Assembly (NCBI GenBank): GCA_045592905.1
Contig: JAZNVR010000015.1
Coordinates: 799 to 64,798 of the forward strand
DNA from: Candidatus Enterousia sp.
Lineage (GTDB): Bacteria; Pseudomonadota; Alphaproteobacteria; Rs-D84
DNA length: 64,000 bases
Direction of reading: 5' to 3'
Below, piece by piece: positions 1 to 64,000 of this stretch (positions are counted from its first letter, which is position 1; the number at the start of each line of letters is the position of its first letter). Under the pieces are notes generated by a model. That model did not search any database, was not told the DNA's origin, and saw only the letters and a program-made list of their open reading frames with translations. Made by a program: the position numbers and the translations under genes.

Positions 1-369
1 TGTATATCCACCAGTAATACGCCAATATCCTGAAAAAGGATAAAAATCCAGCAATAACGATGTGTGCCATGCATCTAGTTTGCCATTGTCTATTTTTACA
101 TCATCGCCAACATCAATACCATCACGCATAAACGAATCTATCGCAGAATCAATTGCTGATTTTAATGGATCGGAACTTGCAAAATCAATACGTGTACCAA
201 AATGACGAAACAAATACGATTCAAACTTGTTATTATAATATCCAGCAAAAACATTTAATCCACTGGTTGCAGACACACCAACACCAACACTGATACCATC
301 TGTCCAAAGCACGTCTGCATACACAACAGACGATAGCATGCAGATAAAAATCATCGGTATTGTTTTCAT
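1..369 (-). CDS. Outer-membrane beta-barrel protein paralog, N-terminal part only (gene runs off the window start)
   Basis: Absent from the ORF track because its stop lies outside the window. My own reverse-strand translation from ATG at 369 gives MKTIPMIFICMLSSVVYADVLWTDGISVGVGVSATSGLNVFAGYYNNKFESYLFRHFGTRIDF. This has a signal peptide and is colinear with GLQIGVGASVTSGVNGFIGYANKNFDSFWAKRFGVRFDF of the neighbouring 472..1473 protein. Confidence 0.6.
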   Translation of the reverse strand, partial: MKTIPMIFICMLSSVVYADVLWTDGISVGVGVSATSGLNVFAGYYNNKFESYLFRHFGTRIDFASSDPLKSAIDSAIDSFMRDGIDVGDDVKIDNGKLDAWHTSLLLDFYPFSGYWRITGGYT

Positions 370-421
370 GATATAAAAAATACACAAAAACACCTGGCAA
401 GACAATTAGCATATATTCCGT

Positions 422-447
422 ATAAAAAACCGCCACAATGGGCGGTT
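422..447 (-). terminator. Rho-independent terminator after the 472..1473 OMP gene
   Basis: On the minus strand, AACCGCC-N6-GGCGGTT (arms 428-434 and 441-447) is followed by a T-run. Confidence 0.7.
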
Positions 448-471
448 ATCATAAGAAAACAATACTATAAA

Positions 472-1473
472 TTAAAAACGATACATGAATCCAAGTTTAA
501 CCATAGGATAGAATTTCAAATCATCCAATTCAGATTGTGCATCTGCCACCGTTTCATTAATAATATTATTTACAGTATCTTCAAGCGGTGTACCCTGGAC
601 AGTTTCCCAAGAACCGTTTTCCATCATTTGCAAATTATCAAATGGAATATCCAAATTCAGTTGTGCAGACTTGTTTGTAAACACAACACCTGCATCCAAG
701 TAAATCTTGAATCCAGCGAACAAACCAAAGTCAAAACCAGTACCCAAATATGGGCCACGATAATCCCAATCCAATTCTGCTGTGCCATGTACAGAATTGC
801 CAACATACTTGAAATGAGTATCCATCAACTCAAATTCATATGAAGTATTATCTAACTCATCAATTTCGCCTGCAACATGTGCTGTTACATTTAAATTTCC
901 AAAATAATAACCGCCTGTCAGACGCCATCCGCCCAGCAGCCAAGTATTTCCAAATGGATAAAAATCCAATAACGCAGCATAATGATGTCCGTCCATCTCA
1001 AAATTAGAAATTGCCAAATTGTCGCCAATTTCAATTTCATCATCAATAATATCATTGATTGTTTCGTTTAATTTTGTTTTAACTGGGGACATTGTTCCAA
1101 AATCAAAGCGAACACCGAAACGCTTTGCCCAAAAAGAATCAAAATTCTTGTTTGCATATCCAATAAAACCATTTACACCACTGGTTACAGATGCCCCAAC
1201 ACCAATTTGCAACCCATGAGGAAAGGATGTTTTCTTGTTTTTTACATCTGAGACTTCGTCTGTTGATACGTCTACTTCTTCGTTGCTTGAAGATTCAGCA
1301 GCAGTTTCTGTTATTTTGGCCACATCTGTCGCAGATTCAGCGGCAGTTTCTGTCGCAGTCGCTTCAACAATTGCAGGTGTTTCTGCAACAGCATCTGTTG
1401 CAACAGTAGTTTCAGTAGCAAAAGCAGGCAATGCAATCCCAGCCAATAATGCAAATACAGATATTTTTTTCAT
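472..1473 (-). CDS. Outer-membrane beta-barrel protein with an acidic Thr/Ala/Glu-rich N-terminal region
   Basis: Signal peptide MKKISVFALLAGIALPAFA is followed by a low-complexity TETAAES-type segment and then amphipathic strand-like sequence. It ends in the aromatic OMP C-terminus KLGFMYRF. A hairpin terminator lies downstream. Confidence 0.75.
   Translation of the reverse strand: MKKISVFALLAGIALPAFATETTVATDAVAETPAIVEATATETAAESATDVAKITETAAESSSNEEVDVSTDEVSDVKNKKTSFPHGLQIGVGASVTSGVNGFIGYANKNFDSFWAKRFGVRFDFGTMSPVKTKLNETINDIIDDEIEIGDNLAISNFEMDGHHYAALLDFYPFGNTWLLGGWRLTGGYYFGNLNVTAHVAGEIDELDNTSYEFELMDTHFKYVGNSVHGTAELDWDYRGPYLGTGFDFGLFAGFKIYLDAGVVFTNKSAQLNLDIPFDNLQMMENGSWETVQGTPLEDTVNNIINETVADAQSELDDLKFYPMVKLGFMYRF
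1292..1353 (-). repeat. Intragenic imperfect direct repeat (20-mer twice, 42-nt period) encoding TETAAES...TETAAES
   Basis: gattcagcagcagtttctgt at 1292-1311 and gattcagcggcagtttctgt at 1334-1353 differ by one mismatch. The 42-nt period equals 14 codons. Confidence 0.8.
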
Positions 1474-1577
1474 ACTTTCCCTTTTTGTTTGGTTTATAAC
1501 CTAAGTATAAATGCCTAAACAAAATAACACAATAAAAAAAGTATTGTTAAAAACCTGTTTCAAATACTGCTTTTTTA

Positions 1578-1586
1578 TGATATAAT
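1578..1586 (+). promoter_or_regulatory. Extended -10 promoter box TGATATAAT
   Basis: Exact TGaTATAAT. Only 7 nt separate the hexamer from ATG 1594 and there is no SD, so the transcript is probably leaderless. Confidence 0.5.
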
Positions 1587-1593
1587 ACCAAGC

Positions 1594-2811
1594 ATGAAAA
1601 ACAAAATTTTTATTTTTTCGTTGCTGTTGTGCATGTATGGAATTAGCGCATCATATGCATCTGACTGCATTGGCCCAGATTGCGATATCGCCCCAATGGG
1701 TTTGGAAGATTTTGAACAAATAGAGGTTGTACAAGAACCAGTTTGGGACATGCCACCAATGCCAGAAATTCAACCCCAGGCAATTATTGTTCCAGAACAA
1801 AACATCAAACTGTATTCTGTAAAGCCAACTGTGCCAGATGACAGACCAAAATTGTGGGACGGCACAACCGGTGAATATAAACAGAAATTATCAGACAAAA
1901 CCGTTGATTGGGAAAATGGTGTGCCAATTTGGGATGATTCAATTGCAAGTTATAAATACAAGGATTTTTCTGACTGGTTCTTGGAACCTGGCAAAGATGC
2001 AATAATAAAAGGCGTATACACATTTGACGTTGTTGAACCACAAGAATTATATCAGCAAAACATATCAGACGCTGCCAAAACACTGGAACGTGTTGAAGAA
2101 TTATTGGCACCAAAAAAACCATCTGATAATTTATGGTCTTCGGTTTCATTAAAGCCAGAATATATTGCACAAGATATGACAACTGTTGTTGATGAAGCGT
2201 TTGGTAAAATTGATGACGGATGCCCATTTGAAACAGATGCAGAATGTGAAATTTGGCGAAAAAAACCTGTTGTTCGTGAAACTGTTTCACCACGCAGTCC
2301 AAAAATTCGTGATGCAAAATTGTACGACTTTATCGCAGCAGCAGCATGCAATGAAAATATCAATGCATCACACCCCGCTGCAAAACCATTACTAGACAGA
2401 TACAAAATGCTGATTAGCAATGCCCGGGCATGCTGTACAGACGGAATGGTATATTCATTACGCCAGGCAGGTGCAGATAATGCATTAATATATAAATTCT
2501 TGTCTGATGATGCGAACTTTTATGGTTTTGGCAGTCGCTGTTTAATGATGACAGACCATGATTTAGATACACAGTACCCAAACACAGCAACCGCTGTTGT
2601 TGCTGCAGACGTCAGAAACGGATGTTTATGTCGTGGTCGTCAATGGTTCCAAGCAATGCTGGCACCATTTGAACAGGCGTATAATGCATTACCAGAATTT
2701 AAGAAAGCAGACTTTTATTATACATATACAGATGGTTTGAAACGTCAGGTTACAGTGTCTGTTAACAACGATGTTCAAAATGTATTGAAACAACTGGAAC
2801 AATGTCCATAA
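1594..2811 (+). CDS. Hypothetical secreted Cys-rich protein (405 aa)
   Basis: Long ORF with signal peptide MKNKIFIFSLLLCMYGISASYA and many Cys residues. It has a promoter-like box upstream and a hairpin terminator after the stop. I recognise no family. Confidence 0.65.
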   Translation: MKNKIFIFSLLLCMYGISASYASDCIGPDCDIAPMGLEDFEQIEVVQEPVWDMPPMPEIQPQAIIVPEQNIKLYSVKPTVPDDRPKLWDGTTGEYKQKLSDKTVDWENGVPIWDDSIASYKYKDFSDWFLEPGKDAIIKGVYTFDVVEPQELYQQNISDAAKTLERVEELLAPKKPSDNLWSSVSLKPEYIAQDMTTVVDEAFGKIDDGCPFETDAECEIWRKKPVVRETVSPRSPKIRDAKLYDFIAAAACNENINASHPAAKPLLDRYKMLISNARACCTDGMVYSLRQAGADNALIYKFLSDDANFYGFGSRCLMMTDHDLDTQYPNTATAVVAADVRNGCLCRGRQWFQAMLAPFEQAYNALPEFKKADFYYTYTDGLKRQVTVSVNNDVQNVLKQLEQCP

Positions 2812-2814
2812 CAG

Positions 2815-2840
2815 AAAACCGGCAAATGCCGGTATTTTTA
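2815..2840. terminator. Bidirectional hairpin terminator between convergent genes
   Basis: The CCGGC-AAAT-GCCGG hairpin is flanked by an A-run on one side and a T-run on the other. It sits between stop 2811 (+) and stop 2838 (-). Confidence 0.65.
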
Positions 2841-3326
2841 TTCTTTTTCTATTATTATTTTTGATAAAACTGATGAATGACACGCAACTTGTTCTGCACA
2901 CCCCTTGGCACAGGCATCACAGTTTTTTGCTGTTAGTTCGGGATAAAAATACCCCTGTACCCATTTGGATTCACCGGGATATGTTCGCTTGCACGCACAA
3001 TTACCACCACGACCTGTATCGTATCCATTTGGCGGATTATCAGGATTAAACCCAACAAATTTACCACTTTCATCAAAAGTATTAGTGCACATACTTATAC
3101 CTTCTATCTTTCCCCACGGAAACGACACGCCCCAAACATTATTCACAGCATCTTTTTTATACGGTGCACCGTGAACTGAATCCGTAAGCATATCTACTGT
3201 TGTTTCTTTGATGCATATTTGTAATTCTTGGGTTGGCGTAATATTGGTATTATTTTTTACGCATATCGTTAAATCATCTGCATAACAATTTGTAACAAAC
3301 AAGAATACAAAAAATAATTTCTTCAT
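2838..3326 (-). CDS. Hypothetical small secreted Cys-rich protein (162 aa)
   Basis: Signal peptide MKKLFFVFLFVTNCYADDL and about 11 Cys. SD AAAGGA lies upstream, 12 nt after the stop of the preceding ORF. Confidence 0.6.
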   Translation of the reverse strand: MKKLFFVFLFVTNCYADDLTICVKNNTNITPTQELQICIKETTVDMLTDSVHGAPYKKDAVNNVWGVSFPWGKIEGISMCTNTFDESGKFVGFNPDNPPNGYDTGRGGNCACKRTYPGESKWVQGYFYPELTAKNCDACAKGCAEQVACHSSVLSKIIIEKE

Positions 3327-3338
3327 ATCATAAATCCT

Positions 3339-3848
3339 TTAATTTATTGAATGATATACACCGTCCAACAAACGAACGTTTATTGCTTCTGGTGATTGTC
3401 CTAAATCCATATTTATATAACACGTACCTTTTTCTAGGCTTATTGCAATTGCATGTTCTGTATTCTTATTTGCAAACAGATTATTGGATACATTAACAGA
3501 CGTATGAATAAACGTTGCAAAATCACACAGTGGCGGTGTCAATATACATTTAGATTCACCAACAGCATCAGATGTAACACTAGAACAATCTGGCAACGTG
3601 GTTTTATCCAGGGAATAACGGGCACCATTACAGCCAGTTGGTGAATTGTTATCCGTATTACAAAAGTAAGTTTTAGGACTTGCAGCCATAATACTGTAAC
3701 CGGTTGGACAAGAACCTGTTCTGGAAAAAATTATTTTTTTATATCCCAAATCTGGAAACACATTCCATAAACGATATCCCGACGGGCATTGCATATCTGC
3801 AAATAACACAGATGGCATAAACAACAAAAACAGAATACTTTGTTTCAT
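3339..3848 (-). CDS. Hypothetical small secreted Cys-rich protein (169 aa)
   Basis: Signal peptide MKQSILFLLFMPSVLFADMQC and about 9 Cys. SD GGGAG lies 7 nt upstream of the ATG. This is the first gene after the structured leader. Confidence 0.6.
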   Translation of the reverse strand: MKQSILFLLFMPSVLFADMQCPSGYRLWNVFPDLGYKKIIFSRTGSCPTGYSIMAASPKTYFCNTDNNSPTGCNGARYSLDKTTLPDCSSVTSDAVGESKCILTPPLCDFATFIHTSVNVSNNLFANKNTEHAIAISLEKGTCYINMDLGQSPEAINVRLLDGVYHSIN

Positions 3849-4043
3849 TTTTTATCTCCCAAAATAAAACCACCTGTTTTTGGTGGTTGGGAGGTTGGAA
3901 ACAACTACACGAATTGTGCCGTATATTAGTATATTTTACGACCCTCCCAACCAAGGTTGGGAGATTTTTCATCGTTAACCGATGCGTGCAACGGGTTTCC
4001 ACACCCCATCTTTAGAACACCTAAAGACATGTGTATTATAACA
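3849..4043 (-). promoter_or_regulatory. Structured 5' leader with mutually exclusive hairpins (attenuator-like), including a TGtTATAAT box at 4035-4043
   Basis: In RNA sense, CUCCCAACC (3963-3955) is followed by UU and GGUUGGGAGG (3952-3943). After a 48-nt spacer comes CCUCCCAACC (3894-3885), which overlaps the 5' arm of the terminator hairpin AACCACC/GGUGGUU. The SD is UUGGGAG (3862-3856). Confidence 0.45.
3861..3888 (-). terminator. Intrinsic terminator hairpin inside the leader, immediately upstream of the SD of the 3339..3848 gene
   Basis: On the minus strand, AACCACC-AAAAACA-GGTGGTT is followed by TTATTTT. Confidence 0.55.
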
Positions 4044-4061
4044 TTATTAGAATTAATACAA

Positions 4062-4089
4062 AACAAAAAAAATCCCCAAACTGGGGATT
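4062..4089 (-). terminator. Rho-independent terminator after the Skp-like gene
   Basis: On the minus strand, AATCCCCA-GTT-TGGGGATT is followed by TTTTTTT. Confidence 0.8.
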
Positions 4090-4097
4090 TTATTTTT

Positions 4098-4763
4098 TTA
4101 GAAACCTTTTGGTGTTTCCATTTTTACTTTTGATACTTTTTTATCAAGTGCCTTGACAACTTCGTTTGTAATATCTAGGTTTTCTGTATTTGCACCCGTA
4201 CGTGCCATACGACCATCAATCACCAATGACAATTTCTTTTTATCAATAACACCTTCTATGATTGGATCCAAGTGTTTTGTTTGGATTTCATTCAATGCCT
4301 TTTGATAAGACACTTCTATACCCTGGGCACGTTCTGTCAAATCACGTTGCAGTTTTGTTACCTTGTTTTGATAATCAACAACACGACGTTGTAACGCTTC
4401 CTGAGATAGGACATCCTGTGATTTTTCAATTTCTGCTTTTTCTTTTTCTAAACTTTTTTGACGTGCAGTTAATTCATCACGTAATTTTGTTTCAAAATTT
4501 TCTTTCTGTTTACGCAGTTCTTTTAATACATTTGCCTCTGTCTGGATTGCATCCATACGAATTACTGCGATACGCAAACTGGCACCATTTGCAGCGTCCG
4601 TTGAAACTTCTTCAACAACATCTGCAACAGATGCGGTTTTACCAGAATTTAATGCACTGACTGCACATACGCCAGCCACAGCAACAGCGACAACGATTGC
4701 AGCGATAATACCTGTCTTTTTATAATTAATTACAGGTGAATTTTCAGAAGATTTTTTTACCAT
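4098..4763 (-). CDS. OmpH/Skp-family periplasmic chaperone with N-terminal membrane anchor
   Basis: N-terminal TM segment GIIAAIVVAVAVAGVCAV. The body is a long charged coiled-coil (LKELRKQKENFETKLRDELTARQKSLEKEKAEIEK...LQRDLTERAQ) with the C-terminal LSLVIDG pattern typical of OmpH. Confidence 0.7.
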   Translation of the reverse strand: MVKKSSENSPVINYKKTGIIAAIVVAVAVAGVCAVSALNSGKTASVADVVEEVSTDAANGASLRIAVIRMDAIQTEANVLKELRKQKENFETKLRDELTARQKSLEKEKAEIEKSQDVLSQEALQRRVVDYQNKVTKLQRDLTERAQGIEVSYQKALNEIQTKHLDPIIEGVIDKKKLSLVIDGRMARTGANTENLDITNEVVKALDKKVSKVKMETPKGF

Positions 4764-4830
4764 TTTCCATCCTTTTATGTTTTGTTATACGCCCACTATA
4801 ACAACAAAAAATAAAAATGAAAAGGGAAAG

Positions 4831-5505
4831 TTATCGGACTGGACTAATTCTAATTTCAACACGACGATTTGTCAGACGACCAATATCATCTTGGGCCGCA
4901 ATTGGACGTGCAGAACCACGACCAACAATAAACATACGGGCAGTATTTATACCATGCTGTGATAAATATACCGCAACACGCTGGGCCATATCAGATGAAA
5001 ATGCAACAGCGGCATTCGTATCACGCATTGCATCTGTATAGCCAGCAATTTCAATAAATGTTGCATCATATTCTTTTAATATATTCGTAATTATTTTTAA
5101 TGTATCTGCACCAGTTTGTGAAATATCTGCAACGTTTAATTCCATAATCGCATCACGCACCAATACAATGACAACGTCCGTACCAGCACGCTGAACAGAC
5201 ATGCCTGGTTTTCGCAACGCATCATACAATTTGTATTCCAACGATGCCATATATTGACGTGCCAACAAATTATCATTTGATATCTTGTCGCCATATTCTG
5301 ATTGTGCGTCTGGTTTTACAACCGCAGACATTAATCTGCCCCCGGCACCCAAATATACAGGCCGCTTCGCCAATCGTGCTGTTTCTGTCATATCTGTAAA
5401 ACTGGCACCATTAAGATAATGCGACCACGATTGTCTGTCTGGACTGCTGTATTGAACGCAACCAGAAATAAAAAGACATAGTAAAAATGATATTATTTTT
5501 ATCAT
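4831..5505 (-). CDS. OmpA/MotB-domain lipoprotein
   Basis: Lipobox LFISGC. The C-terminal peptidoglycan-binding OmpA-like domain reads IAGYTDAMRDTNAAVAFSSDMAQRVAVYLSQHGI...NRRVEIRI. Its ATG directly abuts the TAA of the pilin gene. Confidence 0.8.
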   Translation of the reverse strand: MIKIISFLLCLFISGCVQYSSPDRQSWSHYLNGASFTDMTETARLAKRPVYLGAGGRLMSAVVKPDAQSEYGDKISNDNLLARQYMASLEYKLYDALRKPGMSVQRAGTDVVIVLVRDAIMELNVADISQTGADTLKIITNILKEYDATFIEIAGYTDAMRDTNAAVAFSSDMAQRVAVYLSQHGINTARMFIVGRGSARPIAAQDDIGRLTNRRVEIRISPVR

Positions 5506-5964
5506 TTATTGAACGACAAACGAAACCTGGTTTGTATCTGTATCAAAACAGTTTGTTGTTATATCTGTCTCAAAACCATTTATTAATATTTTGGTCGCCC
5601 ATGTCGGCTGTACCGTTGCAAAATAATTACATTCACCATTTGTTAAATCAACCAAATTAATAGAAAAATAAGTCCCATCAATACTAGATTGCACAGACCA
5701 ATCTTTACCACCAATCGGTGATTTGTCAGAATTTATAGCACCAGCCTTAATCAAATAATCAACAGAAACACCCTGATACGAACCACGCATTTCCATTAAT
5801 ATTTTTGTGTTTTGTGCAATTTGTTTCAATTCTGCACTGGCAATGCTGCGAATTTGATTTTGACGCAACATATTATATACCCCCAAACCAGCAACCGTCA
5901 TAACACCAGTAATTGCCATAACACCAACAATTTCTATTAACGAACGTCCAGATTCTGTTCTCAT
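5506..5964 (-). CDS. Type IV pilin / pseudopilin-like protein (152 aa)
   Basis: Prepilin-type N-terminus MRTESG|RSLIEIVGVMAITGVMTVAG has a short leader, Glu at +5 and a hydrophobic helix. There is a C-terminal Cys pair (GECNYF...TTNCF). SD AGGAG lies inside the dnaX 3' end, and the ATG is 1 nt after the dnaX stop. Confidence 0.7.
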   Translation of the reverse strand: MRTESGRSLIEIVGVMAITGVMTVAGLGVYNMLRQNQIRSIASAELKQIAQNTKILMEMRGSYQGVSVDYLIKAGAINSDKSPIGGKDWSVQSSIDGTYFSINLVDLTNGECNYFATVQPTWATKILINGFETDITTNCFDTDTNQVSFVVQ

Positions 5965-5965
5965 A

Positions 5966-7528
5966 CTATTTCACTCCTACGATTTGTGCATCTTCAAACA
6001 AACTCATGGCGCTAGCAACCAATGGGTCAGATTCTAATTCTTCCTGCTTTTGTTCTGAAACAGTTTGTGTGTTAACGCTTTCTGATACACGTGTTAAAAC
6101 CCATGTCTTGCCGGTTTTTTCTGACAACCAAACGGATAGTTTATGAACAAAATCCGCATCACCAACACGATCAAAGAATGTTATCTTGCCGTCTTCAAAT
6201 TCAGATATTTCAATATTATCACTAAAATAAGAATATAATAATATTTCCCTGTGTGATTGTAATGCAGCACCCAATTCATCCGCAGACGATAACGTCAAAT
6301 ACGTTTGTTTTTTATCAGGTTCTGCAACCGATTGCGACATTCTGTTTTCTAGAATATTTTTTACAGAACGTGCATGATTATCAGATTCTTGTTGTTTTAA
6401 TAAATCAGGAACAGATGGAATTTCTGCCACATGCATACACCTGATAATCAACATATCAAAACACTGCTTTTGATTGGTTGCAGCCTGCATTTCAGGAACG
6501 GACGCAACCATAACCTGCCATATTCTGGATAATGTATTCACACTGATACGTGCATTCAAATTGCAAATCTGTTCACGTTGATCTGCGGTATATGGTGAAC
6601 TAACCGTATCACCGGCATGTAATGCTGGATGCATACGTGTTGCCCAATGTGTCCATTCCATCATATCAGTCAGCAACATTGATAAATCTGCACCGTTGTT
6701 ATAAATAGAATCAACCTTGTCTAATGCGGCCGCAACATCACCAGATAATATAACCTTCATTAAATCAACGACAACACCACGATCTGCACGCTTTAACATA
6801 TCAAGAACAGCGGCTTCGTCAACATTACCACCGGTTTGTGCAATCGCCTGGTCCAACAAAGACAAGCCGTCACGAACAGATCCGTCTGCAGCACGTGCCA
6901 ACAAATCGTTTGCACCATCTGTTAGAACGACCTGCTCTTGCTGTGCAATCCATGCAAAATGTTTCTTTAACGTTTCAATTGGAACACGAACCAAATCAAA
7001 TCGCTGACAACGGGATAATATTGTAACAGGAACCTTTCTTATTTCTGTCGTTGCCAATATAAAAATCACGTGTGCAGGTGGTTCTTCAAGTGTTTTCAAC
7101 AACGCATTAAACGCAGATGTAGATAACATATGCACTTCGTCAATAATATATACTTTGTATCTGCCATTTGTAGGTCTGTATTGTGCAGCATCCAAAATAT
7201 CACGCATATTATCAACACCTGTGTGCGACGCTGCGTCAATTTCCATAACGTCAATATGCTGACCAGATGCAATCGTACGACAATTTTCACACGTACCACA
7301 TGGTGCAGATGTCGCCCTGTCCGAAGACAAACAATTTAATGCCTTGGCAAAAATACGTGCTGTACTAGTCTTACCAGTACCACGAATACCCGTAAAAATA
7401 TATGCATGTGCAATACGTGATGTTTCAATCGCAGTGGTAAGTGTTTTTACCAATACATCCTGACCAATAAGAGATTTGAAATCTTGACTGCGGTACTTAC
7501 GTGCTAAAACAGTATAATTATTATCCAT
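5966..7528 (-). CDS. dnaX: DNA polymerase III subunit gamma/tau
   Basis: Shows Walker A GIRGTGKTSTARIFAKALNC, the Zn module CGTCENC, DEVHMLS and SRCQRFD. The track ORF extends to 7582, but homologs begin at MDNNYTVLARKYR, which is ATG 7528. Confidence 0.93.
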   Translation of the reverse strand: MDNNYTVLARKYRSQDFKSLIGQDVLVKTLTTAIETSRIAHAYIFTGIRGTGKTSTARIFAKALNCLSSDRATSAPCGTCENCRTIASGQHIDVMEIDAASHTGVDNMRDILDAAQYRPTNGRYKVYIIDEVHMLSTSAFNALLKTLEEPPAHVIFILATTEIRKVPVTILSRCQRFDLVRVPIETLKKHFAWIAQQEQVVLTDGANDLLARAADGSVRDGLSLLDQAIAQTGGNVDEAAVLDMLKRADRGVVVDLMKVILSGDVAAALDKVDSIYNNGADLSMLLTDMMEWTHWATRMHPALHAGDTVSSPYTADQREQICNLNARISVNTLSRIWQVMVASVPEMQAATNQKQCFDMLIIRCMHVAEIPSVPDLLKQQESDNHARSVKNILENRMSQSVAEPDKKQTYLTLSSADELGAALQSHREILLYSYFSDNIEISEFEDGKITFFDRVGDADFVHKLSVWLSEKTGKTWVLTRVSESVNTQTVSEQKQEELESDPLVASAMSLFEDAQIVGVK

Positions 7529-7584
7529 CCTGTTGATATCCTTTTGGAAACAGCATAGCAAAAACCAACTAAATTTCAACAATT

Positions 7585-7610
7585 AAAACGCACCATATTC
7601 GGTGCGCTTT
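7585..7610 (-). terminator. Rho-independent terminator after the DUF4167 gene
   Basis: On the minus strand, CGCACC-GAATAT-GGTGCG is followed by TTTTAATT. Confidence 0.7.
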
Positions 7611-7613
7611 ATT

Positions 7614-7928
7614 TTATTTCAAATTTGTAATAAAATCTGGGAAACCAACGTCTTCATCATCTGTACCTTCTGTATTTTCCGTACTTTCTGTAACAGATGT
7701 TTCAATATCTTGAACAGATTTATCCTTAGGATCACGGGCACCGTCTATCTTTTCTTGCTCTGCACTAACAATACGACCATAATGTTCGGCCGCTTGCAAC
7801 AAGCGTTCACGTTCAATCTCATCCGAGATTTGACGAGCCTGATCAATGTATTGTTTTCTTTTTTGACGCCATTTATGGCAACGTTGAATCATCTGTCCAA
7901 CTGATGATTGATTTTTTTTATTTTGCAT
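7614..7928 (-). CDS. DUF4167-like small basic/acidic protein (alphaproteobacterial family)
   Basis: QYIDQARQISDEIERERLLQAAEHYGRIV matches the family core pattern Y..LARDA...GD...AE.YLQHAEHY.RI as I remember it. The N-terminus is basic and the tail is acidic. It is preferred over the antisense ORF 7602..7904. Confidence 0.6.
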   Translation of the reverse strand: MQNKKNQSSVGQMIQRCHKWRQKRKQYIDQARQISDEIERERLLQAAEHYGRIVSAEQEKIDGARDPKDKSVQDIETSVTESTENTEGTDDEDVGFPDFITNLK

Positions 7929-8084
7929 ATCTTTTCTTTTCTAAACAGGAAATAAACCTTTATGATAATACATCATAACATGATATATCATCAAACTTAA
8001 CAAACAGGATGTTAAATCATCTTAAAACCAATTGCAATAATTTTTTTCTGTTGCTATGCTGATATCAAGTAGGAGGGAGCCAAC

Positions 8085-9440
8085 TTGCACCAACAACGTG
8101 GGAATTTTTTATTGCAAGCATTACTGGCATTGGGATTGATATTTGCATTCGTGCCTTTCTTGGCACAACAATTATCAGAACAAAATATTGATACACGTAT
8201 GTATGCCACGACCAAACAAATTGAAACTGCACAAACAGCGGCCAGAATTTTTATTCGTGAAAACATTAATAATATACCATACGATACAACAATTATTTCT
8301 GGGGATGATTTTGCAGACGTACTTGAATCATACGGATTGCCGCTGGGATTTGTGCCACATACTGCAATGGGACAAGACATATCTTTAATAATACACAAAG
8401 ACCAATCTTTATTAACTGCATACCTGCAATTATCTGGCGGAAAACTAAATGGCATTCAACGTGCAGAACTAATTCGTCGTATTGGATTTTATGCTGCTGA
8501 AAATGGCGAAATGATTGATATTGGTATTGAATTACAAGATGCGTACTCTGATATTGTACGTCGCAATGAACCAGACATAGATAATAATGGTTTTTTATCT
8601 GATTTGAACATGAACAAGTTTTCTATTAATAACACAGGAAACATCAATGCGGTACGTGGCGAATTTGAAACATCTGAATACGACACATTGTCTGTATTTG
8701 GCGTAGAATCTGGACGCAAAGAAAAAAATAAGATATTAAATATTAACGCAGACAAAACTGTATTCCAAACAAAAACAGGGGAAGCAGCATTAACACTTAG
8801 CAGGGGAACATTGTATGCAGATAATGTATCCACAAAAACAATTTCTATGTTTGGTGACACCGGCCATTTTACAGCATTTGATGCCGCTGTTTATAATTTA
8901 TCTATGACCGCAGGACGTACAGCGTTTACAGGCCCCAAAGACTGGGAAGTTCGTGGTTCTGTTATATCAAACAATATCAATTTTAGCGTTGATAGACTTG
9001 ATATATATTCGCACTTGATGACAACACGTGGTCAAGACGTTTATGTTGACGAAGACACATTAACATACAGTTCGCATTCTGGTATTGAAACAAATAAAAT
9101 ATACACATCTAACATTACCATGCGGGATCAAATATCCAGTGCATTAAATTCCGGTATGACAGGGGCAGTAATATTAGACATTCGCCCTGCTGGAACATCT
9201 TTATTGCCAGATGTACTGGTTTCAGATATAAACAATGATGATTTCAGAATAATTGCCGACACAAAATCAGATGATGATACAGTAACTTCTTGCAAAGAAA
9301 TTATTCTGGATTTAGAAGGTGTATATAATAAAGAATCCTTGGCACAATATTTAATTTGCCAATACGTATATTGGCAAAGATTAGAAAAACGAATTGACAT
9401 AAAACAATGTTTGATGGCGGGACGTGATGATTGCATGTAA
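8085..9440 (+). CDS. Giant pilin-like protein 1 (451 aa): prepilin-type N-terminus plus large uncharacterised C-terminal region
   Basis: TTG start lies 8 nt after a strong SD AGGAGG (8071-8076). The N-terminus is MHQQRG|NFLLQALLALGLIFAFVPF. It shares the central motif LSDLNMNKFSINN with the next two ORFs. Confidence 0.65.
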   Translation: MHQQRGNFLLQALLALGLIFAFVPFLAQQLSEQNIDTRMYATTKQIETAQTAARIFIRENINNIPYDTTIISGDDFADVLESYGLPLGFVPHTAMGQDISLIIHKDQSLLTAYLQLSGGKLNGIQRAELIRRIGFYAAENGEMIDIGIELQDAYSDIVRRNEPDIDNNGFLSDLNMNKFSINNTGNINAVRGEFETSEYDTLSVFGVESGRKEKNKILNINADKTVFQTKTGEAALTLSRGTLYADNVSTKTISMFGDTGHFTAFDAAVYNLSMTAGRTAFTGPKDWEVRGSVISNNINFSVDRLDIYSHLMTTRGQDVYVDEDTLTYSSHSGIETNKIYTSNITMRDQISSALNSGMTGAVILDIRPAGTSLLPDVLVSDINNDDFRIIADTKSDDDTVTSCKEIILDLEGVYNKESLAQYLICQYVYWQRLEKRIDIKQCLMAGRDDCM

Positions 9441-10614
9441 AACAAAAATTTTCACAAATCAAAACACAGGTGCCAGCATAACAGAAGTTTTGTTGGCAAT
9501 GGCTATTATTGCCACTGCAGCCCCATTCGTATACAAACAAATCGCAAATACAAATCAAACATTACGTGATATTGCATTTGCCAAGGCAATCGTAAACACA
9601 CGTGACAGCGTGTTGAATTTTATTCGTATTAATCAAGATAAATGGCCAGAATCTGTCCAAATAAAATTAGATCAAAATGATTTGGATTCAATGAAAGTAA
9701 ATGCTGTTGCTGGGTTTATAGACAAATACCCAATTACAGACACATCTGTTACAGACGTATATCTGGCATTTAATATATCCAAATCTGATTTACAGGCAAA
9801 TAAAATCGCAAAACATATTGGTTCTGATGCTGCTGTCGTTTCAACAGATGGAATTGCATATGGAAACACGTGGGCTGTGACCGCACCAGACTTTGTACCA
9901 GGTGATATAATATATCGTATAACCAGAAACATCTCTGGCGAAGATACGTCAAAATATCTGCATCGTGCAACATCTGGCGAAGATGATTTTAATACAATGT
10001 TTCGTGATTTGAATATGGACAAACATAATATTCATAATATCGCAACTATTGTGGCACAATCTGCAAAAATAAAAAATGTAAATACTACATTTGTAAATTC
10101 AGATAATATTTCTGCAAATAATGTTTATTTTTCTGCTGGGGCAAATATCAGCGGGGAAAATGTTTCTTTTGGAGATTTGCGTATTTCTGGTGATATATAT
10201 GGTTTTAGAAATATATATGCAGATACACTAAACAATTCTGGATTCACAACAAATGGTCATATAATCGCAGACAGAGTTAATATATTAAACAGTATAAAAG
10301 TTGGTAATAATATTGTGTTAAAATCAGATTCTGCACGAACAATTTCTGGGTTTAATCATATTTCCACCAGCAATATTTCTGTTCCATTTATTTCCAGCGA
10401 AGAAATTATTTTTTATGATAATTTTGGTTTAACGATATCTGGTGAATTATTAATGTCTACATCAACACCATTCAGAATCGGCAACTGGTCTTTTCCATCA
10501 ACACGACCACCACAATTTACAAAATTTGATATCAGTCGTGCATCCAAACCAAATATGCCAAACCATAATGACTTTGATGCTGTAACAAAAACAGGATGGC
10601 AAAATACAAAATGA
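9427..10614 (+). CDS. Giant pilin-like protein 2 (about 395 aa)
   Basis: N-terminus MIACKTKIFTNQNTG|ASITEVLLAMAIIATAAPF has Glu at +5. It overlaps the end of the previous ORF (track start is GTG 9424; ATG 9427 fits the GGGA SD better). The C-terminal half is Asn/Ile/Ser-rich with roughly 11-residue periodicity. Confidence 0.65.
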   Translation: MIACKTKIFTNQNTGASITEVLLAMAIIATAAPFVYKQIANTNQTLRDIAFAKAIVNTRDSVLNFIRINQDKWPESVQIKLDQNDLDSMKVNAVAGFIDKYPITDTSVTDVYLAFNISKSDLQANKIAKHIGSDAAVVSTDGIAYGNTWAVTAPDFVPGDIIYRITRNISGEDTSKYLHRATSGEDDFNTMFRDLNMDKHNIHNIATIVAQSAKIKNVNTTFVNSDNISANNVYFSAGANISGENVSFGDLRISGDIYGFRNIYADTLNNSGFTTNGHIIADRVNILNSIKVGNNIVLKSDSARTISGFNHISTSNISVPFISSEEIIFYDNFGLTISGELLMSTSTPFRIGNWSFPSTRPPQFTKFDISRASKPNMPNHNDFDAVTKTGWQNTK

Positions 10615-11927
10615 ATATAAAACGTATATTTTTTTCTAGTCTGAAACATTCCAGCGGAAATATGTTGATAGAATTACTGCTAACTGTTGCGTTGGCAGTG
10701 GTTATTATACCGTTTATTTTTGAGTATCATCAAGACGCTGTAAAACGTGCAGAAAACATCGTGATAACAGAACAAATGTCCATAATAAAAAGTGCATTAG
10801 AACGACATATCGCCACAAATCGTGAAGAATTATTAAAGACTGTTGGCAGAAATATCACACGTGTTAATCTGCAAGACTTATCTGAATACGGTGTTCCAGA
10901 TACAATTATTGACCAAGGGCCAGACAAGTACCAAATCCGCATATTAAAAACAAATGATTCTGTTAATGGTGCAACACTTCAAGGAATAGTTGTTCGTGTT
11001 TCTGATGAAATTTCACCAATGCGAACACGTGAAATAGTGAAATTATCAGATGGTTCAATGGGATTTATTGATAACACACATGCATATGGCACGTTTGGAA
11101 CATGGCATACAGACACCGTTGATTTAGGTGTAAATATAAAACATGGAATCGTTGAAACAACCAATGTAAATCGTAACAACGCACTTTATTTATGGCGAAT
11201 TCCAACAAACAACCCAGACGATGCAAAAATGATGTCCGCACTAAATCTGGGGGGGCACGACATATTAAACACTCAAACATTAAATGCACAATTTGCTGAT
11301 TTTACCGAAGATATTTCTTCGCCAGAAATTGCGACATCTAATCTAATTTTTCAGACCAGAACCGCAATTGATACGACATACACCAGTAAATCAGGAACTG
11401 TTTCTGGAATGATGTCTTCTGATTCTAAAAATATGGAAGTATCCGGAATATTTTCATTGGCAGATACTGCAAAATTATCATCATTAACCACTGAAAATTT
11501 ATGGGTATCAAATCTTAATCTGTCCGGATTATCTGTTGATGCAGGCGATGATATTTCAACATTAAAAATAAACCAATCACTTGATATGACATCTGGACGT
11601 ATAGAGGCAATGTTTGTTAGTGTTGGTTTTACTGGTTCTGTTACACCACGGCTAATTGTATATAATAAAATAGAAGATTCTGTTAATTCTGATTATTTTT
11701 GGGATGCAGAATCCAAAACCGCAAAATTCGCAGACGCATCATTTGTTGAACTAAATCGTATGGCAACATTGGCCCATATTTCAGAAGCAGACAATAAAAC
11801 TTATTCTGGACAAATATTTGGTGCAGTTGCAGCAAATAAAAATGCAACAGTCGCTGATTTTATGAATGCAATCAAACAAATACAAAATAAAGTACAAGAA
11901 AAATATCAGAGTTTGCAATTACAATAA
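10596..11927 (+). CDS. Giant pilin-like protein 3 (about 440 aa)
   Basis: N-terminus ...SLKHSSG|NMLIELLLTVALAVVIIPF has Glu at +5. An alternative ATG at 10611 forms an ATGA overlap with the upstream stop. It shares the motif MSALNLGGHDILN with its paralogs. Confidence 0.65.
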   Translation: MAKYKMNIKRIFFSSLKHSSGNMLIELLLTVALAVVIIPFIFEYHQDAVKRAENIVITEQMSIIKSALERHIATNREELLKTVGRNITRVNLQDLSEYGVPDTIIDQGPDKYQIRILKTNDSVNGATLQGIVVRVSDEISPMRTREIVKLSDGSMGFIDNTHAYGTFGTWHTDTVDLGVNIKHGIVETTNVNRNNALYLWRIPTNNPDDAKMMSALNLGGHDILNTQTLNAQFADFTEDISSPEIATSNLIFQTRTAIDTTYTSKSGTVSGMMSSDSKNMEVSGIFSLADTAKLSSLTTENLWVSNLNLSGLSVDAGDDISTLKINQSLDMTSGRIEAMFVSVGFTGSVTPRLIVYNKIEDSVNSDYFWDAESKTAKFADASFVELNRMATLAHISEADNKTYSGQIFGAVAANKNATVADFMNAIKQIQNKVQEKYQSLQLQ

Positions 11928-11947
11928 TTTGTGATATATATATAACC

Positions 11948-12475
11948 ATGAAAATAAAATGCGACATTTGTAAAACAGAATTTAATATTGATACAGTTCC
12001 AACGACACCTGTAAAGTGTCCAATATGTGGCTATGTTTGGCGGGTTGAACAACAATCAAATAAAAATTCTTGGTTGATGTTTTTTGCATCATTATGTGCA
12101 TTGCTGTCTGCAATAATTTTTACTGTTGCTGTTATTACACAACATAAAATAAAACAAAATAAAACACCTGCGTTGGTTGCTGCTGTTGCAAGTGTTGAAA
12201 CAACAACAGATGACAAGGGAAATAAATTATTGGTCGTAAATGGCAGTATTACAAATACAACAGAACAAATATATGGTGTTCCAGATTTGCTAATTGTTTC
12301 TACTGACGATAAAAACAATGTGTTGGCGGTACAAAAGTTTATGCCAAAAACTCCTTTGTTGGATACTGGTGCAACAATGAAATTTAGCCATGTATTAAAT
12401 CCACAACCTGCAGGGGTAAAAAAAATATCTGCAAAACTGGCTGACTTTGAAACAACCAAGGAAGAAAACAAATGA
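11948..12475 (+). CDS. Zinc-ribbon (MJ0042-type) plus DUF3426-like membrane protein
   Basis: An N-terminal CxxC...CxxC ribbon (KCDICKTEF...KCPICGYVW) is followed by one TM segment. The C-terminal LLVVNGSITNTTEQIYGVPDLLIVSTDDKNNVL matches the DUF3426 pattern as I remember it. Confidence 0.6.
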   Translation: MKIKCDICKTEFNIDTVPTTPVKCPICGYVWRVEQQSNKNSWLMFFASLCALLSAIIFTVAVITQHKIKQNKTPALVAAVASVETTTDDKGNKLLVVNGSITNTTEQIYGVPDLLIVSTDDKNNVLAVQKFMPKTPLLDTGATMKFSHVLNPQPAGVKKISAKLADFETTKEENK

Positions 12476-12930
12476 AAAAGATACTGTTTTTATTGTTTAG
12501 TGTATTTTTTATAACTAATGTCGGTGCTGATGATTTATCACAACCACGCATCAGCATTTTTTCAACCAGCACAGATTGGCAGGCTGTAACAGGTTTAACT
12601 TTATCAGAATATCATGGAAAATTTATTCCTGATTCTAAATTAGTTGGACGTGGACTGGTACTGTATTATTTGGATGGATTTCCATGTTATGGTCTGGGCG
12701 AAGGCGTTCGTGCATGGATTGGTCCAAACGGACAAAATCACGAACATATACGCATCGCATGCGTTGCAAAGCCAACAGAAATAAAATTCGCATACCGCAA
12801 TGCAACACGTGATGCAGACGAAGATGTTACAACAGGAATTTTAATATGTCCAACATCTGGAAATGGTCGTGATATAACTATTGACTTGTCAGAATGTACC
12901 GTCGGACCGGATTGGAAAGAATATAAATAG
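12472..12930 (+). CDS. Hypothetical small secreted protein (152 aa)
   Basis: It starts in an ATGA overlap with the upstream stop. Signal peptide MKKILFLLFSVFFITNVGADDL is closely similar to that of the 2838..3326 protein. It has 4 Cys. Confidence 0.55.
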   Translation: MKKILFLLFSVFFITNVGADDLSQPRISIFSTSTDWQAVTGLTLSEYHGKFIPDSKLVGRGLVLYYLDGFPCYGLGEGVRAWIGPNGQNHEHIRIACVAKPTEIKFAYRNATRDADEDVTTGILICPTSGNGRDITIDLSECTVGPDWKEYK

Positions 12931-12938
12931 GCTTTATT

Positions 12939-13898
12939 ATGACAAGCATGCGACAATTTACCGTATCAGATATCAGCGAACCAATACGATTGGATAAATT
13001 TTTATCCGCACAATTGCCTGAATTTTCACGCAGCGAAATCCAAAAATTTAATGTATCCCGTAATAATATATCTGGGGTAAAATTCTCTGAAAAGGTTCGT
13101 AATGGCGATACAATTATTATAGAAATCCCAGAAATGCCATCTGATATCGCAACGGATAATATTTCAACTGATTTTGATTTGGATATTCTGTTTGAAGACG
13201 ACGATATTATTGTGATTAACAAACCTCGTGGTGTGGTAATGTATCCATCTGCCGGAAACAAAACAGGTACACTGGTACAAAATGTATTGGCACATACACA
13301 TTTGTCACTGTTGGGCGGAAATGTTCGTCCTGGGGTTGTTCACAGACTGGATAAAGACACCAGTGGTGTCATGGTTTTTGCTAAATCAGATGCAGCATAT
13401 CGTGGTTTAATAAAAACATTTTCCGAACACAAATTGACCAGAAAATATGTTACATTTGTGTGGGGGGTCCCAAATTGGGAAATTGCAGATATAACAGGCA
13501 ATATCGCACGCTCGTCCAGAAATCGTCAAAAAATGACTATGGTAAAAACCGGTGGCAAACCATCACATACAGAAGCAAGCGTAATAAACGTATGGCCACG
13601 TGTGGGAATTTCTCAAATGCGTTGTACATTATTCACAGGTCGTACACATCAAATACGTGTACACATGTCTGCACATGGATTCCCTGTATTATGCGATCCT
13701 TTGTATGGTCGTGCATCATCAAAACTGGGTTCTGTAAAAAATCCTGAATTGTTAGATTTTCTTAAAACACACGATGGGCAAATGTTACACGCAGAAGTAT
13801 TGGATTTCGCACATCCTGTTACGGGCGAACAAATGCATTTCAAATGTCGCATGCCAGACGATATGTCTGAATTAAAATATATTCTTGATGAAATTTAA
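12939..13898 (+). CDS. rluD: RluA-family 23S rRNA pseudouridine synthase (RluD-like) with S4 domain
   Basis: Catalytic motif HRLDKDTSGVMVFAKSD and TGRTHQIRVHM are present. The N-terminal region is S4-like. Confidence 0.8.
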   Translation: MTSMRQFTVSDISEPIRLDKFLSAQLPEFSRSEIQKFNVSRNNISGVKFSEKVRNGDTIIIEIPEMPSDIATDNISTDFDLDILFEDDDIIVINKPRGVVMYPSAGNKTGTLVQNVLAHTHLSLLGGNVRPGVVHRLDKDTSGVMVFAKSDAAYRGLIKTFSEHKLTRKYVTFVWGVPNWEIADITGNIARSSRNRQKMTMVKTGGKPSHTEASVINVWPRVGISQMRCTLFTGRTHQIRVHMSAHGFPVLCDPLYGRASSKLGSVKNPELLDFLKTHDGQMLHAEVLDFAHPVTGEQMHFKCRMPDDMSELKYILDEI

Positions 13899-15004
13899 TG
13901 TTTGTTCCTGGCATTATTTAGGCGTAATTGACCACACGCAGAACCAATATCTGTACCACGTTCACGTCTGATTCGTGTATGAATACCGTTTTTTATCAAT
14001 ATATCCTGAAATCTGTGAACAGCATTACCAGACGGTGATGCAAAATCACGTTCATCAACCGCATTCCATGGAATTAAATTCACCATGCAATTTTTACCAC
14101 TTAATAATTTAGATAACTGTTCTGCATATTCTGGCGTTGCATTATATAATACAGTTTCTTGGGTATCTTTATTATATTTACCCAATAAAATATATTCAAT
14201 CATTAACTGACGATTATGCAAATCAGTAAAACGCCATGCGGCATCCATAACATCACTTATTTTGTATTTGTTATTAATAGGCATAATTTGAGTACGCAAT
14301 TCATCTGTTGGTGCATGCAATGATATCGCTAAATTTATTGGACGACCCCATTGAATTAATTTTTCAATCCCCGGGACAATTCCGCACGTTGATACAGTTA
14401 TACGACGCCACCCAATGCCCATTTGGGAATTAGCACGTTCTATAAAATCAATTACATTTTCTGTATTTTGTAATGGTTCGCCTGTTCCCATAATTACAAT
14501 ATGCGAAACATCATTATTATTTGCATCGCCATTTGGGCGTACAGATTTTTCAGATGTTTTATCACCACGCAATTCCCATTGTGCAACCAATATTTGTGCA
14601 AATATTTCATTTGCAGTTAAATTTCTTTTTAATCCTAGTAATGTGCTGGCACAAAACTTGCATCCCATTGCACATCCTGCCTGAGAACTGACACAAACAC
14701 TGTTTCCATATGATGTACGCATCAATACGCACTCAATCTGTTCGCCATCGTTCAATTCTAATAAAAATTTTGTTGTTTCACCATCGGCAGATTCTAATTT
14801 ACGAACAATTCTGACAGGTAATGTTTGTGCAACAGAATCTAAATCCGAACGTAATTTTTCCGGAATGTTTTTCATAGAAAAAAAATCAGGTGCACCACGA
14901 TTTAACCAATCACGAATTTGCTTTGCACGAAAACGTGGTTGACCAAAATCTGTAATAAATTTTTCTAGTTGTGCATCTGTAAAATTAAATAAAACTTGTT
15001 TCAT
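13895..15004 (-). CDS. rlmN: Dual-specificity RNA methyltransferase RlmN (radical SAM)
   Basis: N-terminus FGQPRFRAKQIRDWL, CxxxCxxC cluster GCAMGCKFCAS, and C-terminal GTDIGSACGQL. Confidence 0.92.
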   Translation of the reverse strand: MKQVLFNFTDAQLEKFITDFGQPRFRAKQIRDWLNRGAPDFFSMKNIPEKLRSDLDSVAQTLPVRIVRKLESADGETTKFLLELNDGEQIECVLMRTSYGNSVCVSSQAGCAMGCKFCASTLLGLKRNLTANEIFAQILVAQWELRGDKTSEKSVRPNGDANNNDVSHIVIMGTGEPLQNTENVIDFIERANSQMGIGWRRITVSTCGIVPGIEKLIQWGRPINLAISLHAPTDELRTQIMPINNKYKISDVMDAAWRFTDLHNRQLMIEYILLGKYNKDTQETVLYNATPEYAEQLSKLLSGKNCMVNLIPWNAVDERDFASPSGNAVHRFQDILIKNGIHTRIRRERGTDIGSACGQLRLNNARNKH

Positions 15005-15822
15005 AATTTATATCTATCATCGTTGATAACAATTACTGCACGTCTGCGTAATTGTTTAAGTTGTTGATCTGCCAGAAACATTGCTTGTTTATACATTGCA
15101 TTCTGTTTAATTATTTCATCCAGATTTTTATATTCAGATGTTTTTTTAGTGCTACAAACCAATAACACACTGTCATCTTTTATTGGCGACCATGTTAACA
15201 GAGGTAACGTAACAACACGTTCACGAATATCTGCAGACAATTCATATTGTAATGCAGAAAATTTCTGTGGTACACCACCCAAATTTTCTGCAATCTTGAT
15301 TGCGTCATCACATGATTTTGGTTTTGTTAAATGTTTTGCAACATCATCTGGTATATCTGTCAGACGAACAATTGTCATTTCAACAGGCAAACCATGCGTT
15401 CTGGCCATATCATTTTTTTCAGACAACACATTTTCATCGCTGATATCAACAGTTGGTAATATAGTCCTGGCAACAACAATTTGCCATGCAATTTCAGCCT
15501 TAATCGCATTACGTGCCATTTCACGTTCAGATGCAGACATATCACCTAAATTCATCTTTTTCAATTCTTGGTCAACAACCTTGTCATCTGGTAATGCATT
15601 AAAATTTGCTGCATAAGTAATTTTAACATTATCATCAATAATATTTTGTAATGCAATACGACGATTATCAGTTGAGGTCTGTCCCTGACGTGCCATCAAT
15701 TTTGTGCGTGCTGTAATATCTGTATCTGTAATTGGCGTGCTATTTACACTGGCAACAACCGATGCCCCAAATGCAGGCAAAACACAAAACATTGAAAAAA
15801 ACATCATTACATGCTTTAACAT
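15001..15822 (-). CDS. SurA-like periplasmic chaperone (SurA N-terminal domain, degenerate parvulin-like C-terminus)
   Basis: It has a signal peptide and SVNSTPITDTDITARTK, and it sits directly downstream of lptD as in the conserved lptD-surA arrangement. Confidence 0.6.
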   Translation of the reverse strand: MLKHVMMFFSMFCVLPAFGASVVASVNSTPITDTDITARTKLMARQGQTSTDNRRIALQNIIDDNVKITYAANFNALPDDKVVDQELKKMNLGDMSASEREMARNAIKAEIAWQIVVARTILPTVDISDENVLSEKNDMARTHGLPVEMTIVRLTDIPDDVAKHLTKPKSCDDAIKIAENLGGVPQKFSALQYELSADIRERVVTLPLLTWSPIKDDSVLLVCSTKKTSEYKNLDEIIKQNAMYKQAMFLADQQLKQLRRRAVIVINDDRYKL

Positions 15823-15843
15823 ATATTCCTTCCTTTGTAATAA

Positions 15844-17856
15844 TTAATATTGTTGACCATCAATTGCCATACCAAATCTGAATTGAAATGTCGTTGTTCC
15901 AACATAGTCTTGTTTTACCGCATTATCACGACGATATTGTACAGACAAATAATAACAAGGATGATTATAAAAAACACCACCTGTATGACTGCGAAAATCT
16001 TCATATTCCAGGTTGTAAATCGCATTCCATTGTACAGACCATCTGTTTGATAATTTCAAGCCGACACCGACAATTGTTTCATTAATTGAATCAACATCCA
16101 AAATATCATCTGTAAGATTCTGTGACCAAATATGACCAACGTTCAAATAATTTCCGCTGCGACCAATACGTGCAGATGTTTCCATATGACGTAACGAAAA
16201 ATCTTGATTATCCATTCTAAAACGTGTTGCCAAATTCAACCATTTAGAATTAGTATAACTGATACGGCCAACGTAATCAGATGCACCATTACTAAAACCA
16301 CTGTTCAAATCAAACGATGTTTTATTTGTAAAATCATACGACTGTCCCAAGAATAATTCAACATTATGACCGCTTGTATCAAATGCATACCAACGAACAC
16401 CATAATCAGAATATGTACCATTTTCCCATAAATCAAAACCTGAAAAACGATTGTCCGAAAATAACGTAGAATCGGTTAAAATACTGCCTGATGAATCATT
16501 ATTCAAACTAAATTCATCATTATCAATATGACGCATAAATGTTATGCGGGCACGTGGCTCAATAACCTGGGTCCATTCAGAATCAGACTTGAACAACGGC
16601 AATCCCCATTCTAAATACGCACTGGGCAAAAAACGTCCCCTAATTCCAGAAAACAGAGCGTTATCTGCCATCACAGTATTATTAAAATTATATAAATCAT
16701 ATCTGGCAGATGCACTGGCAGTTATTCTGTTACCACCCCATAATGTCCATGGCGATATCATTCTGACATCACCGATTATACGTTGTGATGAACCATTATC
16801 ACCAGAAATACCAAGTATATCCGTCTCAAAAGTCGCATATGTTTCACCAAACAATGGTGCTGTTTGGTGCATCGCACGAATATTTGGCAAAATATTTCCA
16901 TCCGGAACAGAATAAACACCAGAATATTCACGCAATTCTTGGAATATATGTGCATCCGCAACAACATAACTGCTTTGTCCAAACAGTTCAAGTTTTGCAC
17001 CAGAATCTAAATAAGGTTGAGCATCATAAAAGCCATATTTTTGCAAATATGTCTTGTCTGATGTACGTTCCAAAAATATCGTTGCACGTGCATTATCGCC
17101 CAATTCAATTATATCATCATTAAAAATATGCCAACGGTTTTCACCAGCCTTGTTACGTGTAAACGAACCACGTGTTCTAAATTCTGAATGCGATGCGTTT
17201 AAACGATGTTCAAGTTGAAACAGTGGATTTTCTTGGGTTAAATATGACAATGTAAATGTCATATCATGAAATTCAGACAACGATACATACAATGGGATAT
17301 TTATCTGTGTTCCCATTTTGTTTGTAGAACCCATATCAGGCATCAATAAACCTGTTTTATATTTAACACCAGGGTCTGGCATTGCAACATACGGGAACCA
17401 AAATATAGGGAAATCGTATGCATAAAAAACTGGACTATAAAAACGTAATGTACGTGATTCCATATCATGAATTATCTTGTATGACCATATATCCCACGCA
17501 TCACCATATGAATCACAATCAGAACAAGCCGTAAATATCGCACGATTTGCAATTGTTATATCGCCATCACGCTGAATATCTTTGGATTCAATATAAACAT
17601 GTTGCCCCAACCATAATTGAATTTCTTTGCCTGATAAATCTGTACCCTGTCCAGAAACGTACGAATCAACCAACGTCATACGCTGTCCAGATTTATTTGT
17701 TATTTCTGTATTGCCATGGGTTTTTATTTCTTCGGTCTTGACATTGTATTCAATTTTATCTGCAACAATTGTTCGTGGCTCTTCCAGGTCAACAGATACC
17801 GCATACGATGCAGAAAAATAAAACATGCATATAAAAAACAATAATAATCTTATCAT
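15844..17856 (-). CDS. lptD: LPS-assembly outer-membrane protein LptD
   Basis: 670 aa with a signal peptide, an OstA-like N-terminal domain and a large beta-barrel. It lies directly downstream of an LptF/G permease. Confidence 0.88.
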   Translation of the reverse strand: MIRLLLFFICMFYFSASYAVSVDLEEPRTIVADKIEYNVKTEEIKTHGNTEITNKSGQRMTLVDSYVSGQGTDLSGKEIQLWLGQHVYIESKDIQRDGDITIANRAIFTACSDCDSYGDAWDIWSYKIIHDMESRTLRFYSPVFYAYDFPIFWFPYVAMPDPGVKYKTGLLMPDMGSTNKMGTQINIPLYVSLSEFHDMTFTLSYLTQENPLFQLEHRLNASHSEFRTRGSFTRNKAGENRWHIFNDDIIELGDNARATIFLERTSDKTYLQKYGFYDAQPYLDSGAKLELFGQSSYVVADAHIFQELREYSGVYSVPDGNILPNIRAMHQTAPLFGETYATFETDILGISGDNGSSQRIIGDVRMISPWTLWGGNRITASASARYDLYNFNNTVMADNALFSGIRGRFLPSAYLEWGLPLFKSDSEWTQVIEPRARITFMRHIDNDEFSLNNDSSGSILTDSTLFSDNRFSGFDLWENGTYSDYGVRWYAFDTSGHNVELFLGQSYDFTNKTSFDLNSGFSNGASDYVGRISYTNSKWLNLATRFRMDNQDFSLRHMETSARIGRSGNYLNVGHIWSQNLTDDILDVDSINETIVGVGLKLSNRWSVQWNAIYNLEYEDFRSHTGGVFYNHPCYYLSVQYRRDNAVKQDYVGTTTFQFRFGMAIDGQQY

Positions 17857-18911
17857 TTCTTTATTAATACCACCAAAATACCCAATAAATACAGCACAAT
17901 ACCAGATGCCAATAAAACAAAACCAGTAGCACTGCTAATCATATTCGTTAAAGACATATATAATGCCATTGTTCCAGCCATACCAGCAACCGCAATTGCG
18001 GGTGCAAAACTGGTGCGACGACGCAACAAAGATGAACGTAATAAGATTGTTGCACACAACGCAGCCAAAACTAAATTCATTATCGGCGACAAAAACCGGT
18101 TACATAATTCTGTCAAAATCATTTTATGTTGTTTCTTTGTTTCTGCATCAAACACAATACGCAACAAATCGTTCGTTGGAATACGACGAACACGAAATGA
18201 ATTGCCGGCACTTTTTTCAACAACATTCAAATCCATATCAAACGTATCAAATGTACCTGTAACATTTTGATTACCAGACGATTGTAATGCACCATTATTC
18301 ATTATTAATGACAAGCCACGTTCTGTTACAACCAACTTACCCTTTTCAGCAAATACAGTACTGGTATTATTTTCCTGACGCATATCAGATAACATAACCT
18401 GACTAAGATCATGGTCTGCAACCTTGTCAACATAAACAACCAATCCATCTGATATTTTGGTAAAAGCACTTTCTTGTAATTTCATGTGTGCCATACCATA
18501 TTTCAGATTCCATTGCATATCATAGAACATAGATTGGCTGCGTGGAACAATCCATACGTTCAATAACAAATTTAATACCATCAATACACTTCCAACCTTT
18601 AATGCAGGCTTGGCAATTTGGAATGGCGACAATCCAGATGCAGCCATAACAGTAATTTCATTATCAGATATTAATTTATTATAAACAAAAACGACCGCTA
18701 TAAAACAAACAAACGGAATAACAATAGATGCAATAAACGGTATCATTAATGCCGTCAACCCAATAAAACTGCCCAATTCAACGCCATATTGCAATAAAAA
18801 TTTCATCATGGATATAATCTGCATCATCCATGCCAAACCAGTCAATATCAGCAACAACATAATAAAAATTGCCACTAATTGTCGTGAAAAATATCTATTC
18901 AGAATACTCAT
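17853..18911 (-). CDS. LPS export ABC permease, LptF/LptG (YjgP/YjgQ) family
   Basis: N-terminus MSILNRYFSRQLV. The topology is six TM segments with a periplasmic insert. It overlaps the lptD start by 4 nt. Confidence 0.8.
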   Translation of the reverse strand: MSILNRYFSRQLVAIFIMLLLILTGLAWMMQIISMMKFLLQYGVELGSFIGLTALMIPFIASIVIPFVCFIAVVFVYNKLISDNEITVMAASGLSPFQIAKPALKVGSVLMVLNLLLNVWIVPRSQSMFYDMQWNLKYGMAHMKLQESAFTKISDGLVVYVDKVADHDLSQVMLSDMRQENNTSTVFAEKGKLVVTERGLSLIMNNGALQSSGNQNVTGTFDTFDMDLNVVEKSAGNSFRVRRIPTNDLLRIVFDAETKKQHKMILTELCNRFLSPIMNLVLAALCATILLRSSLLRRRTSFAPAIAVAGMAGTMALYMSLTNMISSATGFVLLASGIVLYLLGILVVLIKK

Positions 18912-18978
18912 ATCATTCCGAGTATAAAATATTACTTTTCAGTTTTCAAGGCATAGATATATTTATAACCAACTAAAA

Positions 18979-20289
18979 TTATTTGGCTTTTCTAATAATT
19001 TCAATGATTGTTTTTGTGTTTTTCTTGGCACTGGCCCATAACGAAGACAGATCTTGTTGTATACCAGTCCCAAAATCAGCAGAAATCTTGCCACCAAAAT
19101 CATTTGCATATGTTGTCGCCTTGCTGGCAAACCACCACGTTAACGCAGACACCAATGCAACAATCCAGAAATTCTGATTATTAACAGACGGTATTAACGT
19201 TTCATTATCAACGACAAATACCGTAGACAACATTGCGGCACAAAATGCAATAATAACAGATAACGCAATAAAATGAAGGGCGGCATTTGTATATCTTGAT
19301 ATTTGAGTATTCAGTGTTTCTGCACTGAATAATTTTAGAAACCCATTAAAAATATCACCTGCGATTCCTTTGTATGTGGTTTTTGCAGTCGTTTCTGCAA
19401 CCGCTGTAAATGGCAACATTATTATTCCCAGGAACAAATCTGCAATGACACCAAACGCAATAAACGCAAATCTCCATGCCAAACAAAGAAATCCACCAAT
19501 AAATATTACCCCAGATAAAAATACAAATAAACTTTTACCAATTCCATAATTTAGCCAATTCCAACCCATTTTTATTGCCGTATAACAAAAACCTGAAATA
19601 CGTGTTGGAACACACATAATATTAGCAGCACTGGCAGAATCAATAATTGCATGATCTGACATATGAATCTTTGTATATTGATGTATCGCTTCGCATGTAT
19701 CAGGCAAACTAACCCCTGTAACAAATGCAGTTGCGTCCAATATCAAATCCGAAAACATTGTTGCTAAAAACATTATTGGCGACACAATCAACATAAATGT
19801 CTGGGCGGGACCAATCGCTAATACAGCGACCCACATTCCAACAGCCAATCCTTTTTTTAGAATTTCTGTTACCTTTTCTTTTGCCTTGTTTTGCCCAGAA
19901 ATTATTGTATAACCTTCAAAAAAAATCCAAAAACCGTATGCAATTACTATAAATATTATCGTAAAACGTACCAAAGACATATCTAAAATATGTGCAATAT
20001 GCGAAAACGCATTTATAAATGACATTCCTATTTTTGCTGAAATCGGAACATAATCTGCAACCAATTGTTGGGTTGTATTGCCACGAAATTGATCTAAATC
20101 ATATGTCAGTTTGTTCAGAAATAATTTACGGTTATTTTCTGTAGCCCACGAACCATAGTCACCAATATCCGCCATTCCAACTGCATCTGTTGCCATCAAG
20201 TTACTGGTTGCAGAAAATGCAGATGTGCATAAAAACACAGCCATAACAGCAATTATTATTTTTGATAAAAATTTACGTAACACATTCAT
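18979..20289 (-). CDS. TrbL/VirB6-like polytopic membrane protein, paralog 5 of 5
   Basis: It has a signal peptide, multiple TM segments and the conserved segment LGIIMLPFTAVAETTAKTTYKGIAGDIFNGF. This resembles Agrobacterium VirB6 IGPLILVGYIFDRTRDIAAKWIGQLI as I remember it. Confidence 0.55.
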   Translation of the reverse strand: MNVLRKFLSKIIIAVMAVFLCTSAFSATSNLMATDAVGMADIGDYGSWATENNRKLFLNKLTYDLDQFRGNTTQQLVADYVPISAKIGMSFINAFSHIAHILDMSLVRFTIIFIVIAYGFWIFFEGYTIISGQNKAKEKVTEILKKGLAVGMWVAVLAIGPAQTFMLIVSPIMFLATMFSDLILDATAFVTGVSLPDTCEAIHQYTKIHMSDHAIIDSASAANIMCVPTRISGFCYTAIKMGWNWLNYGIGKSLFVFLSGVIFIGGFLCLAWRFAFIAFGVIADLFLGIIMLPFTAVAETTAKTTYKGIAGDIFNGFLKLFSAETLNTQISRYTNAALHFIALSVIIAFCAAMLSTVFVVDNETLIPSVNNQNFWIVALVSALTWWFASKATTYANDFGGKISADFGTGIQQDLSSLWASAKKNTKTIIEIIRKAK

Positions 20290-21731
20290 TATTTTTTACC
20301 AATTGCACTTGTTATTTTTTCTGTTACATAGACAGGTAATCGCCATACCTGGGTACCCAAATCTTTAATCCAGGTACCATAATCAAACATTTCTGCCCCT
20401 TCCTTGCCCAACAAATTATCAATCTTTGGACTGATAGCATAATAATATAAAAAGAACAAGAATGCCATCATCAGCAAGAAATCCCAACCATTTGACATAA
20501 AGTCAAAAGCACCTGAATATATACGTTCCACTTCGGCACGTCGTGCAGTAAAACAATTCTTAAATTTTTCTTTATCCATTTCACCGTCAACCAGTGCAAC
20601 CTGTTCACATGTTGAAAATACATTTATCACAGACAATGTTTGAGCATCCGGATTTTCTGGTTTTGCACCCATTAATGGTGGTAAAATCGCACTAAAGCCA
20701 TCGTTTGGTGATGGGAAATACGAATCCGCAGCATAAGATACAGTTGTATAAATTATCAGAACTTTTAATGTAATTGCAACTATACGAACGGCACTGGACA
20801 CCAACATATCAACAGCCTTGGAAACCAAACCTTTGGCAACAGACCATGTATCTTCAAATGCATACGCTGCCAAAAACAACGGTAAAAAGATTATTATAAA
20901 TATCAACTTAAACACAACAGATAATATCTGAAAGAACAAATCAAAACCAATTATCAAAAACATTACCACTAATAACAAACCGGAAATCCACGTAAATGCA
21001 CCACCACCCATATCCAACCATGCATAGTTCATCAACGCAAATCCACCCGCTGCACCAGCCAACATGACACTGTTTATATTTCCAATTACACACATAAATG
21101 GTTGTAAAATTGGATTTAATAAATCCTGGGGCCTATCAGATGTTTGTGTAAACGCATTACACTGTGCAGAATCATTTATTCCTGTGGCAGCCATTGATAA
21201 TTCTGCCCCAACAAACATAACGGGTTTTATCGTTATTTCCGAAACTGTTTTTAATGACGCTGTTCCGCCCATCCCAATTGCACCAATTAGCGTACCAACA
21301 ATCAGCAATCGCAACGCCTGTTTCCAAACCTTGTCAAACCATGGTTTAAATTCTAGTTTTTTAGCAGACGCATCTGCTTTGGTTGTTTCATTTGCTGCCT
21401 TGTAGATATGCTGTATGGCACTGATAAACAAAAACAAACCAAAACCAACAACAATTAACACCCATAAGCCATCCAGCATCGCTGTCCAAAAACGCTGAGT
21501 CGCATCCCCAAGGATTCCAAATAACTGTCCAATATACTTACACATAAAACAACCATTAGCAGATGCAATATCACCATTTTCAACACCAGCAGCCACCAAG
21601 AAATTATTTACACTGGTATACGTCAGCGATGCACCGCTAAGCGATGATGATAAATACCAAATCCCCACCCCCAGCACAATCAGCCACATCAGGATTTTTA
21701 CGCCCAGCAAAATCAATTTCGCTTTCAGCAT
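20289..21731 (-). CDS. TrbL/VirB6-like polytopic membrane protein, paralog 4 of 5
   Basis: Multi-TM protein with N-terminal CFMC followed by an amphipathic helix. The conserved segment is IIFLPLFLAAYAFEDTWSVAKGLVSKAVDML. Its stop and start abut the neighbouring genes. Confidence 0.55.
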   Translation of the reverse strand: MLKAKLILLGVKILMWLIVLGVGIWYLSSSLSGASLTYTSVNNFLVAAGVENGDIASANGCFMCKYIGQLFGILGDATQRFWTAMLDGLWVLIVVGFGLFLFISAIQHIYKAANETTKADASAKKLEFKPWFDKVWKQALRLLIVGTLIGAIGMGGTASLKTVSEITIKPVMFVGAELSMAATGINDSAQCNAFTQTSDRPQDLLNPILQPFMCVIGNINSVMLAGAAGGFALMNYAWLDMGGGAFTWISGLLLVVMFLIIGFDLFFQILSVVFKLIFIIIFLPLFLAAYAFEDTWSVAKGLVSKAVDMLVSSAVRIVAITLKVLIIYTTVSYAADSYFPSPNDGFSAILPPLMGAKPENPDAQTLSVINVFSTCEQVALVDGEMDKEKFKNCFTARRAEVERIYSGAFDFMSNGWDFLLMMAFLFFLYYYAISPKIDNLLGKEGAEMFDYGTWIKDLGTQVWRLPVYVTEKITSAIGKK

Positions 21732-22915
21732 TATTTATCATCCTTTTTCTTGCCAAGAATTGTTTTTCCTGTATTTACAACAATATCAAAAGCATCTTTG
21801 CTTAATGTCATTATATCAGATGCAAATTGTTCGCTGTATTTATTATTCTCTTCAACAGAAAAGACAGATAATACCATTTTAGTAATTTGTGGTATTTGTT
21901 CAAATACAAAATTCAGAATATATGTTAATGCGACACAACTAATAAACGTCATCGCCTGTAAATTTTCTGTATTCAAATCATCTGCATAAATCTGACCGCT
22001 GATAATCACATCCATCAAATCAACAACCGATGCATCTGGCGAAGAAAAGAATTTCGCAATAATAATCATTATTATCGTATATGTTAAAACAACAGAACCC
22101 AATGTTACAATTGCATTTATTAAATTCTTTATTTGTGCAACCCCAACAGATTTTCCGATTTCACCAAACCATTTTGGCACTTCTTTGACATCCTTGAATA
22201 TCACCATAATCAACGACAATGGAAAAAAGAACGCAAAAAACGCCATTGCAATAATAATGTCTGCAAAATAAACACAAAATCTAAAAAACAATTTTAGAAA
22301 TTCCCACGATAAAATCAGACCAATAAAAAATAATAAAGCATGTTTTATTAACATACCAATACTGGTTAACGCATCCCAACTAAAAGCATTATCCATTAAT
22401 GCAATCCCAAGTTTTATATATCTTTGGAATTGCGTTACTGTTGTTTTCATTAACATAATAATTTTATCACGTAATTCTGTACGATATAAACCTTCTTGTG
22501 TTATGTTTATTGGTTGATATGTTACTTGTTCTGATACAAGTTCATCGGACGTATTTATCATTATTTGTGAATAAGACAATGTAATACTTGCAACCGGTTC
22601 AAATATAATAGTGCTTATAACACGTGGCACAGTAATACCCGCACTGACCAAAGTTAAAACAACAACTGAATTTACAAAAACCTTCTGAACAGAATTTTTC
22701 ATCCATGGGTCAGAAATACCACTTTTGAAGTTTTTCCAAATTGCATTAATGACAAAGATTGTGAACAAAAACGCAAACAGTATCAGACACAACTCTGTCA
22801 AATTACTATAAACAGATGCAGCCGACACAGACACAATCTGAAACAAACGGTCAAATACAGCACAGCCCCAACACTGAACTACTTTATCTGTTAAAGATAC
22901 CATTAATTCATTCAT
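21731..22915 (-). CDS. TrbL/VirB6-like polytopic membrane protein, paralog 3 of 5
   Basis: Multi-TM protein with N-terminal CWGC. The conserved segment is FFFPLSLIMVIFKDVKEVPKWFGEIGKSVG. Confidence 0.5.
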   Translation of the reverse strand: MNELMVSLTDKVVQCWGCAVFDRLFQIVSVSAASVYSNLTELCLILFAFLFTIFVINAIWKNFKSGISDPWMKNSVQKVFVNSVVVLTLVSAGITVPRVISTIIFEPVASITLSYSQIMINTSDELVSEQVTYQPINITQEGLYRTELRDKIIMLMKTTVTQFQRYIKLGIALMDNAFSWDALTSIGMLIKHALLFFIGLILSWEFLKLFFRFCVYFADIIIAMAFFAFFFPLSLIMVIFKDVKEVPKWFGEIGKSVGVAQIKNLINAIVTLGSVVLTYTIIMIIIAKFFSSPDASVVDLMDVIISGQIYADDLNTENLQAMTFISCVALTYILNFVFEQIPQITKMVLSVFSVEENNKYSEQFASDIMTLSKDAFDIVVNTGKTILGKKKDDK

Positions 22916-24189
22916 TTGCCTTTTACCACTTTGAATGCTTCGCTTATTTGTTTCTTTATATTTTTGGCATCACCCCATAACGTCTTCGTATTACCAACTA
23001 CATTGTTGTACAATGTATCCATACCCTTGCCGACGTACATATCTAATTGTTTGCGTGTTAAATCAAATATCTTGAACATTAAATAAAACGTCATTATCGC
23101 AGATAACCATAAAACAGAATGCTGGCCAAAACCAAAGCCCGCAGTCACACCCTGTTGCGGAACATTACTGATGGCACTGCCACCTGCTGCAACCACAAAA
23201 ACAGATGAATTCCATTGAAACAACGCTTTTATAATTGCAACGTTTATACACAAAATAAAAGCACACGCAATCATTGTTACCAATAATTGTTGCACTGCCT
23301 TGGTTATACCAGAAAAAGCGGGCCATATATCAAACCATTTATCGCTTTGCTTAAATACGTACGACAACACATAAAAAGGATACAAAACCAATTGAATACC
23401 AAAATTAAAAATACCTTGAATAACCAATAAGGCCATAAAAATATTACATCCAACAAACGTAACAATTAATATCAATCCTGTAATAATATTTAGCAAATCT
23501 TCACCACCATGCGGAATTGGTACCATTAATCCACGCAAACCACTTAACAGAAAATCAAAACCATTCTTTATAATCTTGTTATTGACGTGCGATAAGTCTG
23601 CAACAGGTTGTGTCAAAAATTTGCATGCATCTTCTGACAACCACGCCTTTTCAACAATATCATTCGGACATGACACAGCATCTGCTGTTGTATCAACGCC
23701 ATTTATCGATTCTAAAATATGATTTGTATACACCGCACCAAATTCCAAAAAGGGATTTACCACCCAATTCGTCATATACACAGGTTTTAATTGCAATAAT
23801 ATAACTGTTGCAAACACAGCACGAAATCCAGACTTGAAAATATTATTAAGCATTTTCGCTGGTGTCATACTGCCATCTGATAATTCACCACCACCAGAAA
23901 AACCTAAAAAAGCAACCCAACTTTTCGGCAAATACATTTTTGTTAAAGACAATGCAATAGATATCGCAAAAAAAGACCATATAAAAACATAAATAATACC
24001 CAAGCGATTACCATCACCAACAAAGAATTCATACATTCCTGTAGCAACCATCATTAACGCATCCAGCACCATTGGCACAAAAGGCGATAAATTTAGTGCA
24101 TCAACCAGATTATCTGCACGTGCCACAGACGGCATAAAAAATACCGTAATAACAATCAGTAATGATAAAAACTTTTTAATAAAAAACAT
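22912..24189 (-). CDS. TrbL/VirB6-like polytopic membrane protein, paralog 2 of 5 (first gene of the minus-strand run)
   Basis: Signal peptide MFFIKKFLSLLIVITVFFMPSVARA, multiple TM segments, and the conserved segment LVLYPFYVLSYVFKQSDKWFDIWPAFSG. SD GAGAGA and a TGTGATATAAT box lie upstream. Confidence 0.55.
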   Translation of the reverse strand: MFFIKKFLSLLIVITVFFMPSVARADNLVDALNLSPFVPMVLDALMMVATGMYEFFVGDGNRLGIIYVFIWSFFAISIALSLTKMYLPKSWVAFLGFSGGGELSDGSMTPAKMLNNIFKSGFRAVFATVILLQLKPVYMTNWVVNPFLEFGAVYTNHILESINGVDTTADAVSCPNDIVEKAWLSEDACKFLTQPVADLSHVNNKIIKNGFDFLLSGLRGLMVPIPHGGEDLLNIITGLILIVTFVGCNIFMALLVIQGIFNFGIQLVLYPFYVLSYVFKQSDKWFDIWPAFSGITKAVQQLLVTMIACAFILCINVAIIKALFQWNSSVFVVAAGGSAISNVPQQGVTAGFGFGQHSVLWLSAIMTFYLMFKIFDLTRKQLDMYVGKGMDTLYNNVVGNTKTLWGDAKNIKKQISEAFKVVKGK

Positions 24190-24214
24190 TCTCTCTGTAT
24201 ATATTATGTTTTCA

Positions 24215-24223
24215 ATTATATCA
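24215..24223 (-). promoter_or_regulatory. Extended -10 box TGATATAAT for the minus-strand VirB6-like operon
   Basis: The reverse complement of attatatca is exactly TGATATAAT. A 25-nt leader with SD GAGAGA follows before ATG 24189. Confidence 0.5.
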
Positions 24224-24239
24224 CATTTGAATCAAAATA

Positions 24240-24248
24240 TGATATACT
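24240..24248 (+). promoter_or_regulatory. Extended -10 box TGATATACT for the divergent VirB6-like gene
   Basis: TGaTATACT lies 8 nt upstream of ATG 24257 with no SD, suggesting a leaderless transcript. Confidence 0.4.
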
Positions 24249-24256
24249 TAAAAACA

Positions 24257-25546
24257 ATGAATCGGTTAAAAAAATTTTGGATTGTATTTTTATCGTTCTT
24301 GCCATTTGGTGCGGGGGCGGTTTCGCCATGGTTAATTGGAACCATTGCTGGTATTGGTACAATCGCAGGATTTTCAATTTATCGTTCAATGGCACCCGTC
24401 AATATGGCAGATGCATTAAAATTCTTTTCCAGTTGTTGGACCTGTCAAATGTTTGCTGATATTATGTCAACTATGTCTGGGCTGTTACCACGTGTATACA
24501 GTGCAATTGGTCATTCCATTCTTCCCGTAGCAGTAATGTTAACCGCAATATGGTTTACATGGATATTGGTGTCAAACTTCTTTGAAGCCAAGGTTGAAAA
24601 ACCTTGGGATATTGCAAATACATTTGGGGTACATTTATTGAAATTAGGTTTTATATGTTCATTATTGGTTGTTCCATTGCCACGCATGATTACAAATGTC
24701 GCAATTGAGCCTATTTTCAATATTGGATTAACGCTGAATCGTATGGCCGTACACGAAGATACATTTAATCAATGTGTTGTTGCAACTGCAATTGCGGACC
24801 CTGTATCTATTGATGTACGTGCCGCAAACGCTGGTGCATTTTCACCAAAACTGCGACACAACCTAACATGTGAATTGGCTGGGATTCATCAAATGACAGG
24901 GCTGGGTATGACTGTTGGGTGGACAATGTTGAATATGTCATTTAATTCAGATTATATGCACAAAATAATGTGGGATATACCTGTGTTCCCCAATGTAATA
25001 TTGTTTATAACAGGTGCGATTATTCTGGTGTTATTTTTTGCTGCACTGTTGCCAATACCACTATATTTCTTGGAAGTATTTATAAAACTGTCCATGGACT
25101 TGGTAATGTTACCATTAATGATGCTGGCGTGGCTATTCAAAGGGTGGAAAATATCGTTATCTGGGGCCGGGACAACGATTCGCAACATGATAAATAATGT
25201 TATATCCGCAACACTCGGGATTGCGATGACAGGGATATTTGTATCATTTTCAATTATGTTCTTGCATGCTGTATTTGGTGATTGGTCTGGCATGTCTGCA
25301 TTAAGCACTGCAATCACACAAAACGATTCGCATTTTCTGATGGACGCCTTTATGATTAAGAATGACAGCATAATTACAATTATACTGATGGGTATATTTA
25401 TGGCGATGTTTATGACAATGATACCAGCATTAATAAAAACACTGTTTAACGTACAAATATCAACAGAATACTATGATAAATTGAAAAATGATTTAGAAAT
25501 TTTATGGGAAGGTGCCAAGAAATGGTACGAAAAAATAAAAAAATAA
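24257..25546 (+). CDS. TrbL/VirB6-like polytopic membrane protein, paralog 1 of 5 (divergently oriented)
   Basis: The track ORF starts at 24206, but MNRLKKFWIVFLSFLPFGAGA at 24257 gives a proper signal peptide. It has a CWTC motif and the conserved segment LVMLPLMMLAWLFKGWKISLSGAGTTIRNMINN. Confidence 0.55.
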   Translation: MNRLKKFWIVFLSFLPFGAGAVSPWLIGTIAGIGTIAGFSIYRSMAPVNMADALKFFSSCWTCQMFADIMSTMSGLLPRVYSAIGHSILPVAVMLTAIWFTWILVSNFFEAKVEKPWDIANTFGVHLLKLGFICSLLVVPLPRMITNVAIEPIFNIGLTLNRMAVHEDTFNQCVVATAIADPVSIDVRAANAGAFSPKLRHNLTCELAGIHQMTGLGMTVGWTMLNMSFNSDYMHKIMWDIPVFPNVILFITGAIILVLFFAALLPIPLYFLEVFIKLSMDLVMLPLMMLAWLFKGWKISLSGAGTTIRNMINNVISATLGIAMTGIFVSFSIMFLHAVFGDWSGMSALSTAITQNDSHFLMDAFMIKNDSIITIILMGIFMAMFMTMIPALIKTLFNVQISTEYYDKLKNDLEILWEGAKKWYEKIKK

Positions 25547-25597
25547 AAAATCAAGTGCTTTATTTACCATAGCCCCCTTTTTTATAGATTCCGAATC

Positions 25598-25606
25598 TGA
25601 TATAAT
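25598..25606 (+). promoter_or_regulatory. Extended -10 box TGATATAAT
   Basis: Exact 9-mer, 5 nt before GTG 25612 and 8 nt before ATG 25615. Confidence 0.45.
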
Positions 25607-25611
25607 TCTCA

Positions 25612-26124
25612 GTGATGAAAAAGTTTCCGATTCTTTATTGGCCACGAAAGACTGCTGGTGATTCAGAATACCAGTTGGCACGTAAAGTTATAAATAAGTC
25701 TATGGGGGTTATGCCAGACGTATGCTACGACGATTGCGACATTTCTGAAATACTGGAAAAGAATCAAAACGCTACAATATACATGCCTGTTTTTTGCGGT
25801 TCTACCGGATGGTGGGGGGAATTATTGGGCAGCAACGCTGTAATTAATGACAAACTGATTATATCCCCGGAATGTCAATTGATGGTCATTGAATCGCAAA
25901 AAAATTCAAAAACAAGTGGAACGAATCAATTATTGGCCGCAGAAATTCACCCTGCCAGCGGCTTTTTCAAGAAAATGAATTCCGGGATTGCAACTGTGGC
26001 GGACATGTTGGCCACTGATGCTGGCACAATTTTGGCGTTGTTCTCTGGTAAAAATCAAAACCAATTTATTGATATACTAGAATCTACTGGAAATTCTTAT
26101 CTGGGGTGCATTGGGCGATATTAA
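25612..26124 (+). CDS. Hypothetical protein (about 170 aa), no family recognised
   Basis: ORF downstream of the divergent VirB6-like paralog with its own promoter-like box. An alternative start is ATG 25615. Confidence 0.45.
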   Translation: MMKKFPILYWPRKTAGDSEYQLARKVINKSMGVMPDVCYDDCDISEILEKNQNATIYMPVFCGSTGWWGELLGSNAVINDKLIISPECQLMVIESQKNSKTSGTNQLLAAEIHPASGFFKKMNSGIATVADMLATDAGTILALFSGKNQNQFIDILESTGNSYLGCIGRY

Positions 26125-26138
26125 AATGTTAATATTGC

Positions 26139-26166
26139 TTGATTTCTGTAAAAATCCTTGTATAAT
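26139..26166 (+). promoter_or_regulatory. Sigma-70-like promoter of rpmE
   Basis: TTGATT (26139-26144), a 16-nt spacer, then TATAAT (26161-26166). SD AAAGGA precedes ATG 26199. Confidence 0.5.
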
Positions 26167-26198
26167 TCGCAGGCTAAAAATCAAAAAAGGACAATACA

Positions 26199-26411
26199 AT
26201 GAAACAAGGAATTCATCCTGAATATCATGAAATCAACGTTACAAGAACAGATGGCAAAACTGTAAAAATGTATTCATCTGTAAAAAAAGACTTGGTTTTA
26301 TCAACAGATAATTTGAACCATTCTGCATGGACAGGTCAACGTTCAAACGCAAGTGACAAAGGTCAACGTGCCGCAGAATTCAAAAGCAAATTTGCTGGAT
26401 TTAATTTCTAA
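26199..26411 (+). CDS. rpmE: 50S ribosomal protein L31
   Basis: MKQGIHPEYHEINVT...LNHSAWTG...FKSKFAGF is the typical L31 sequence. Confidence 0.93.
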   Translation: MKQGIHPEYHEINVTRTDGKTVKMYSSVKKDLVLSTDNLNHSAWTGQRSNASDKGQRAAEFKSKFAGFNF

Positions 26412-26441
26412 GATTAACTTTCGTCTGATGGGGGCAGCGAC

Positions 26442-27146
26442 ATGGAACTGTTGATTAAAGGTTCAACCGAATTAAACAAAATGTTTATGGCGTTGCAGCG
26501 TACTGCATCTGGTTTGCGTCGTGACTTTGGCGAAGTGGAAAATTTGCAACAATCATTACGTGGTGCACGTGATTTTGTTCAAAAGGCTTCTGCAAGGATA
26601 GAAGAAAGTATTTTATCTGATTTATTATTGGTTCGTCCAAATGCAGGGTTATTGACCCCAAATACAACACATACCGGCGATGGTCGTGATGAATTTGTAT
26701 TGGCATTATCTGGGGCTGCAAACTTTGTTCGTGGTAACCCACATTTTGCAATATCGTTGGCACTGCGTTCAAATGACGAAACAAAAATTGCATTGGTATA
26801 TTCCCCAATTGATGAAAGACTGTATTACGCAGAAGATGGACGTGGTGCATATGTATTTTCCGCATTTCATTCTGCAAGAATCAAAGTTTCCAATTTATCA
26901 GAAGAATCAGAATTAACAGTTGCATATAATACATCTGATGCACGACCAATGATTGGTGATGGACGTGTAACTGGTTGCCCAGCACTGGATTTGGCATGGG
27001 TTGCGGCTGGTAAATTTGATGCATATATTTCAGATCCACTGGATTATGCAGAAATTGCTGCTGGCGAATTAATATTACGTGAAGCAGGCGGTAAAATTGA
27101 AATGATGGCGGATTTGGTCGCCACAAATGGAAAAATAGAATTATAA
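26442..27146 (+). CDS. Inositol-monophosphatase (SuhB/IMPase) family protein with degenerate active-site motifs
   Basis: The family fold signature is present: NFVRGNPHFAISLAL, ALDLAWVAAGKFDAY and AAGELILREAGG. The canonical WxIDPLDGTTNF reads FVLALSGAANF, and the EE metal site reads TPN. Confidence 0.75.
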   Translation: MELLIKGSTELNKMFMALQRTASGLRRDFGEVENLQQSLRGARDFVQKASARIEESILSDLLLVRPNAGLLTPNTTHTGDGRDEFVLALSGAANFVRGNPHFAISLALRSNDETKIALVYSPIDERLYYAEDGRGAYVFSAFHSARIKVSNLSEESELTVAYNTSDARPMIGDGRVTGCPALDLAWVAAGKFDAYISDPLDYAEIAAGELILREAGGKIEMMADLVATNGKIEL

Positions 27147-27170
27147 AAAAACCCCAAACGGGGTTTTTTA
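27145..27170. terminator. Bidirectional terminator between the SuhB-like gene (+) and rpsO (-)
   Basis: AAAACCCC-AAAC-GGGGTTTT, flanked by an A-run and a T-run. Confidence 0.8.
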
Positions 27171-27440
27171 TTTACGCAAACCTAATTTCTTAATCAAGTT
27201 TTCGTAATCAGCAGGATTACGTTTTTTGATATAGGTTAACAATTTTTTACGACGATTAACCATCAACAATAAACCACGTTTTGAATGGTTGTCTTTGTGG
27301 TTAGCCTTCATATGTTCTGTCAAATTGCGAATACGTTCTGTCAGAACAGCAACCTGTGATTCAACGGAACCACCGTTGTCGTTTTCAGATACTTTATATG
27401 CCTGAATCAATTCAGACTTTTTTTCTTTTGTTACGGACAT
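27168..27440 (-). CDS. rpsO: 30S ribosomal protein S15
   Basis: GSVESQVAVLTERIRNLTEHMKANHKDNHSKRGLLLMVNRRKKLLTYI is the typical S15 sequence. Confidence 0.95.
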   Translation of the reverse strand: MSVTKEKKSELIQAYKVSENDNGGSVESQVAVLTERIRNLTEHMKANHKDNHSKRGLLLMVNRRKKLLTYIKKRNPADYENLIKKLGLRK

Positions 27441-27455
27441 TGTGTTTTCCTTTGT

Positions 27456-28328
27456 TTAAATTGTTCGTTTTGGTCGCAACTTTCCGTCCGCCACACATCC
27501 AATACCAACAAATAAATTATTGTTATAGATGCGTTTCAGACCATCTGTTGCACCCACTGTGATAAAGCCACCGTTTTTATAAAATTCAGTTTCTTTATCA
27601 GACAGATTCAGAACCGGAATGTCCCCCAGTCCAAAATCCACCGGCATTAATTCTTCATCAATGCACGCACTATTATTAAACAGATTTTCCAAAAAATCAA
27701 GTTTTACAGCACTTTTTATATCAAACACCCCAGATACAGTGCGTCTTATCATGTCAACAGTTGCAATTGTACCACATAAATTTGCAATATCACGTGCAAT
27801 AGAACGCACATATGTCCCACGACTGCATCGCACACGAAATTGCCATGACATTCCCGTAATTCCCATAAATTCCAGTTCGTAAATTTCAACACAGCGTGGT
27901 GGAATTTCAACTGTTTTGCCATGGCGTGCGGCATCATATGCACGTTTACCATCAACATGAACCGCACTGTATTGCGGTGGAACCTGTGATATTTTCCCGG
28001 TCAGTTTTGGTAACGCATCCAATACATCAGATTCACTTGGTACAATATTGCTTCGTTTAATTTCATGACCTGTGATATCCAATGTATCTGTTTCAAAACC
28101 GAATTGCAGTGAAAATAAATATTCTTTAACATTTGGGCTAAAATCTTCAACAAATGGTATCATCTTGGTCGCATCCCTAATTGCGATTGGTAATACCCCA
28201 GATGCCATCGGATCAAGGGTACCAATATGACCAAATTTTTTTGTACCAATCATACGGGCGATTTTACCACCGGCTGTTCTTGAAAATACCCCAGAATCTT
28301 TGTCCAAGATAACCCAACCCGATTTCAT
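27456..28328 (-). CDS. truB: tRNA pseudouridine-55 synthase
   Basis: GWVILDKDSG..S, the catalytic motif GHIGTLDPMASGVLPIAI, and GTYVRSIARD. Confidence 0.93.
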   Translation of the reverse strand: MKSGWVILDKDSGVFSRTAGGKIARMIGTKKFGHIGTLDPMASGVLPIAIRDATKMIPFVEDFSPNVKEYLFSLQFGFETDTLDITGHEIKRSNIVPSESDVLDALPKLTGKISQVPPQYSAVHVDGKRAYDAARHGKTVEIPPRCVEIYELEFMGITGMSWQFRVRCSRGTYVRSIARDIANLCGTIATVDMIRRTVSGVFDIKSAVKLDFLENLFNNSACIDEELMPVDFGLGDIPVLNLSDKETEFYKNGGFITVGATDGLKRIYNNNLFVGIGCVADGKLRPKRTI

Positions 28329-28828
28329 TCTTTAACCCTATCCAGTCGGTTTTTTGAAATAGTTACAGTTTTGATAAATTGTTCTAATCGTGAATTTTCT
28401 CCGCGTCCACATACCGGGTGTATTTGTTCCAGTGTTTTGTTATTTATCACATAATTGCTTTTATAAATTATATATGTTTCGTGCAGTTCTTCGGAAAGCT
28501 TTGCAGGAAAATGTGGGGCTGTGACCTTTATTTTATCAGAATCTGGTATTTGTTCAACTTTTTCGCCAATATAAAAAACAAAGGCATTATTAAGATTATC
28601 TCCAAAAACACATGGTATTTTTAACCCCAGTTCAAAATCAAAGATAACCTCGGCCGATAAAGCAAAACGCTTTTCTGTGCCACGTGATACATCATATGAT
28701 TTGCCATCAGTATTATATTTACGCAAAAAATCAAAGTGTTTTATATGGTTACACAACCCATCGGATGTAAAACAAACCTCGTTCTCTTTACCGTTAAATG
28801 GTTTAAAAATATATTTTATATTACTCAT
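28325..28828 (-). CDS. Hypothetical protein (167 aa) embedded between mutS and truB
   Basis: ORF with an ATGA overlap onto the truB start, beginning 15 nt after the mutS stop. I recognise no family and it is not RbfA-like. Confidence 0.5.
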   Translation of the reverse strand: MSNIKYIFKPFNGKENEVCFTSDGLCNHIKHFDFLRKYNTDGKSYDVSRGTEKRFALSAEVIFDFELGLKIPCVFGDNLNNAFVFYIGEKVEQIPDSDKIKVTAPHFPAKLSEELHETYIIYKSNYVINNKTLEQIHPVCGRGENSRLEQFIKTVTISKNRLDRVKE

Positions 28829-28843
28829 TTAATTTTCCTTTTA

Positions 28844-31366
28844 TTACCCAAACAGATTTAATTGTGGGGGCAGTTCATCTGAAACAACAGGCTTTTTACG
28901 TTGTGCATGTTTTGATGTGTTTTGCATTGGCACCGACATTTCATTGCTTTCCAGTGCGGTTAATACACTTTCTGCACGTGCCACAACAGATTCTGGCATA
29001 CCTGCCATTTTTGCAACCTGGATACCGTACGAACGATTTGCAACACCAGATACAATTTTATGCATAAATATAATTTCATTATTATGTTCACGCACATCAA
29101 TCGTCAGGCACGACACATTGTTTAAATATCCGTTTAATACCAATCCTGTCAATTCATGATAATGTGTTGCAAACAATGTGCGTGGAGATAATTCATTCAG
29201 GTATTCTAATACCGCCTGGGCGATTGCCATGCCGTCATATGTCGCAGTACCACGCCCAATTTCATCAAATATGATAAACGAACGATTTGTTGCACGATTT
29301 AATATGTTGGCAGTTTCACTCATTTCTACCATAAATGTAGATTGCCCTGCTGCCAGATTGTCTGATGCACCAACACGACTGAACAACTGGTCGCATATAC
29401 CGATTGTCGCCTGCTGTGCGGGAACAAACGAACCCATATGTGCCAAGACAACAATTATCGCATTTTGACGCAAGTATGTTGATTTACCAGCCATATTTGG
29501 CCCTGTTAACAGTGCGATTGAATTTGCATTTAAATTGCAATCGTTTTTAACAAAATTATCACCGCTTTTACGCAGAACAGATTCAATCACAGGATGACGA
29601 CCACCAACAACATCAAACGCACAATCATCTGTCATGTTTGGTCGTACCCATGAATATTTATCTGCGACATTTGATAAAGAACACCAAACATCTGCATCAG
29701 CCAATAAGTCTGCAGTTGTTAATAAATCATCTGCGATTTGTCGTATAGATTCAATAAATTCGTTTATAATTTCTGCTTCTATCCCTGCAGCTTTTTCAGC
29801 AGCACTGCGTACATCATTATCTAAATCAATCAAACGAGATGTCGTAAAACGCATGTTGCCCGCCATTGTTTGACGATGAATAAAGCCAGATTCCGGATTC
29901 ATTAACGTATCTGCACGTGCGGATGGAACCTCTATAAAATATCCCAAGATATTATTGTACTTTATTTTTAATGTATTGATACCTGTCTGATTAATATATT
30001 CTGATTGCAATGCAGCAATTGTTTCACGCCCACCATGCGATAATCCACGCATATTGTCCAGTGCAACATCAAAGCCATCACGAATAACATTACCATCACG
30101 AAAAAATGTTGGTAATTCATCAGCCAATGCATTTTTCAATCTGACACAAATATCACCATGTAAATTTATATCTGAAAAACGTTGTGCAAAAACACCATCC
30201 AATCGTGATGCAATAATATGTGCATGTGGCAAAGCACATAAAAATTCAGATACATTACGTAAATCACGTGGACCACCACGACCAGATAACAGTCTGGATA
30301 TCGCACGACCAACATCAGGAACAGATGATAAAATATTTTCAACAAATGATTTTACATCTGGATTTAACATAAAATGCGATATATGTTGTTGACGTAAATT
30401 TATCTCGTTTATATCACCTGATAAATTTCGTAAATACGAACGTAATTTTCTGGCACCTGCAGCGGTACAGGTTTCATCCAACACATCAATCAAGCATGCA
30501 CCACCATCATTTATTGGAGAATCAATTTCTAAACTTTTCCAAGTAGACGAATCAATCAATAATTGCTTGCCTGATTTGAACGTATACGGTGTACGAAACG
30601 TTATTGCAGCACCACGTTGTGTATTAAACAAATACCCCGCCAACAAGCAAATTGCACTGTCCGAATTTTTTGCAACTTCCCCTGCGTTCACAGCACAACC
30701 AAACACCCGAGATACAACAATATCAATATCGCTGCGGTGGTATAATTTTTCATACACAGGTGTAGTTTTGAATGCATTACGAATTTTTATAACCGTTTTT
30801 TCTTCGGCACTGCCAAAAGGAAATATAACTTCTGCAGGGTTTATTCGTGTCAAATCATCAATAACATCTGCAGATTGACCCACAAAGAATTCCCCTGTTG
30901 AAATATCACAACCTGCAACATCATATTTTTTACCCCCAATTGGAACAACGGCAACCAAAAAATTAGAAGATTTTGGGGTTAATAAATTATCATCCGTCAA
31001 TGTACCAGGTGTTAAAACACGTACAACCTGACGATCAATATATTTATGTCCACGTTCCTTGGCCTGGGCAGGCGTTTCCATTTGTTCAACCAATGCAACT
31101 TTGTAACCATTGCGAACAAGACGCCCAAAATAGTTATCTGCCGCATGCCAAGGAATACCACACATTGGAATATTATTGCCATCACCATCTGTTCCACGTG
31201 CCGTTAAAACCAAACTTAACACAGAACTGATTGTTTTAGCGTCTTCAAAAAACGATTCATAAAAATCACCCAGCCTAAACATTAACAATGCATCCGGGTT
31301 TTCTGCCTTCATATCAACATACTGTTGCATAACAGGTGTTAATTTATTTTTATCTGCCACGACCAC
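28844..31366 (-). CDS. mutS: DNA mismatch repair protein MutS
   Basis: TPVMQQYVDMKAENPDALLMFRLGDFYESFFEDA, Walker A GPNMAGKSTYLRQ, STFMVEM and DEIGRGTATYDG. Confidence 0.96.
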   Translation of the reverse strand: MVVADKNKLTPVMQQYVDMKAENPDALLMFRLGDFYESFFEDAKTISSVLSLVLTARGTDGDGNNIPMCGIPWHAADNYFGRLVRNGYKVALVEQMETPAQAKERGHKYIDRQVVRVLTPGTLTDDNLLTPKSSNFLVAVVPIGGKKYDVAGCDISTGEFFVGQSADVIDDLTRINPAEVIFPFGSAEEKTVIKIRNAFKTTPVYEKLYHRSDIDIVVSRVFGCAVNAGEVAKNSDSAICLLAGYLFNTQRGAAITFRTPYTFKSGKQLLIDSSTWKSLEIDSPINDGGACLIDVLDETCTAAGARKLRSYLRNLSGDINEINLRQQHISHFMLNPDVKSFVENILSSVPDVGRAISRLLSGRGGPRDLRNVSEFLCALPHAHIIASRLDGVFAQRFSDINLHGDICVRLKNALADELPTFFRDGNVIRDGFDVALDNMRGLSHGGRETIAALQSEYINQTGINTLKIKYNNILGYFIEVPSARADTLMNPESGFIHRQTMAGNMRFTTSRLIDLDNDVRSAAEKAAGIEAEIINEFIESIRQIADDLLTTADLLADADVWCSLSNVADKYSWVRPNMTDDCAFDVVGGRHPVIESVLRKSGDNFVKNDCNLNANSIALLTGPNMAGKSTYLRQNAIIVVLAHMGSFVPAQQATIGICDQLFSRVGASDNLAAGQSTFMVEMSETANILNRATNRSFIIFDEIGRGTATYDGMAIAQAVLEYLNELSPRTLFATHYHELTGLVLNGYLNNVSCLTIDVREHNNEIIFMHKIVSGVANRSYGIQVAKMAGMPESVVARAESVLTALESNEMSVPMQNTSKHAQRKKPVVSDELPPQLNLFG

Positions 31367-31384
31367 ATCCGTTTTATAGAATTT

Positions 31385-31579
31385 TTAAGCGTTTACTTTC
31401 AGTGTTTCTATTTTTAATTCTGCTTCTTTTAATAACTGTTCGCAATATGCCTTTAACTTGATGCCTTGTTCATATGCAGCAACAGAATCAGCCAATGGTA
31501 ATTCGCCAGATTCCATTTTTTTAACCAAATCCATCAATTGTTTATACGCTTCCTCAAAACTCAACTTTACATCTGTCAT
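31385..31579 (-). CDS. xseB: Exodeoxyribonuclease VII small subunit
   Basis: 64 aa with SFEEAYKQLMDLVKKMESGELPLADSVAAYEQGIKLKAYCEQLL, the typical XseB sequence. Confidence 0.85.
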   Translation of the reverse strand: MTDVKLSFEEAYKQLMDLVKKMESGELPLADSVAAYEQGIKLKAYCEQLLKEAELKIETLKVNA

Positions 31580-31633
31580 AAAAAACCCCTTAGATTACAA
31601 AAATTACGATACAAAAATAAATTGATGTTTTCA

Positions 31634-31660
31634 ATTAAAAATCCCCCAAGTGGGGGATTT
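31634..31660 (-). terminator. Rho-independent terminator after ppdK
   Basis: On the minus strand, ATCCCCC-ACTT-GGGGGAT is followed by TTTTAATT. Confidence 0.75.
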
Positions 31661-31664
31661 ATTT

Positions 31665-34325
31665 TTAGTTGTTCTTTGGGAACTTAACCGCAGCCTGTGC
31701 AGCAGCCAATCGTGCAATTGGCACACGGAAAGGAGAACAAGATACAGAATTAAATCCAACCTGATGGAAGAAGGAAATAGATTCTGGATCGCCACCATGT
31801 TCACCACATACGCCCAAGTGAATATTATTACCCTTGGTTGCACGTGCTTTCTGTACAGCGTCTTTTATTAAAATACCGACACCCAATTGGTCAACAGATG
31901 CAAATGGGTCTGCAACATATACACCACGAGCACGATATTCATCCAAGATTTTTGCAGTATCATCACGTGACATACCCAATGTTGTTTGGGTCAAATCATT
32001 TGTTCCAAATTCAAAGAATTCGCAACTTTCTGCAATTTCATTTGCCAAAACCGCTGCACGTGGCAATTCAATCATTGAACCAACAGTGTATTCAACAGTT
32101 TCGCCTTTTTCTGCGAACAATGAATTTGCAGTTGCATCAATCACAGCCTTAACAATATCAACTTCTTTTTTGGAACCAACCAATGGAACTTCAATTTCTG
32201 GGAACACTTTGATTCCGTTGGCCTTGCATTCCAATGCAGCAGACAATATTGCACGTGTTTGCATTTCGCAAATTTCTGGATATGTAATTGCCAAGCGACA
32301 ACCACGATGACCCAACATTGGATTTTGTTCATGCAATTGTTCTGCACGTTGTTTAATAAATTCAACTGTCTTGCCAATATGTTTCGCTAATTCTTCTATT
32401 TCAGTATCCGTATGTGGCAAGAATTCATGTAATGGTGGGTCAATCAAACGAATTGTAACTGGCAGACCATCCATAATTTTGAACAATTCAACAAAGTCAG
32501 CCTTTTGATATGGCAATAATTTTGCCAATGCTGCACGACGACCTGCTTCGTCTTCGGCCAAAATCATTTCTCTCATATCTTGGATACGAGATGGATCAAA
32601 GAACATATGTTCTGTACGTGCCAAGCCAATACCTTCGGCACCAAAATCACGTGCTTGTTTTGCGTCTTTTGGTGTTTCTGCATTTGCTTTAACAGTTAAT
32701 GTCTTGATTTCATCAACCCATTTCATCAACGTACCAAAATTACCCGTCAATTCAACAGATACTGTTGGAATTTGTCCTGCGATAATTTGACCCTTGGCAC
32801 CGTCAATAGATACCCAGTCACCTTCGTGGATAACAGTACCATCTGTTGTTTTCAATGTTTTTGCTTCGTAATCAATCTTGATGTCTGGCGACCCAGATAC
32901 GCATGGTGTACCCATACCACGTGCAACCACTGCCGCATGTGATGTCATACCACCACGTGCAGTAATAACACCTTGGGCAGCATTCATACCAGCGATATCT
33001 TCTGGGGATGTTTCAATACGAATCAACATAACTTTTTTGCCTTCGGCAGCCCATTTTTCTGCATCTTCAGCGTTAAACACAGCCTGACCAACAGCAGCAC
33101 CTGGGGATGCAGGCAACCCTGTCGCAATAATTTTCTTTTCTGCCTTTGGATCCAACATTGGATGCAATAAGTGATCCAATTGTTCTGCACCAACACGCAA
33201 AATTGCTTCTTCTTTTGTCAGCAATCCTTCTTCTACCATTTCAACAGCCATGCGAACAGCAGCAGCGGCAGTACGTTTACCATTACGGCATTGTAACATC
33301 CACAATTTTCCATGTTCAATTGTGAATTCCATATCTTGCATATCTTTGTAATGTTTTTCCAACTTTTCACGAACATCACACAATTCTGCATATACTGATG
33401 GCATCGCTTCTTCCAAAGACAAACGACCAGAGCCATCTTTGCTCATTGGTTGTGGTGTGCGAATACCAGCCACAACGTCTTCACCTTGGGCGTTAATCAA
33501 ATATTCGCCATAGTACTTATTTTCACCTGTTGCAGGGTCACGACTGAAGCATACGCCAGTTGCACTGTCGTCGCCAGAATTACCGAATACCATTGCTTGA
33601 ACATTAACAGCAGTACCCCAATCAGCAGGAATATTATTCAGTTTACGATATGTGATGGCTTTCTTACTCATCCAAGAACCAAATACAGCCCCAATACCCA
33701 TTTCTAATTGTTTCCATGGATCTTGTGGGAAAACTTTGCCAATTTTAACACCGATTTCTTTGAACTTTTCAACCAAGTCTTTCAAATCATCTGCGGTTAA
33801 TTCTGTATCCAGTTTATAACCTTTGTCTTCCTTCATACGTTCCAGTGTGTGTTCAAACAGGTCAATATCTGCACCCATAACAACTTCACTAAACATCATG
33901 ATAAAGCGACGATATGAATCATATGCAAAACGTTCGTTACCAGAAATTTTTGCCAACGCTTTTACTGTATCGTCATTCAAACCCAGATTCAAAACAGTGT
34001 CCATCATACCAGGCATTGATACACGTGCACCAGAACGAACAGATACCAACAATGGATTTTCCAAGTCTGCAAATTTTTTGCCCATGATATTTTCAACATG
34101 TGCAATACCTGCATGTACTTGATCCATTAAATCAGATGGATATGTTTGATTGTTTTCATAGTAATATGTACAAACATCAGTTGTAACTGTAAATCCTGCA
34201 GGAACAGGCAGACCAACCAAGTTCATTTCAGCCAAATTTGCACCTTTGCCACCAAGCAGATTTTTCATATCTGCTTGACCTTCGGCCTGGCCATTACCGA
34301 AAGTATATACCCATTTATTGCTCAT
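31665..34325 (-). CDS. ppdK: Pyruvate, phosphate dikinase
   Basis: 886 aa with MSNKWVYTFGNG...GGKGANLAEM, the phosphohistidine region GGMTSHAAVVARGMG, and the C-terminal PEP-utilising domain GICGE-type LGVCGEHGGDP. Confidence 0.96.
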   Translation of the reverse strand: MSNKWVYTFGNGQAEGQADMKNLLGGKGANLAEMNLVGLPVPAGFTVTTDVCTYYYENNQTYPSDLMDQVHAGIAHVENIMGKKFADLENPLLVSVRSGARVSMPGMMDTVLNLGLNDDTVKALAKISGNERFAYDSYRRFIMMFSEVVMGADIDLFEHTLERMKEDKGYKLDTELTADDLKDLVEKFKEIGVKIGKVFPQDPWKQLEMGIGAVFGSWMSKKAITYRKLNNIPADWGTAVNVQAMVFGNSGDDSATGVCFSRDPATGENKYYGEYLINAQGEDVVAGIRTPQPMSKDGSGRLSLEEAMPSVYAELCDVREKLEKHYKDMQDMEFTIEHGKLWMLQCRNGKRTAAAAVRMAVEMVEEGLLTKEEAILRVGAEQLDHLLHPMLDPKAEKKIIATGLPASPGAAVGQAVFNAEDAEKWAAEGKKVMLIRIETSPEDIAGMNAAQGVITARGGMTSHAAVVARGMGTPCVSGSPDIKIDYEAKTLKTTDGTVIHEGDWVSIDGAKGQIIAGQIPTVSVELTGNFGTLMKWVDEIKTLTVKANAETPKDAKQARDFGAEGIGLARTEHMFFDPSRIQDMREMILAEDEAGRRAALAKLLPYQKADFVELFKIMDGLPVTIRLIDPPLHEFLPHTDTEIEELAKHIGKTVEFIKQRAEQLHEQNPMLGHRGCRLAITYPEICEMQTRAILSAALECKANGIKVFPEIEVPLVGSKKEVDIVKAVIDATANSLFAEKGETVEYTVGSMIELPRAAVLANEIAESCEFFEFGTNDLTQTTLGMSRDDTAKILDEYRARGVYVADPFASVDQLGVGILIKDAVQKARATKGNNIHLGVCGEHGGDPESISFFHQVGFNSVSCSPFRVPIARLAAAQAAVKFPKNN

Positions 34326-34387
34326 GGTTTCTCCTTGCGTTTAATTAAAAAATGCTCACCGATTGTGGGGCAGATATCATATAAAAG

Positions 34388-34420
34388 CAAGAAAAAAATC
34401 CATAAAAATATGGATTTTCT
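34388..34420 (-). terminator. Rho-independent terminator after the PTA/PTB-family gene
   Basis: On the minus strand, AAATCCATA-TTTT-TATGGATTT is followed by a T-run. Confidence 0.7.
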
Positions 34421-34426
34421 TGTTTT

Positions 34427-35320
34427 TTACATATTGCACGCACATGCAATTGAAAACAATTTGGAAATATCGCTGTCTGAACGTGAATTTATAATCACAG
34501 GTGCAGTTGCCCCAACAATAATACCACCAAAAATCCAATCACCAAATTGAACCATTGATTTAATTGTGTTGTTGCCTGCCTCTATATTATCAAACAATAA
34601 AATATCTGCATTGCCATTAATTGGACCATCGTAATTTTTTATCATTGCAGCATCTGGCGATACAGCAATATCAAACGAAATTGGACCACTGATAATACAA
34701 TCAGAAATCTCTTTATGTAAATTCATTTCATATAAAGCTTGTGCATCAAGTGTTGCCGGCATTGCAGGGTTTACTGTTTCAACAGCACACAACGGTGCAA
34801 CACGTGGACATGCGATTCCCATATTTCGTGCAACAGACACAGCATTTTTTATAAGTTGCACTTTTTTATCCAAATCAGGATACATAACCATTGCAATATC
34901 TGTTAAAAATAGTTTACGTTGCAGTTTTGGCGAATACAAAACAGATACGTGTGATAATATTCCATCACCACGAATGCCAGTATCACGATTTAATACAGCA
35001 CGCAAAATATCAGCAGTATGAATTAACCCCTTCATTAAAATATCTGCACGACCTTTTTTTATTAAACTAACAGCAGTTTTTGCAGCAGCCAATTCATCTG
35101 TACAATTAACAATTTCAAATGCAGATATATTAATATTGTTTTGCTGGGCAACCGATTTTATTTGCGTTTCGTCACCACATAAAATCGCATTTGCAAAGCC
35201 CATATTATATGCAGTTTGTAACGACATCAAAACATTGGCATCAGTCGCATTCGCAACAGATATTGTATGCATTTTGACTGGCCGCATAGATTCTAAGATT
35301 TGTAAAAATTCCGAATTCAT
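34427..35320 (-). CDS. Phosphate acetyl/butyryl-transferase family protein (PTA_PTB)
   Basis: 297 aa. ADILMKGLIHTADILRAVL, SHVSVLYSP and TDIAMVMYPDLDKKVQLIKNAV fit the phosphate butyryltransferase-like family pattern. Confidence 0.75.
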   Translation of the reverse strand: MNSEFLQILESMRPVKMHTISVANATDANVLMSLQTAYNMGFANAILCGDETQIKSVAQQNNINISAFEIVNCTDELAAAKTAVSLIKKGRADILMKGLIHTADILRAVLNRDTGIRGDGILSHVSVLYSPKLQRKLFLTDIAMVMYPDLDKKVQLIKNAVSVARNMGIACPRVAPLCAVETVNPAMPATLDAQALYEMNLHKEISDCIISGPISFDIAVSPDAAMIKNYDGPINGNADILLFDNIEAGNNTIKSMVQFGDWIFGGIIVGATAPVIINSRSDSDISKLFSIACACNM

Positions 35321-35334
35321 TTATATACACCTGT

Positions 35335-36360
35335 TTAGAATGTTATTCGCATACCAGCAGATAAAAATGGTGTTTCAGACGTAAAACCACCAGATATCCA
35401 CCCATCAACATTTTCACTGTATTTATATCTAAAAGATGCAACAACAGTATTATCAATATAATCATCAATATCATTTTGCCAAACACCAGTATCAGACAAC
35501 AAATATGTTAATGATACACTATATTTCAATACATCATAACTAACCCCAGTGCCAACAACAAAACCATCTGAAATCGGACCAATTGGATCTTGGTCATATA
35601 TAACACGACCAGACACACCTAAAATCCAACTGTTATATTGTAAATTCATACCCAATGACATTTGTGCACGCCAGTCCGCAGTAACCCCAGGCGTATAAAT
35701 TTCATTGTCAAAATTATTTGGCTTGCTAATAAAAGATGTACCAACAGAATATGCTGTTTTTATCTTGCCTGCAGAACGACGTATTTTTAGACCTGTATCA
35801 AATGCCCAATCATAATTATCTGTTAAACCAGATACAGACACACCATATTGCACACCACTTTCAGAATTAGATACCAAATTCACACGTAAAGAGTTACTGC
35901 GTCCAGATGTTAAAACCGTATCTGCAATCACTGGCCCATACGGAATAATTTTTTCATTATATAACGGCCTGTCATTTATACGCAAACCGCCAACATCCGG
36001 CAAGCCAAGTCCTAATTTTCTGGCGATTGAATCCGTAAAACCAATTTCAACCCGACCAAACGTTTTAGATTGCACAAATCCAAATACCTCACGCGAGGAA
36101 TAACCTTTTTCTAATGCGGATTTATCCAGTGCGTACACAAAACCAAACTTGGTATTTTCAAGCGATTCGTTCATTAACTGACCACGAATACGCCAATCAC
36201 CAATAGATAATGGTGTTTCTATATCAGGATTTATCATACCAAACGTACCATAACCAGTTAATCTTAACGAGTTGTTTCCGACACTGTATTCCAGTGCATC
36301 CGCAACCTGTGGCAGTCCAACCAACACAGACAACACCACAATCGTTTTTTTCCAAAACAT
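35335..36360 (-). CDS. Porin-like outer-membrane beta-barrel protein
   Basis: Signal peptide MFWKKTIVVLSVLVGLPQVADA, alternating strand pattern and C-terminal ...SAGMRITF. Its ATG directly abuts the rpoH stop. Confidence 0.6.
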   Translation of the reverse strand: MFWKKTIVVLSVLVGLPQVADALEYSVGNNSLRLTGYGTFGMINPDIETPLSIGDWRIRGQLMNESLENTKFGFVYALDKSALEKGYSSREVFGFVQSKTFGRVEIGFTDSIARKLGLGLPDVGGLRINDRPLYNEKIIPYGPVIADTVLTSGRSNSLRVNLVSNSESGVQYGVSVSGLTDNYDWAFDTGLKIRRSAGKIKTAYSVGTSFISKPNNFDNEIYTPGVTADWRAQMSLGMNLQYNSWILGVSGRVIYDQDPIGPISDGFVVGTGVSYDVLKYSVSLTYLLSDTGVWQNDIDDYIDNTVVASFRYKYSENVDGWISGGFTSETPFLSAGMRITF

Positions 36361-37275
36361 TTATTTATTTTCCCCACTTTCTTGTAAAATCGCATCACGT
36401 AATTTATTGTATGCACGTTCTTCTATCTGACGAACACGTTCACGTGATACACCATATTTTTGAGATAAAGATTCCAACGTTGCAACAGGCTGACGTAATT
36501 TTCTTGCAATTAAAATTTCACGATCACGTTCAGGCATTTTGGCTAAATGTTTTTTCAATAATTCATAGCCACGACGTCTAAATTCAATTTGTTCTAATGT
36601 TTCTTCAATCGTTTCACGACCATCTGTCATATTTGACAATATATCAGTCCCGCCATCTTCGGAATTTATCGGTGCATTTAACGACAAATCACGTGCACCA
36701 ACACGTGTTGCCATGCGTGCAACGTCTTTCTCTGGCACTTCTAGATAATTTGCAATCTGTTTTGTTTGCTCTTCTGATAAATTATTGTCCATTATCCCTA
36801 ATGCACGTTTAGCACGTGATAGATTAAAGAAAACACGTTTTTGATTTGCAGATGTTCCAATGCGTACAATTGACCAATTATTAAGAATTGTTTCATATAT
36901 CTCTGCCTTGATCCAGAACATCGCATACGTAGAAAACCGAAAACCTTTTTCAGGATCAAATTTTTGCAACGCCTGCATTAATCCCATATTCCCGCTAGCA
37001 ATCAAATCACCAACAGGTATACCATAGTTTTTATAATCATATGCCACAGACACAACCAGACGCAAATGGCTGGCCACTAATTTTTCTGCGGCCACTTGAT
37101 CTTGATTTTTTGCCCATTGTGTTGCGTACTCATATTCCTGCTCTGCCGTCAACACAGGAATTTTTTGAACAGTTTGTATATATTGTGCCAAGCCAGACTC
37201 GTCACTAACACCACGTGCAGCAACAATACTGTTATTTTTTGTAACTGGTAAAGCGTCCTTGATTTCCTTTGTCAT
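36361..37275 (-). CDS. rpoH: RNA polymerase sigma-32 (heat-shock sigma factor RpoH)
   Basis: FRFSTYAMFWIKAEI, the RpoH-box-like QKRVFFNLSRAKR, and the region 4 sequence VSRERVRQIEERA. The track ORF extends to 37311; MTKEIKDALP at 37275 is preferred. Confidence 0.9.
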   Translation of the reverse strand: MTKEIKDALPVTKNNSIVAARGVSDESGLAQYIQTVQKIPVLTAEQEYEYATQWAKNQDQVAAEKLVASHLRLVVSVAYDYKNYGIPVGDLIASGNMGLMQALQKFDPEKGFRFSTYAMFWIKAEIYETILNNWSIVRIGTSANQKRVFFNLSRAKRALGIMDNNLSEEQTKQIANYLEVPEKDVARMATRVGARDLSLNAPINSEDGGTDILSNMTDGRETIEETLEQIEFRRRGYELLKKHLAKMPERDREILIARKLRQPVATLESLSQKYGVSRERVRQIEERAYNKLRDAILQESGENK

Positions 37276-37284
37276 AACTTTTAT

Positions 37285-37293
37285 AGTATACCA
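37285..37293 (-). promoter_or_regulatory. Extended -10 box TGGTATACT upstream of rpoH
   Basis: The reverse complement of agtatacca is TGgTATACT. It lies 9 nt from ATG 37275. Confidence 0.35.
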
Positions 37294-37329
37294 TAAATAA
37301 TTAATTATCAAGCACAGGAGATTTTTATT

Positions 37330-37980
37330 ATGGCAACAATGTTAGAAAGAAACAAAAAAGTAAAAGCACCACAAAAAACACATGCAGAACATGCCGAAGA
37401 TGCCTTGTATCGTGAAGTATGGGAAGAAGTTAACAATGAAAAAACATTACAATTTGTAAAAAAATACTCACGCCATATTATGGCAGTTGCAATTACTGTC
37501 TTAATCATTGCAACAGGTTTTCAAATCGGTATTCGTACATATAACGCAAATAAAATCGCAACTGCCGTTGCGTACGAATCGGCCGTTGAAAACGTTGATG
37601 CAAACGCATTGGTTGCATTGGCAAATAATACATCTGGGGCAACCGCTGACCTGGCTTTATTTCAGGCATATTTAATCAACAAAGATATTGCACAGTTAGA
37701 CAAATTGGCATCTGATGGAAATACAAAAGATTTTCGTGATTTGGCAAAATTACATATTGTTGGAATTCGTGGCAATGATATGTCTGTACAAGATGTTGAA
37801 AAATATTTATCTGATTTAAACACAAAAAAATCACCGTTTTATTATACCGCAATGTTAACAATCGCACAAAAATATTTGGCTGATAATGATATTGATAATG
37901 CAAATAAATGGTTGGATAAGATTATAAATGACGCAGATGCACCAGCAACAATATCTGGAACCGCCCAATCATTACGTTAA
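37330..37980 (+). CDS. YfgM-like (DUF2659/TPR-like) membrane-anchored protein
   Basis: Cytoplasmic N-terminus, a single TM segment (IMAVAITVLIIATGF) and a helical periplasmic domain. It lies immediately upstream of a BamB-like gene, as in the conserved yfgM-bamB pair. SD is AGGAG. Confidence 0.5.
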   Translation: MATMLERNKKVKAPQKTHAEHAEDALYREVWEEVNNEKTLQFVKKYSRHIMAVAITVLIIATGFQIGIRTYNANKIATAVAYESAVENVDANALVALANNTSGATADLALFQAYLINKDIAQLDKLASDGNTKDFRDLAKLHIVGIRGNDMSVQDVEKYLSDLNTKKSPFYYTAMLTIAQKYLADNDIDNANKWLDKIINDADAPATISGTAQSLR

Positions 37981-37997
37981 CCAAATGGTGAATTAAC

Positions 37998-38726
37998 ATG
38001 CGTAAACTTTTTGCGATTTTACCTTGTATATTAATATTATGTGCATGTGATAAACATGACCCAATATTACCAGGGGTACGTACCGCTATATTTGACACAA
38101 CACAAATACAGGTAAAAAACCAAGACATTACCGATATACCCGATTCGGCAATCGTGTTAAATAACACAGAATGCAAATATCGCCAAGATTCTTCTAATGT
38201 TATATGGGATGGCGAAAAAAAGGTATTTAGTGGTTTTGCCACACCAAATGCGGTGGCCAGCAATCAACAACCAGTATGTAGCGGTAAATATTTATATGCA
38301 GGACTTACCACTGGCGAATTAATAAAAATCAACCCAACAACCAGACAAATTATATGGATTGCAGATATTTATCGTGCCAGCAATCTGACAGGTGGTGCAT
38401 CAATGGTTGATATTATCGCCCCTGTGGTTCCATATAAAAACGCTGTATTTGTTGGTGGTTTAGGTGATGCTTTTTGTAAAATCAATGCAAATTCAGGAAA
38501 TAAACATTGGTGCATAAACATCAGTGTTTCTGTGCCATTTATAATAACAGAAAATTATGCATTTGTTCTGGATACAAACAAACAACTGTATGCAGTTGCA
38601 TTAAATAATGGTGATGTTTTATGGCAATCAGAAACACAAACATTAACAGCACCAACATATGAAAAAGGCGTTATTGTTGTTGGAAAACAGCAAATAAATG
38701 CACAAAATGGAAAAATTATAAAATAA
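37998..38726 (+). CDS. BamB-like PQQ-repeat beta-propeller lipoprotein (short, 242 aa)
   Basis: Lipobox ILCAC. Repeats of the G.L.A.N...G...W type are present: LIKINPTTRQIIW, CKINANSGNKHW and YAVALNNGDVLW. Confidence 0.6.
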   Translation: MRKLFAILPCILILCACDKHDPILPGVRTAIFDTTQIQVKNQDITDIPDSAIVLNNTECKYRQDSSNVIWDGEKKVFSGFATPNAVASNQQPVCSGKYLYAGLTTGELIKINPTTRQIIWIADIYRASNLTGGASMVDIIAPVVPYKNAVFVGGLGDAFCKINANSGNKHWCINISVSVPFIITENYAFVLDTNKQLYAVALNNGDVLWQSETQTLTAPTYEKGVIVVGKQQINAQNGKIIK

Positions 38727-38779
38727 AACTGGACAAACGAAAAAATATATTATATTATTTGTCCGCTGTAACAGCAATC

Positions 38780-38856
38780 GGGTGTTTAGCTCAGTTGATT
38801 AGAGCATCTCGTTTACACCGAGAGGGTCGGGGGTTTGAGTCCCTCAACACCCACCA
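38780..38856 (+). tRNA. tRNA-Val (anticodon UAC), CCA encoded
   Basis: Hand-folded cloverleaf: acceptor GGGTGTT/AACACCC, D stem GCTC/GAGC, anticodon stem TCTCG/CGAGA with loop TTTACAC, variable loop GGGTC, T stem GGGGG/CCCTC, then ACCA. It is very similar to E. coli tRNA-Val. Confidence 0.93.
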
Positions 38857-38864
38857 CGAATTCG

Positions 38865-38886
38865 TCCGCCACATGGCGGATTTTTA
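38865..38886 (+). terminator. Rho-independent terminator after tRNA-Val
   Basis: TCCGCC-ACAT-GGCGGA is followed by TTTTTATT. Confidence 0.75.
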
Positions 38887-38908
38887 TTGGTAAAAAAGAA
38901 TCAAGAAT

Positions 38909-39139
38909 ATGAAAACAGAAACAAAGAAAGAAATAAAAGATACATTAAATACAATATTATTGTGCACTATTGCAATCGGTATCGTTGTACATTTACACAG
39001 TTTTTTTGGTAAAAAAACAGACAATGCAACACAAACTATAAAAACACAAAATAAAACATATAACGATTCTGTACGAACGGATTCTATTCCTTCACTCAGT
39101 TTTGTTCAAGAACAAATGCGTCAGCAAAAAACAAGATAA
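38909..39139 (+). CDS. Hypothetical small membrane protein (76 aa)
   Basis: ORF with one TM segment (ILLCTIAIGIVVHL) and a terminator downstream. The SD is weak. Confidence 0.35.
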   Translation: MKTETKKEIKDTLNTILLCTIAIGIVVHLHSFFGKKTDNATQTIKTQNKTYNDSVRTDSIPSLSFVQEQMRQQKTR

Positions 39140-39141
39140 AT

Positions 39142-39170
39142 AAAACCGCCCATCGGGCGTTTTTATTTTT
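39142..39170. terminator. Bidirectional terminator between convergent ORFs
   Basis: CGCCC-ATC-GGGCG is flanked by an A-run and a T-run. The stop of the minus-strand gene lies in the T-run. Confidence 0.7.
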
Positions 39171-40242
39171 GTGTTTTTTTATTTTCTAATGTTAAAAATA
39201 CCCCGGCTAAGACAGGCAGGTCAAGATAGTATGAACTTTGTTCAATAGGTTGCAGTCTGTACATTTCGTTGCCGATTGATTCTTTCCCACGATAGTTTAC
39301 AGAATTCCATTTCATAATTTGATTGCCAATCATCCCAAATTCTGGGTTTTGGTGGTCAATTCTGTGGTTGTCTTCGTGTGCCAATTGTTTCAGAAAAAGT
39401 GCAAGTGGTTGTGTCGCACCTGTGTAATCATCACGCAGATGGATTGTTCTTGTTTTTCTGTCATAAAAAACAGATTTATTTTTTGATGCGATAACATCGC
39501 CTGCGGTGCCATGTGTTGTCGCACTGGCATCCAGAATTAATTTCGCCAAATCTATGACTTCTTTTTTTGATAATTGTTCAAAATTTTGCACCATATCCAG
39601 TATTTGTTGGTTTGACAGAATTATATCTATGTATCTTTCCACACGTTCGCCAGTCACAAAGTTGGCGTTTCGCATCTCTATTATATCAGACATTTTTTTT
39701 ATATAATTTGAAACCAGATATGTTTTTGCAATAGGATTGAATATTGGAATTTTTGATATTTTTTCTTCAAATTCACGCTCTAACTTTGCAATCTCTGTAT
39801 CAAACGTAGAATAGTTTGCATAAGGTATATACGGCATTTTTAGCAACTTTTCATATGTTTCTGCAAAATCAGGATATTTTGATTTGTATTCGTCTTTGTT
39901 GCTTTTGTACATATCAACAGTTATTTCTTTTATCCCGTATTTTGTCATCAAAGCTATTAATTTATTTCGTACATGGAAATTATCATTTATTTCATCCCAT
40001 GTATGCCAATTTTTAACAGTCTTTTGCATTTGTTTGATATTGCCGTTAAACATTGATTTGAAATCCTGCCAGGTGTGATTTCTGTTGCCATATTTTTTAT
40101 AAGCATCAAAAAATACTTTATCGTCATCAGACATTTTATCGACATTCATAATAAGATTCAGTGTTGGTAATTGGTTAAATACAGAATGCCGTACTTTTTT
40201 TAAAACCTGTTGTGTTGCAATATCAAAGTCTTGTTTTTTCAT
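39163..40242 (-). CDS. Hypothetical protein (359 aa) with an HExxH motif (possible zinc metallopeptidase-like)
   Basis: Long ORF with SD AAAGAG and a TGTGATATAAT box upstream. It has no signal peptide. The only recognisable feature is LKQLAHEDNHRIDHQNPEFG. Confidence 0.55.
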   Translation of the reverse strand: MKKQDFDIATQQVLKKVRHSVFNQLPTLNLIMNVDKMSDDDKVFFDAYKKYGNRNHTWQDFKSMFNGNIKQMQKTVKNWHTWDEINDNFHVRNKLIALMTKYGIKEITVDMYKSNKDEYKSKYPDFAETYEKLLKMPYIPYANYSTFDTEIAKLEREFEEKISKIPIFNPIAKTYLVSNYIKKMSDIIEMRNANFVTGERVERYIDIILSNQQILDMVQNFEQLSKKEVIDLAKLILDASATTHGTAGDVIASKNKSVFYDRKTRTIHLRDDYTGATQPLALFLKQLAHEDNHRIDHQNPEFGMIGNQIMKWNSVNYRGKESIGNEMYRLQPIEQSSYYLDLPVLAGVFLTLENKKTQK

Positions 40243-40267
40243 ATTGTTAACTCTTTGTGTTGTACAA

Positions 40268-40276
40268 ATTATATCA
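40268..40276 (-). promoter_or_regulatory. Extended -10 box TGATATAAT for the HExxH ORF
   Basis: The reverse complement of attatatca is exactly TGATATAAT. A 25-nt leader precedes ATG 40242. Confidence 0.5.
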
Positions 40277-40365
40277 CAAACAATCAGTGTATGATTTTTT
40301 ATTTTTGTAATTTTGAAAAATATATTTTAAAATGCACTTATCACAAAAAAACAAAAGGGGAAAAA

Positions 40366-41004
40366 ATGAAAAAGTTAGTATCATTGGGTGCAATATTGGC
40401 ACTGGTGTCTGCATGTACAACGGTAAATCCGTATACTGGACAAACCCAAACTGCCAAGGCAACATGGGGAACAGCCATTGGTGCCGCAACCGGTGCATTG
40501 ATTGGCAGCACACGCAGCAGCGAAGGTGCATTGATTGGTGGACTGGCTGGTGCTGCAGTCGGTGGTGGCGTTGGATATTACTTGGATGCCCAGGCAGCAG
40601 AACTGCGTGCAGAATTGGTATCTACGGGTGTCCAAGTTGTTGAATCAGACGACAATATTCGTTTAATTATGCCAGGCAATATCACATTCAAAACAGATTC
40701 TGCAGATATTAATTCATCTTTTTATCCTGTATTAAATTCTGTGGCACGTGTTTTGAATAAATACAGTAATTCAACCGTATTGGTATCTGGACACACAGAT
40801 AACACAGGCAGTGCAGAATATAACTTGAACCTGTCAAAAATGCGTGCAGAATCAGTTGCCGCATATCTGCAAGGCCAAGGCGTTAAATCAAACCGATTTG
40901 AAGTTATTGGTATGGGATATTCCAACCCAATCGCCAGCAACGATACAGCCGCAGGGCGTGAAAAAAATAGACGCGTTGAAATAAAAATTATTCCAAATAA
41001 ATAA
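40366..41004 (+). CDS. OmpA-family lipoprotein with glycine-zipper region
   Basis: The track ORF starts at 40210, but MKKLVSLGAILALVSAC (lipobox) at 40366 is preceded by SD AAGGGG. It has the Gly-zipper GAATGALIGS...GGLAGAAVGGGVGYY and the OmpA domain SGHTDNTGSAEYNLNLSKMRAESVAAYL...NRRVEIKI. Confidence 0.8.
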   Translation: MKKLVSLGAILALVSACTTVNPYTGQTQTAKATWGTAIGAATGALIGSTRSSEGALIGGLAGAAVGGGVGYYLDAQAAELRAELVSTGVQVVESDDNIRLIMPGNITFKTDSADINSSFYPVLNSVARVLNKYSNSTVLVSGHTDNTGSAEYNLNLSKMRAESVAAYLQGQGVKSNRFEVIGMGYSNPIASNDTAAGREKNRRVEIKIIPNK

Positions 41005-41031
41005 GTATCCCCCGTTTGGGGGATTTTTTTA
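41005..41031 (+). terminator. Rho-independent terminator
   Basis: ATCCCCC-GTTT-GGGGGAT is followed by TTTTTTT. Confidence 0.8.
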
Positions 41032-41044
41032 ATGGTCAATGTTT

Positions 41045-41344
41045 TTATTGTGGCATTGGCATTCCAGCAGTTGCTTCGCCCATAACCTTATCAATCAAAA
41101 CATCTGCTTTTTCTTTGGCATCTTGGATTGCGGCCAAGACAGCCGCAGATACTGCGTCTGCACCAGATGATAAAACAGATGGATGAATTGTAACTTTTAA
41201 CACATCATATTTACCTGTCATGTCAATAATACATGCACCGTTCTGTGCAATCCCCTTTACATTGGTTTGTGCCAACTTTTCTTGGGCAGCAGCAACTTTG
41301 TTTTGTAATTCAGCCGCCTGGGCCATCAAGGATTCCATGTCCAT
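41045..41344 (-). CDS. ybaB: Nucleoid-associated protein YbaB/EbfC
   Basis: 99 aa. LMAQAAELQNKVAAAQEKLAQTNVKGIAQNGACIIDMTGKYDVLKVTIHPSVL...AAIQDA is the typical family pattern. Confidence 0.88.
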   Translation of the reverse strand: MDMESLMAQAAELQNKVAAAQEKLAQTNVKGIAQNGACIIDMTGKYDVLKVTIHPSVLSSGADAVSAAVLAAIQDAKEKADVLIDKVMGEATAGMPMPQ

Positions 41345-41345
41345 A

Positions 41346-41702
41346 TTATCTCTCCTTTATATGCAACATTTGTAACGCACGTTTTGGAATATTTAATGCA
41401 GATGCCCAAAACGGTTTCAATTCCAGTTTTGGCATGATATTATTGTTTGCATGTTTTACTGCATCGCTATATGACGAGAATTTTTTCGGGTCAGAAACCA
41501 TTGGTAAAATGCGTTTTGTCCCAGCAATACTTGTATCCAATCTGGTTATTGCAAAACTGTATTTGCCGGTATTTTTATCCTGTTCAATCACTGGAAAAAA
41601 GTTTTCTGTCACATATTTTTTTATACTTGAAATTTCATGGACAGGGTACTTAAAGTACTCTGCCCATTGTTTATCAGACCAATTTAATTGTTCTGGTGTC
41701 AT
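41346..41702 (-). CDS. Hypothetical protein (118 aa) between pnp and ybaB
   Basis: The ORF is tightly packed, starting 11 nt after the pnp stop and ending 1 nt before the ybaB start. I recognise no family. Confidence 0.5.
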   Translation of the reverse strand: MTPEQLNWSDKQWAEYFKYPVHEISSIKKYVTENFFPVIEQDKNTGKYSFAITRLDTSIAGTKRILPMVSDPKKFSSYSDAVKHANNNIMPKLELKPFWASALNIPKRALQMLHIKER

Positions 41703-41713
41703 TTACAAAATCC

Positions 41714-43876
41714 TTATTTCTTGATTTCTTCGCCTGTTTTTTGGTCAATTCCAACCATAGACATACGTGTTTTACCACGTTTATCAGCACCCAAGAAACG
41801 GACATAAACTGTATCGCCTTCTTTGATTTTTGTATCTTCAATTTTTGCGATACGTTCGCCTGTGATTTCAGAAATATGAACCATTGCTTCAAATCCATTC
41901 ATGATTTTTACAAACAGACCAAAATCTTTCATTCCAGACACTGTACCCTTATAGATTTGACCAACTTCTGGTTCTGCAACGATGTCTTTGATGCGTTGAA
42001 TTGCATTATCTGCATCTTCTTTGCTTACTGCCATAATTTTGACAGTACCATCATCTTCCAAATCAATAATTGTATTTGTTTCACGAACCAAAGCTTGGAT
42101 GACACTGCCACCTTTGCCAATTACTTCACGAACCTTGTCTGGATTAATTTTCATTGAATATGTTTGTGGTGCATATTCAGACAATTTTGCACGTGGCTTT
42201 TTAATTGCCTTTTCAATTTTGCCCAAGATATGCATACGACCATCTTTTGCCTGGGCCAATGCACGTTCCATGATTTCAAATGTGATAGATGTAATTTTAA
42301 TATCCATTTGTAATGCTGTTACACCTTGGTCTGTACCTGTTACCTTAAAGTCCATATCGCCCAAGTGGTCTTCGTCACCCAATATGTCTGTCAAGATTGC
42401 ATAATCATCACCTTCTTTAATCAGACCCATTGCAATACCGGCCACTGGACGTTTCATTGGAACACCACCGTCCATCATTGCCAATGTTGCACCGCATGTG
42501 GTTGCCATTGACGAAGAACCATTTGATTCCAAGATATCTGATACTATGCGAATTACATAATCAAATTCACTGCGACTTGGTACCATCGGATGAACGGCAC
42601 GCCATGCCAAGTTACCATGACCTATTTCACGACGACCTGGGGATTTCAGCCCCTTGCATTCACCAACAGAATAACCAGGGAAGTTATAGTTTAAGATAAA
42701 ATCACGTTCTTCGGAACCATCCAAAGATTCAATTGGTAATGCATCCTTGCCACCACCCAATGTCAAAGATACCAACGCCTGTGTTTCACCACGTGTAAAC
42801 AATGCAGAACCATGTGCACGTGGTAAAACACCCAATTCAATTTCAATTGGACGAACTGTTTTATTATCACGACCATCAATACGTGGTTTGCCAGCCAAAA
42901 TATTGCCACGCATAATACGTGCAGTCAAACTTTCAATAACTTCATCTGCCCATGATTCCAATGTAGATTGTGCACGAACAGAATCAGGGAACAATTCTGG
43001 AATACGTTCTTTTGCAGCAGCGTGAATTGATGCCAATGTTTCCAAACGTGTCAATTTTTCTTTGATTTGCAATGCAGATTCAATGTCACCAGCAAAACTT
43101 TCAAAGTTTTCTTCCATTGTGATTTGTTCCGCTGTTTTTTCAGGTGTTACCCAACGTTCTTTACCAGCCTTGTCTGCCAATTCATTAATTGCAGCAATAA
43201 CTGTTTGTTGTGCATCAAATCCGAATTTAACCGCACCCAATACAGTTGCTTCGTCTAATTCACCAATTTCAGATTCAACCATCAGAACACCATCTTTTGT
43301 TGCCGCAACCACCAAATCCATTTCGGATTCTTCAACATCACGTTTAGATGGATTCAAGACATATTTACCATCAGCATATCCAACACGTGCCGCACCAATT
43401 GGCCCCTGGAATGGAACACCAGATAACGCCAATGCCGCAGATGATGCAATCATTGCCAAAATATCAGGTTGATTCTTTTTGTCATAAGAAAATACCTGAG
43501 CAATAATCTGAACTTTGTTTTTGAATGTTTCTGGAAACAGTGGACGAATTGGACGATCAATCAAGCGTGCAATCAATGTTTCAGCAGTTGATGCCTTGCC
43601 TTCACGTCTGTCACGTGAACCAGGAATACGACCCGCAGATGCAAATTTTTCTTGATAATCAACGGTCAAAGGAAAGAAATCTTGCCCTTCAACAGCATCC
43701 TTTTCTGCACAAACAGTTGCTAAAACCATTGTGCCACCCATTGTTGCCAAAACAGAACCATTTGCTTGTTTTGCCATACGACCTGTTTCTAAACGCAGTG
43801 TTTCATCGCCATATTGAATTTCAACTGCAACAGGATTGTTTAATTTAGCATCTTTCTTAAATAAGCCAAATACCAT
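41714..43876 (-). CDS. pnp: Polyribonucleotide nucleotidyltransferase (PNPase)
   Basis: 720 aa with two RNase PH domains (GRMAKQANGSV, FPLTVDYQEK, GETQALV), then KH (IGKGGSVI) and S1 (GQIYKGTVSGMKDFGLFV) domains. Confidence 0.96.
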   Translation of the reverse strand: MVFGLFKKDAKLNNPVAVEIQYGDETLRLETGRMAKQANGSVLATMGGTMVLATVCAEKDAVEGQDFFPLTVDYQEKFASAGRIPGSRDRREGKASTAETLIARLIDRPIRPLFPETFKNKVQIIAQVFSYDKKNQPDILAMIASSAALALSGVPFQGPIGAARVGYADGKYVLNPSKRDVEESEMDLVVAATKDGVLMVESEIGELDEATVLGAVKFGFDAQQTVIAAINELADKAGKERWVTPEKTAEQITMEENFESFAGDIESALQIKEKLTRLETLASIHAAAKERIPELFPDSVRAQSTLESWADEVIESLTARIMRGNILAGKPRIDGRDNKTVRPIEIELGVLPRAHGSALFTRGETQALVSLTLGGGKDALPIESLDGSEERDFILNYNFPGYSVGECKGLKSPGRREIGHGNLAWRAVHPMVPSRSEFDYVIRIVSDILESNGSSSMATTCGATLAMMDGGVPMKRPVAGIAMGLIKEGDDYAILTDILGDEDHLGDMDFKVTGTDQGVTALQMDIKITSITFEIMERALAQAKDGRMHILGKIEKAIKKPRAKLSEYAPQTYSMKINPDKVREVIGKGGSVIQALVRETNTIIDLEDDGTVKIMAVSKEDADNAIQRIKDIVAEPEVGQIYKGTVSGMKDFGLFVKIMNGFEAMVHISEITGERIAKIEDTKIKEGDTVYVRFLGADKRGKTRMSMVGIDQKTGEEIKK

Positions 43877-44041
43877 TTATTTTCTCCATAGTTTTTTGTT
43901 TCGTCTTATGCGAAGAAAAATTATTCGTTTCTGCACCCTGGAACAGGTACACAAAAGAACAATTTCATCTTCGCCACGCAAATTATAAAACATATTTATA
44001 GCATTGCAAATAAAAACAGCCTAAAAAAACGACAATATTTG

Positions 44042-44050
44042 TGATATAAT
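44042..44050 (+). promoter_or_regulatory. Extended -10 box TGATATAAT for the ABC exporter gene
   Basis: Exact 9-mer. A 24-nt leader with SD AAAGGA precedes ATG 44075. Confidence 0.5.
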
Positions 44051-44074
44051 ACCTAGATAACCAAAGGATTTTTT

Positions 44075-45838
44075 ATGCAATTCCCTGCATCTGTTTTCAA
44101 GTTTTATATAAAAAATTTTTGGCGTTATTGTGGTGCAATCGCATTGTTATATAGCCTGTTGGCGATAATTGACACTTTTGGGGTCAATTTGCTGCCGGCA
44201 TTTGCATTAAAAGCAACAGTAAACGCAATTGAATCAAATCCGCCAGATATGGTATTTCATGCTGTCCTAGATATTGCTATTATTTACTTTGTTTTGCGTG
44301 GATTACAGTGGTGTGCATCAATACTGCGGTGGTACGTTTTTGACAACAAGATAAAATACAAATCATATAATAAAATTTCATCAGACCTGTACAAGTATGT
44401 CTTTAACCAAAGCACAGAATATTATACCGCATCAATGCCTGGAAAAATATCCAGTCAAATCCATCAGATTTCAGAATCTTTTTATGAAACTGTTGAATTG
44501 ATATTTGGTACCGCAACGGCCGTTTTGGTTGTTTTTTTTATATCTGCATCCAGTCTGTTCACAATCGGTTGGCAATACTTATTGGTAATAACAGTTGCTG
44601 TTTCTTTCCGTATTTTATGGGGTGTATTTACTGTAAAAAACGCACTAAAAAAATCTGCCCAGGCTGCATCTTCACTGAACACATTACAAGGTAGATTATT
44701 AGATGCGTTATCTAATTTTTCTGTTGTAAAAATGTTTGCCCAAGCAAAATATGAACAAAACTTTGCTGCACCAATCAGAAAAAAATATCACAACGATGCA
44801 TGTAATGCACATTTTTGGTCTCGTTTTTTCTGGGCCCCGGGCAATCTGGTTATGGATACAATTTGTTTCACAATATTTATTGTATTGTCAGGATATATGT
44901 ACAGCACAGGACAATCAACTGTCGCAGAAATATCTTTTGCACTGGCGACATTTACTGCAATCAGTTCAATCGCATTTAATATGGTTATGACAATTAAAAA
45001 CTTTACACAAAAATGGGGAAATGCCACTGGTTCTTATGACGCTTTAATCAAACCAATTACAATTCAAGACGCAGAAAACGCAACAGATTTAATCATAAAA
45101 AAAGCGTCAATTAATATAAAAAATATATCGTTCAAATATAACAAACAGTTTATATTAAAAAATTTCAATTTGTTTATTAATCCAGGTGAAAAAATTGGTT
45201 TGGTCGGACTTAGTGGTGCAGGAAAAACAACGTTGGTAAATTTAATTATGCGTATGTATGACGTAACAAGCGGACAAATTATTATAGATAACCAAGATAT
45301 AAAAAATGTTACACAAGATTCTTTGCGTGAAAACATTTCCTTTATCCCCCAAGAACCAACAATGTTTAATCGTACATTACAGGAAAATATTGCGTATGGA
45401 AAACCAGATGCAACAAAACAAGATATTATATCTGCAGCAAAAAACGCATCTGCACATAAATTTATTTGCGAATCAAACAATGGATATAAAACATTAGTTG
45501 GTGATCGTGGAATAAAACTATCCGGTGGCCAAAGACAAAGAATCGCCATTGCACGTGCATTCTTGAAAAATAGTCCTATTCTAATTTTAGACGAGGCAAC
45601 CGCAGCATTGGATTCAGAAACAGAAGATGCAATTCAACAATCTTTCCAAAAACTGTCGCACAATCGCACAACAATTGTTATTGCACACAGACTGTCTACG
45701 TTAAAAAACATGGACAGAATTATCGTTCTGGATCATGGAAAAATCGTTGAAAGCGGTTCACATAACCAATTACTTCGTAATGGCAAGATATATTCTAAAT
45801 TATGGAAAATGCAATCTGGTGGATTTATACAAGAATAA
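44075..45838 (+). CDS. ABC exporter, fused permease/ATPase (MsbA-like half transporter)
   Basis: Six N-terminal TM segments, Walker A GLSGAGKTT, signature LSGGQRQRIAIARA and Walker B ILILDEAT. Confidence 0.88.
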   Translation: MQFPASVFKFYIKNFWRYCGAIALLYSLLAIIDTFGVNLLPAFALKATVNAIESNPPDMVFHAVLDIAIIYFVLRGLQWCASILRWYVFDNKIKYKSYNKISSDLYKYVFNQSTEYYTASMPGKISSQIHQISESFYETVELIFGTATAVLVVFFISASSLFTIGWQYLLVITVAVSFRILWGVFTVKNALKKSAQAASSLNTLQGRLLDALSNFSVVKMFAQAKYEQNFAAPIRKKYHNDACNAHFWSRFFWAPGNLVMDTICFTIFIVLSGYMYSTGQSTVAEISFALATFTAISSIAFNMVMTIKNFTQKWGNATGSYDALIKPITIQDAENATDLIIKKASINIKNISFKYNKQFILKNFNLFINPGEKIGLVGLSGAGKTTLVNLIMRMYDVTSGQIIIDNQDIKNVTQDSLRENISFIPQEPTMFNRTLQENIAYGKPDATKQDIISAAKNASAHKFICESNNGYKTLVGDRGIKLSGGQRQRIAIARAFLKNSPILILDEATAALDSETEDAIQQSFQKLSHNRTTIVIAHRLSTLKNMDRIIVLDHGKIVESGSHNQLLRNGKIYSKLWKMQSGGFIQE

Positions 45839-45866
45839 AAGAACGCCCAATCGGGCGTTCTTGTTT
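45836..45866. terminator. Bidirectional terminator between convergent genes
   Basis: GAACGCCC-AATC-GGGCGTTC has a perfect 8-bp stem. Confidence 0.75.
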
Positions 45867-45880
45867 AGAAGACGTATATA

Positions 45881-46888
45881 TTAGTTTTCAATATTATTAT
45901 TTAATTCAACAATCAATAATTCCAATCTGTCTGCTGTTTCTGTATCATTTAACGCAACAGCAATTGCATATGCAGATTCTAAATCACTGCGTGCAGATGT
46001 TGCATTACCAGATTGTAAATTTAATGCAGCAGATTTTTCAAAGTACGCCATCGCCTTGCTAGACAAAGATTCACGCACTTCCATTGTTGGGGCACCTTGA
46101 ACCTGTTCGGAAATTACACGAACCGCTGATGCATAATCATTGATTGCTTCTGCATATTTACCCAATGCAGTAAATGCTTCGGCACGATCTGCATAAACAA
46201 CAGGGTCAACTGTACCTTCTGGTCTGGCCAACGAATTGGTAAAGTCTGCAATTGCACCTTCCCAGTTTTTCAACCACAAATTTAATTGACCACGTTTTGC
46301 ATACAAATCACGCATCTGCAAAATTGCACTTGGGTTTGTAGTGTTTGCAGCCAATGCATTGTTAATATCATTCATTGCAGAATCATAATCTTCTAATCTG
46401 GAATTCAGCAAATAACGATCATAATATGCAACAGGATTTGCAGGATTACGTGCCAATGCAGCATTATAATCTTCCATTGCTGCAGCATAATTTCCAGCCT
46501 GCATATATGCTTCACCACGCAAGATGTATGTATCAACAGATGCAACACCTGTATCAATTGCAGCAGTTAAATCCGTAATTGCATCATCAATATTACCAGA
46601 TGCTAATTTTTGTTTGCCGCTATCATACCAATCACCTGATTGCAATAAAACTTCTTCGGTGATTTCAACATTCGCAGTTGTTGGTTGAATATTATGACTG
46701 CGTCCCAGAATATAAAAAGTCGCAGCAATAAAAAATAAAATTATAAACCAGTATACGTATATAGATAATGACCATGGATTAAAACATGGTTTTGTTTTGT
46801 TATCTTTGATACTTGGCTTAGATGTTACAGGACGTACAACAGCCTGTGTTTTCTTGATGTTTGATTTTTTTGACAGATGTTTTTTCAT
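45881..46888 (-). CDS. Membrane-anchored TPR-repeat protein
   Basis: Basic N-terminus, TM segment WFIILFFIAATFYIL, then repeated TPR-like units (A..DY..A....P.N..AY..R). Confidence 0.7.
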   Translation of the reverse strand: MKKHLSKKSNIKKTQAVVRPVTSKPSIKDNKTKPCFNPWSLSIYVYWFIILFFIAATFYILGRSHNIQPTTANVEITEEVLLQSGDWYDSGKQKLASGNIDDAITDLTAAIDTGVASVDTYILRGEAYMQAGNYAAAMEDYNAALARNPANPVAYYDRYLLNSRLEDYDSAMNDINNALAANTTNPSAILQMRDLYAKRGQLNLWLKNWEGAIADFTNSLARPEGTVDPVVYADRAEAFTALGKYAEAINDYASAVRVISEQVQGAPTMEVRESLSSKAMAYFEKSAALNLQSGNATSARSDLESAYAIAVALNDTETADRLELLIVELNNNIEN

Positions 46889-46917
46889 ATCACGTCTCCC
46901 TTCCTTTTAATATGATA

Positions 46918-47616
46918 TTAAAGAGATTTTAACATTTCGTCAATTGTTTTCTGTGAAACAGGTAAAATTTTTCCAACAGGTAACTTTTTCAATTTTATAT
47001 TACCAAATGAAACACGATGTAATTTATGAACAGGACAGCCACATGCCGCCAAAACTATTCTGACTTCATTCTTTTTTCCTTCGCAAATTGAAACACGTAA
47101 ATTACGCCCACCAATACAATCTATCTTCATCGGAGAATATTTTATACCGTCAACTGTCATACCATTTCGTGCCATATCCAGACCAGAAAAATCATTACAT
47201 GATACAGTTGCAATATATGTACGTGGTATTTTTGATGATGGTAACGTTAATTTACGAGCCAATTCACCATCATTTGTCAGCAATAATAACCCTGTTGTCT
47301 TGAAATCCAGACGACCAATATATTTCAAGTTTTTGTATTCCATGGGTAAGCAATCATATATTGTTTTACGTCCCTGCGGATCAGATGTTGTTGTCATCGT
47401 ATTTATGGGTTTATGAAACATATATAATTGTAAACCTGGCTTTTGTTTTATAGGTTGCCCATTAACTTCAATAACATCTGATTCTTCTACGAAAAATACA
47501 GGCGTATCAATAACGTTTCCATTAACACGAACCAATCCTAATGAAATTAATTCTTCGGCACCACGACGTGATGCGACCCCAGAATCAGCAATTGCTTTGG
47601 CAATCCTAGTCCCCAT
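46918..47616 (-). CDS. RsuA/RluB-family rRNA pseudouridine synthase with S4 domain
   Basis: The S4 motif is IADSGVASRRGAEELI..G.V.VNG. The catalytic motif is GRLDFKTTGLLLLTNDGELARKL. Confidence 0.85.
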   Translation of the reverse strand: MGTRIAKAIADSGVASRRGAEELISLGLVRVNGNVIDTPVFFVEESDVIEVNGQPIKQKPGLQLYMFHKPINTMTTTSDPQGRKTIYDCLPMEYKNLKYIGRLDFKTTGLLLLTNDGELARKLTLPSSKIPRTYIATVSCNDFSGLDMARNGMTVDGIKYSPMKIDCIGGRNLRVSICEGKKNEVRIVLAACGCPVHKLHRVSFGNIKLKKLPVGKILPVSQKTIDEMLKSL

Positions 47617-48271
47617 TATTTAACACCTTTGTTATTGCAACAGGTGCCGCCAATTCTGCACGTAATATCGTTTTCCCCAACGATATTCCAATCGCACCAG
47701 ATGCATCCAGTTTTGCAAACTCCGATTCGGAAAAGCCACCTTCGGGCCCAATTAAAATTGTTGTTACATCCTTAATATCAGATTGAATAATACGCCCATA
47801 TGCTGCACGTTCATCTGCAAATACAATTCCAGATAAATTCAAATCTGAAAATTTTACAGGATTTTTTATCACAGGAACAGTATTACGATTTGATTGCTCG
47901 GAAGCCTCTATCACTATTTTTTGCATACGCTCCCAATTTATATGGTTTGCGTTTGTTCGTTCTGTAATTACAGGCTGGAAACACGCAACGCCCATTTGGG
48001 TTGCCATATTTAACAAATCATCCGTTCTTTTTATCGGTGAAAACATCAAAGTAATATTATTTGATGGATCGGAATGGTTGGTCTGGCTTTCAACAACCAA
48101 TGTTTTTCCATCTACAGACAACCGGGCGTTATATTCATTTCCATTACCAAATACCAAACACGCATCTGTTCGCATAACACGTGTTAAATAATGTATAATA
48201 TCACGAGAAACAGAAATATTGTCCCCAACAGATATATTTTCACCTATAAAAATTCGTGGAATATTTTTCAT
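47606..48271 (-). CDS. rsmE: 16S rRNA (uracil1498-N3)-methyltransferase RsmE
   Basis: N-terminus PRIFIGENI...HYLTRVMR and C-terminal IGPEGGFSESE...ISLGKTILRAE. Confidence 0.85.
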   Translation of the reverse strand: MKNIPRIFIGENISVGDNISVSRDIIHYLTRVMRTDACLVFGNGNEYNARLSVDGKTLVVESQTNHSDPSNNITLMFSPIKRTDDLLNMATQMGVACFQPVITERTNANHINWERMQKIVIEASEQSNRNTVPVIKNPVKFSDLNLSGIVFADERAAYGRIIQSDIKDVTTILIGPEGGFSESEFAKLDASGAIGISLGKTILRAELAAPVAITKVLNNGD

Positions 48272-48308
48272 ATTTTTGTAATTCCTGATTTATAAATTAT
48301 CTTTTTTC

Positions 48309-48317
48309 TGATATAAT
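48309..48317 (+). promoter_or_regulatory. Extended -10 box TGATATAAT for virD4
   Basis: Exact 9-mer, 9 nt upstream of ATG 48327 with no SD, suggesting a leaderless transcript. Confidence 0.5.
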
Positions 48318-48326
48318 ATTAACACC

Positions 48327-50567
48327 ATGGCAACTAAATTCAACTTTTTATCAGCATCTGGCAAAGGAAAAGGTATCAATATTTTCCGTTCCAGCGCATA
48401 TAAAGAACACGAACAAACGCCATTGGCACGTGAGTTTTGGTCCATACGTTGGACAATTTATGTATGGTTAATTGCGGCACTTATGGTTGCACTGTCTTTT
48501 CCAGCAGAACATATTTGGCGTTATGGATGGTCGCCCGCAACAAAACAATGGATTGAAATATATCTTTATCAAATGTTTTCTTCGTGCGGATTGTCTGTAC
48601 TGGCAGAAATAATCAATTGGATTGGACGCTGTGTCGCACGACCTGATATTTCATGCATTGCACCATTATTACCTGTTATCGGATATTATTTCTTGGCAGA
48701 CGCAACGATGACAGATGAATTTAACCCACACAGCAAGGATAAATTTGACGAAAAATCTTCACGCAAGGCAAATGCAGATGATATAAAAAAAATGGGTACC
48801 GACCACAAGAACAAAGAAGGCTTGTTCAAAGGTTTTATGATGGTTCTGGGGTACTTCAAGAACAAACCATTAAAGATGGATGAAACATTGTCTGCGTTAT
48901 TGTTGGCACCTGCTGGTACTGGTAAAACACAGGGTGTTGTTATCCCGACAATTTTGGGGTGTGATGATGTTTCAATGATTATTAATGACCCAAAGCCTGA
49001 ATTAGACCGAGATACATCTGCGTATCGTGCAACTGTGGGACCTGTATTTATCATGAATTGGGCTGCACGTGACGAACCAGAAAAAGGTATTTATTATCCT
49101 GCATGGAATCCATTATCGCCAGAAAACCTGCCGGATAATGCCGAAGAACGCAGCACATATATTCAGGTTATTGTTAATTCAATAATTGAAGAAAATGCCA
49201 AAGATCCACATTGGTCAAATACAGCACGTGCTGCATTAACGGGGTTTATAAACTTTATTGTGTCCAAGGTTGAACGTGCTAAGGCAAACGACTATTTCTA
49301 TCACAGATTAAAAACCGGTACTTTTGATTCCCAAGACGCAACTGTATTGATGGATTATTATATGACAATGACATCTGACCCAAATGCATATGCAGCAATG
49401 TCATTATTACAACGTGGACAATTGAATATAAACAACTATGTACATGTGGGTACATGGGGCGGTCTGCCAAATGAATGGCATGGGGCCGAAGCATCAATTC
49501 CAATGTTCTTGGCATGGTACGTAGAAGGTCAGATAAAGGTCGCAAACGAAACAGAGGAACGCAAACGTCAAGGCGACCAAATGGTTATGATGGCAGACCC
49601 AATGAAAGACTTTTTGACCGAGGCTGTGAACGAAGCACGCTTGTATTCATATGACAGTGATGCTGTATCTGCATTGATAAACCTGGCAAACACCCCGGAC
49701 AAGGAACGTGGTTCTGTCATTTCAACAATGAATGCGGGATTAAATATATTCCGTCATCCAGCAGTAAATAAACACACACGTCATTCTGATATTCATTTTG
49801 GCGATGTTCGTGGTATGGTTGACCCAACAGATGGCAAGATGAAACCGATTACAATATATCTGTCAATGAATGTTGCAGATGCCCCAGCATTCAGCCCGAT
49901 TACCAGTATGTTTATTGAACTGTTGTCAAAATTCTTGATTGCAAACCCGCCAGAAAAAAATAATCATGGTCAAAAATTGGGCCCATACCCTGCCCTGTTT
50001 GTATTGGATGAAATGCCAACAATGAATAAGTTGGAAGCAATTATCCAAGGGCCTGCGGTTGGTCGTGGTCAAAAAGTATCTTACCTTATCGTTGGTCAGG
50101 ATATCAGCCAGATTGCAGAAAAATACGGTGACAAGGCTGCGGATACAATCATTGCAAATACTGCGGCCAAGGTTATATTACGTGTTAACGACCCTGCAAC
50201 GGCAGAAAGATTTACACGCATGATTGGCAAGAAAAAGACCAAGAAGAAAGAAAAAGGTCCAGACGGCAAAGAGGTTGAGGTAGATAAAGAAGAAGATTTG
50301 TTCAGTCCAATGGATTTAATGACATTGCCAAAAGGAAAACAGCTTGTTTTGATGCAGGGATATTATAATCGCCCAATTGAGGCTGATGGTGAATGGCATT
50401 TCTGGCGTAAAAACGCTGTACAGATTGCAATGAATGATAAAGTAAAAATGGGACGTGCATCACCAATTCCAGAATATTTAATACCAAAGCATCATCGTGC
50501 ATTACGATACAGTGGCGTTCCAAAGGTGTATGATAAAAAAACAGATAAAATTAAAAATCTGGCATAA
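48327..50567 (+). CDS. virD4: Type IV secretion coupling protein (VirD4/TraG family)
   Basis: N-terminal TM segments, Walker A LLLAPAGTGKTQGVVIPT, INDPKPEL, Walker B FVLDEMPTMNKL, and IVGQDISQI. Confidence 0.85.
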   Translation: MATKFNFLSASGKGKGINIFRSSAYKEHEQTPLAREFWSIRWTIYVWLIAALMVALSFPAEHIWRYGWSPATKQWIEIYLYQMFSSCGLSVLAEIINWIGRCVARPDISCIAPLLPVIGYYFLADATMTDEFNPHSKDKFDEKSSRKANADDIKKMGTDHKNKEGLFKGFMMVLGYFKNKPLKMDETLSALLLAPAGTGKTQGVVIPTILGCDDVSMIINDPKPELDRDTSAYRATVGPVFIMNWAARDEPEKGIYYPAWNPLSPENLPDNAEERSTYIQVIVNSIIEENAKDPHWSNTARAALTGFINFIVSKVERAKANDYFYHRLKTGTFDSQDATVLMDYYMTMTSDPNAYAAMSLLQRGQLNINNYVHVGTWGGLPNEWHGAEASIPMFLAWYVEGQIKVANETEERKRQGDQMVMMADPMKDFLTEAVNEARLYSYDSDAVSALINLANTPDKERGSVISTMNAGLNIFRHPAVNKHTRHSDIHFGDVRGMVDPTDGKMKPITIYLSMNVADAPAFSPITSMFIELLSKFLIANPPEKNNHGQKLGPYPALFVLDEMPTMNKLEAIIQGPAVGRGQKVSYLIVGQDISQIAEKYGDKAADTIIANTAAKVILRVNDPATAERFTRMIGKKKTKKKEKGPDGKEVEVDKEEDLFSPMDLMTLPKGKQLVLMQGYYNRPIEADGEWHFWRKNAVQIAMNDKVKMGRASPIPEYLIPKHHRALRYSGVPKVYDKKTDKIKNLA

Positions 50568-50596
50568 AAAATCCCCATTGTGGGGATTTTTTTATT
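50565..50596. terminator. Bidirectional terminator between virD4 (+) and infC (-)
   Basis: AATCCCCA-TTG-TGGGGATT is flanked by an A-run and a T-run. Confidence 0.8.
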
Positions 50597-51140
50597 TCGC
50601 AGGTGAAATAATAATTGATTTTGTTCTTTCGTCTGGTTTGGACTTAGATTCCATATTACCCTTATCACCAACAATTTCCATAACACGTGCAAACAATTCT
50701 GGAACAGCATCTTTGCCACGTGCCAATACCTTTTTGGATCCCTTGGTCATAACAGATATTTTCACCTTGTTGCCTTCGCCCAAGAATTCAAAGACCTTTT
50801 TCAATTTAATATTCAAATCATTATCTTCAATAAAAGGCTTTATCCAAACTTCTTTCAATTCTGTTGTTTTTTGATTCTTTTTAGCCTCAGACGCACGTTT
50901 TTTCTGTTCATATTTGAACTTGCCATAATCCATTATTTTCACAATTGGAACAGGAATATTGCCGTTCATTTCAACCAAATCCAAACCATCATCAGACGCA
51001 ATCTGTAACGCCTGGGAAATTGGCATCGTTCCTAAATTCTGACCATCAGAACTGATTACTTGAACGGTTTTTGCCGTTATACGATTATTCATACGTGGTC
51101 CCATATCACGACGGTTATCACGATTAAATGCAGGTTTAAT
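50592..51140 (-). CDS. infC: Translation initiation factor IF-3 (ATT start codon)
   Basis: RITAKTVQVISSDGQNLGTMPISQALQIASDDGLDLVEM...VKIMDYGKFKYEQKK is the typical IF-3 sequence. The in-frame ATT at 51140-51138 lies 6 nt after SD AAGGAG (51152-51147). The track ATG at 51104 would truncate the N-terminus. Confidence 0.9.
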   Translation of the reverse strand: MKPAFNRDNRRDMGPRMNNRITAKTVQVISSDGQNLGTMPISQALQIASDDGLDLVEMNGNIPVPIVKIMDYGKFKYEQKKRASEAKKNQKTTELKEVWIKPFIEDNDLNIKLKKVFEFLGEGNKVKISVMTKGSKKVLARGKDAVPELFARVMEIVGDKGNMESKSKPDERTKSIIISPAK

Positions 51141-51179
51141 GTTACGCTCCTTTGTTTAACATGTTGGAATTATTAACAA

Positions 51180-51932
51180 TTATTCTGCATTTTTCAAGAT
51201 ATTTTGAACATTTTGTAATGCAGTCCAAACATCACGCTTAGCAATTGGTTTTAACAGTAAATAGTTTGGGTGAAATATTGGAACAAAAACACGCCCATCA
51301 TCCATATTAATTTGTACACCATGTGATTTAACCAAATTAATTTTACCATATTCTGTTGCAGGCAATGTCCCCAACGATAAAATCACATGCGGATTTATTA
51401 AATCTATGGCTTTATCCACAAAAGGACGGGCCAGTTCCAGTTCTTCACGCAGTGGTGTTCGTCCCCCAGGTGTTCGCCAAAACAATAATGGAACAATAGA
51501 TACTTGTTCACGTGACAGACCAATTGCAGATAACATCTTATCCATTAATTCACCAGAAGAACCAGATAAAATATTACCAGACATATCATCATCAGCACCC
51601 GGAACATCTGTTAATATTAGTAATTTACCACTGCCAACATGGGGCAATACGGTATTTGTTGCCGTATTACGTAATGGATGATTAAATTCATTTATCATAC
51701 GTTTTAACGAATCCATATCCGTTGGGCGTGCCGCCATTGAACGAACGGTATCAACAGAAATCATCTGAACAGGTGCAATCGCAGGTACAACACATGCGGC
51801 ACTATCAACAGATGGCAAAACACTTGCTTTGTCTGTTTTTTCTGTACTTACTTTCGTAACAACTGTGGGAATTTCTGACAGTTCCCATCTAACCCCAGCA
51901 AGCCACAAATCACGCAATTCGCTGTTAGACAT
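51180..51932 (-). CDS. Uracil-DNA glycosylase family 4-like protein with N-terminal extension
   Basis: LLILTDVPGADDD...G.ILSGSSGELMDKMLSAIGL and FHPNYLL are present. ATG 51932 with SD AAGGA is preferred over the track's TTG 51956. Confidence 0.78.
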   Translation of the reverse strand: MSNSELRDLWLAGVRWELSEIPTVVTKVSTEKTDKASVLPSVDSAACVVPAIAPVQMISVDTVRSMAARPTDMDSLKRMINEFNHPLRNTATNTVLPHVGSGKLLILTDVPGADDDMSGNILSGSSGELMDKMLSAIGLSREQVSIVPLLFWRTPGGRTPLREELELARPFVDKAIDLINPHVILSLGTLPATEYGKINLVKSHGVQINMDDGRVFVPIFHPNYLLLKPIAKRDVWTALQNVQNILKNAE

Positions 51933-52009
51933 CTCTATTTTTCCTTGATTTAACAATTTATTTATTATAGACTATAACATGAGCAACAGAAACTCAAGGG
52001 AGTATTTTC

Positions 52010-52423
52010 ATGAAAATTAAAAATTTTGCTTTGTTGGCTGGCGTTGCAGGCCTGTTGGCTGCATGCGGTGGTTCTATTGTTGAACCGGCTGACTTGAACG
52101 ATCAACGTGTTTTCTTTGATTTCAATTCTGCAGAAATTTCTAAAGAAGCAAAGAACAACTTGTTGGGTCAGGCTTTGTATATGAAAAACCACGAAGATGT
52201 TAAAATCCAAATCGCTGGTAATTGCGACGAACGTGGCTCAACAGAATATAACTTGGCATTGGGTGCACGTCGTGCAAACGCTGCAAAAGAAGTTATCGTA
52301 AATGACGGCATTGATTCTAAACGTATCTCTACTATTTCTTATGGTAAAGAACGCCCATTGGTAAAAGGTACAGGCGAAGAAGTTTGGAAAATGAACCGTA
52401 ACGCAACAACAACTGTTAAATAA
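52010..52423 (+). CDS. pal: Peptidoglycan-associated lipoprotein
   Basis: Lipobox LLAACGG. The OmpA domain reads VFFDFNSAEI...IAGNCDERGSTEYNLALGARRANAAKE...ISYGKERP. SD is AAGGGAG. Confidence 0.88.
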   Translation: MKIKNFALLAGVAGLLAACGGSIVEPADLNDQRVFFDFNSAEISKEAKNNLLGQALYMKNHEDVKIQIAGNCDERGSTEYNLALGARRANAAKEVIVNDGIDSKRISTISYGKERPLVKGTGEEVWKMNRNATTTVK

Positions 52424-52445
52424 TAACGTGTGTGTTGAAAAAGAT

Positions 52446-52477
52446 AAAAAACACCGGCTTTTACCGGTGTTTTTTTA
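52446..52477 (+). terminator. Rho-independent terminator after pal
   Basis: ACACCGG-CTTTTA-CCGGTGT is followed by TTTTTTT. Confidence 0.8.
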
Positions 52478-52526
52478 ATAATTTTTACTGCCTTAAAACA
52501 CAAACAACAATCAGCATATACGTATT

Positions 52527-52555
52527 AAAAAATGCCGGTGTTTGCCGGCTTTTTT
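52527..52555 (-). terminator. Rho-independent terminator after parB
   Basis: On the minus strand, GCCGG-CAAACA-CCGGC is followed by ATTTTTT. Confidence 0.7.
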
Positions 52556-52563
52556 CAACATTT

Positions 52564-53448
52564 TTATTTTGTTATTTTTTCAACCAACTCAAATAATTGT
52601 GGACGTGTGTTAAACATCAATGTTATTTGTCCAGAACCGCCCCGTCTTTCAGTCAATTTAACTTGCACCCCCAGGGTCTTTGCTATTTTCTTTTCAATAT
52701 CACGAACCGTTGCAGAATCAATCGTTTTTAATGTATGTTTTTTTGCACTGGCTGCACGTGGTGCTTTCTTTACCAATTTGTCCGTATCTGCAACGGACAT
52801 ACCAGACGCAATTATTTTGTGTGCTAATTCTTCTGGATTTGCTGCAACAGCAATTGTACGTGCATGCGATGCAGACAGATTGCCCTGCTCTACTAAATTT
52901 TTTACAGAATCTGGCAATGATGTTAAACGCAACATATTACGAATATAACTTTCTGATTTGCCAATAAGACGCGAAACATCCGGCAATTCATAATCACAAC
53001 ATTCCATCAAATTTTTATACGCATTTGCCTCTTCTATCGGGTTCAAGTTTTCACGCTGAACATTTTCTATCAATGCAATTTCCATTGCATTTGTATTATC
53101 AATGGATTTTACTAATGCTGGAATTTCAGACAATCCTGCCATTTTTGATGCACGATATCTGCGTTCACCGGCAACAATTTCATACATATATGGACGTCCA
53201 GACACAGTACGTAGTAAAATCGGTTGCAAAACCCCCTTCTCTTTTATAGATACAGACAAATCTGCCAATTCAGAATCATCAAACGTTTTGCGTGGCTGAT
53301 CCGGGTTTGCACCAATTTGCGACAGCGGAATTTGTTTTACAACAATACGTTCCGATGGGGTTAATAACGATATATCTGGTATTGCACCACGTGCCGCTTG
53401 TAAATCAGCCAAACCACGTCCCAATCCAAATTTATTTGCCATATTCAT
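52564..53448 (-). CDS. parB: Chromosome partitioning protein ParB
   Basis: GLGRGLADL, NPDQPRKTFD, the ParB box VAGERRYRAS, and the HTH region. Confidence 0.92.
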   Translation of the reverse strand: MNMANKFGLGRGLADLQAARGAIPDISLLTPSERIVVKQIPLSQIGANPDQPRKTFDDSELADLSVSIKEKGVLQPILLRTVSGRPYMYEIVAGERRYRASKMAGLSEIPALVKSIDNTNAMEIALIENVQRENLNPIEEANAYKNLMECCDYELPDVSRLIGKSESYIRNMLRLTSLPDSVKNLVEQGNLSASHARTIAVAANPEELAHKIIASGMSVADTDKLVKKAPRAASAKKHTLKTIDSATVRDIEKKIAKTLGVQVKLTERRGGSGQITLMFNTRPQLFELVEKITK

Positions 53449-54217
53449 CCCCCTTTTCTATCCTTTGAACAACTTCTGTTGCAACACGCAAATACGCCTG
53501 GGCCCCAGACGAATTAAAATCATAAAACAACGCAGGTTTTCCATGACTTGGTGCTTCTGAAACACGAACGTTACGTGGAACAACCGTTTTGAAAACCTTG
53601 TCACCAAAAACATTTCGCACATCATCGTCAACCGCACGTGTAACATTATATCTGCGTTCATACATAGTCAATAAAACGCCCAATATATCCAATTCTGGAT
53701 TCCACTTTTCTTTAACAACAGATATTGTATCTGTCAATTGCTGCACCCCTTCCAGGGCAAAAAATTCACACTGTAACGGTATCACAACACAATCTGCAGC
53801 CGCCAACGCATTTATTGTTAAATAACCCAATGCAGGTGGACAATCCAACAAAATATAATCATAAAAATCATCAACCTGTAACAACGCATCACGCAGACGA
53901 TATTCACGATTTTCCATATCCAATAAATCAATATCCGCACCTGCCAGTGCCTGCGAAGACGGTAACAAATGCATATTTGGAACAGCTGTAGTTAAAATAT
54001 TATCTGTAATATTAGCACTGCCCATAATAACACCGTATGCACTTTGATGATGCGACGCACGAACAAAACCCAGTCCAGTACCAGCATTTCCCTGTGGATC
54101 TAAATCTACCAACAAAACACGTCTTTTTATTGTCGCCAAAGATGCACCAATATTAATAGCAGTCGTCGTCTTGCCAACACCACCTTTCTGATTCGCAAAT
54201 GCAATAACTGTCGCCAT
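53432..54217 (-). CDS. parA: Chromosome partitioning ATPase ParA/Soj
   Basis: Deviant Walker A NQKGGVGKTTTAIN, plus VLLVDLDPQGN and ILLDCPP. Confidence 0.92.
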   Translation of the reverse strand: MATVIAFANQKGGVGKTTTAINIGASLATIKRRVLLVDLDPQGNAGTGLGFVRASHHQSAYGVIMGSANITDNILTTAVPNMHLLPSSQALAGADIDLLDMENREYRLRDALLQVDDFYDYILLDCPPALGYLTINALAAADCVVIPLQCEFFALEGVQQLTDTISVVKEKWNPELDILGVLLTMYERRYNVTRAVDDDVRNVFGDKVFKTVVPRNVRVSEAPSHGKPALFYDFNSSGAQAYLRVATEVVQRIEKGDEYGK

Positions 54218-54310
54218 ATTCCTTTCCTATTACTAATATAATAAAGATATAAAATCGCCACGATTCGGTCAAGAAATAAAAAAAAACACTAAAAACAAAT
54301 AAATATTACA

Positions 54311-54326
54311 CATTTCACACGAAACA
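54311..54326. promoter_or_regulatory. Degenerate parS-like site upstream of parA
   Basis: CATTTCACACGAAACA matches the consensus TGTTTCACGTGAAACA at 12 of 16 positions. It lies in the 212-nt rsmG-parA gap. Confidence 0.3.
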
Positions 54327-54429
54327 AAATTTAATACAAAACAAAGAAAATGTATATTTACCGGCTTTTTCTTCAAAAAATATAAAAAATAATTTAATGT
54401 CAATACATTATCGTTATTTTCATATGAAA

Positions 54430-54990
54430 TTACCGGCTAAAACGAATAGAAATAATAAAACCATCCCCTGTTTTTGACGGCGTTAAATCATACTCAAAAC
54501 GATATTTTCTTTTTGCTTCTAAAATTTCTGTTTCTATTTCCCGGCCTTTTAGCAAAAAAAGCCGGTATTTTGTACGTGCCACATAATCCATTATTTTGAT
54601 TAACGAAGCAAACGCACGTGCAGTAAAAACAATTTTGTCATTTTTTGCCGGTAAATGCCGGACAAATTCTTCAACACGACCATGATAAATCGTTAAATTT
54701 TCTAGCCCCAACCTATCTTTAACAGCCGACAAAAACGCAACTTTTTTTCCAATTGATTCAATGCATGTAACACGCCAGCCAAGTATCGCCAAAACAACAC
54801 CAGGAAAACCAGCACCACTGCCCAAATCAACAATATCTACATCACGTGGCAACACATCTGCCAACTGGGCCGAATCGGCAATATGACGATTTTGCACATC
54901 ATTTAATGTACTGGGTGCAACAAGATTCATACGTTCAGACCACTGACGTAATAAATTTTCATATTCTTGAAATTTGACATTATTCATCAT
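54430..54990 (-). CDS. rsmG: 16S rRNA (guanine527-N7)-methyltransferase RsmG (GidB)
   Basis: The SAM motif is VDLGSGAGFPGVVLAI. It lies upstream of parAB as in the conserved gid-par cluster. Confidence 0.9.
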   Translation of the reverse strand: MMNNVKFQEYENLLRQWSERMNLVAPSTLNDVQNRHIADSAQLADVLPRDVDIVDLGSGAGFPGVVLAILGWRVTCIESIGKKVAFLSAVKDRLGLENLTIYHGRVEEFVRHLPAKNDKIVFTARAFASLIKIMDYVARTKYRLFLLKGREIETEILEAKRKYRFEYDLTPSKTGDGFIISIRFSR

Positions 54991-55011
54991 AAAGAGTATT
55001 CTATCATAGTC

Positions 55012-56631
55012 ATGAAAAATTTTGAACGTTTATTTATTACAATTAGTTTGTTTGCTGTTTTAACCGTAACAGGTGGAACGCTTTGGTATCACACACACAA
55101 TAGTGAACAAAAACAAACAACAACAGAAGTGCCTTTTAATAAATTTGCAAATTTCTTGGCAGCACAACATGCAATTTATGTTAATGATTTTGAAACAGCA
55201 ATTGAGTTAACGCAACCACTAAAAGATATACAGTATACAACTGTTCATAACACTAAAATAATGTCCGAATTTTTAAGCGGACGTATGCCGACTGATGCAA
55301 AACTGTTAAAAGAAGAAAAAACATTACCTGCACAATTCATTTATGATGCATACTTAATACAAAACAACAATTGGAAAGAATTGCACAACAGACATAAAAC
55401 TGATACCAGTGCACTTATTTCACCATTTAGAATATGGTCTGCAATTGCAAATGATTGGCGAACAAATACGTTTAAGTTTATTGACACATTACCAACAAAC
55501 GAATCGTGGCGTGAATTTATGCGTGGTCAAATTTATGCAGAAACAGGTCAATTTGATAAAGCCGCAAAACATTTTGGGTTAGTTACGCCAGAATTTATGA
55601 ATATAAATGACTATTTATATTTGATGTCATTTTATACACATCATAATATGCCTGAACAGGCGGATACATTAAAGCAAAAATTCACATCTAAACCTGCAGG
55701 GATGTTCCTGAATGATTATGATAAAATACCAGATTGGTCAACGTATTCTGGATACAAAAATGCACTGGCGTTTAGTTTATTGCAAAACGTATCACACACC
55801 CAGATATTAATGTATTCTGATCTTGCAATGCTGATGTTGCGTTTTGCACAGATAATTGCACCAGATTTTATTACTAACACTGATGCGATTGATTATTATT
55901 TAGGTCAGTTCTTTTATACAAATGTTGGTGATTACGAAAAACATTTTAATAAAATAAATACCGACAGTCCATTTTTCCCATTTGTTGCACTACGAAATGC
56001 AGAAAAAACAAACAATATGGACGAACTTGAAAAATCATTAAAACAACATCCGCTGTTTGTACCAACGATTAACAAATTGATTGGCTATCATATACAGCAT
56101 GGAAATAAAAACGATGCGTTACGTATCGTTAATAACGCAATAAAAAATAAAAATCTAGATGATGCGGGCAGGGCATTTTTTGCAAAATCACGTGCACAAA
56201 TATATTATTCATTCGGTGATTTTGACGATGCACAATCTGATATAAAATTCGCATCAGATGCACTGTCTGTAGACAAGGAGATTTTGGCATTACAAGCCAA
56301 AATATGGGCCGCACAAAACCGTGAAATTGAAAACGCTTATGACTACGCCATGACGTTGGTTGCAAAAAACCCAAGTGATATTATGTCATGGGACACATTG
56401 GGTTGTGTGGTCGCTGTACGAGAGGGTGCGGTCGCAGCACTTGAAGTACTAGAACGTGTCGGCGAGATTTCACAAACACATTCGCCATTATATTTGCACT
56501 TAGGGGACTTATATGTTGAGATTGGGGAATATGAAAACGCCCGTAAATCATATATGCGTGCAATTGATTTATCTGATGATGGATTAACGGTTGTCCCTGA
56601 AATTGAAAGAAAAATAAGGAATCTGAAATGA
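55012..56631 (+). CDS. Membrane-anchored TPR-like repeat protein (about 540 aa)
   Basis: The track start at 54967 overlaps rsmG. ATG 55012 gives MKNFERLFITISLFAVLTVTGG, which forms a TM anchor. C-terminal TPR-like helices are present (GDLYVEIGEYENARKSYMRAIDL). Confidence 0.65.
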   Translation: MKNFERLFITISLFAVLTVTGGTLWYHTHNSEQKQTTTEVPFNKFANFLAAQHAIYVNDFETAIELTQPLKDIQYTTVHNTKIMSEFLSGRMPTDAKLLKEEKTLPAQFIYDAYLIQNNNWKELHNRHKTDTSALISPFRIWSAIANDWRTNTFKFIDTLPTNESWREFMRGQIYAETGQFDKAAKHFGLVTPEFMNINDYLYLMSFYTHHNMPEQADTLKQKFTSKPAGMFLNDYDKIPDWSTYSGYKNALAFSLLQNVSHTQILMYSDLAMLMLRFAQIIAPDFITNTDAIDYYLGQFFYTNVGDYEKHFNKINTDSPFFPFVALRNAEKTNNMDELEKSLKQHPLFVPTINKLIGYHIQHGNKNDALRIVNNAIKNKNLDDAGRAFFAKSRAQIYYSFGDFDDAQSDIKFASDALSVDKEILALQAKIWAAQNREIENAYDYAMTLVAKNPSDIMSWDTLGCVVAVREGAVAALEVLERVGEISQTHSPLYLHLGDLYVEIGEYENARKSYMRAIDLSDDGLTVVPEIERKIRNLK

Positions 56632-57491
56632 AAGTAGGTGTAATCGGGGCAGGTGCATGGGGCACTGCACTGGCAATCACTACATCACATGGTGGTGCTG
56701 AAACAATTTTATGGTCGTACGATGGCCAATATAAAGAATTTGAAAACGTTGAAATTCCGCAAAATTTACACGTTACAAAAGAATTTACAGATATACAAAA
56801 AACAGACGCATGGTTGATAGTAACACCATCTGCATTTTTTCGTGAAACATTGAAAAAAGCACGTGAATACTATACAGGTCAACCTGTCATAATTTGCACC
56901 AAGGGGGCCGAATATACCACAGGACAATTTATGTCAGAAGTTTTGCATAATGAATTACCAGAATGTACAGATTTTGGCGTGTTGTCCGGACCACAATTTG
57001 CAGCAGAAGTGGCACAAGGTGTACCAACCGGTTCAACATTGGCAGGAACACAAAATGCGATTAAAATCGGTCAACAAATATTAAATAAATTATATTTAGA
57101 AATTTCAAATGATGTAATCGGTACAGAAATTTGCGGGGTCGGAAAAAATGCAGCAGCATTAATTAGTGGCTATAATTCTGTTATGACACGTGGTGAAAAC
57201 GAACGTGCATTACTGTTTACATGTGTGTGGAATGACATTGTAAAGATTGGTGTTGCATCTGGAGCAAAGTGTATAACATTCTTGGGTTTATGTGGTTTGG
57301 GTGATTTATTTTTGTCTGCAACAAGTCCAACCAGCAGAAATTATTCTGGGGGCATTGCAATTGCAAACGGACAAACACCAGAAGGTACAGTAGAAGGTAT
57401 ACACGCTTTACGTGGCTTGATTGAACGTGCAAAAAAGCTGAACATTGATGTTCCTGTATTAATAGAAATGAAAGAAAAATTGAAAATATAA
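56628..57491 (+). CDS. gpsA: NAD(P)H-dependent glycerol-3-phosphate dehydrogenase
   Basis: Rossmann motif MKVGVIGAGAWGTALA, plus GLCGLGDLFLSATSPTSRNY. Confidence 0.9.
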   Translation: MKVGVIGAGAWGTALAITTSHGGAETILWSYDGQYKEFENVEIPQNLHVTKEFTDIQKTDAWLIVTPSAFFRETLKKAREYYTGQPVIICTKGAEYTTGQFMSEVLHNELPECTDFGVLSGPQFAAEVAQGVPTGSTLAGTQNAIKIGQQILNKLYLEISNDVIGTEICGVGKNAAALISGYNSVMTRGENERALLFTCVWNDIVKIGVASGAKCITFLGLCGLGDLFLSATSPTSRNYSGGIAIANGQTPEGTVEGIHALRGLIERAKKLNIDVPVLIEMKEKLKI

Positions 57492-57499
57492 ACAGTATT

Positions 57500-57525
57500 A
57501 AAAAAGCCGGTAAATACCGGCTTTT

Positions 57526-57528
<3 letters not shown>
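57500..57528. terminator. Bidirectional terminator between gpsA (+) and mreB (-)
   Basis: AGCCGGT-AAAT-ACCGGCT is flanked by an A-run and a T-run. Confidence 0.8.
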
Positions 57529-58650
<1,122 letters not shown>

Positions 58651-58690
58651 TTATTTGATTTACAACATATTGTGTTATTATATAAGGAAC

Positions 58691-59035
58691 ATGAAACGAA
58701 ATACTATAAAAAATCATTCTGATTTTATTGCAGGCGAATCTGACCCTGTTGCACGTTGTGCATATTTTTTAGTACGTACAAAACCTGCAAAATATACAGA
58801 TGATGCACGATATGGATTGGTCGTTACAAAAAAGACTTTCAAACATGCTGTTGACAGAAATCGTGCAAAACGCATGATACGTGATTGGATTGCTTATAAC
58901 GAAAACATAATGTGTAATGACCTGGATTATATCTTTATTATTCGCCACGATATATTGGATGCAACACGTGAATCCGGTCGTACAGCAATGAAAAAAGCAT
59001 TGCATTACCTAAAAAAACAGCAATCAAATGCTTAA
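58691..59035 (+). CDS. rnpA: Ribonuclease P protein component
   Basis: The basic RNR-type motif is AVDRNRAKRMIRDW. It lies directly upstream of and overlaps yidD, as is conserved. SD AAGGAA precedes ATG 58691. Confidence 0.8.
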   Translation: MKRNTIKNHSDFIAGESDPVARCAYFLVRTKPAKYTDDARYGLVVTKKTFKHAVDRNRAKRMIRDWIAYNENIMCNDLDYIFIIRHDILDATRESGRTAMKKALHYLKKQQSNA

Positions 59036-59246
59036 AAAACTTGCTATTTTTTTGATATACATATATCAATCTGCAATATCTCCTTTTGTCGGAGGCAAGG
59101 CAGCATGCAGATTTACCCCCACGTGCAGCGAATACACAAAACAAGCGATTGATAAATATGGAATATTTCGTGGTGTATACATGGGAATAAAACGCATATC
59201 ACGTTGCAGACCTGGGGGCGGGTTTGGATACGACCCTGTTCCTTGA
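59028..59246 (+). CDS. yidD: Membrane protein insertion efficiency factor YidD
   Basis: YQSAISPFVGGKAACRFTPTCSEYTKQAIDKYG...RISRCRPGGGFGYDPVP is the typical YidD sequence. Confidence 0.9.
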   Translation: MLKKLAIFLIYIYQSAISPFVGGKAACRFTPTCSEYTKQAIDKYGIFRGVYMGIKRISRCRPGGGFGYDPVP

Positions 59247-59270
59247 CAATGGCTGTTATTGTGGTAAAAT
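59243..59270 (+). promoter_or_regulatory. Near-consensus sigma-70 promoter with extended -10 for accBC
   Basis: TTGACA (59243-59248), a 16-nt spacer ending in TGg, then TAAAAT (59265-59270). SD AAAGGG precedes ATG 59316. Confidence 0.55.
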
Positions 59271-59315
59271 CTAACAATAATTAAGACAGAAAAATTAAAA
59301 CAAAAGGGTTAAAAG

Positions 59316-59750
59316 ATGTCTTTTCGTGCAACCGTTGAATCTATGTCTAAAATCATGGACGATATGGGGATTACAGAGTTGGATTTAGAACGTCAGTTCT
59401 TGTTTGGTGTGTACCGTAAACATATCCATTTATCAAAACAACAAGTTGCAACAACTGTTGCGGTCGCATCATCCGATACAAAATCAGAAAAAGCAATTCA
59501 AACAAACACCATAAACGGTCATGTATTAAAATCACCAATGGTCGGTGTTGTATACTTGGCACCAGAACCAGGTGCAGATACATTTGTGTCTGTCGGCAGT
59601 GCTGTAAAAACAGGTGATACCGTCGCATTGGTAGAGGCAATGAAAACATTTAATCCAATTAAATCTGACAAAGACGGAATTATAAAAGAAATATTAGTAA
59701 CAGATGGGGCAGCGGTTGAGTTTGATCAACCTTTAATCGTTGTTGAATAA
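59316..59750 (+). CDS. accB: Biotin carboxyl carrier protein of acetyl-CoA carboxylase
   Basis: The C-terminal biotinyl domain carries the VEAMKTFN (EAMK) motif. Confidence 0.92.
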   Translation: MSFRATVESMSKIMDDMGITELDLERQFLFGVYRKHIHLSKQQVATTVAVASSDTKSEKAIQTNTINGHVLKSPMVGVVYLAPEPGADTFVSVGSAVKTGDTVALVEAMKTFNPIKSDKDGIIKEILVTDGAAVEFDQPLIVVE

Positions 59751-59755
59751 ATATC

Positions 59756-61102
59756 ATGTCACAAATAAAGAAAGTATTAATCGCAAATCGTGGTGAAATC
59801 GCATTACGTATCATTCGTGCATGTCGTGATATGGGTATTCGTACAGTTGCAGTATATTCAACCGTTGACAAAGACGCAATGCATGTACAACTGGCAGACG
59901 AATCCGTTTGTATTGGACCTGGGCCTGCACGTGATTCTTATTTAAACGAATCGGCAATTTTAACTGCTGCATTATTAACAAATTCGGATGCAATTCATCC
60001 TGGATATGGTTTTTTATCTGAACGTGCAGACTTTGCACACAAGGTTGAACAGCATGGCATGATTTGGATTGGCCCAAAACCAGAAATGATTTCTAAAATG
60101 GGGGACAAGGTCAACGCAAAAAAGACTGCGATTGAATGCGGTTTGCCTGTGGTTCCCGGGTCTGATGGCGAATTAAAATCGCTTGAAGACGCATTAGATA
60201 CGGCTGAAAAAATCGGTTATCCTGTTATGCTAAAGGCATCTGCGGGTGGCGGTGGACGTGGTATGCGACCTGTAATGTCTGCAAACGATATGGCAGAGGC
60301 ATATCAACTGACTAAAAACGAGGCAAAATCTGCATTTGGTGATGATACGCTGTATATGGAAAAACTATTACTGCATCCCAGACATATTGAATTCCAGGTT
60401 TTAGGTGATACACATGGAAACGTTGTAATATTTGGTGAACGTGACTGTTCATTACAAAGAAGAAATCAAAAGATTATGGAAGAATGCCCGGCGGCCGCAT
60501 TATCACAAAAGCAACGTGATGATATGATTGAAATTTGTAAAAGTGCGGCTAAAAAAATGGGCTATACAAATGCAGGCACATTTGAATTCATGTACGAAGA
60601 TGGTAAATTTTACTTTTTGGAAATGAATACACGACTGCAGGTTGAACACCCTGTTACAGAAATGGTTTATGGTGTTGATTTGGTTCGTGAACAAATCCGT
60701 ATCGCTGCTGGTGAAAAACTGGGGTACACGCAATCAAATGTCATACCAAATGGACATGCAATTGAATTTCGCATAAACGCAGAAGATCCTGATACATTTG
60801 TTCCAAATCCAGGTAAAGTAACGTTGTATGCACCATCCGGTGGTTTGGGCGTGCGTGTTGACAGTGCTGTTTATACAGGATATACAATACCATCAACATA
60901 CGATTCTATGATTGCAAAATTGATTGTTCATGCACAAAACAGACCTGCGTGTATTATGCGTGCGTCACGTGCATTGGACGAATTTGTAATTGAAGGTGTT
61001 AAAACGACTATTCCTTTGCAGAAAAAGTTATTAGCAAACAAAGATGTAAAACAATTAAATTTTGATAACCATTGGTTGGAAAACTTCTTGAAAAAAAATT
61101 AA
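59756..61102 (+). CDS. accC: Acetyl-CoA carboxylase biotin carboxylase subunit
   Basis: KVLIANRGEIALRIIRAC, the ATP-grasp motif GGGGRGMR, and FLEMNTRLQVEHPVTE. Confidence 0.96.
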   Translation: MSQIKKVLIANRGEIALRIIRACRDMGIRTVAVYSTVDKDAMHVQLADESVCIGPGPARDSYLNESAILTAALLTNSDAIHPGYGFLSERADFAHKVEQHGMIWIGPKPEMISKMGDKVNAKKTAIECGLPVVPGSDGELKSLEDALDTAEKIGYPVMLKASAGGGGRGMRPVMSANDMAEAYQLTKNEAKSAFGDDTLYMEKLLLHPRHIEFQVLGDTHGNVVIFGERDCSLQRRNQKIMEECPAAALSQKQRDDMIEICKSAAKKMGYTNAGTFEFMYEDGKFYFLEMNTRLQVEHPVTEMVYGVDLVREQIRIAAGEKLGYTQSNVIPNGHAIEFRINAEDPDTFVPNPGKVTLYAPSGGLGVRVDSAVYTGYTIPSTYDSMIAKLIVHAQNRPACIMRASRALDEFVIEGVKTTIPLQKKLLANKDVKQLNFDNHWLENFLKKN

Positions 61103-61130
61103 AAAAGGCCGGTAAAAACCGGCTTTTTTA
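61101..61130. terminator. Bidirectional terminator between accC (+) and the Yip1-like gene (-)
   Basis: GCCGGT-AAAA-ACCGGC is flanked by an A-run and a T-run. Confidence 0.8.
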
Positions 61131-61724
61131 TATCAAACAAGATAATGTCGCACCGGCATTTTTTAACATAAACCACCCAATTCTATAATTGGTTGCATAC
61201 ACAGTAAACATAAACAAAGCCAATATCGCAATAACTAACAAAACACTGCCACGTTTTCCACGCATACAATATAACGATATATTATAAAACAAGAACAATA
61301 TATAAATATCAACCAACAAACTGATTACCCATATAGATACACAATTAAATGCCAATGCGTTTAATACCAGTATCGCAGGATAAATAAAAAATACAGATGC
61401 TAAACCTTTGATAGCGATTTCCCAATCACGTTCACCGCCTGTTATTTCAGATACCAACATCAATAACCCGCCCATAACAAATAACAATGCAACTGCCAGC
61501 ACAGGAACAATTATAACCGCTGTAAAAATGGAACCCAATGTTATTGTTGCACCGCCAAGCAATCTAATTAACAAAACCAAACAGCCGCCCAATAAGCCGT
61601 ACAGGAAAGCCTTTAACATAGATTCTTCTAGATTTCCATCTGCCACAATCTTTGTAAAATAACGTTTTGGATTAACAATTACAGATTTAATATGATTCAA
61701 AGCGTTTTTCAATTTTTTCTTCAT
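61128..61724 (-). CDS. Yip1-like polytopic membrane protein
   Basis: The soluble N-terminus (NPKRYFTKI) is followed by 4-5 TM segments. The family assignment rests on architecture only. Confidence 0.45.
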   Translation of the reverse strand: MKKKLKNALNHIKSVIVNPKRYFTKIVADGNLEESMLKAFLYGLLGGCLVLLIRLLGGATITLGSIFTAVIIVPVLAVALLFVMGGLLMLVSEITGGERDWEIAIKGLASVFFIYPAILVLNALAFNCVSIWVISLLVDIYILFLFYNISLYCMRGKRGSVLLVIAILALFMFTVYATNYRIGWFMLKNAGATLSCLI

Positions 61725-61779
61725 ATATTATACCCCCATTTGATTATTTATATTTTTGCTTTATAATTACAAAAAATCA

Positions 61780-63132
61780 ATGGAAAAAACAATGATAAAG
61801 ATAACTATTGCAGGACGACCAAACACAGGGAAGTCCACATTATTTAATGCACTGACAGGAACACGTGATGCATTGGTACATGACAGACCAGGTGTTACAC
61901 GTGATACAATTTCTGGCAATTTTCGCAATCGTCCATATACGCTGTATGACACAGCAGGACTGGAAAACGCCCGTTCTGGTATTGCACTAGATTCAACCAA
62001 CATGGCATTTAATGCAATTGAAAAATCAGACGCAATCTTGTTTGTTGTTGATGGACGTGTTGGTCTGACAAATGAAGATTTAGACTGGGCAAAAATTGTA
62101 CGCAGAAAAACACGTGCACCAGTATTATTATTGATAAACAAAAGCGAATCGGAAAAAAGACTGTCTAATATCCATGATTTTTATAAACTTGGTTTTGGCG
62201 AACCTGTTTTAATTTCCGCAGAACATAAACGTGGTTTTGATGAAATATATGAATTCTTAGACAAAATCGCAGGTAACAACACACCAGAAAACACACAAAG
62301 CGTACCTGTGCATAATGATAACAGAATAAAAATCGCAATACTTGGCCAACCAAATGTTGGAAAATCAACATTTGTAAATCGTGTACTGGGGGAACAACGA
62401 CAAATTGTCATGGATGCACCCGGTATTACACGTGATACAGTAAAAATTCCAACAACATTCTATGGACGTGATATTTTATTAATGGACACTGCCGGATTGC
62501 GACGCAAAGCAGGCGTTACAGATGACGTTGAAACATTATCTGCACTTAAATCGTTAGACGCAATTGATAAGGCAGATATTGTTATTGTAATGGTTGACGC
62601 AACTAAAAATATTGAAAATCAAGCACTGGGTATTGCATCACGTGTTTATAACGCAGGCAAAATATTATGTATTGCACTGAATAAATGGGACTTGGTTGAA
62701 CCAGAACTACGTGATGAAAAATTATTAAAATTAAAACATCAGTTTGCTAATTCTTTTCATCAAATAATCAAACCAATGATTTTGGCTGTTTCTGCACAAA
62801 CAGGAACAGGTATACAAAACATGTTCCGCAGAATATATGAACAATGGGATATTTCTATGGCACAGGCACCAACCAGTTTAATTAACAGAATTGTTGAAAA
62901 ACTGGTTACAGACAGACAACCGCCACTATCACGATTAAAACGCCCCATGAAAATTAAGTTTGCACGACAAACAGGACGCCATCCAATGAAAATCACTATA
63001 AACGTTGGTGGTGCTTCTGATATACCAGAGTCATACACACGTTATTTACGTCGTGGATTGGCAACCGCATTAAAATGGGAACACTTGCCAATTACTATTG
63101 AATATGAAAAATCTGAAAATCCATATGATTAA
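61780..63132 (+). CDS. der: Ribosome-associated GTPase Der (EngA)
   Basis: Two GTPase domains (GRPNTGKSTLFNAL, DTAGL and GQPNVGKSTFVNRV, DTAGLRRK, NKWD) plus a KH-like C-terminus. The start is uncertain: ATG 61780 or 61792, while the track uses TTG 61756. Confidence 0.93.
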   Translation: MEKTMIKITIAGRPNTGKSTLFNALTGTRDALVHDRPGVTRDTISGNFRNRPYTLYDTAGLENARSGIALDSTNMAFNAIEKSDAILFVVDGRVGLTNEDLDWAKIVRRKTRAPVLLLINKSESEKRLSNIHDFYKLGFGEPVLISAEHKRGFDEIYEFLDKIAGNNTPENTQSVPVHNDNRIKIAILGQPNVGKSTFVNRVLGEQRQIVMDAPGITRDTVKIPTTFYGRDILLMDTAGLRRKAGVTDDVETLSALKSLDAIDKADIVIVMVDATKNIENQALGIASRVYNAGKILCIALNKWDLVEPELRDEKLLKLKHQFANSFHQIIKPMILAVSAQTGTGIQNMFRRIYEQWDISMAQAPTSLINRIVEKLVTDRQPPLSRLKRPMKIKFARQTGRHPMKITINVGGASDIPESYTRYLRRGLATALKWEHLPITIEYEKSENPYD

Positions 63133-63159
63133 TCACCGGTGTTTACCGGTTTTTTTTTA
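63133..63159 (+). terminator. Rho-independent terminator after der
   Basis: ACCGGT-GTTT-ACCGGT is followed by TTTTTTTTT. Confidence 0.8.
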
Positions 63160-63187
63160 CAAAAAACATACCTGATGCATACAAGTA

Positions 63188-63216
63188 TTGCGACTTTACC
63201 AATAAAATGATATAAT
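63188..63216 (+). promoter_or_regulatory. Sigma-70-like promoter with TGATATAAT extended -10
   Basis: TTGCGA (63188-63193), a 17-nt spacer ending in TGa, then TATAAT (63211-63216). A 28-nt leader with SD GAGAGAGA precedes ATG 63245. Confidence 0.55.
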
Positions 63217-63244
63217 GAAATAGATACAATCCGAGAGAGAATAT

Positions 63245-63967
63245 ATGAAAAAAGCACCAGAAAATATTATTGCACTTAAAAATATAAATAAAAGTTTTCC
63301 ATTGGAACTGGGTGGCGAGCAACAGGTTTTATTTGATATAAATTTTACAATAAAATCTGGTGAATTTGTTGCAATCATGGGTCCATCAGGATCTGGAAAA
63401 TCTACGTGTATGAATATTATCGGGGCCTTAGATATACCGACATCTGGTATTTATGAATTATATGACAAAGATGTAACAGGTTTAACGCCCGATGAATTAG
63501 CAATTATAAGAAATGAATATATTGGATTTGTCTTTCAACAATTTAACCTGTTATCAAAACGCAGTGTCTTGGACAATGTTATGTTACCGTTGATGTATCG
63601 TGGTTTACCAATGGAAGAAAGAATAAATCGTGCACGTGAGATGTTAAAGCGTGTGGGATTGGAAAATTTTGAATCATATTTGCCTACACAATTATCTGGC
63701 GGAATGAAACAGCGTGTCGCAATTGCACGTGCATTAGCAGGCAGTCCAAAACTAATATTGGCAGACGAACCAACCGGTGCTTTGGATAGTAAAATGGGTA
63801 ATGAAATCCTTAAATTCTTTAAGCAATTAAACCAGGAAATGGGAATAACTATCGTAATGATTACCCATGAATTTGATATTGCAAAATATGCAAACAGACT
63901 GATACATATCCGTGATGGCAAAATTAATTATGATGGTCCAATTCCAAAAGATGACAGAAATTTATAA
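63245..63967 (+). CDS. ABC transporter ATP-binding protein (MacB/LolD-type ATPase)
   Basis: Walker A GPSGSGKST, the Q-loop FVFQQFNL, signature LSGGMKQRVAIARA and Walker B LILADEPTGALD. Confidence 0.88.
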   Translation: MKKAPENIIALKNINKSFPLELGGEQQVLFDINFTIKSGEFVAIMGPSGSGKSTCMNIIGALDIPTSGIYELYDKDVTGLTPDELAIIRNEYIGFVFQQFNLLSKRSVLDNVMLPLMYRGLPMEERINRAREMLKRVGLENFESYLPTQLSGGMKQRVAIARALAGSPKLILADEPTGALDSKMGNEILKFFKQLNQEMGITIVMITHEFDIAKYANRLIHIRDGKINYDGPIPKDDRNL

Positions 63968-64000
63968 TCAGGACATAAGGAAACAAACATGACGTTTAAT

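Follow-up and report, generated by a model that had tools for sequence, protein, structure and literature searches.

Three tandem pilin-like proteins of Candidatus Enterousia, distant relatives of PilV, and a probable type IVb pilus that is chromosomally encoded and lacks a shufflon

RESULTS AND DISCUSSION

Organization of a locus with three large pilin-like genes

Three consecutive genes within the 64-kb stretch of DNA analyzed here (the window) encode large proteins with pilin-like N termini, designated P1, P2, and P3. This raises the question of whether such proteins belong to a pilus and, if so, of which type. The host, Candidatus Enterousia, is a gut alphaproteobacterium of the order Rs-D84 with a genome of ~0.9 Mb. 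In a survey of Rs-D84 genomes, type IV pili were reported only for another lineage (PMC12306168).

The features of the locus are summarized in Table 1. A previous reading, made from the sequence only, had described three abutting or overlapping same-strand open reading frames (ORFs), followed by a 20-nt gap and then an ATGA overlap into downstream genes, and the ORF coordinates confirm this layout. The 3' end of P1 is overlapped by the P2 ORF, and the most likely start codon of P3, ATG 10611, forms an ATGA overlap with the stop codon of P2. The 20-nt gap separates P3 from the zinc-ribbon gene, which in turn shares its ATGA overlap with the gene for the 152-aa secreted protein. Since the rluD-like gene begins 8 nt later, the same-strand run continues past position 12930. 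This last gene is probably cotranscribed with the preceding run; it is a housekeeping gene, outside the functional pilus set. In front of the trio, two promoter-like sites (7942-7969 and 7962-7991) could be read as consensus matches only, and a Shine-Dalgarno sequence (AGGAGG, 8071-8076) lies 8 nt 5' of the TTG codon of P1.

Table 1. Features of the trio locus and its surroundings (arrow, predicted cleavage site).
Feature	Position	Strand	Description
OmpA-type peptidoglycan-binding lipoprotein	4831-5505	-	224 aa; directly downstream of the small pilin gene in every species
PilS-like (type IVb) pilin, candidate major subunit	5506-5964	-	152 aa; leader MRTESG↓RSLIE
Divergent intergenic region before the trio	7929-8084		Promoter-like hexamers and Shine-Dalgarno sequence
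P1	8085-9440	+	451 aa; TTG start; predicted PilV-family pilin-like protein
P2	9424-10614	+	396 aa; likely start ATG 9427; predicted PilV-family pilin-like protein
P3	10596-11927	+	443 aa from 10596, ~438 aa from ATG 10611; predicted PilV-family pilin-like protein
Zn-ribbon/DUF3426-like bitopic protein	11948-12475	+	175 aa; MJ0042-type zinc ribbon (CxxC...CxxC), one TM helix, DUF3426-like domain
Predicted secreted protein	12472-12930	+	152 aa; signal-peptide-like N terminus, four invariant Cys
rluD-like pseudouridine synthase	12939-13898	+	8 nt after the secreted-protein gene

Prepilin signals are invariant across related species

P1 opens with the leader MHQQRG↓N, while the cleavage sites of P2 and P3 read G↓ASITE and G↓NMLIE, respectively. 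Further downstream, the proteins share a mid-protein motif, which is RRNE..FLSDLNMNKFSINN in P1, YLHR..NTMFRDLNMDKHNIHN in P2, and YLWR..MMSALNLGGHDILN in P3. Translations and orthologue conservation place both elements where they had first been read. The conservation of the signal was scored in 75 P1, 80 P2, and 83 P3 orthologues from ~80 related species. Gly(-1) is invariant in P1 (75/75), in P3 (83/83), and in all 79 P2 sequences that bear a residue at this position (1 of the 80 is gapped), as is Pro(+22) (75/75, 80/80, and 83/83 for P1, P2, and P3, respectively). Position +5 is occupied by Glu in 80/80 P2 and 83/83 P3 sequences and by Gln in 75/75 P1 sequences. The class III signal of type IV pilins combines Gly(-1) and Glu(+5) with a subsequent hydrophobic helix of ~20 residues. 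The small pilin of Table 1 shares the Gly and the Glu with P2 and P3 (72/72 of its orthologues for either residue), and P1 carries an invariant Gln instead. The prepilin-type N termini of the trio are far beyond chance.

When a profile of the wider family was compared with solved pilins, it aligned with their alpha1 helix (E = 2e-5). The N-terminal helices of the trio show weak matches to GspI and GspK, both pseudopilins, and to ComGG. The proposed paralogy of the three proteins stands for their N-terminal 180 to 270 residues only (hhalign probability of 84 to 98%), BLASTP alone giving a weak signal.

Profile and translated searches lead to the PilV / Shufflon_N family

The sequence-only reading recognized no described family for the trio. 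This view has to be revised, as Pfam, tblastn, and hhalign together assign P1, P2, and P3 to the PilV / Shufflon_N family, as distant relatives of PilV. In Pfam, P3 of the window scores 27.4 bits against Shufflon_N (PF04917), 0.1 bit below the gathering cut-off of 27.5; P2 reaches 14.1 bits (E = 0.032), below the cut-off, and the window P1 gives no match to this model. Several P3 orthologues carry a precomputed PF04917 match; one of these is 438 aa long and shows 100% identity to P3 over 99%. Among the 57 distant relatives found with a P3 profile, nine match Shufflon_N (best, 4e-69), and the NCBI name of one relative is PilV.

In tblastn searches, P3 matches 153 plasmids and, among the matches listed, 13 of 15 fall in genes annotated pilV. 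The identity to plasmid pilV genes is 26 to 28% over 200 to 260 aa, with 28% over 232 aa for a Yersinia plasmid PilV. Against canonical PilV, hhalign returns probabilities of 93% for P1, 97% (96.7%) for P2, and 99% for P3, in alignments that span the region from the cleavage site to the YLxR..LNxM..MxxxxIxN motif. Against the wide PilV-like family, these probabilities are 99.3 to 100%, with P1 at 99.3%.

The search for a shufflon was negative: only chance-level repeats, and no sfx-like ones, were detected at 7500-13500, and Pfam on the window ORFs revealed no recombinase, of the Rci type or other, near the trio. The C termini are conserved across species, and conservation is even along the length of the proteins, unlike the variable C termini of plasmid PilV.

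Two reports present PilV-family proteins as conjugation adhesins (PMC9045228, PMC5297154). The trio might likewise form part of a pilus for mating or contact that works for a type IV secretion system encoded in the same genome, in the manner of the R64 thin pilus, holding donor and target cells together for VirD4-dependent transfer of DNA or protein. The plasmid pilV gene adjoins I-type transfer genes, a VirD4/TraG coupling protein is encoded in the window (48327-50567), and in some relatives the pilus assembly operon pilOPQR lies ~3 kb from the VirD4 gene. However, this linkage differs between genomes, and neither the pilin genes nor pilOPQR adjoin a relaxase gene, a shufflon, a gene for an Rci recombinase, or transfer genes of the Dot/Icm type. 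The trio block moreover keeps a fixed synteny among housekeeping genes in ~80 species, which is not the behavior of a mobile element. A role in mating is therefore distinctly improbable.

The C-terminal parts are large, conserved, and in part predicted to be beta-rich

That the trio are pilin-like proteins with a large additional C-terminal part is upheld by the invariant signal, the alpha1 profile match, and an AF2 model of P3. In this model, a long helix (residues 19 to 74) is followed by beta-strands up to ~residue 190 with a pLDDT of ~90, so far as a prediction for P3 can speak for a pilin fold. The pLDDT is ~90 for residues ~20 to 190 and 350 to 440, the C terminus being a helical domain, and drops to 50 to 60 in the beta-rich middle part. 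Foldseek returned no significant structural relative; left-handed beta-helix enzymes were matched only at E values of at least 0.9. The suggestion that the C-terminal parts are beta-solenoid passengers is thus unproven. A periodicity of ~11 residues, on first inspection seen in these segments, could not be reproduced (no autocorrelation at lag 11 in P1, P2, or P3), and the enrichment in Asn, Ser, Ile, and Gly was recovered for the middle part of P2. The C terminus of P1 contains four invariant Cys residues (403/425/442/450).

A PilS-like pilin and putative accessory proteins accompany the trio

The small pilin gene, absent from the earlier account, is located 2 kb upstream of the trio on the opposite strand. 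When its 72 orthologues were queried against Pfam, 46 matched PilS (best, 2.6e-5) and 23 matched N_methyl; the window copy alone matches PilS with E = 0.004, below the cut-off. The protein also aligns weakly with solved pilins, TcpA among them, and its C-terminal Cys pair is invariant. By position only, the adjoining OmpA-type lipoprotein is a possible accessory of the pilus in the cell envelope. In one species (L088), its gene lies between those for the small pilin and ompH-pilOPQR.

Downstream of the trio, the initial assignment of a zinc-ribbon/DUF3426 protein is corroborated by its orthologues, in which Zn_ribbon_4 is found in 79/81, DUF3426 in 34/81, and the four Cys residues are invariant; the window protein alone falls below the Pfam cut-offs. 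The gene always follows the trio in Enterousia. In more distant Alphaproteobacteria, metagenome-assembled genomes contain the trio in the same a-b-c order, the zinc-ribbon gene is missing from the trio locus, and recO follows instead. The signal-peptide-like N terminus of the 152-aa protein agrees with its original description as secreted, and family searches with this protein yielded no match.

Relatives carry an R64-type assembly operon

No pil, gsp, or tad assembly genes are present in the window, as judged by Pfam on nearly all ORFs of at least 140 aa and by tblastn with plasmid Pil proteins. The reported lack of assembly machinery is accurate for the window; for the lineage it is not, as relatives have a pilO-pilP-pilQ-pilR operon on the trio contig or next to the pilin block. 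This operon, which occurs in three genomic contexts, encodes PAP_PilO, T2SSE, and T2SSF, with a further protein at the position of pilP. In one Enterousia genome, the trio and pilOPQR share a single contig (JAZQCH010000001.1), and in three species (L088, L030, and L042) the operon is contiguous with the pilin block. As a whole, the genes of this pilus system lie dispersed over the chromosome.

The ATPase of the lineage is 30% identical to plasmid PilQ over 424 aa (E = 2e-44) and has two CxxC pairs, and the platform protein is 25% identical to PilR over 350 aa (E = 3e-27). Across more than 120 clusters the ATPase is at least 85% identical, indicating strong purifying selection. PilO, the PilQ ATPase, and PilR, which an R64-type system requires, are all found in the lineage, outside the window, and we infer from these relatives that the genome of the window has a pilOPQR operon of its own.

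In contrast, a tblastn search of the window and ~1.7 Mb of related sequence did not recover a prepilin peptidase, the secretin (PilN), PilL, PilM, or PilT. Matches to Peptidase_A24 were absent both from the window and from the ~1.7 Mb of related loci, and the one unannotated small polytopic protein of the window lacks a GxGD motif. The corresponding genes may lie elsewhere in the genome or be absent. Together with the scattered gene order and the strong reduction of Enterousia-type genomes (PMC12306168), the undetected peptidase and secretin could fit a cell that makes no filament, in which the N-terminal helix only anchors proteins of the periplasm or surface in the inner membrane, the pilus machinery being a decaying remnant in a shrinking genome. 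However, an invariant Gly(-1), Glu(+5), and Pro(+22) would not be expected of a simple anchor. In ~80 species every part is intact and conserved, the ATPase is under strong purifying selection, and no pseudogene accumulation is reported for these genomes (PMC12306168). We consider such decay very improbable.

Because neither a secretin nor a retraction ATPase was found, the outer part of the system is left undefined. The trio could also cap the short piston of a type II-like pseudopilus that exports, for example, the 152-aa secreted protein, rather than belong to an adhesive fiber. The weak GspI, GspK, and ComGG matches would fit such a piston, as would the GspK-like lack of Glu(+5) in P1 and the translational coupling of a Cys-rich secreted protein in the same run. 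Type IVb pili are, in addition, known to secrete TcpF and CofJ. Nevertheless, the assembly genes correspond to those of the R64 pilus, among them the PAP_PilO family, which is specific to pili, and not to Gsp proteins, the partner pilin fits PilS and TcpA-type pilins, and other Alphaproteobacteria keep the trio without the secreted-protein gene. A secretion piston is accordingly judged unlikely.

Proposed function of the trio

The best explanation, to which we assign a probability of about 70%, is that the chromosome encodes a type IVb pilus that lacks a shufflon and carries three paralogous PilV-like minor pilins. In such a pilus, a prepilin peptidase would cut the proteins after Gly, and the PilS-like pilin would build the shaft. 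P1, P2, and P3 would share the tip, where they would form a complex for priming or adhesion. The outermost place would fall to P1, since it is the only one of the three without Glu(+5), the residue by which a subunit normally pairs with the one above it. A missing Glu(+5) is the mark of GspK-type cap subunits and, by analogy, P1 with its Gln probably caps the attachment tip complex. The conserved C-terminal beta-rich domains of the trio would bind some conserved structure at the surface of a partner or host cell, and Enterousia probably uses the pilus to attach to a partner. We infer the tip-complex and adhesion steps from the better-known systems discussed below. The zinc-ribbon/DUF3426 and secreted proteins would be coexpressed accessories, and the latter may dock on the tip, like CofJ and TcpF in other type IVb pili.

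Comparison with known systems

PilV of IncI1/IncI2 plasmids (R64 and TP114) and of Salmonella Typhi (PF04917) serves the type IVb thin pilus as a minor pilin and as its tip adhesin. The trio resembles it in size (~400 to 470 aa), in its prepilin-type signal, in an N-terminal "constant" domain with YLxR...LNxM...MxxxxIxN, and in its partners, a PilS-like pilin and PilO/PilQ/PilR-type assembly proteins. Unlike the single plasmid gene, Enterousia has three tandem paralogues, which are chromosomal, situated among housekeeping genes, and separate from the assembly genes. They lack shufflon segments, sfx-like repeats, and Rci, and no I-type conjugation system adjoins them. Their C-terminal halves are unrelated to those of plasmid PilV and conserved rather than variable, and P1 differs in its Gln at +5.

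Large minor pilins of type IVb pili are also represented by TcpB (Vibrio cholerae TCP) and CofB (ETEC CFA/III), which form a tip trimer, start assembly, and bind the secreted TcpF and CofJ. The trio would share their concept, in which large beta-rich domains follow a pilin domain, the copy number is low, and the location is at the tip, and it has a secreted protein encoded in the same gene run. Compared to the TcpB/CofB homotrimer, the three copies would come from three different genes. PDB sequence and Foldseek searches gave no sequence or fold match between TcpB or CofB and the trio.

Several different minor pilins or pseudopilins encoded side by side are also a feature of GspK-GspI-GspJ in type II secretion and of the type IVa PilV/W/X tip complexes. 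As in P1, Glu(+5) is missing from GspK, the cap subunit of its fiber. However, GspI/GspJ and PilV/W/X-type proteins are much smaller, GspK has ~330 aa, similarity to the trio does not extend past the helix, and the assembly genes of the Enterousia lineage are of the R64 type as opposed to Gsp or PilMNOPQ.

The protein downstream of P3 resembles MJ0042-type zinc ribbon and DUF3426 membrane proteins (PF13717/PF11906), with an N-terminal CxxC...CxxC ribbon, one TM helix, and a C-terminal DUF3426-like domain. To our knowledge, no function is established for this family. A link to pili, suggested by position only, is seen only in Enterousia. The PilV / Shufflon_N family itself is already known; the Enterousia locus would add a chromosomal variant with three paralogues and no shufflon.

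Three large pilin-like proteins in one gene run

Five abutting ORFs on the forward strand of the window encode three large pilin-like proteins, P1, P2 and P3 (the trio), a zinc-ribbon protein and a secreted protein. An AGGAGG sequence lies 8 nt ahead of the P1 start, and comparison with orthologues suggests that P3 starts at the ATG at 10611, giving an ATGA overlap with the P2 stop. P3 and the zinc-ribbon gene are separated by a 20-nt gap, and the zinc-ribbon gene overlaps the gene of the secreted protein by ATGA. These abutting and overlapping genes agree with the operon proposed in an earlier sequence-only reading, but its end at 12930 does not hold: rluD starts 8 nt past the last of the five genes, so the same-strand run extends beyond that point. 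Terminator-like sites within the run were no more frequent than in shuffled sequence.

Coordinates of the pilin-like genes, the genes next in their run and related loci (L numbers are loci from other genomes)
Feature	Sequence	Coordinates	Strand	Remarks
P1	window	8085-9440	+	451 aa, TTG start
P2	window	9424-10614	+	396 aa; overlaps P1 end
P3	window	10596-11927	+	443 aa
Zn-ribbon protein	window	11948-12475	+	175 aa
Secreted protein	window	12472-12930	+	152 aa
PilS-like pilin	window	5506-5964	-	152 aa; N-terminus MRTESG/RSLIE (slash, predicted cleavage site)
PilV-like trio	L084	3774-8025		recO follows
PilV-like trio	L086	5447-9809		recO follows
pilOPQR operon	L088	8039-12704
pilOPQR operon	L089	8051-12704
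pilOPQR operon	L093	8072-12707

The prepilin-type N-terminal signal noted earlier in the trio is real. Numbered from the predicted cleavage site, the Gly before the hydrophobic helix and Pro +22 are invariant among the orthologues of P1 (n=75), P2 (n=80) and P3 (n=83), while position +5 holds Glu in every P2 and P3 orthologue and Gln in every P1 orthologue. In addition, a profile built from the wider family aligns with solved type IV pilins at their N-terminal helix (Geobacter PilA, E=2e-5, as well as PilE1 and GspG).

An AlphaFold model of P3 built on a deeper alignment shows a helix (residues 19-74) followed by a beta-sheet to about residue 190, with a pLDDT near 90; the middle of the protein (200-350) is beta-rich at lower confidence, and the C-terminal helical domain is confident. 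An earlier AF2 run with 11 close orthologues (pLDDT 40) was set aside. Foldseek comparison of the better model with the PDB and viral structures gave no significant match (best, E. coli 'PilM', E=0.17), and P1, P2, P3 and the secreted protein drew no useful matches when compared by sequence with the PDB. The suggested beta-solenoid passenger stays hypothetical: the model region behind it has low confidence, and its matches in Foldseek were not significant. The 11-residue periodicity reported with it was not detectable.

P1, P2 and P3 belong to the PilV family

The sequence-only reading recognized no described family, yet three lines of search place the trio in the PilV family. First, Pfam Shufflon_N (PF04917), the PilV constant region, matches P3 at 27.4 bits against a cut-off of 27.5 and P2 at E=0.032, and several P3 orthologues carry the match in precomputed tables. 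Second, tblastn of P3 against 72,556 plasmids matched 153 records, and nearly all of the matches listed fall within genes annotated 'shufflon system plasmid conjugative transfer pilus tip adhesin PilV' (26-28% identity across 200-260 residues). Third, profile-profile comparison links P1, P2 and P3 mutually over their first 180-270 residues (84-98% probability), to the wide family (99.3-100%) and to canonical PilV (93%, 97% and 99%, respectively). The shared motif LNM..H.I.N, already seen in the sequence, is genuine and equals the PilV signature YLxR...LNxM...MxxxxIxN. P1-P3 are thus PilV-family pilin-like proteins, a real and well-conserved feature of an already known family.

A profile search of 1.84 billion representative proteins returned only 226 clusters, many of which match over the N-terminal ~250 residues only and have C-termini of very different length. 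Shufflon_N matches 9 of 57 such distant relatives, down to 4e-69, and one is PilV by its NCBI name; a profile search with distant family members returned at least four proteins. Five profile-search proteins of 1000-1240 aa (P0220, P0222, P0235, P0253 and P0270) join a PilV-like N-terminus (..QKGSMMVEALAMLGLISMVTPVLYKK..) to very long, unrelated C-termini. The trio has no shufflon: repeats occur at chance level only, no recombinase lies nearby and the C-termini are conserved.

Conservation of the locus

In a scan of one genome per species, P3 relatives were found in 116 stretches. The 80 loci retained come nearly all from animal-gut MAGs (ruminants, horse and others) labelled Candidatus Enterousia or 'Alphaproteobacteria bacterium', with P3 identities of 52% to 79%. 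Every locus on a long enough contig shows the same syntenic block, in which an OmpA-like lipoprotein, the 152-aa pilin, dnaX and a DUF4167 gene neighbor P1, P2, P3, the zinc-ribbon protein, the secreted protein and rluD. Across species, the pilin-like proteins are 50-83% identical, compared to 70-90% for dnaX, and their conservation is uniform along the length, with no variable C-terminal part. A cluster of parB, parA and a gidB-type methyltransferase gene (52564-54990) suggests that the window lies near the chromosomal replication origin. About one third of the window's proteins are without any Pfam match.

Three other Alphaproteobacteria MAGs encode a trio of about 490, 420 and 490-540 aa among housekeeping genes, with recO next. 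Its members best match P1, P2 and P3 in order; only the first gene of L084 deviates, with a slightly higher score against P3. Each of the three proteins carries Glu(+5), and the zinc-ribbon and secreted genes are not part of these loci. The presence of the trio in the same order in these MAGs indicates that it is older than Enterousia.

A PilS-like pilin and R64-type assembly genes

Near the trio, the window encodes a PilS-like pilin of 152 aa. Its orthologues all keep Gly(-1), Glu(+5) and two Cys near the C-terminus; 46/72 of them match Pfam PilS, the R64-type major pilin, and 23/72 match the N-methylation motif; its profile weakly matches solved pilins, including TcpA. A motif scan revealed no further pilin-like ORF in the window.

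The earlier statement that no assembly machinery lies nearby stands for the window, where Pfam searches of nearly all ORFs of at least 140 aa found no pil, gsp or tad genes and tblastn with eleven Pil proteins of a Yersinia plasmid gave PilV matches only. Relatives, however, carry pilOPQR. Acetobacter plasmid PilQ matched the edge of three related loci by tblastn, revealing an ATPase of 543 aa with Walker A GPTSSGKST, a Walker B region GEIRT, GHNVWTTLHAN and two CPxC pairs, motifs characteristic of the ATPases that assemble pili and type II secretion systems. More than 120 clusters, all with Pfam T2SSE, contain this ATPase at >=85% identity. Its four-gene operon encodes PAP_PilO (420 aa), a secreted coiled-coil protein in the pilP position (223-234 aa), the ATPase and a T2SSF platform protein (356 aa), which is the R64 order pilO-P-Q-R. 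The ATPase is 30% identical to plasmid PilQ over 424 aa (E 2e-44) and the platform protein 25% identical to plasmid PilR over 350 aa (E 3e-27). The lineage has assembly genes of the R64 type; a secretion piston built from the same parts is a less likely reading, which fits fewer of the observations than a pilus.

On JAZQCH010000001.1, from an Enterousia MAG, pilOPQR lies about 140 kb from the trio. In L088, L030 and L042, the order is P3, P2, P1, then DUF4167, dnaX, pilin, OmpA, OmpH, pilO, pilP, pilQ, pilR. The operon sits in three different housekeeping neighborhoods (by ompH/PPDK, by a TPR gene/gidA and by lpxC/gyrB), so gene order in these small genomes often changes while modules stay intact. 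A tblastn search of the window plus about 1.7 Mb of related sequence returned no secretin, prepilin peptidase, PilL, PilM or PilT, and a scan of the flanking gene families in 83 related loci revealed none related to pili. Two peptidase candidates were rejected: a 198-aa protein with six predicted membrane helices and no Pfam match (window 61128-61724) lacks the GxGD motif, and the 189-aa product of the gene after pilR has no membrane helix. The less likely view of P1-P3 as unassembled anchors accounts for fewer observations than their assembly into a pilus.

Downstream and neighboring genes

In the zinc-ribbon protein, four Cys are invariant, and a single membrane helix accompanies a DUF3426-like domain; among its orthologues, 79/81 match Zn_ribbon_4 and 34/81 match DUF3426. 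Its profile (window 11948-12050) weakly matches the ribbon of Myxococcus gliding-motility AgmX (GltJ; PDB 7zok, E=0.015), which may reflect merely a common ribbon type. The 152-aa secreted protein carries a predicted signal peptide and four invariant Cys and matches no family.

An Ala/Ser/Thr/Cys-rich secreted protein of ~1060-1160 aa (L001 13365-16844), with no Pfam match, follows rluD in 56/83 related loci; in the window, rlmN takes this place. Two small secreted Cys-rich proteins (2838-3326, 162 aa; 3339-3848, 169 aa) match no family. Five paralogues, all polytopic membrane proteins (18979-25546; 394-480 aa, 6-8 predicted helices, about 20% mutual identity), four in tandem on the reverse strand and one divergent, gave no Pfam or PDB match, also with a profile of the five against the PDB. 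Rickettsiales have duplicated VirB6 genes, and by analogy the paralogues might be VirB6-like. Amid housekeeping genes (48327-50567) lies a gene for a type IV secretion coupling protein of the VirD4/TraG type. In some relatives this gene lies about 3 kb from pilOPQR, and in others it adjoins the OmpA-pilin-dnaX block. A mating pilus serving this VirD4 system is a less likely reading, which explains fewer of the observations than an attachment pilus.

Discussion

The order Rs-D84, including Candidatus Enterousia, comprises uncultured gut bacteria that are suspected of depending on a partner. Enterousia has genomes of about 0.75-1.0 Mb, lacks both respiration and flagella and is itself suspected of living in dependence on a partner; a published Rs-D84 genome survey did not report pili for its lineage (PMC12306168).

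In the attachment pilus that we favor, a peptidase would cleave P1-P3, the small PilS-like pilin would build the shaft and P1-P3 would form a tip or priming complex. P1 is tentatively placed on top because, uniquely in the trio and like GspK, it has no Glu(+5), the residue through which a subunit pairs with the one above it. The complex would then bind a conserved ligand on the partner cell. CofB and TcpB form trimers, with the secreted partners CofJ and TcpF, and this analogy suggests that the secreted protein of the run may play a CofJ/TcpF-like part with the tip.

In one possible reading, to which we give a probability of roughly one in four, the PilV family would not be primarily a plasmid conjugation adhesin. 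It would descend instead from three distinct large minor pilins encoded together on the chromosome, which uncultured Alphaproteobacteria keep in a fixed order and which would form a heterotrimeric type IVb pilus tip. The organelle by which an Enterousia cell, reduced in genome and dependent on a partner, stays attached to that partner would be this tip, perhaps carrying the secreted protein encoded alongside. Type IVb pilus genes with three conserved PilV-like proteins are a concrete candidate attachment organelle for Rs-D84 genomes of <1 Mb, and they give the PilV family, beyond its part in plasmid conjugation, a core function on the chromosome. Since the PDB holds no PilV-family structure, the trio is also a clean structural target for how large minor pilins cap a fiber. 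If the proposal is true, the Enterousia tip would parallel the pili of Patescibacteria epibionts. The trio itself varies the PilV/type IVb pilus theme: it is chromosomal, triplicated and shufflon-free, and it belongs to an uncultured lineage whose genomes are reduced.
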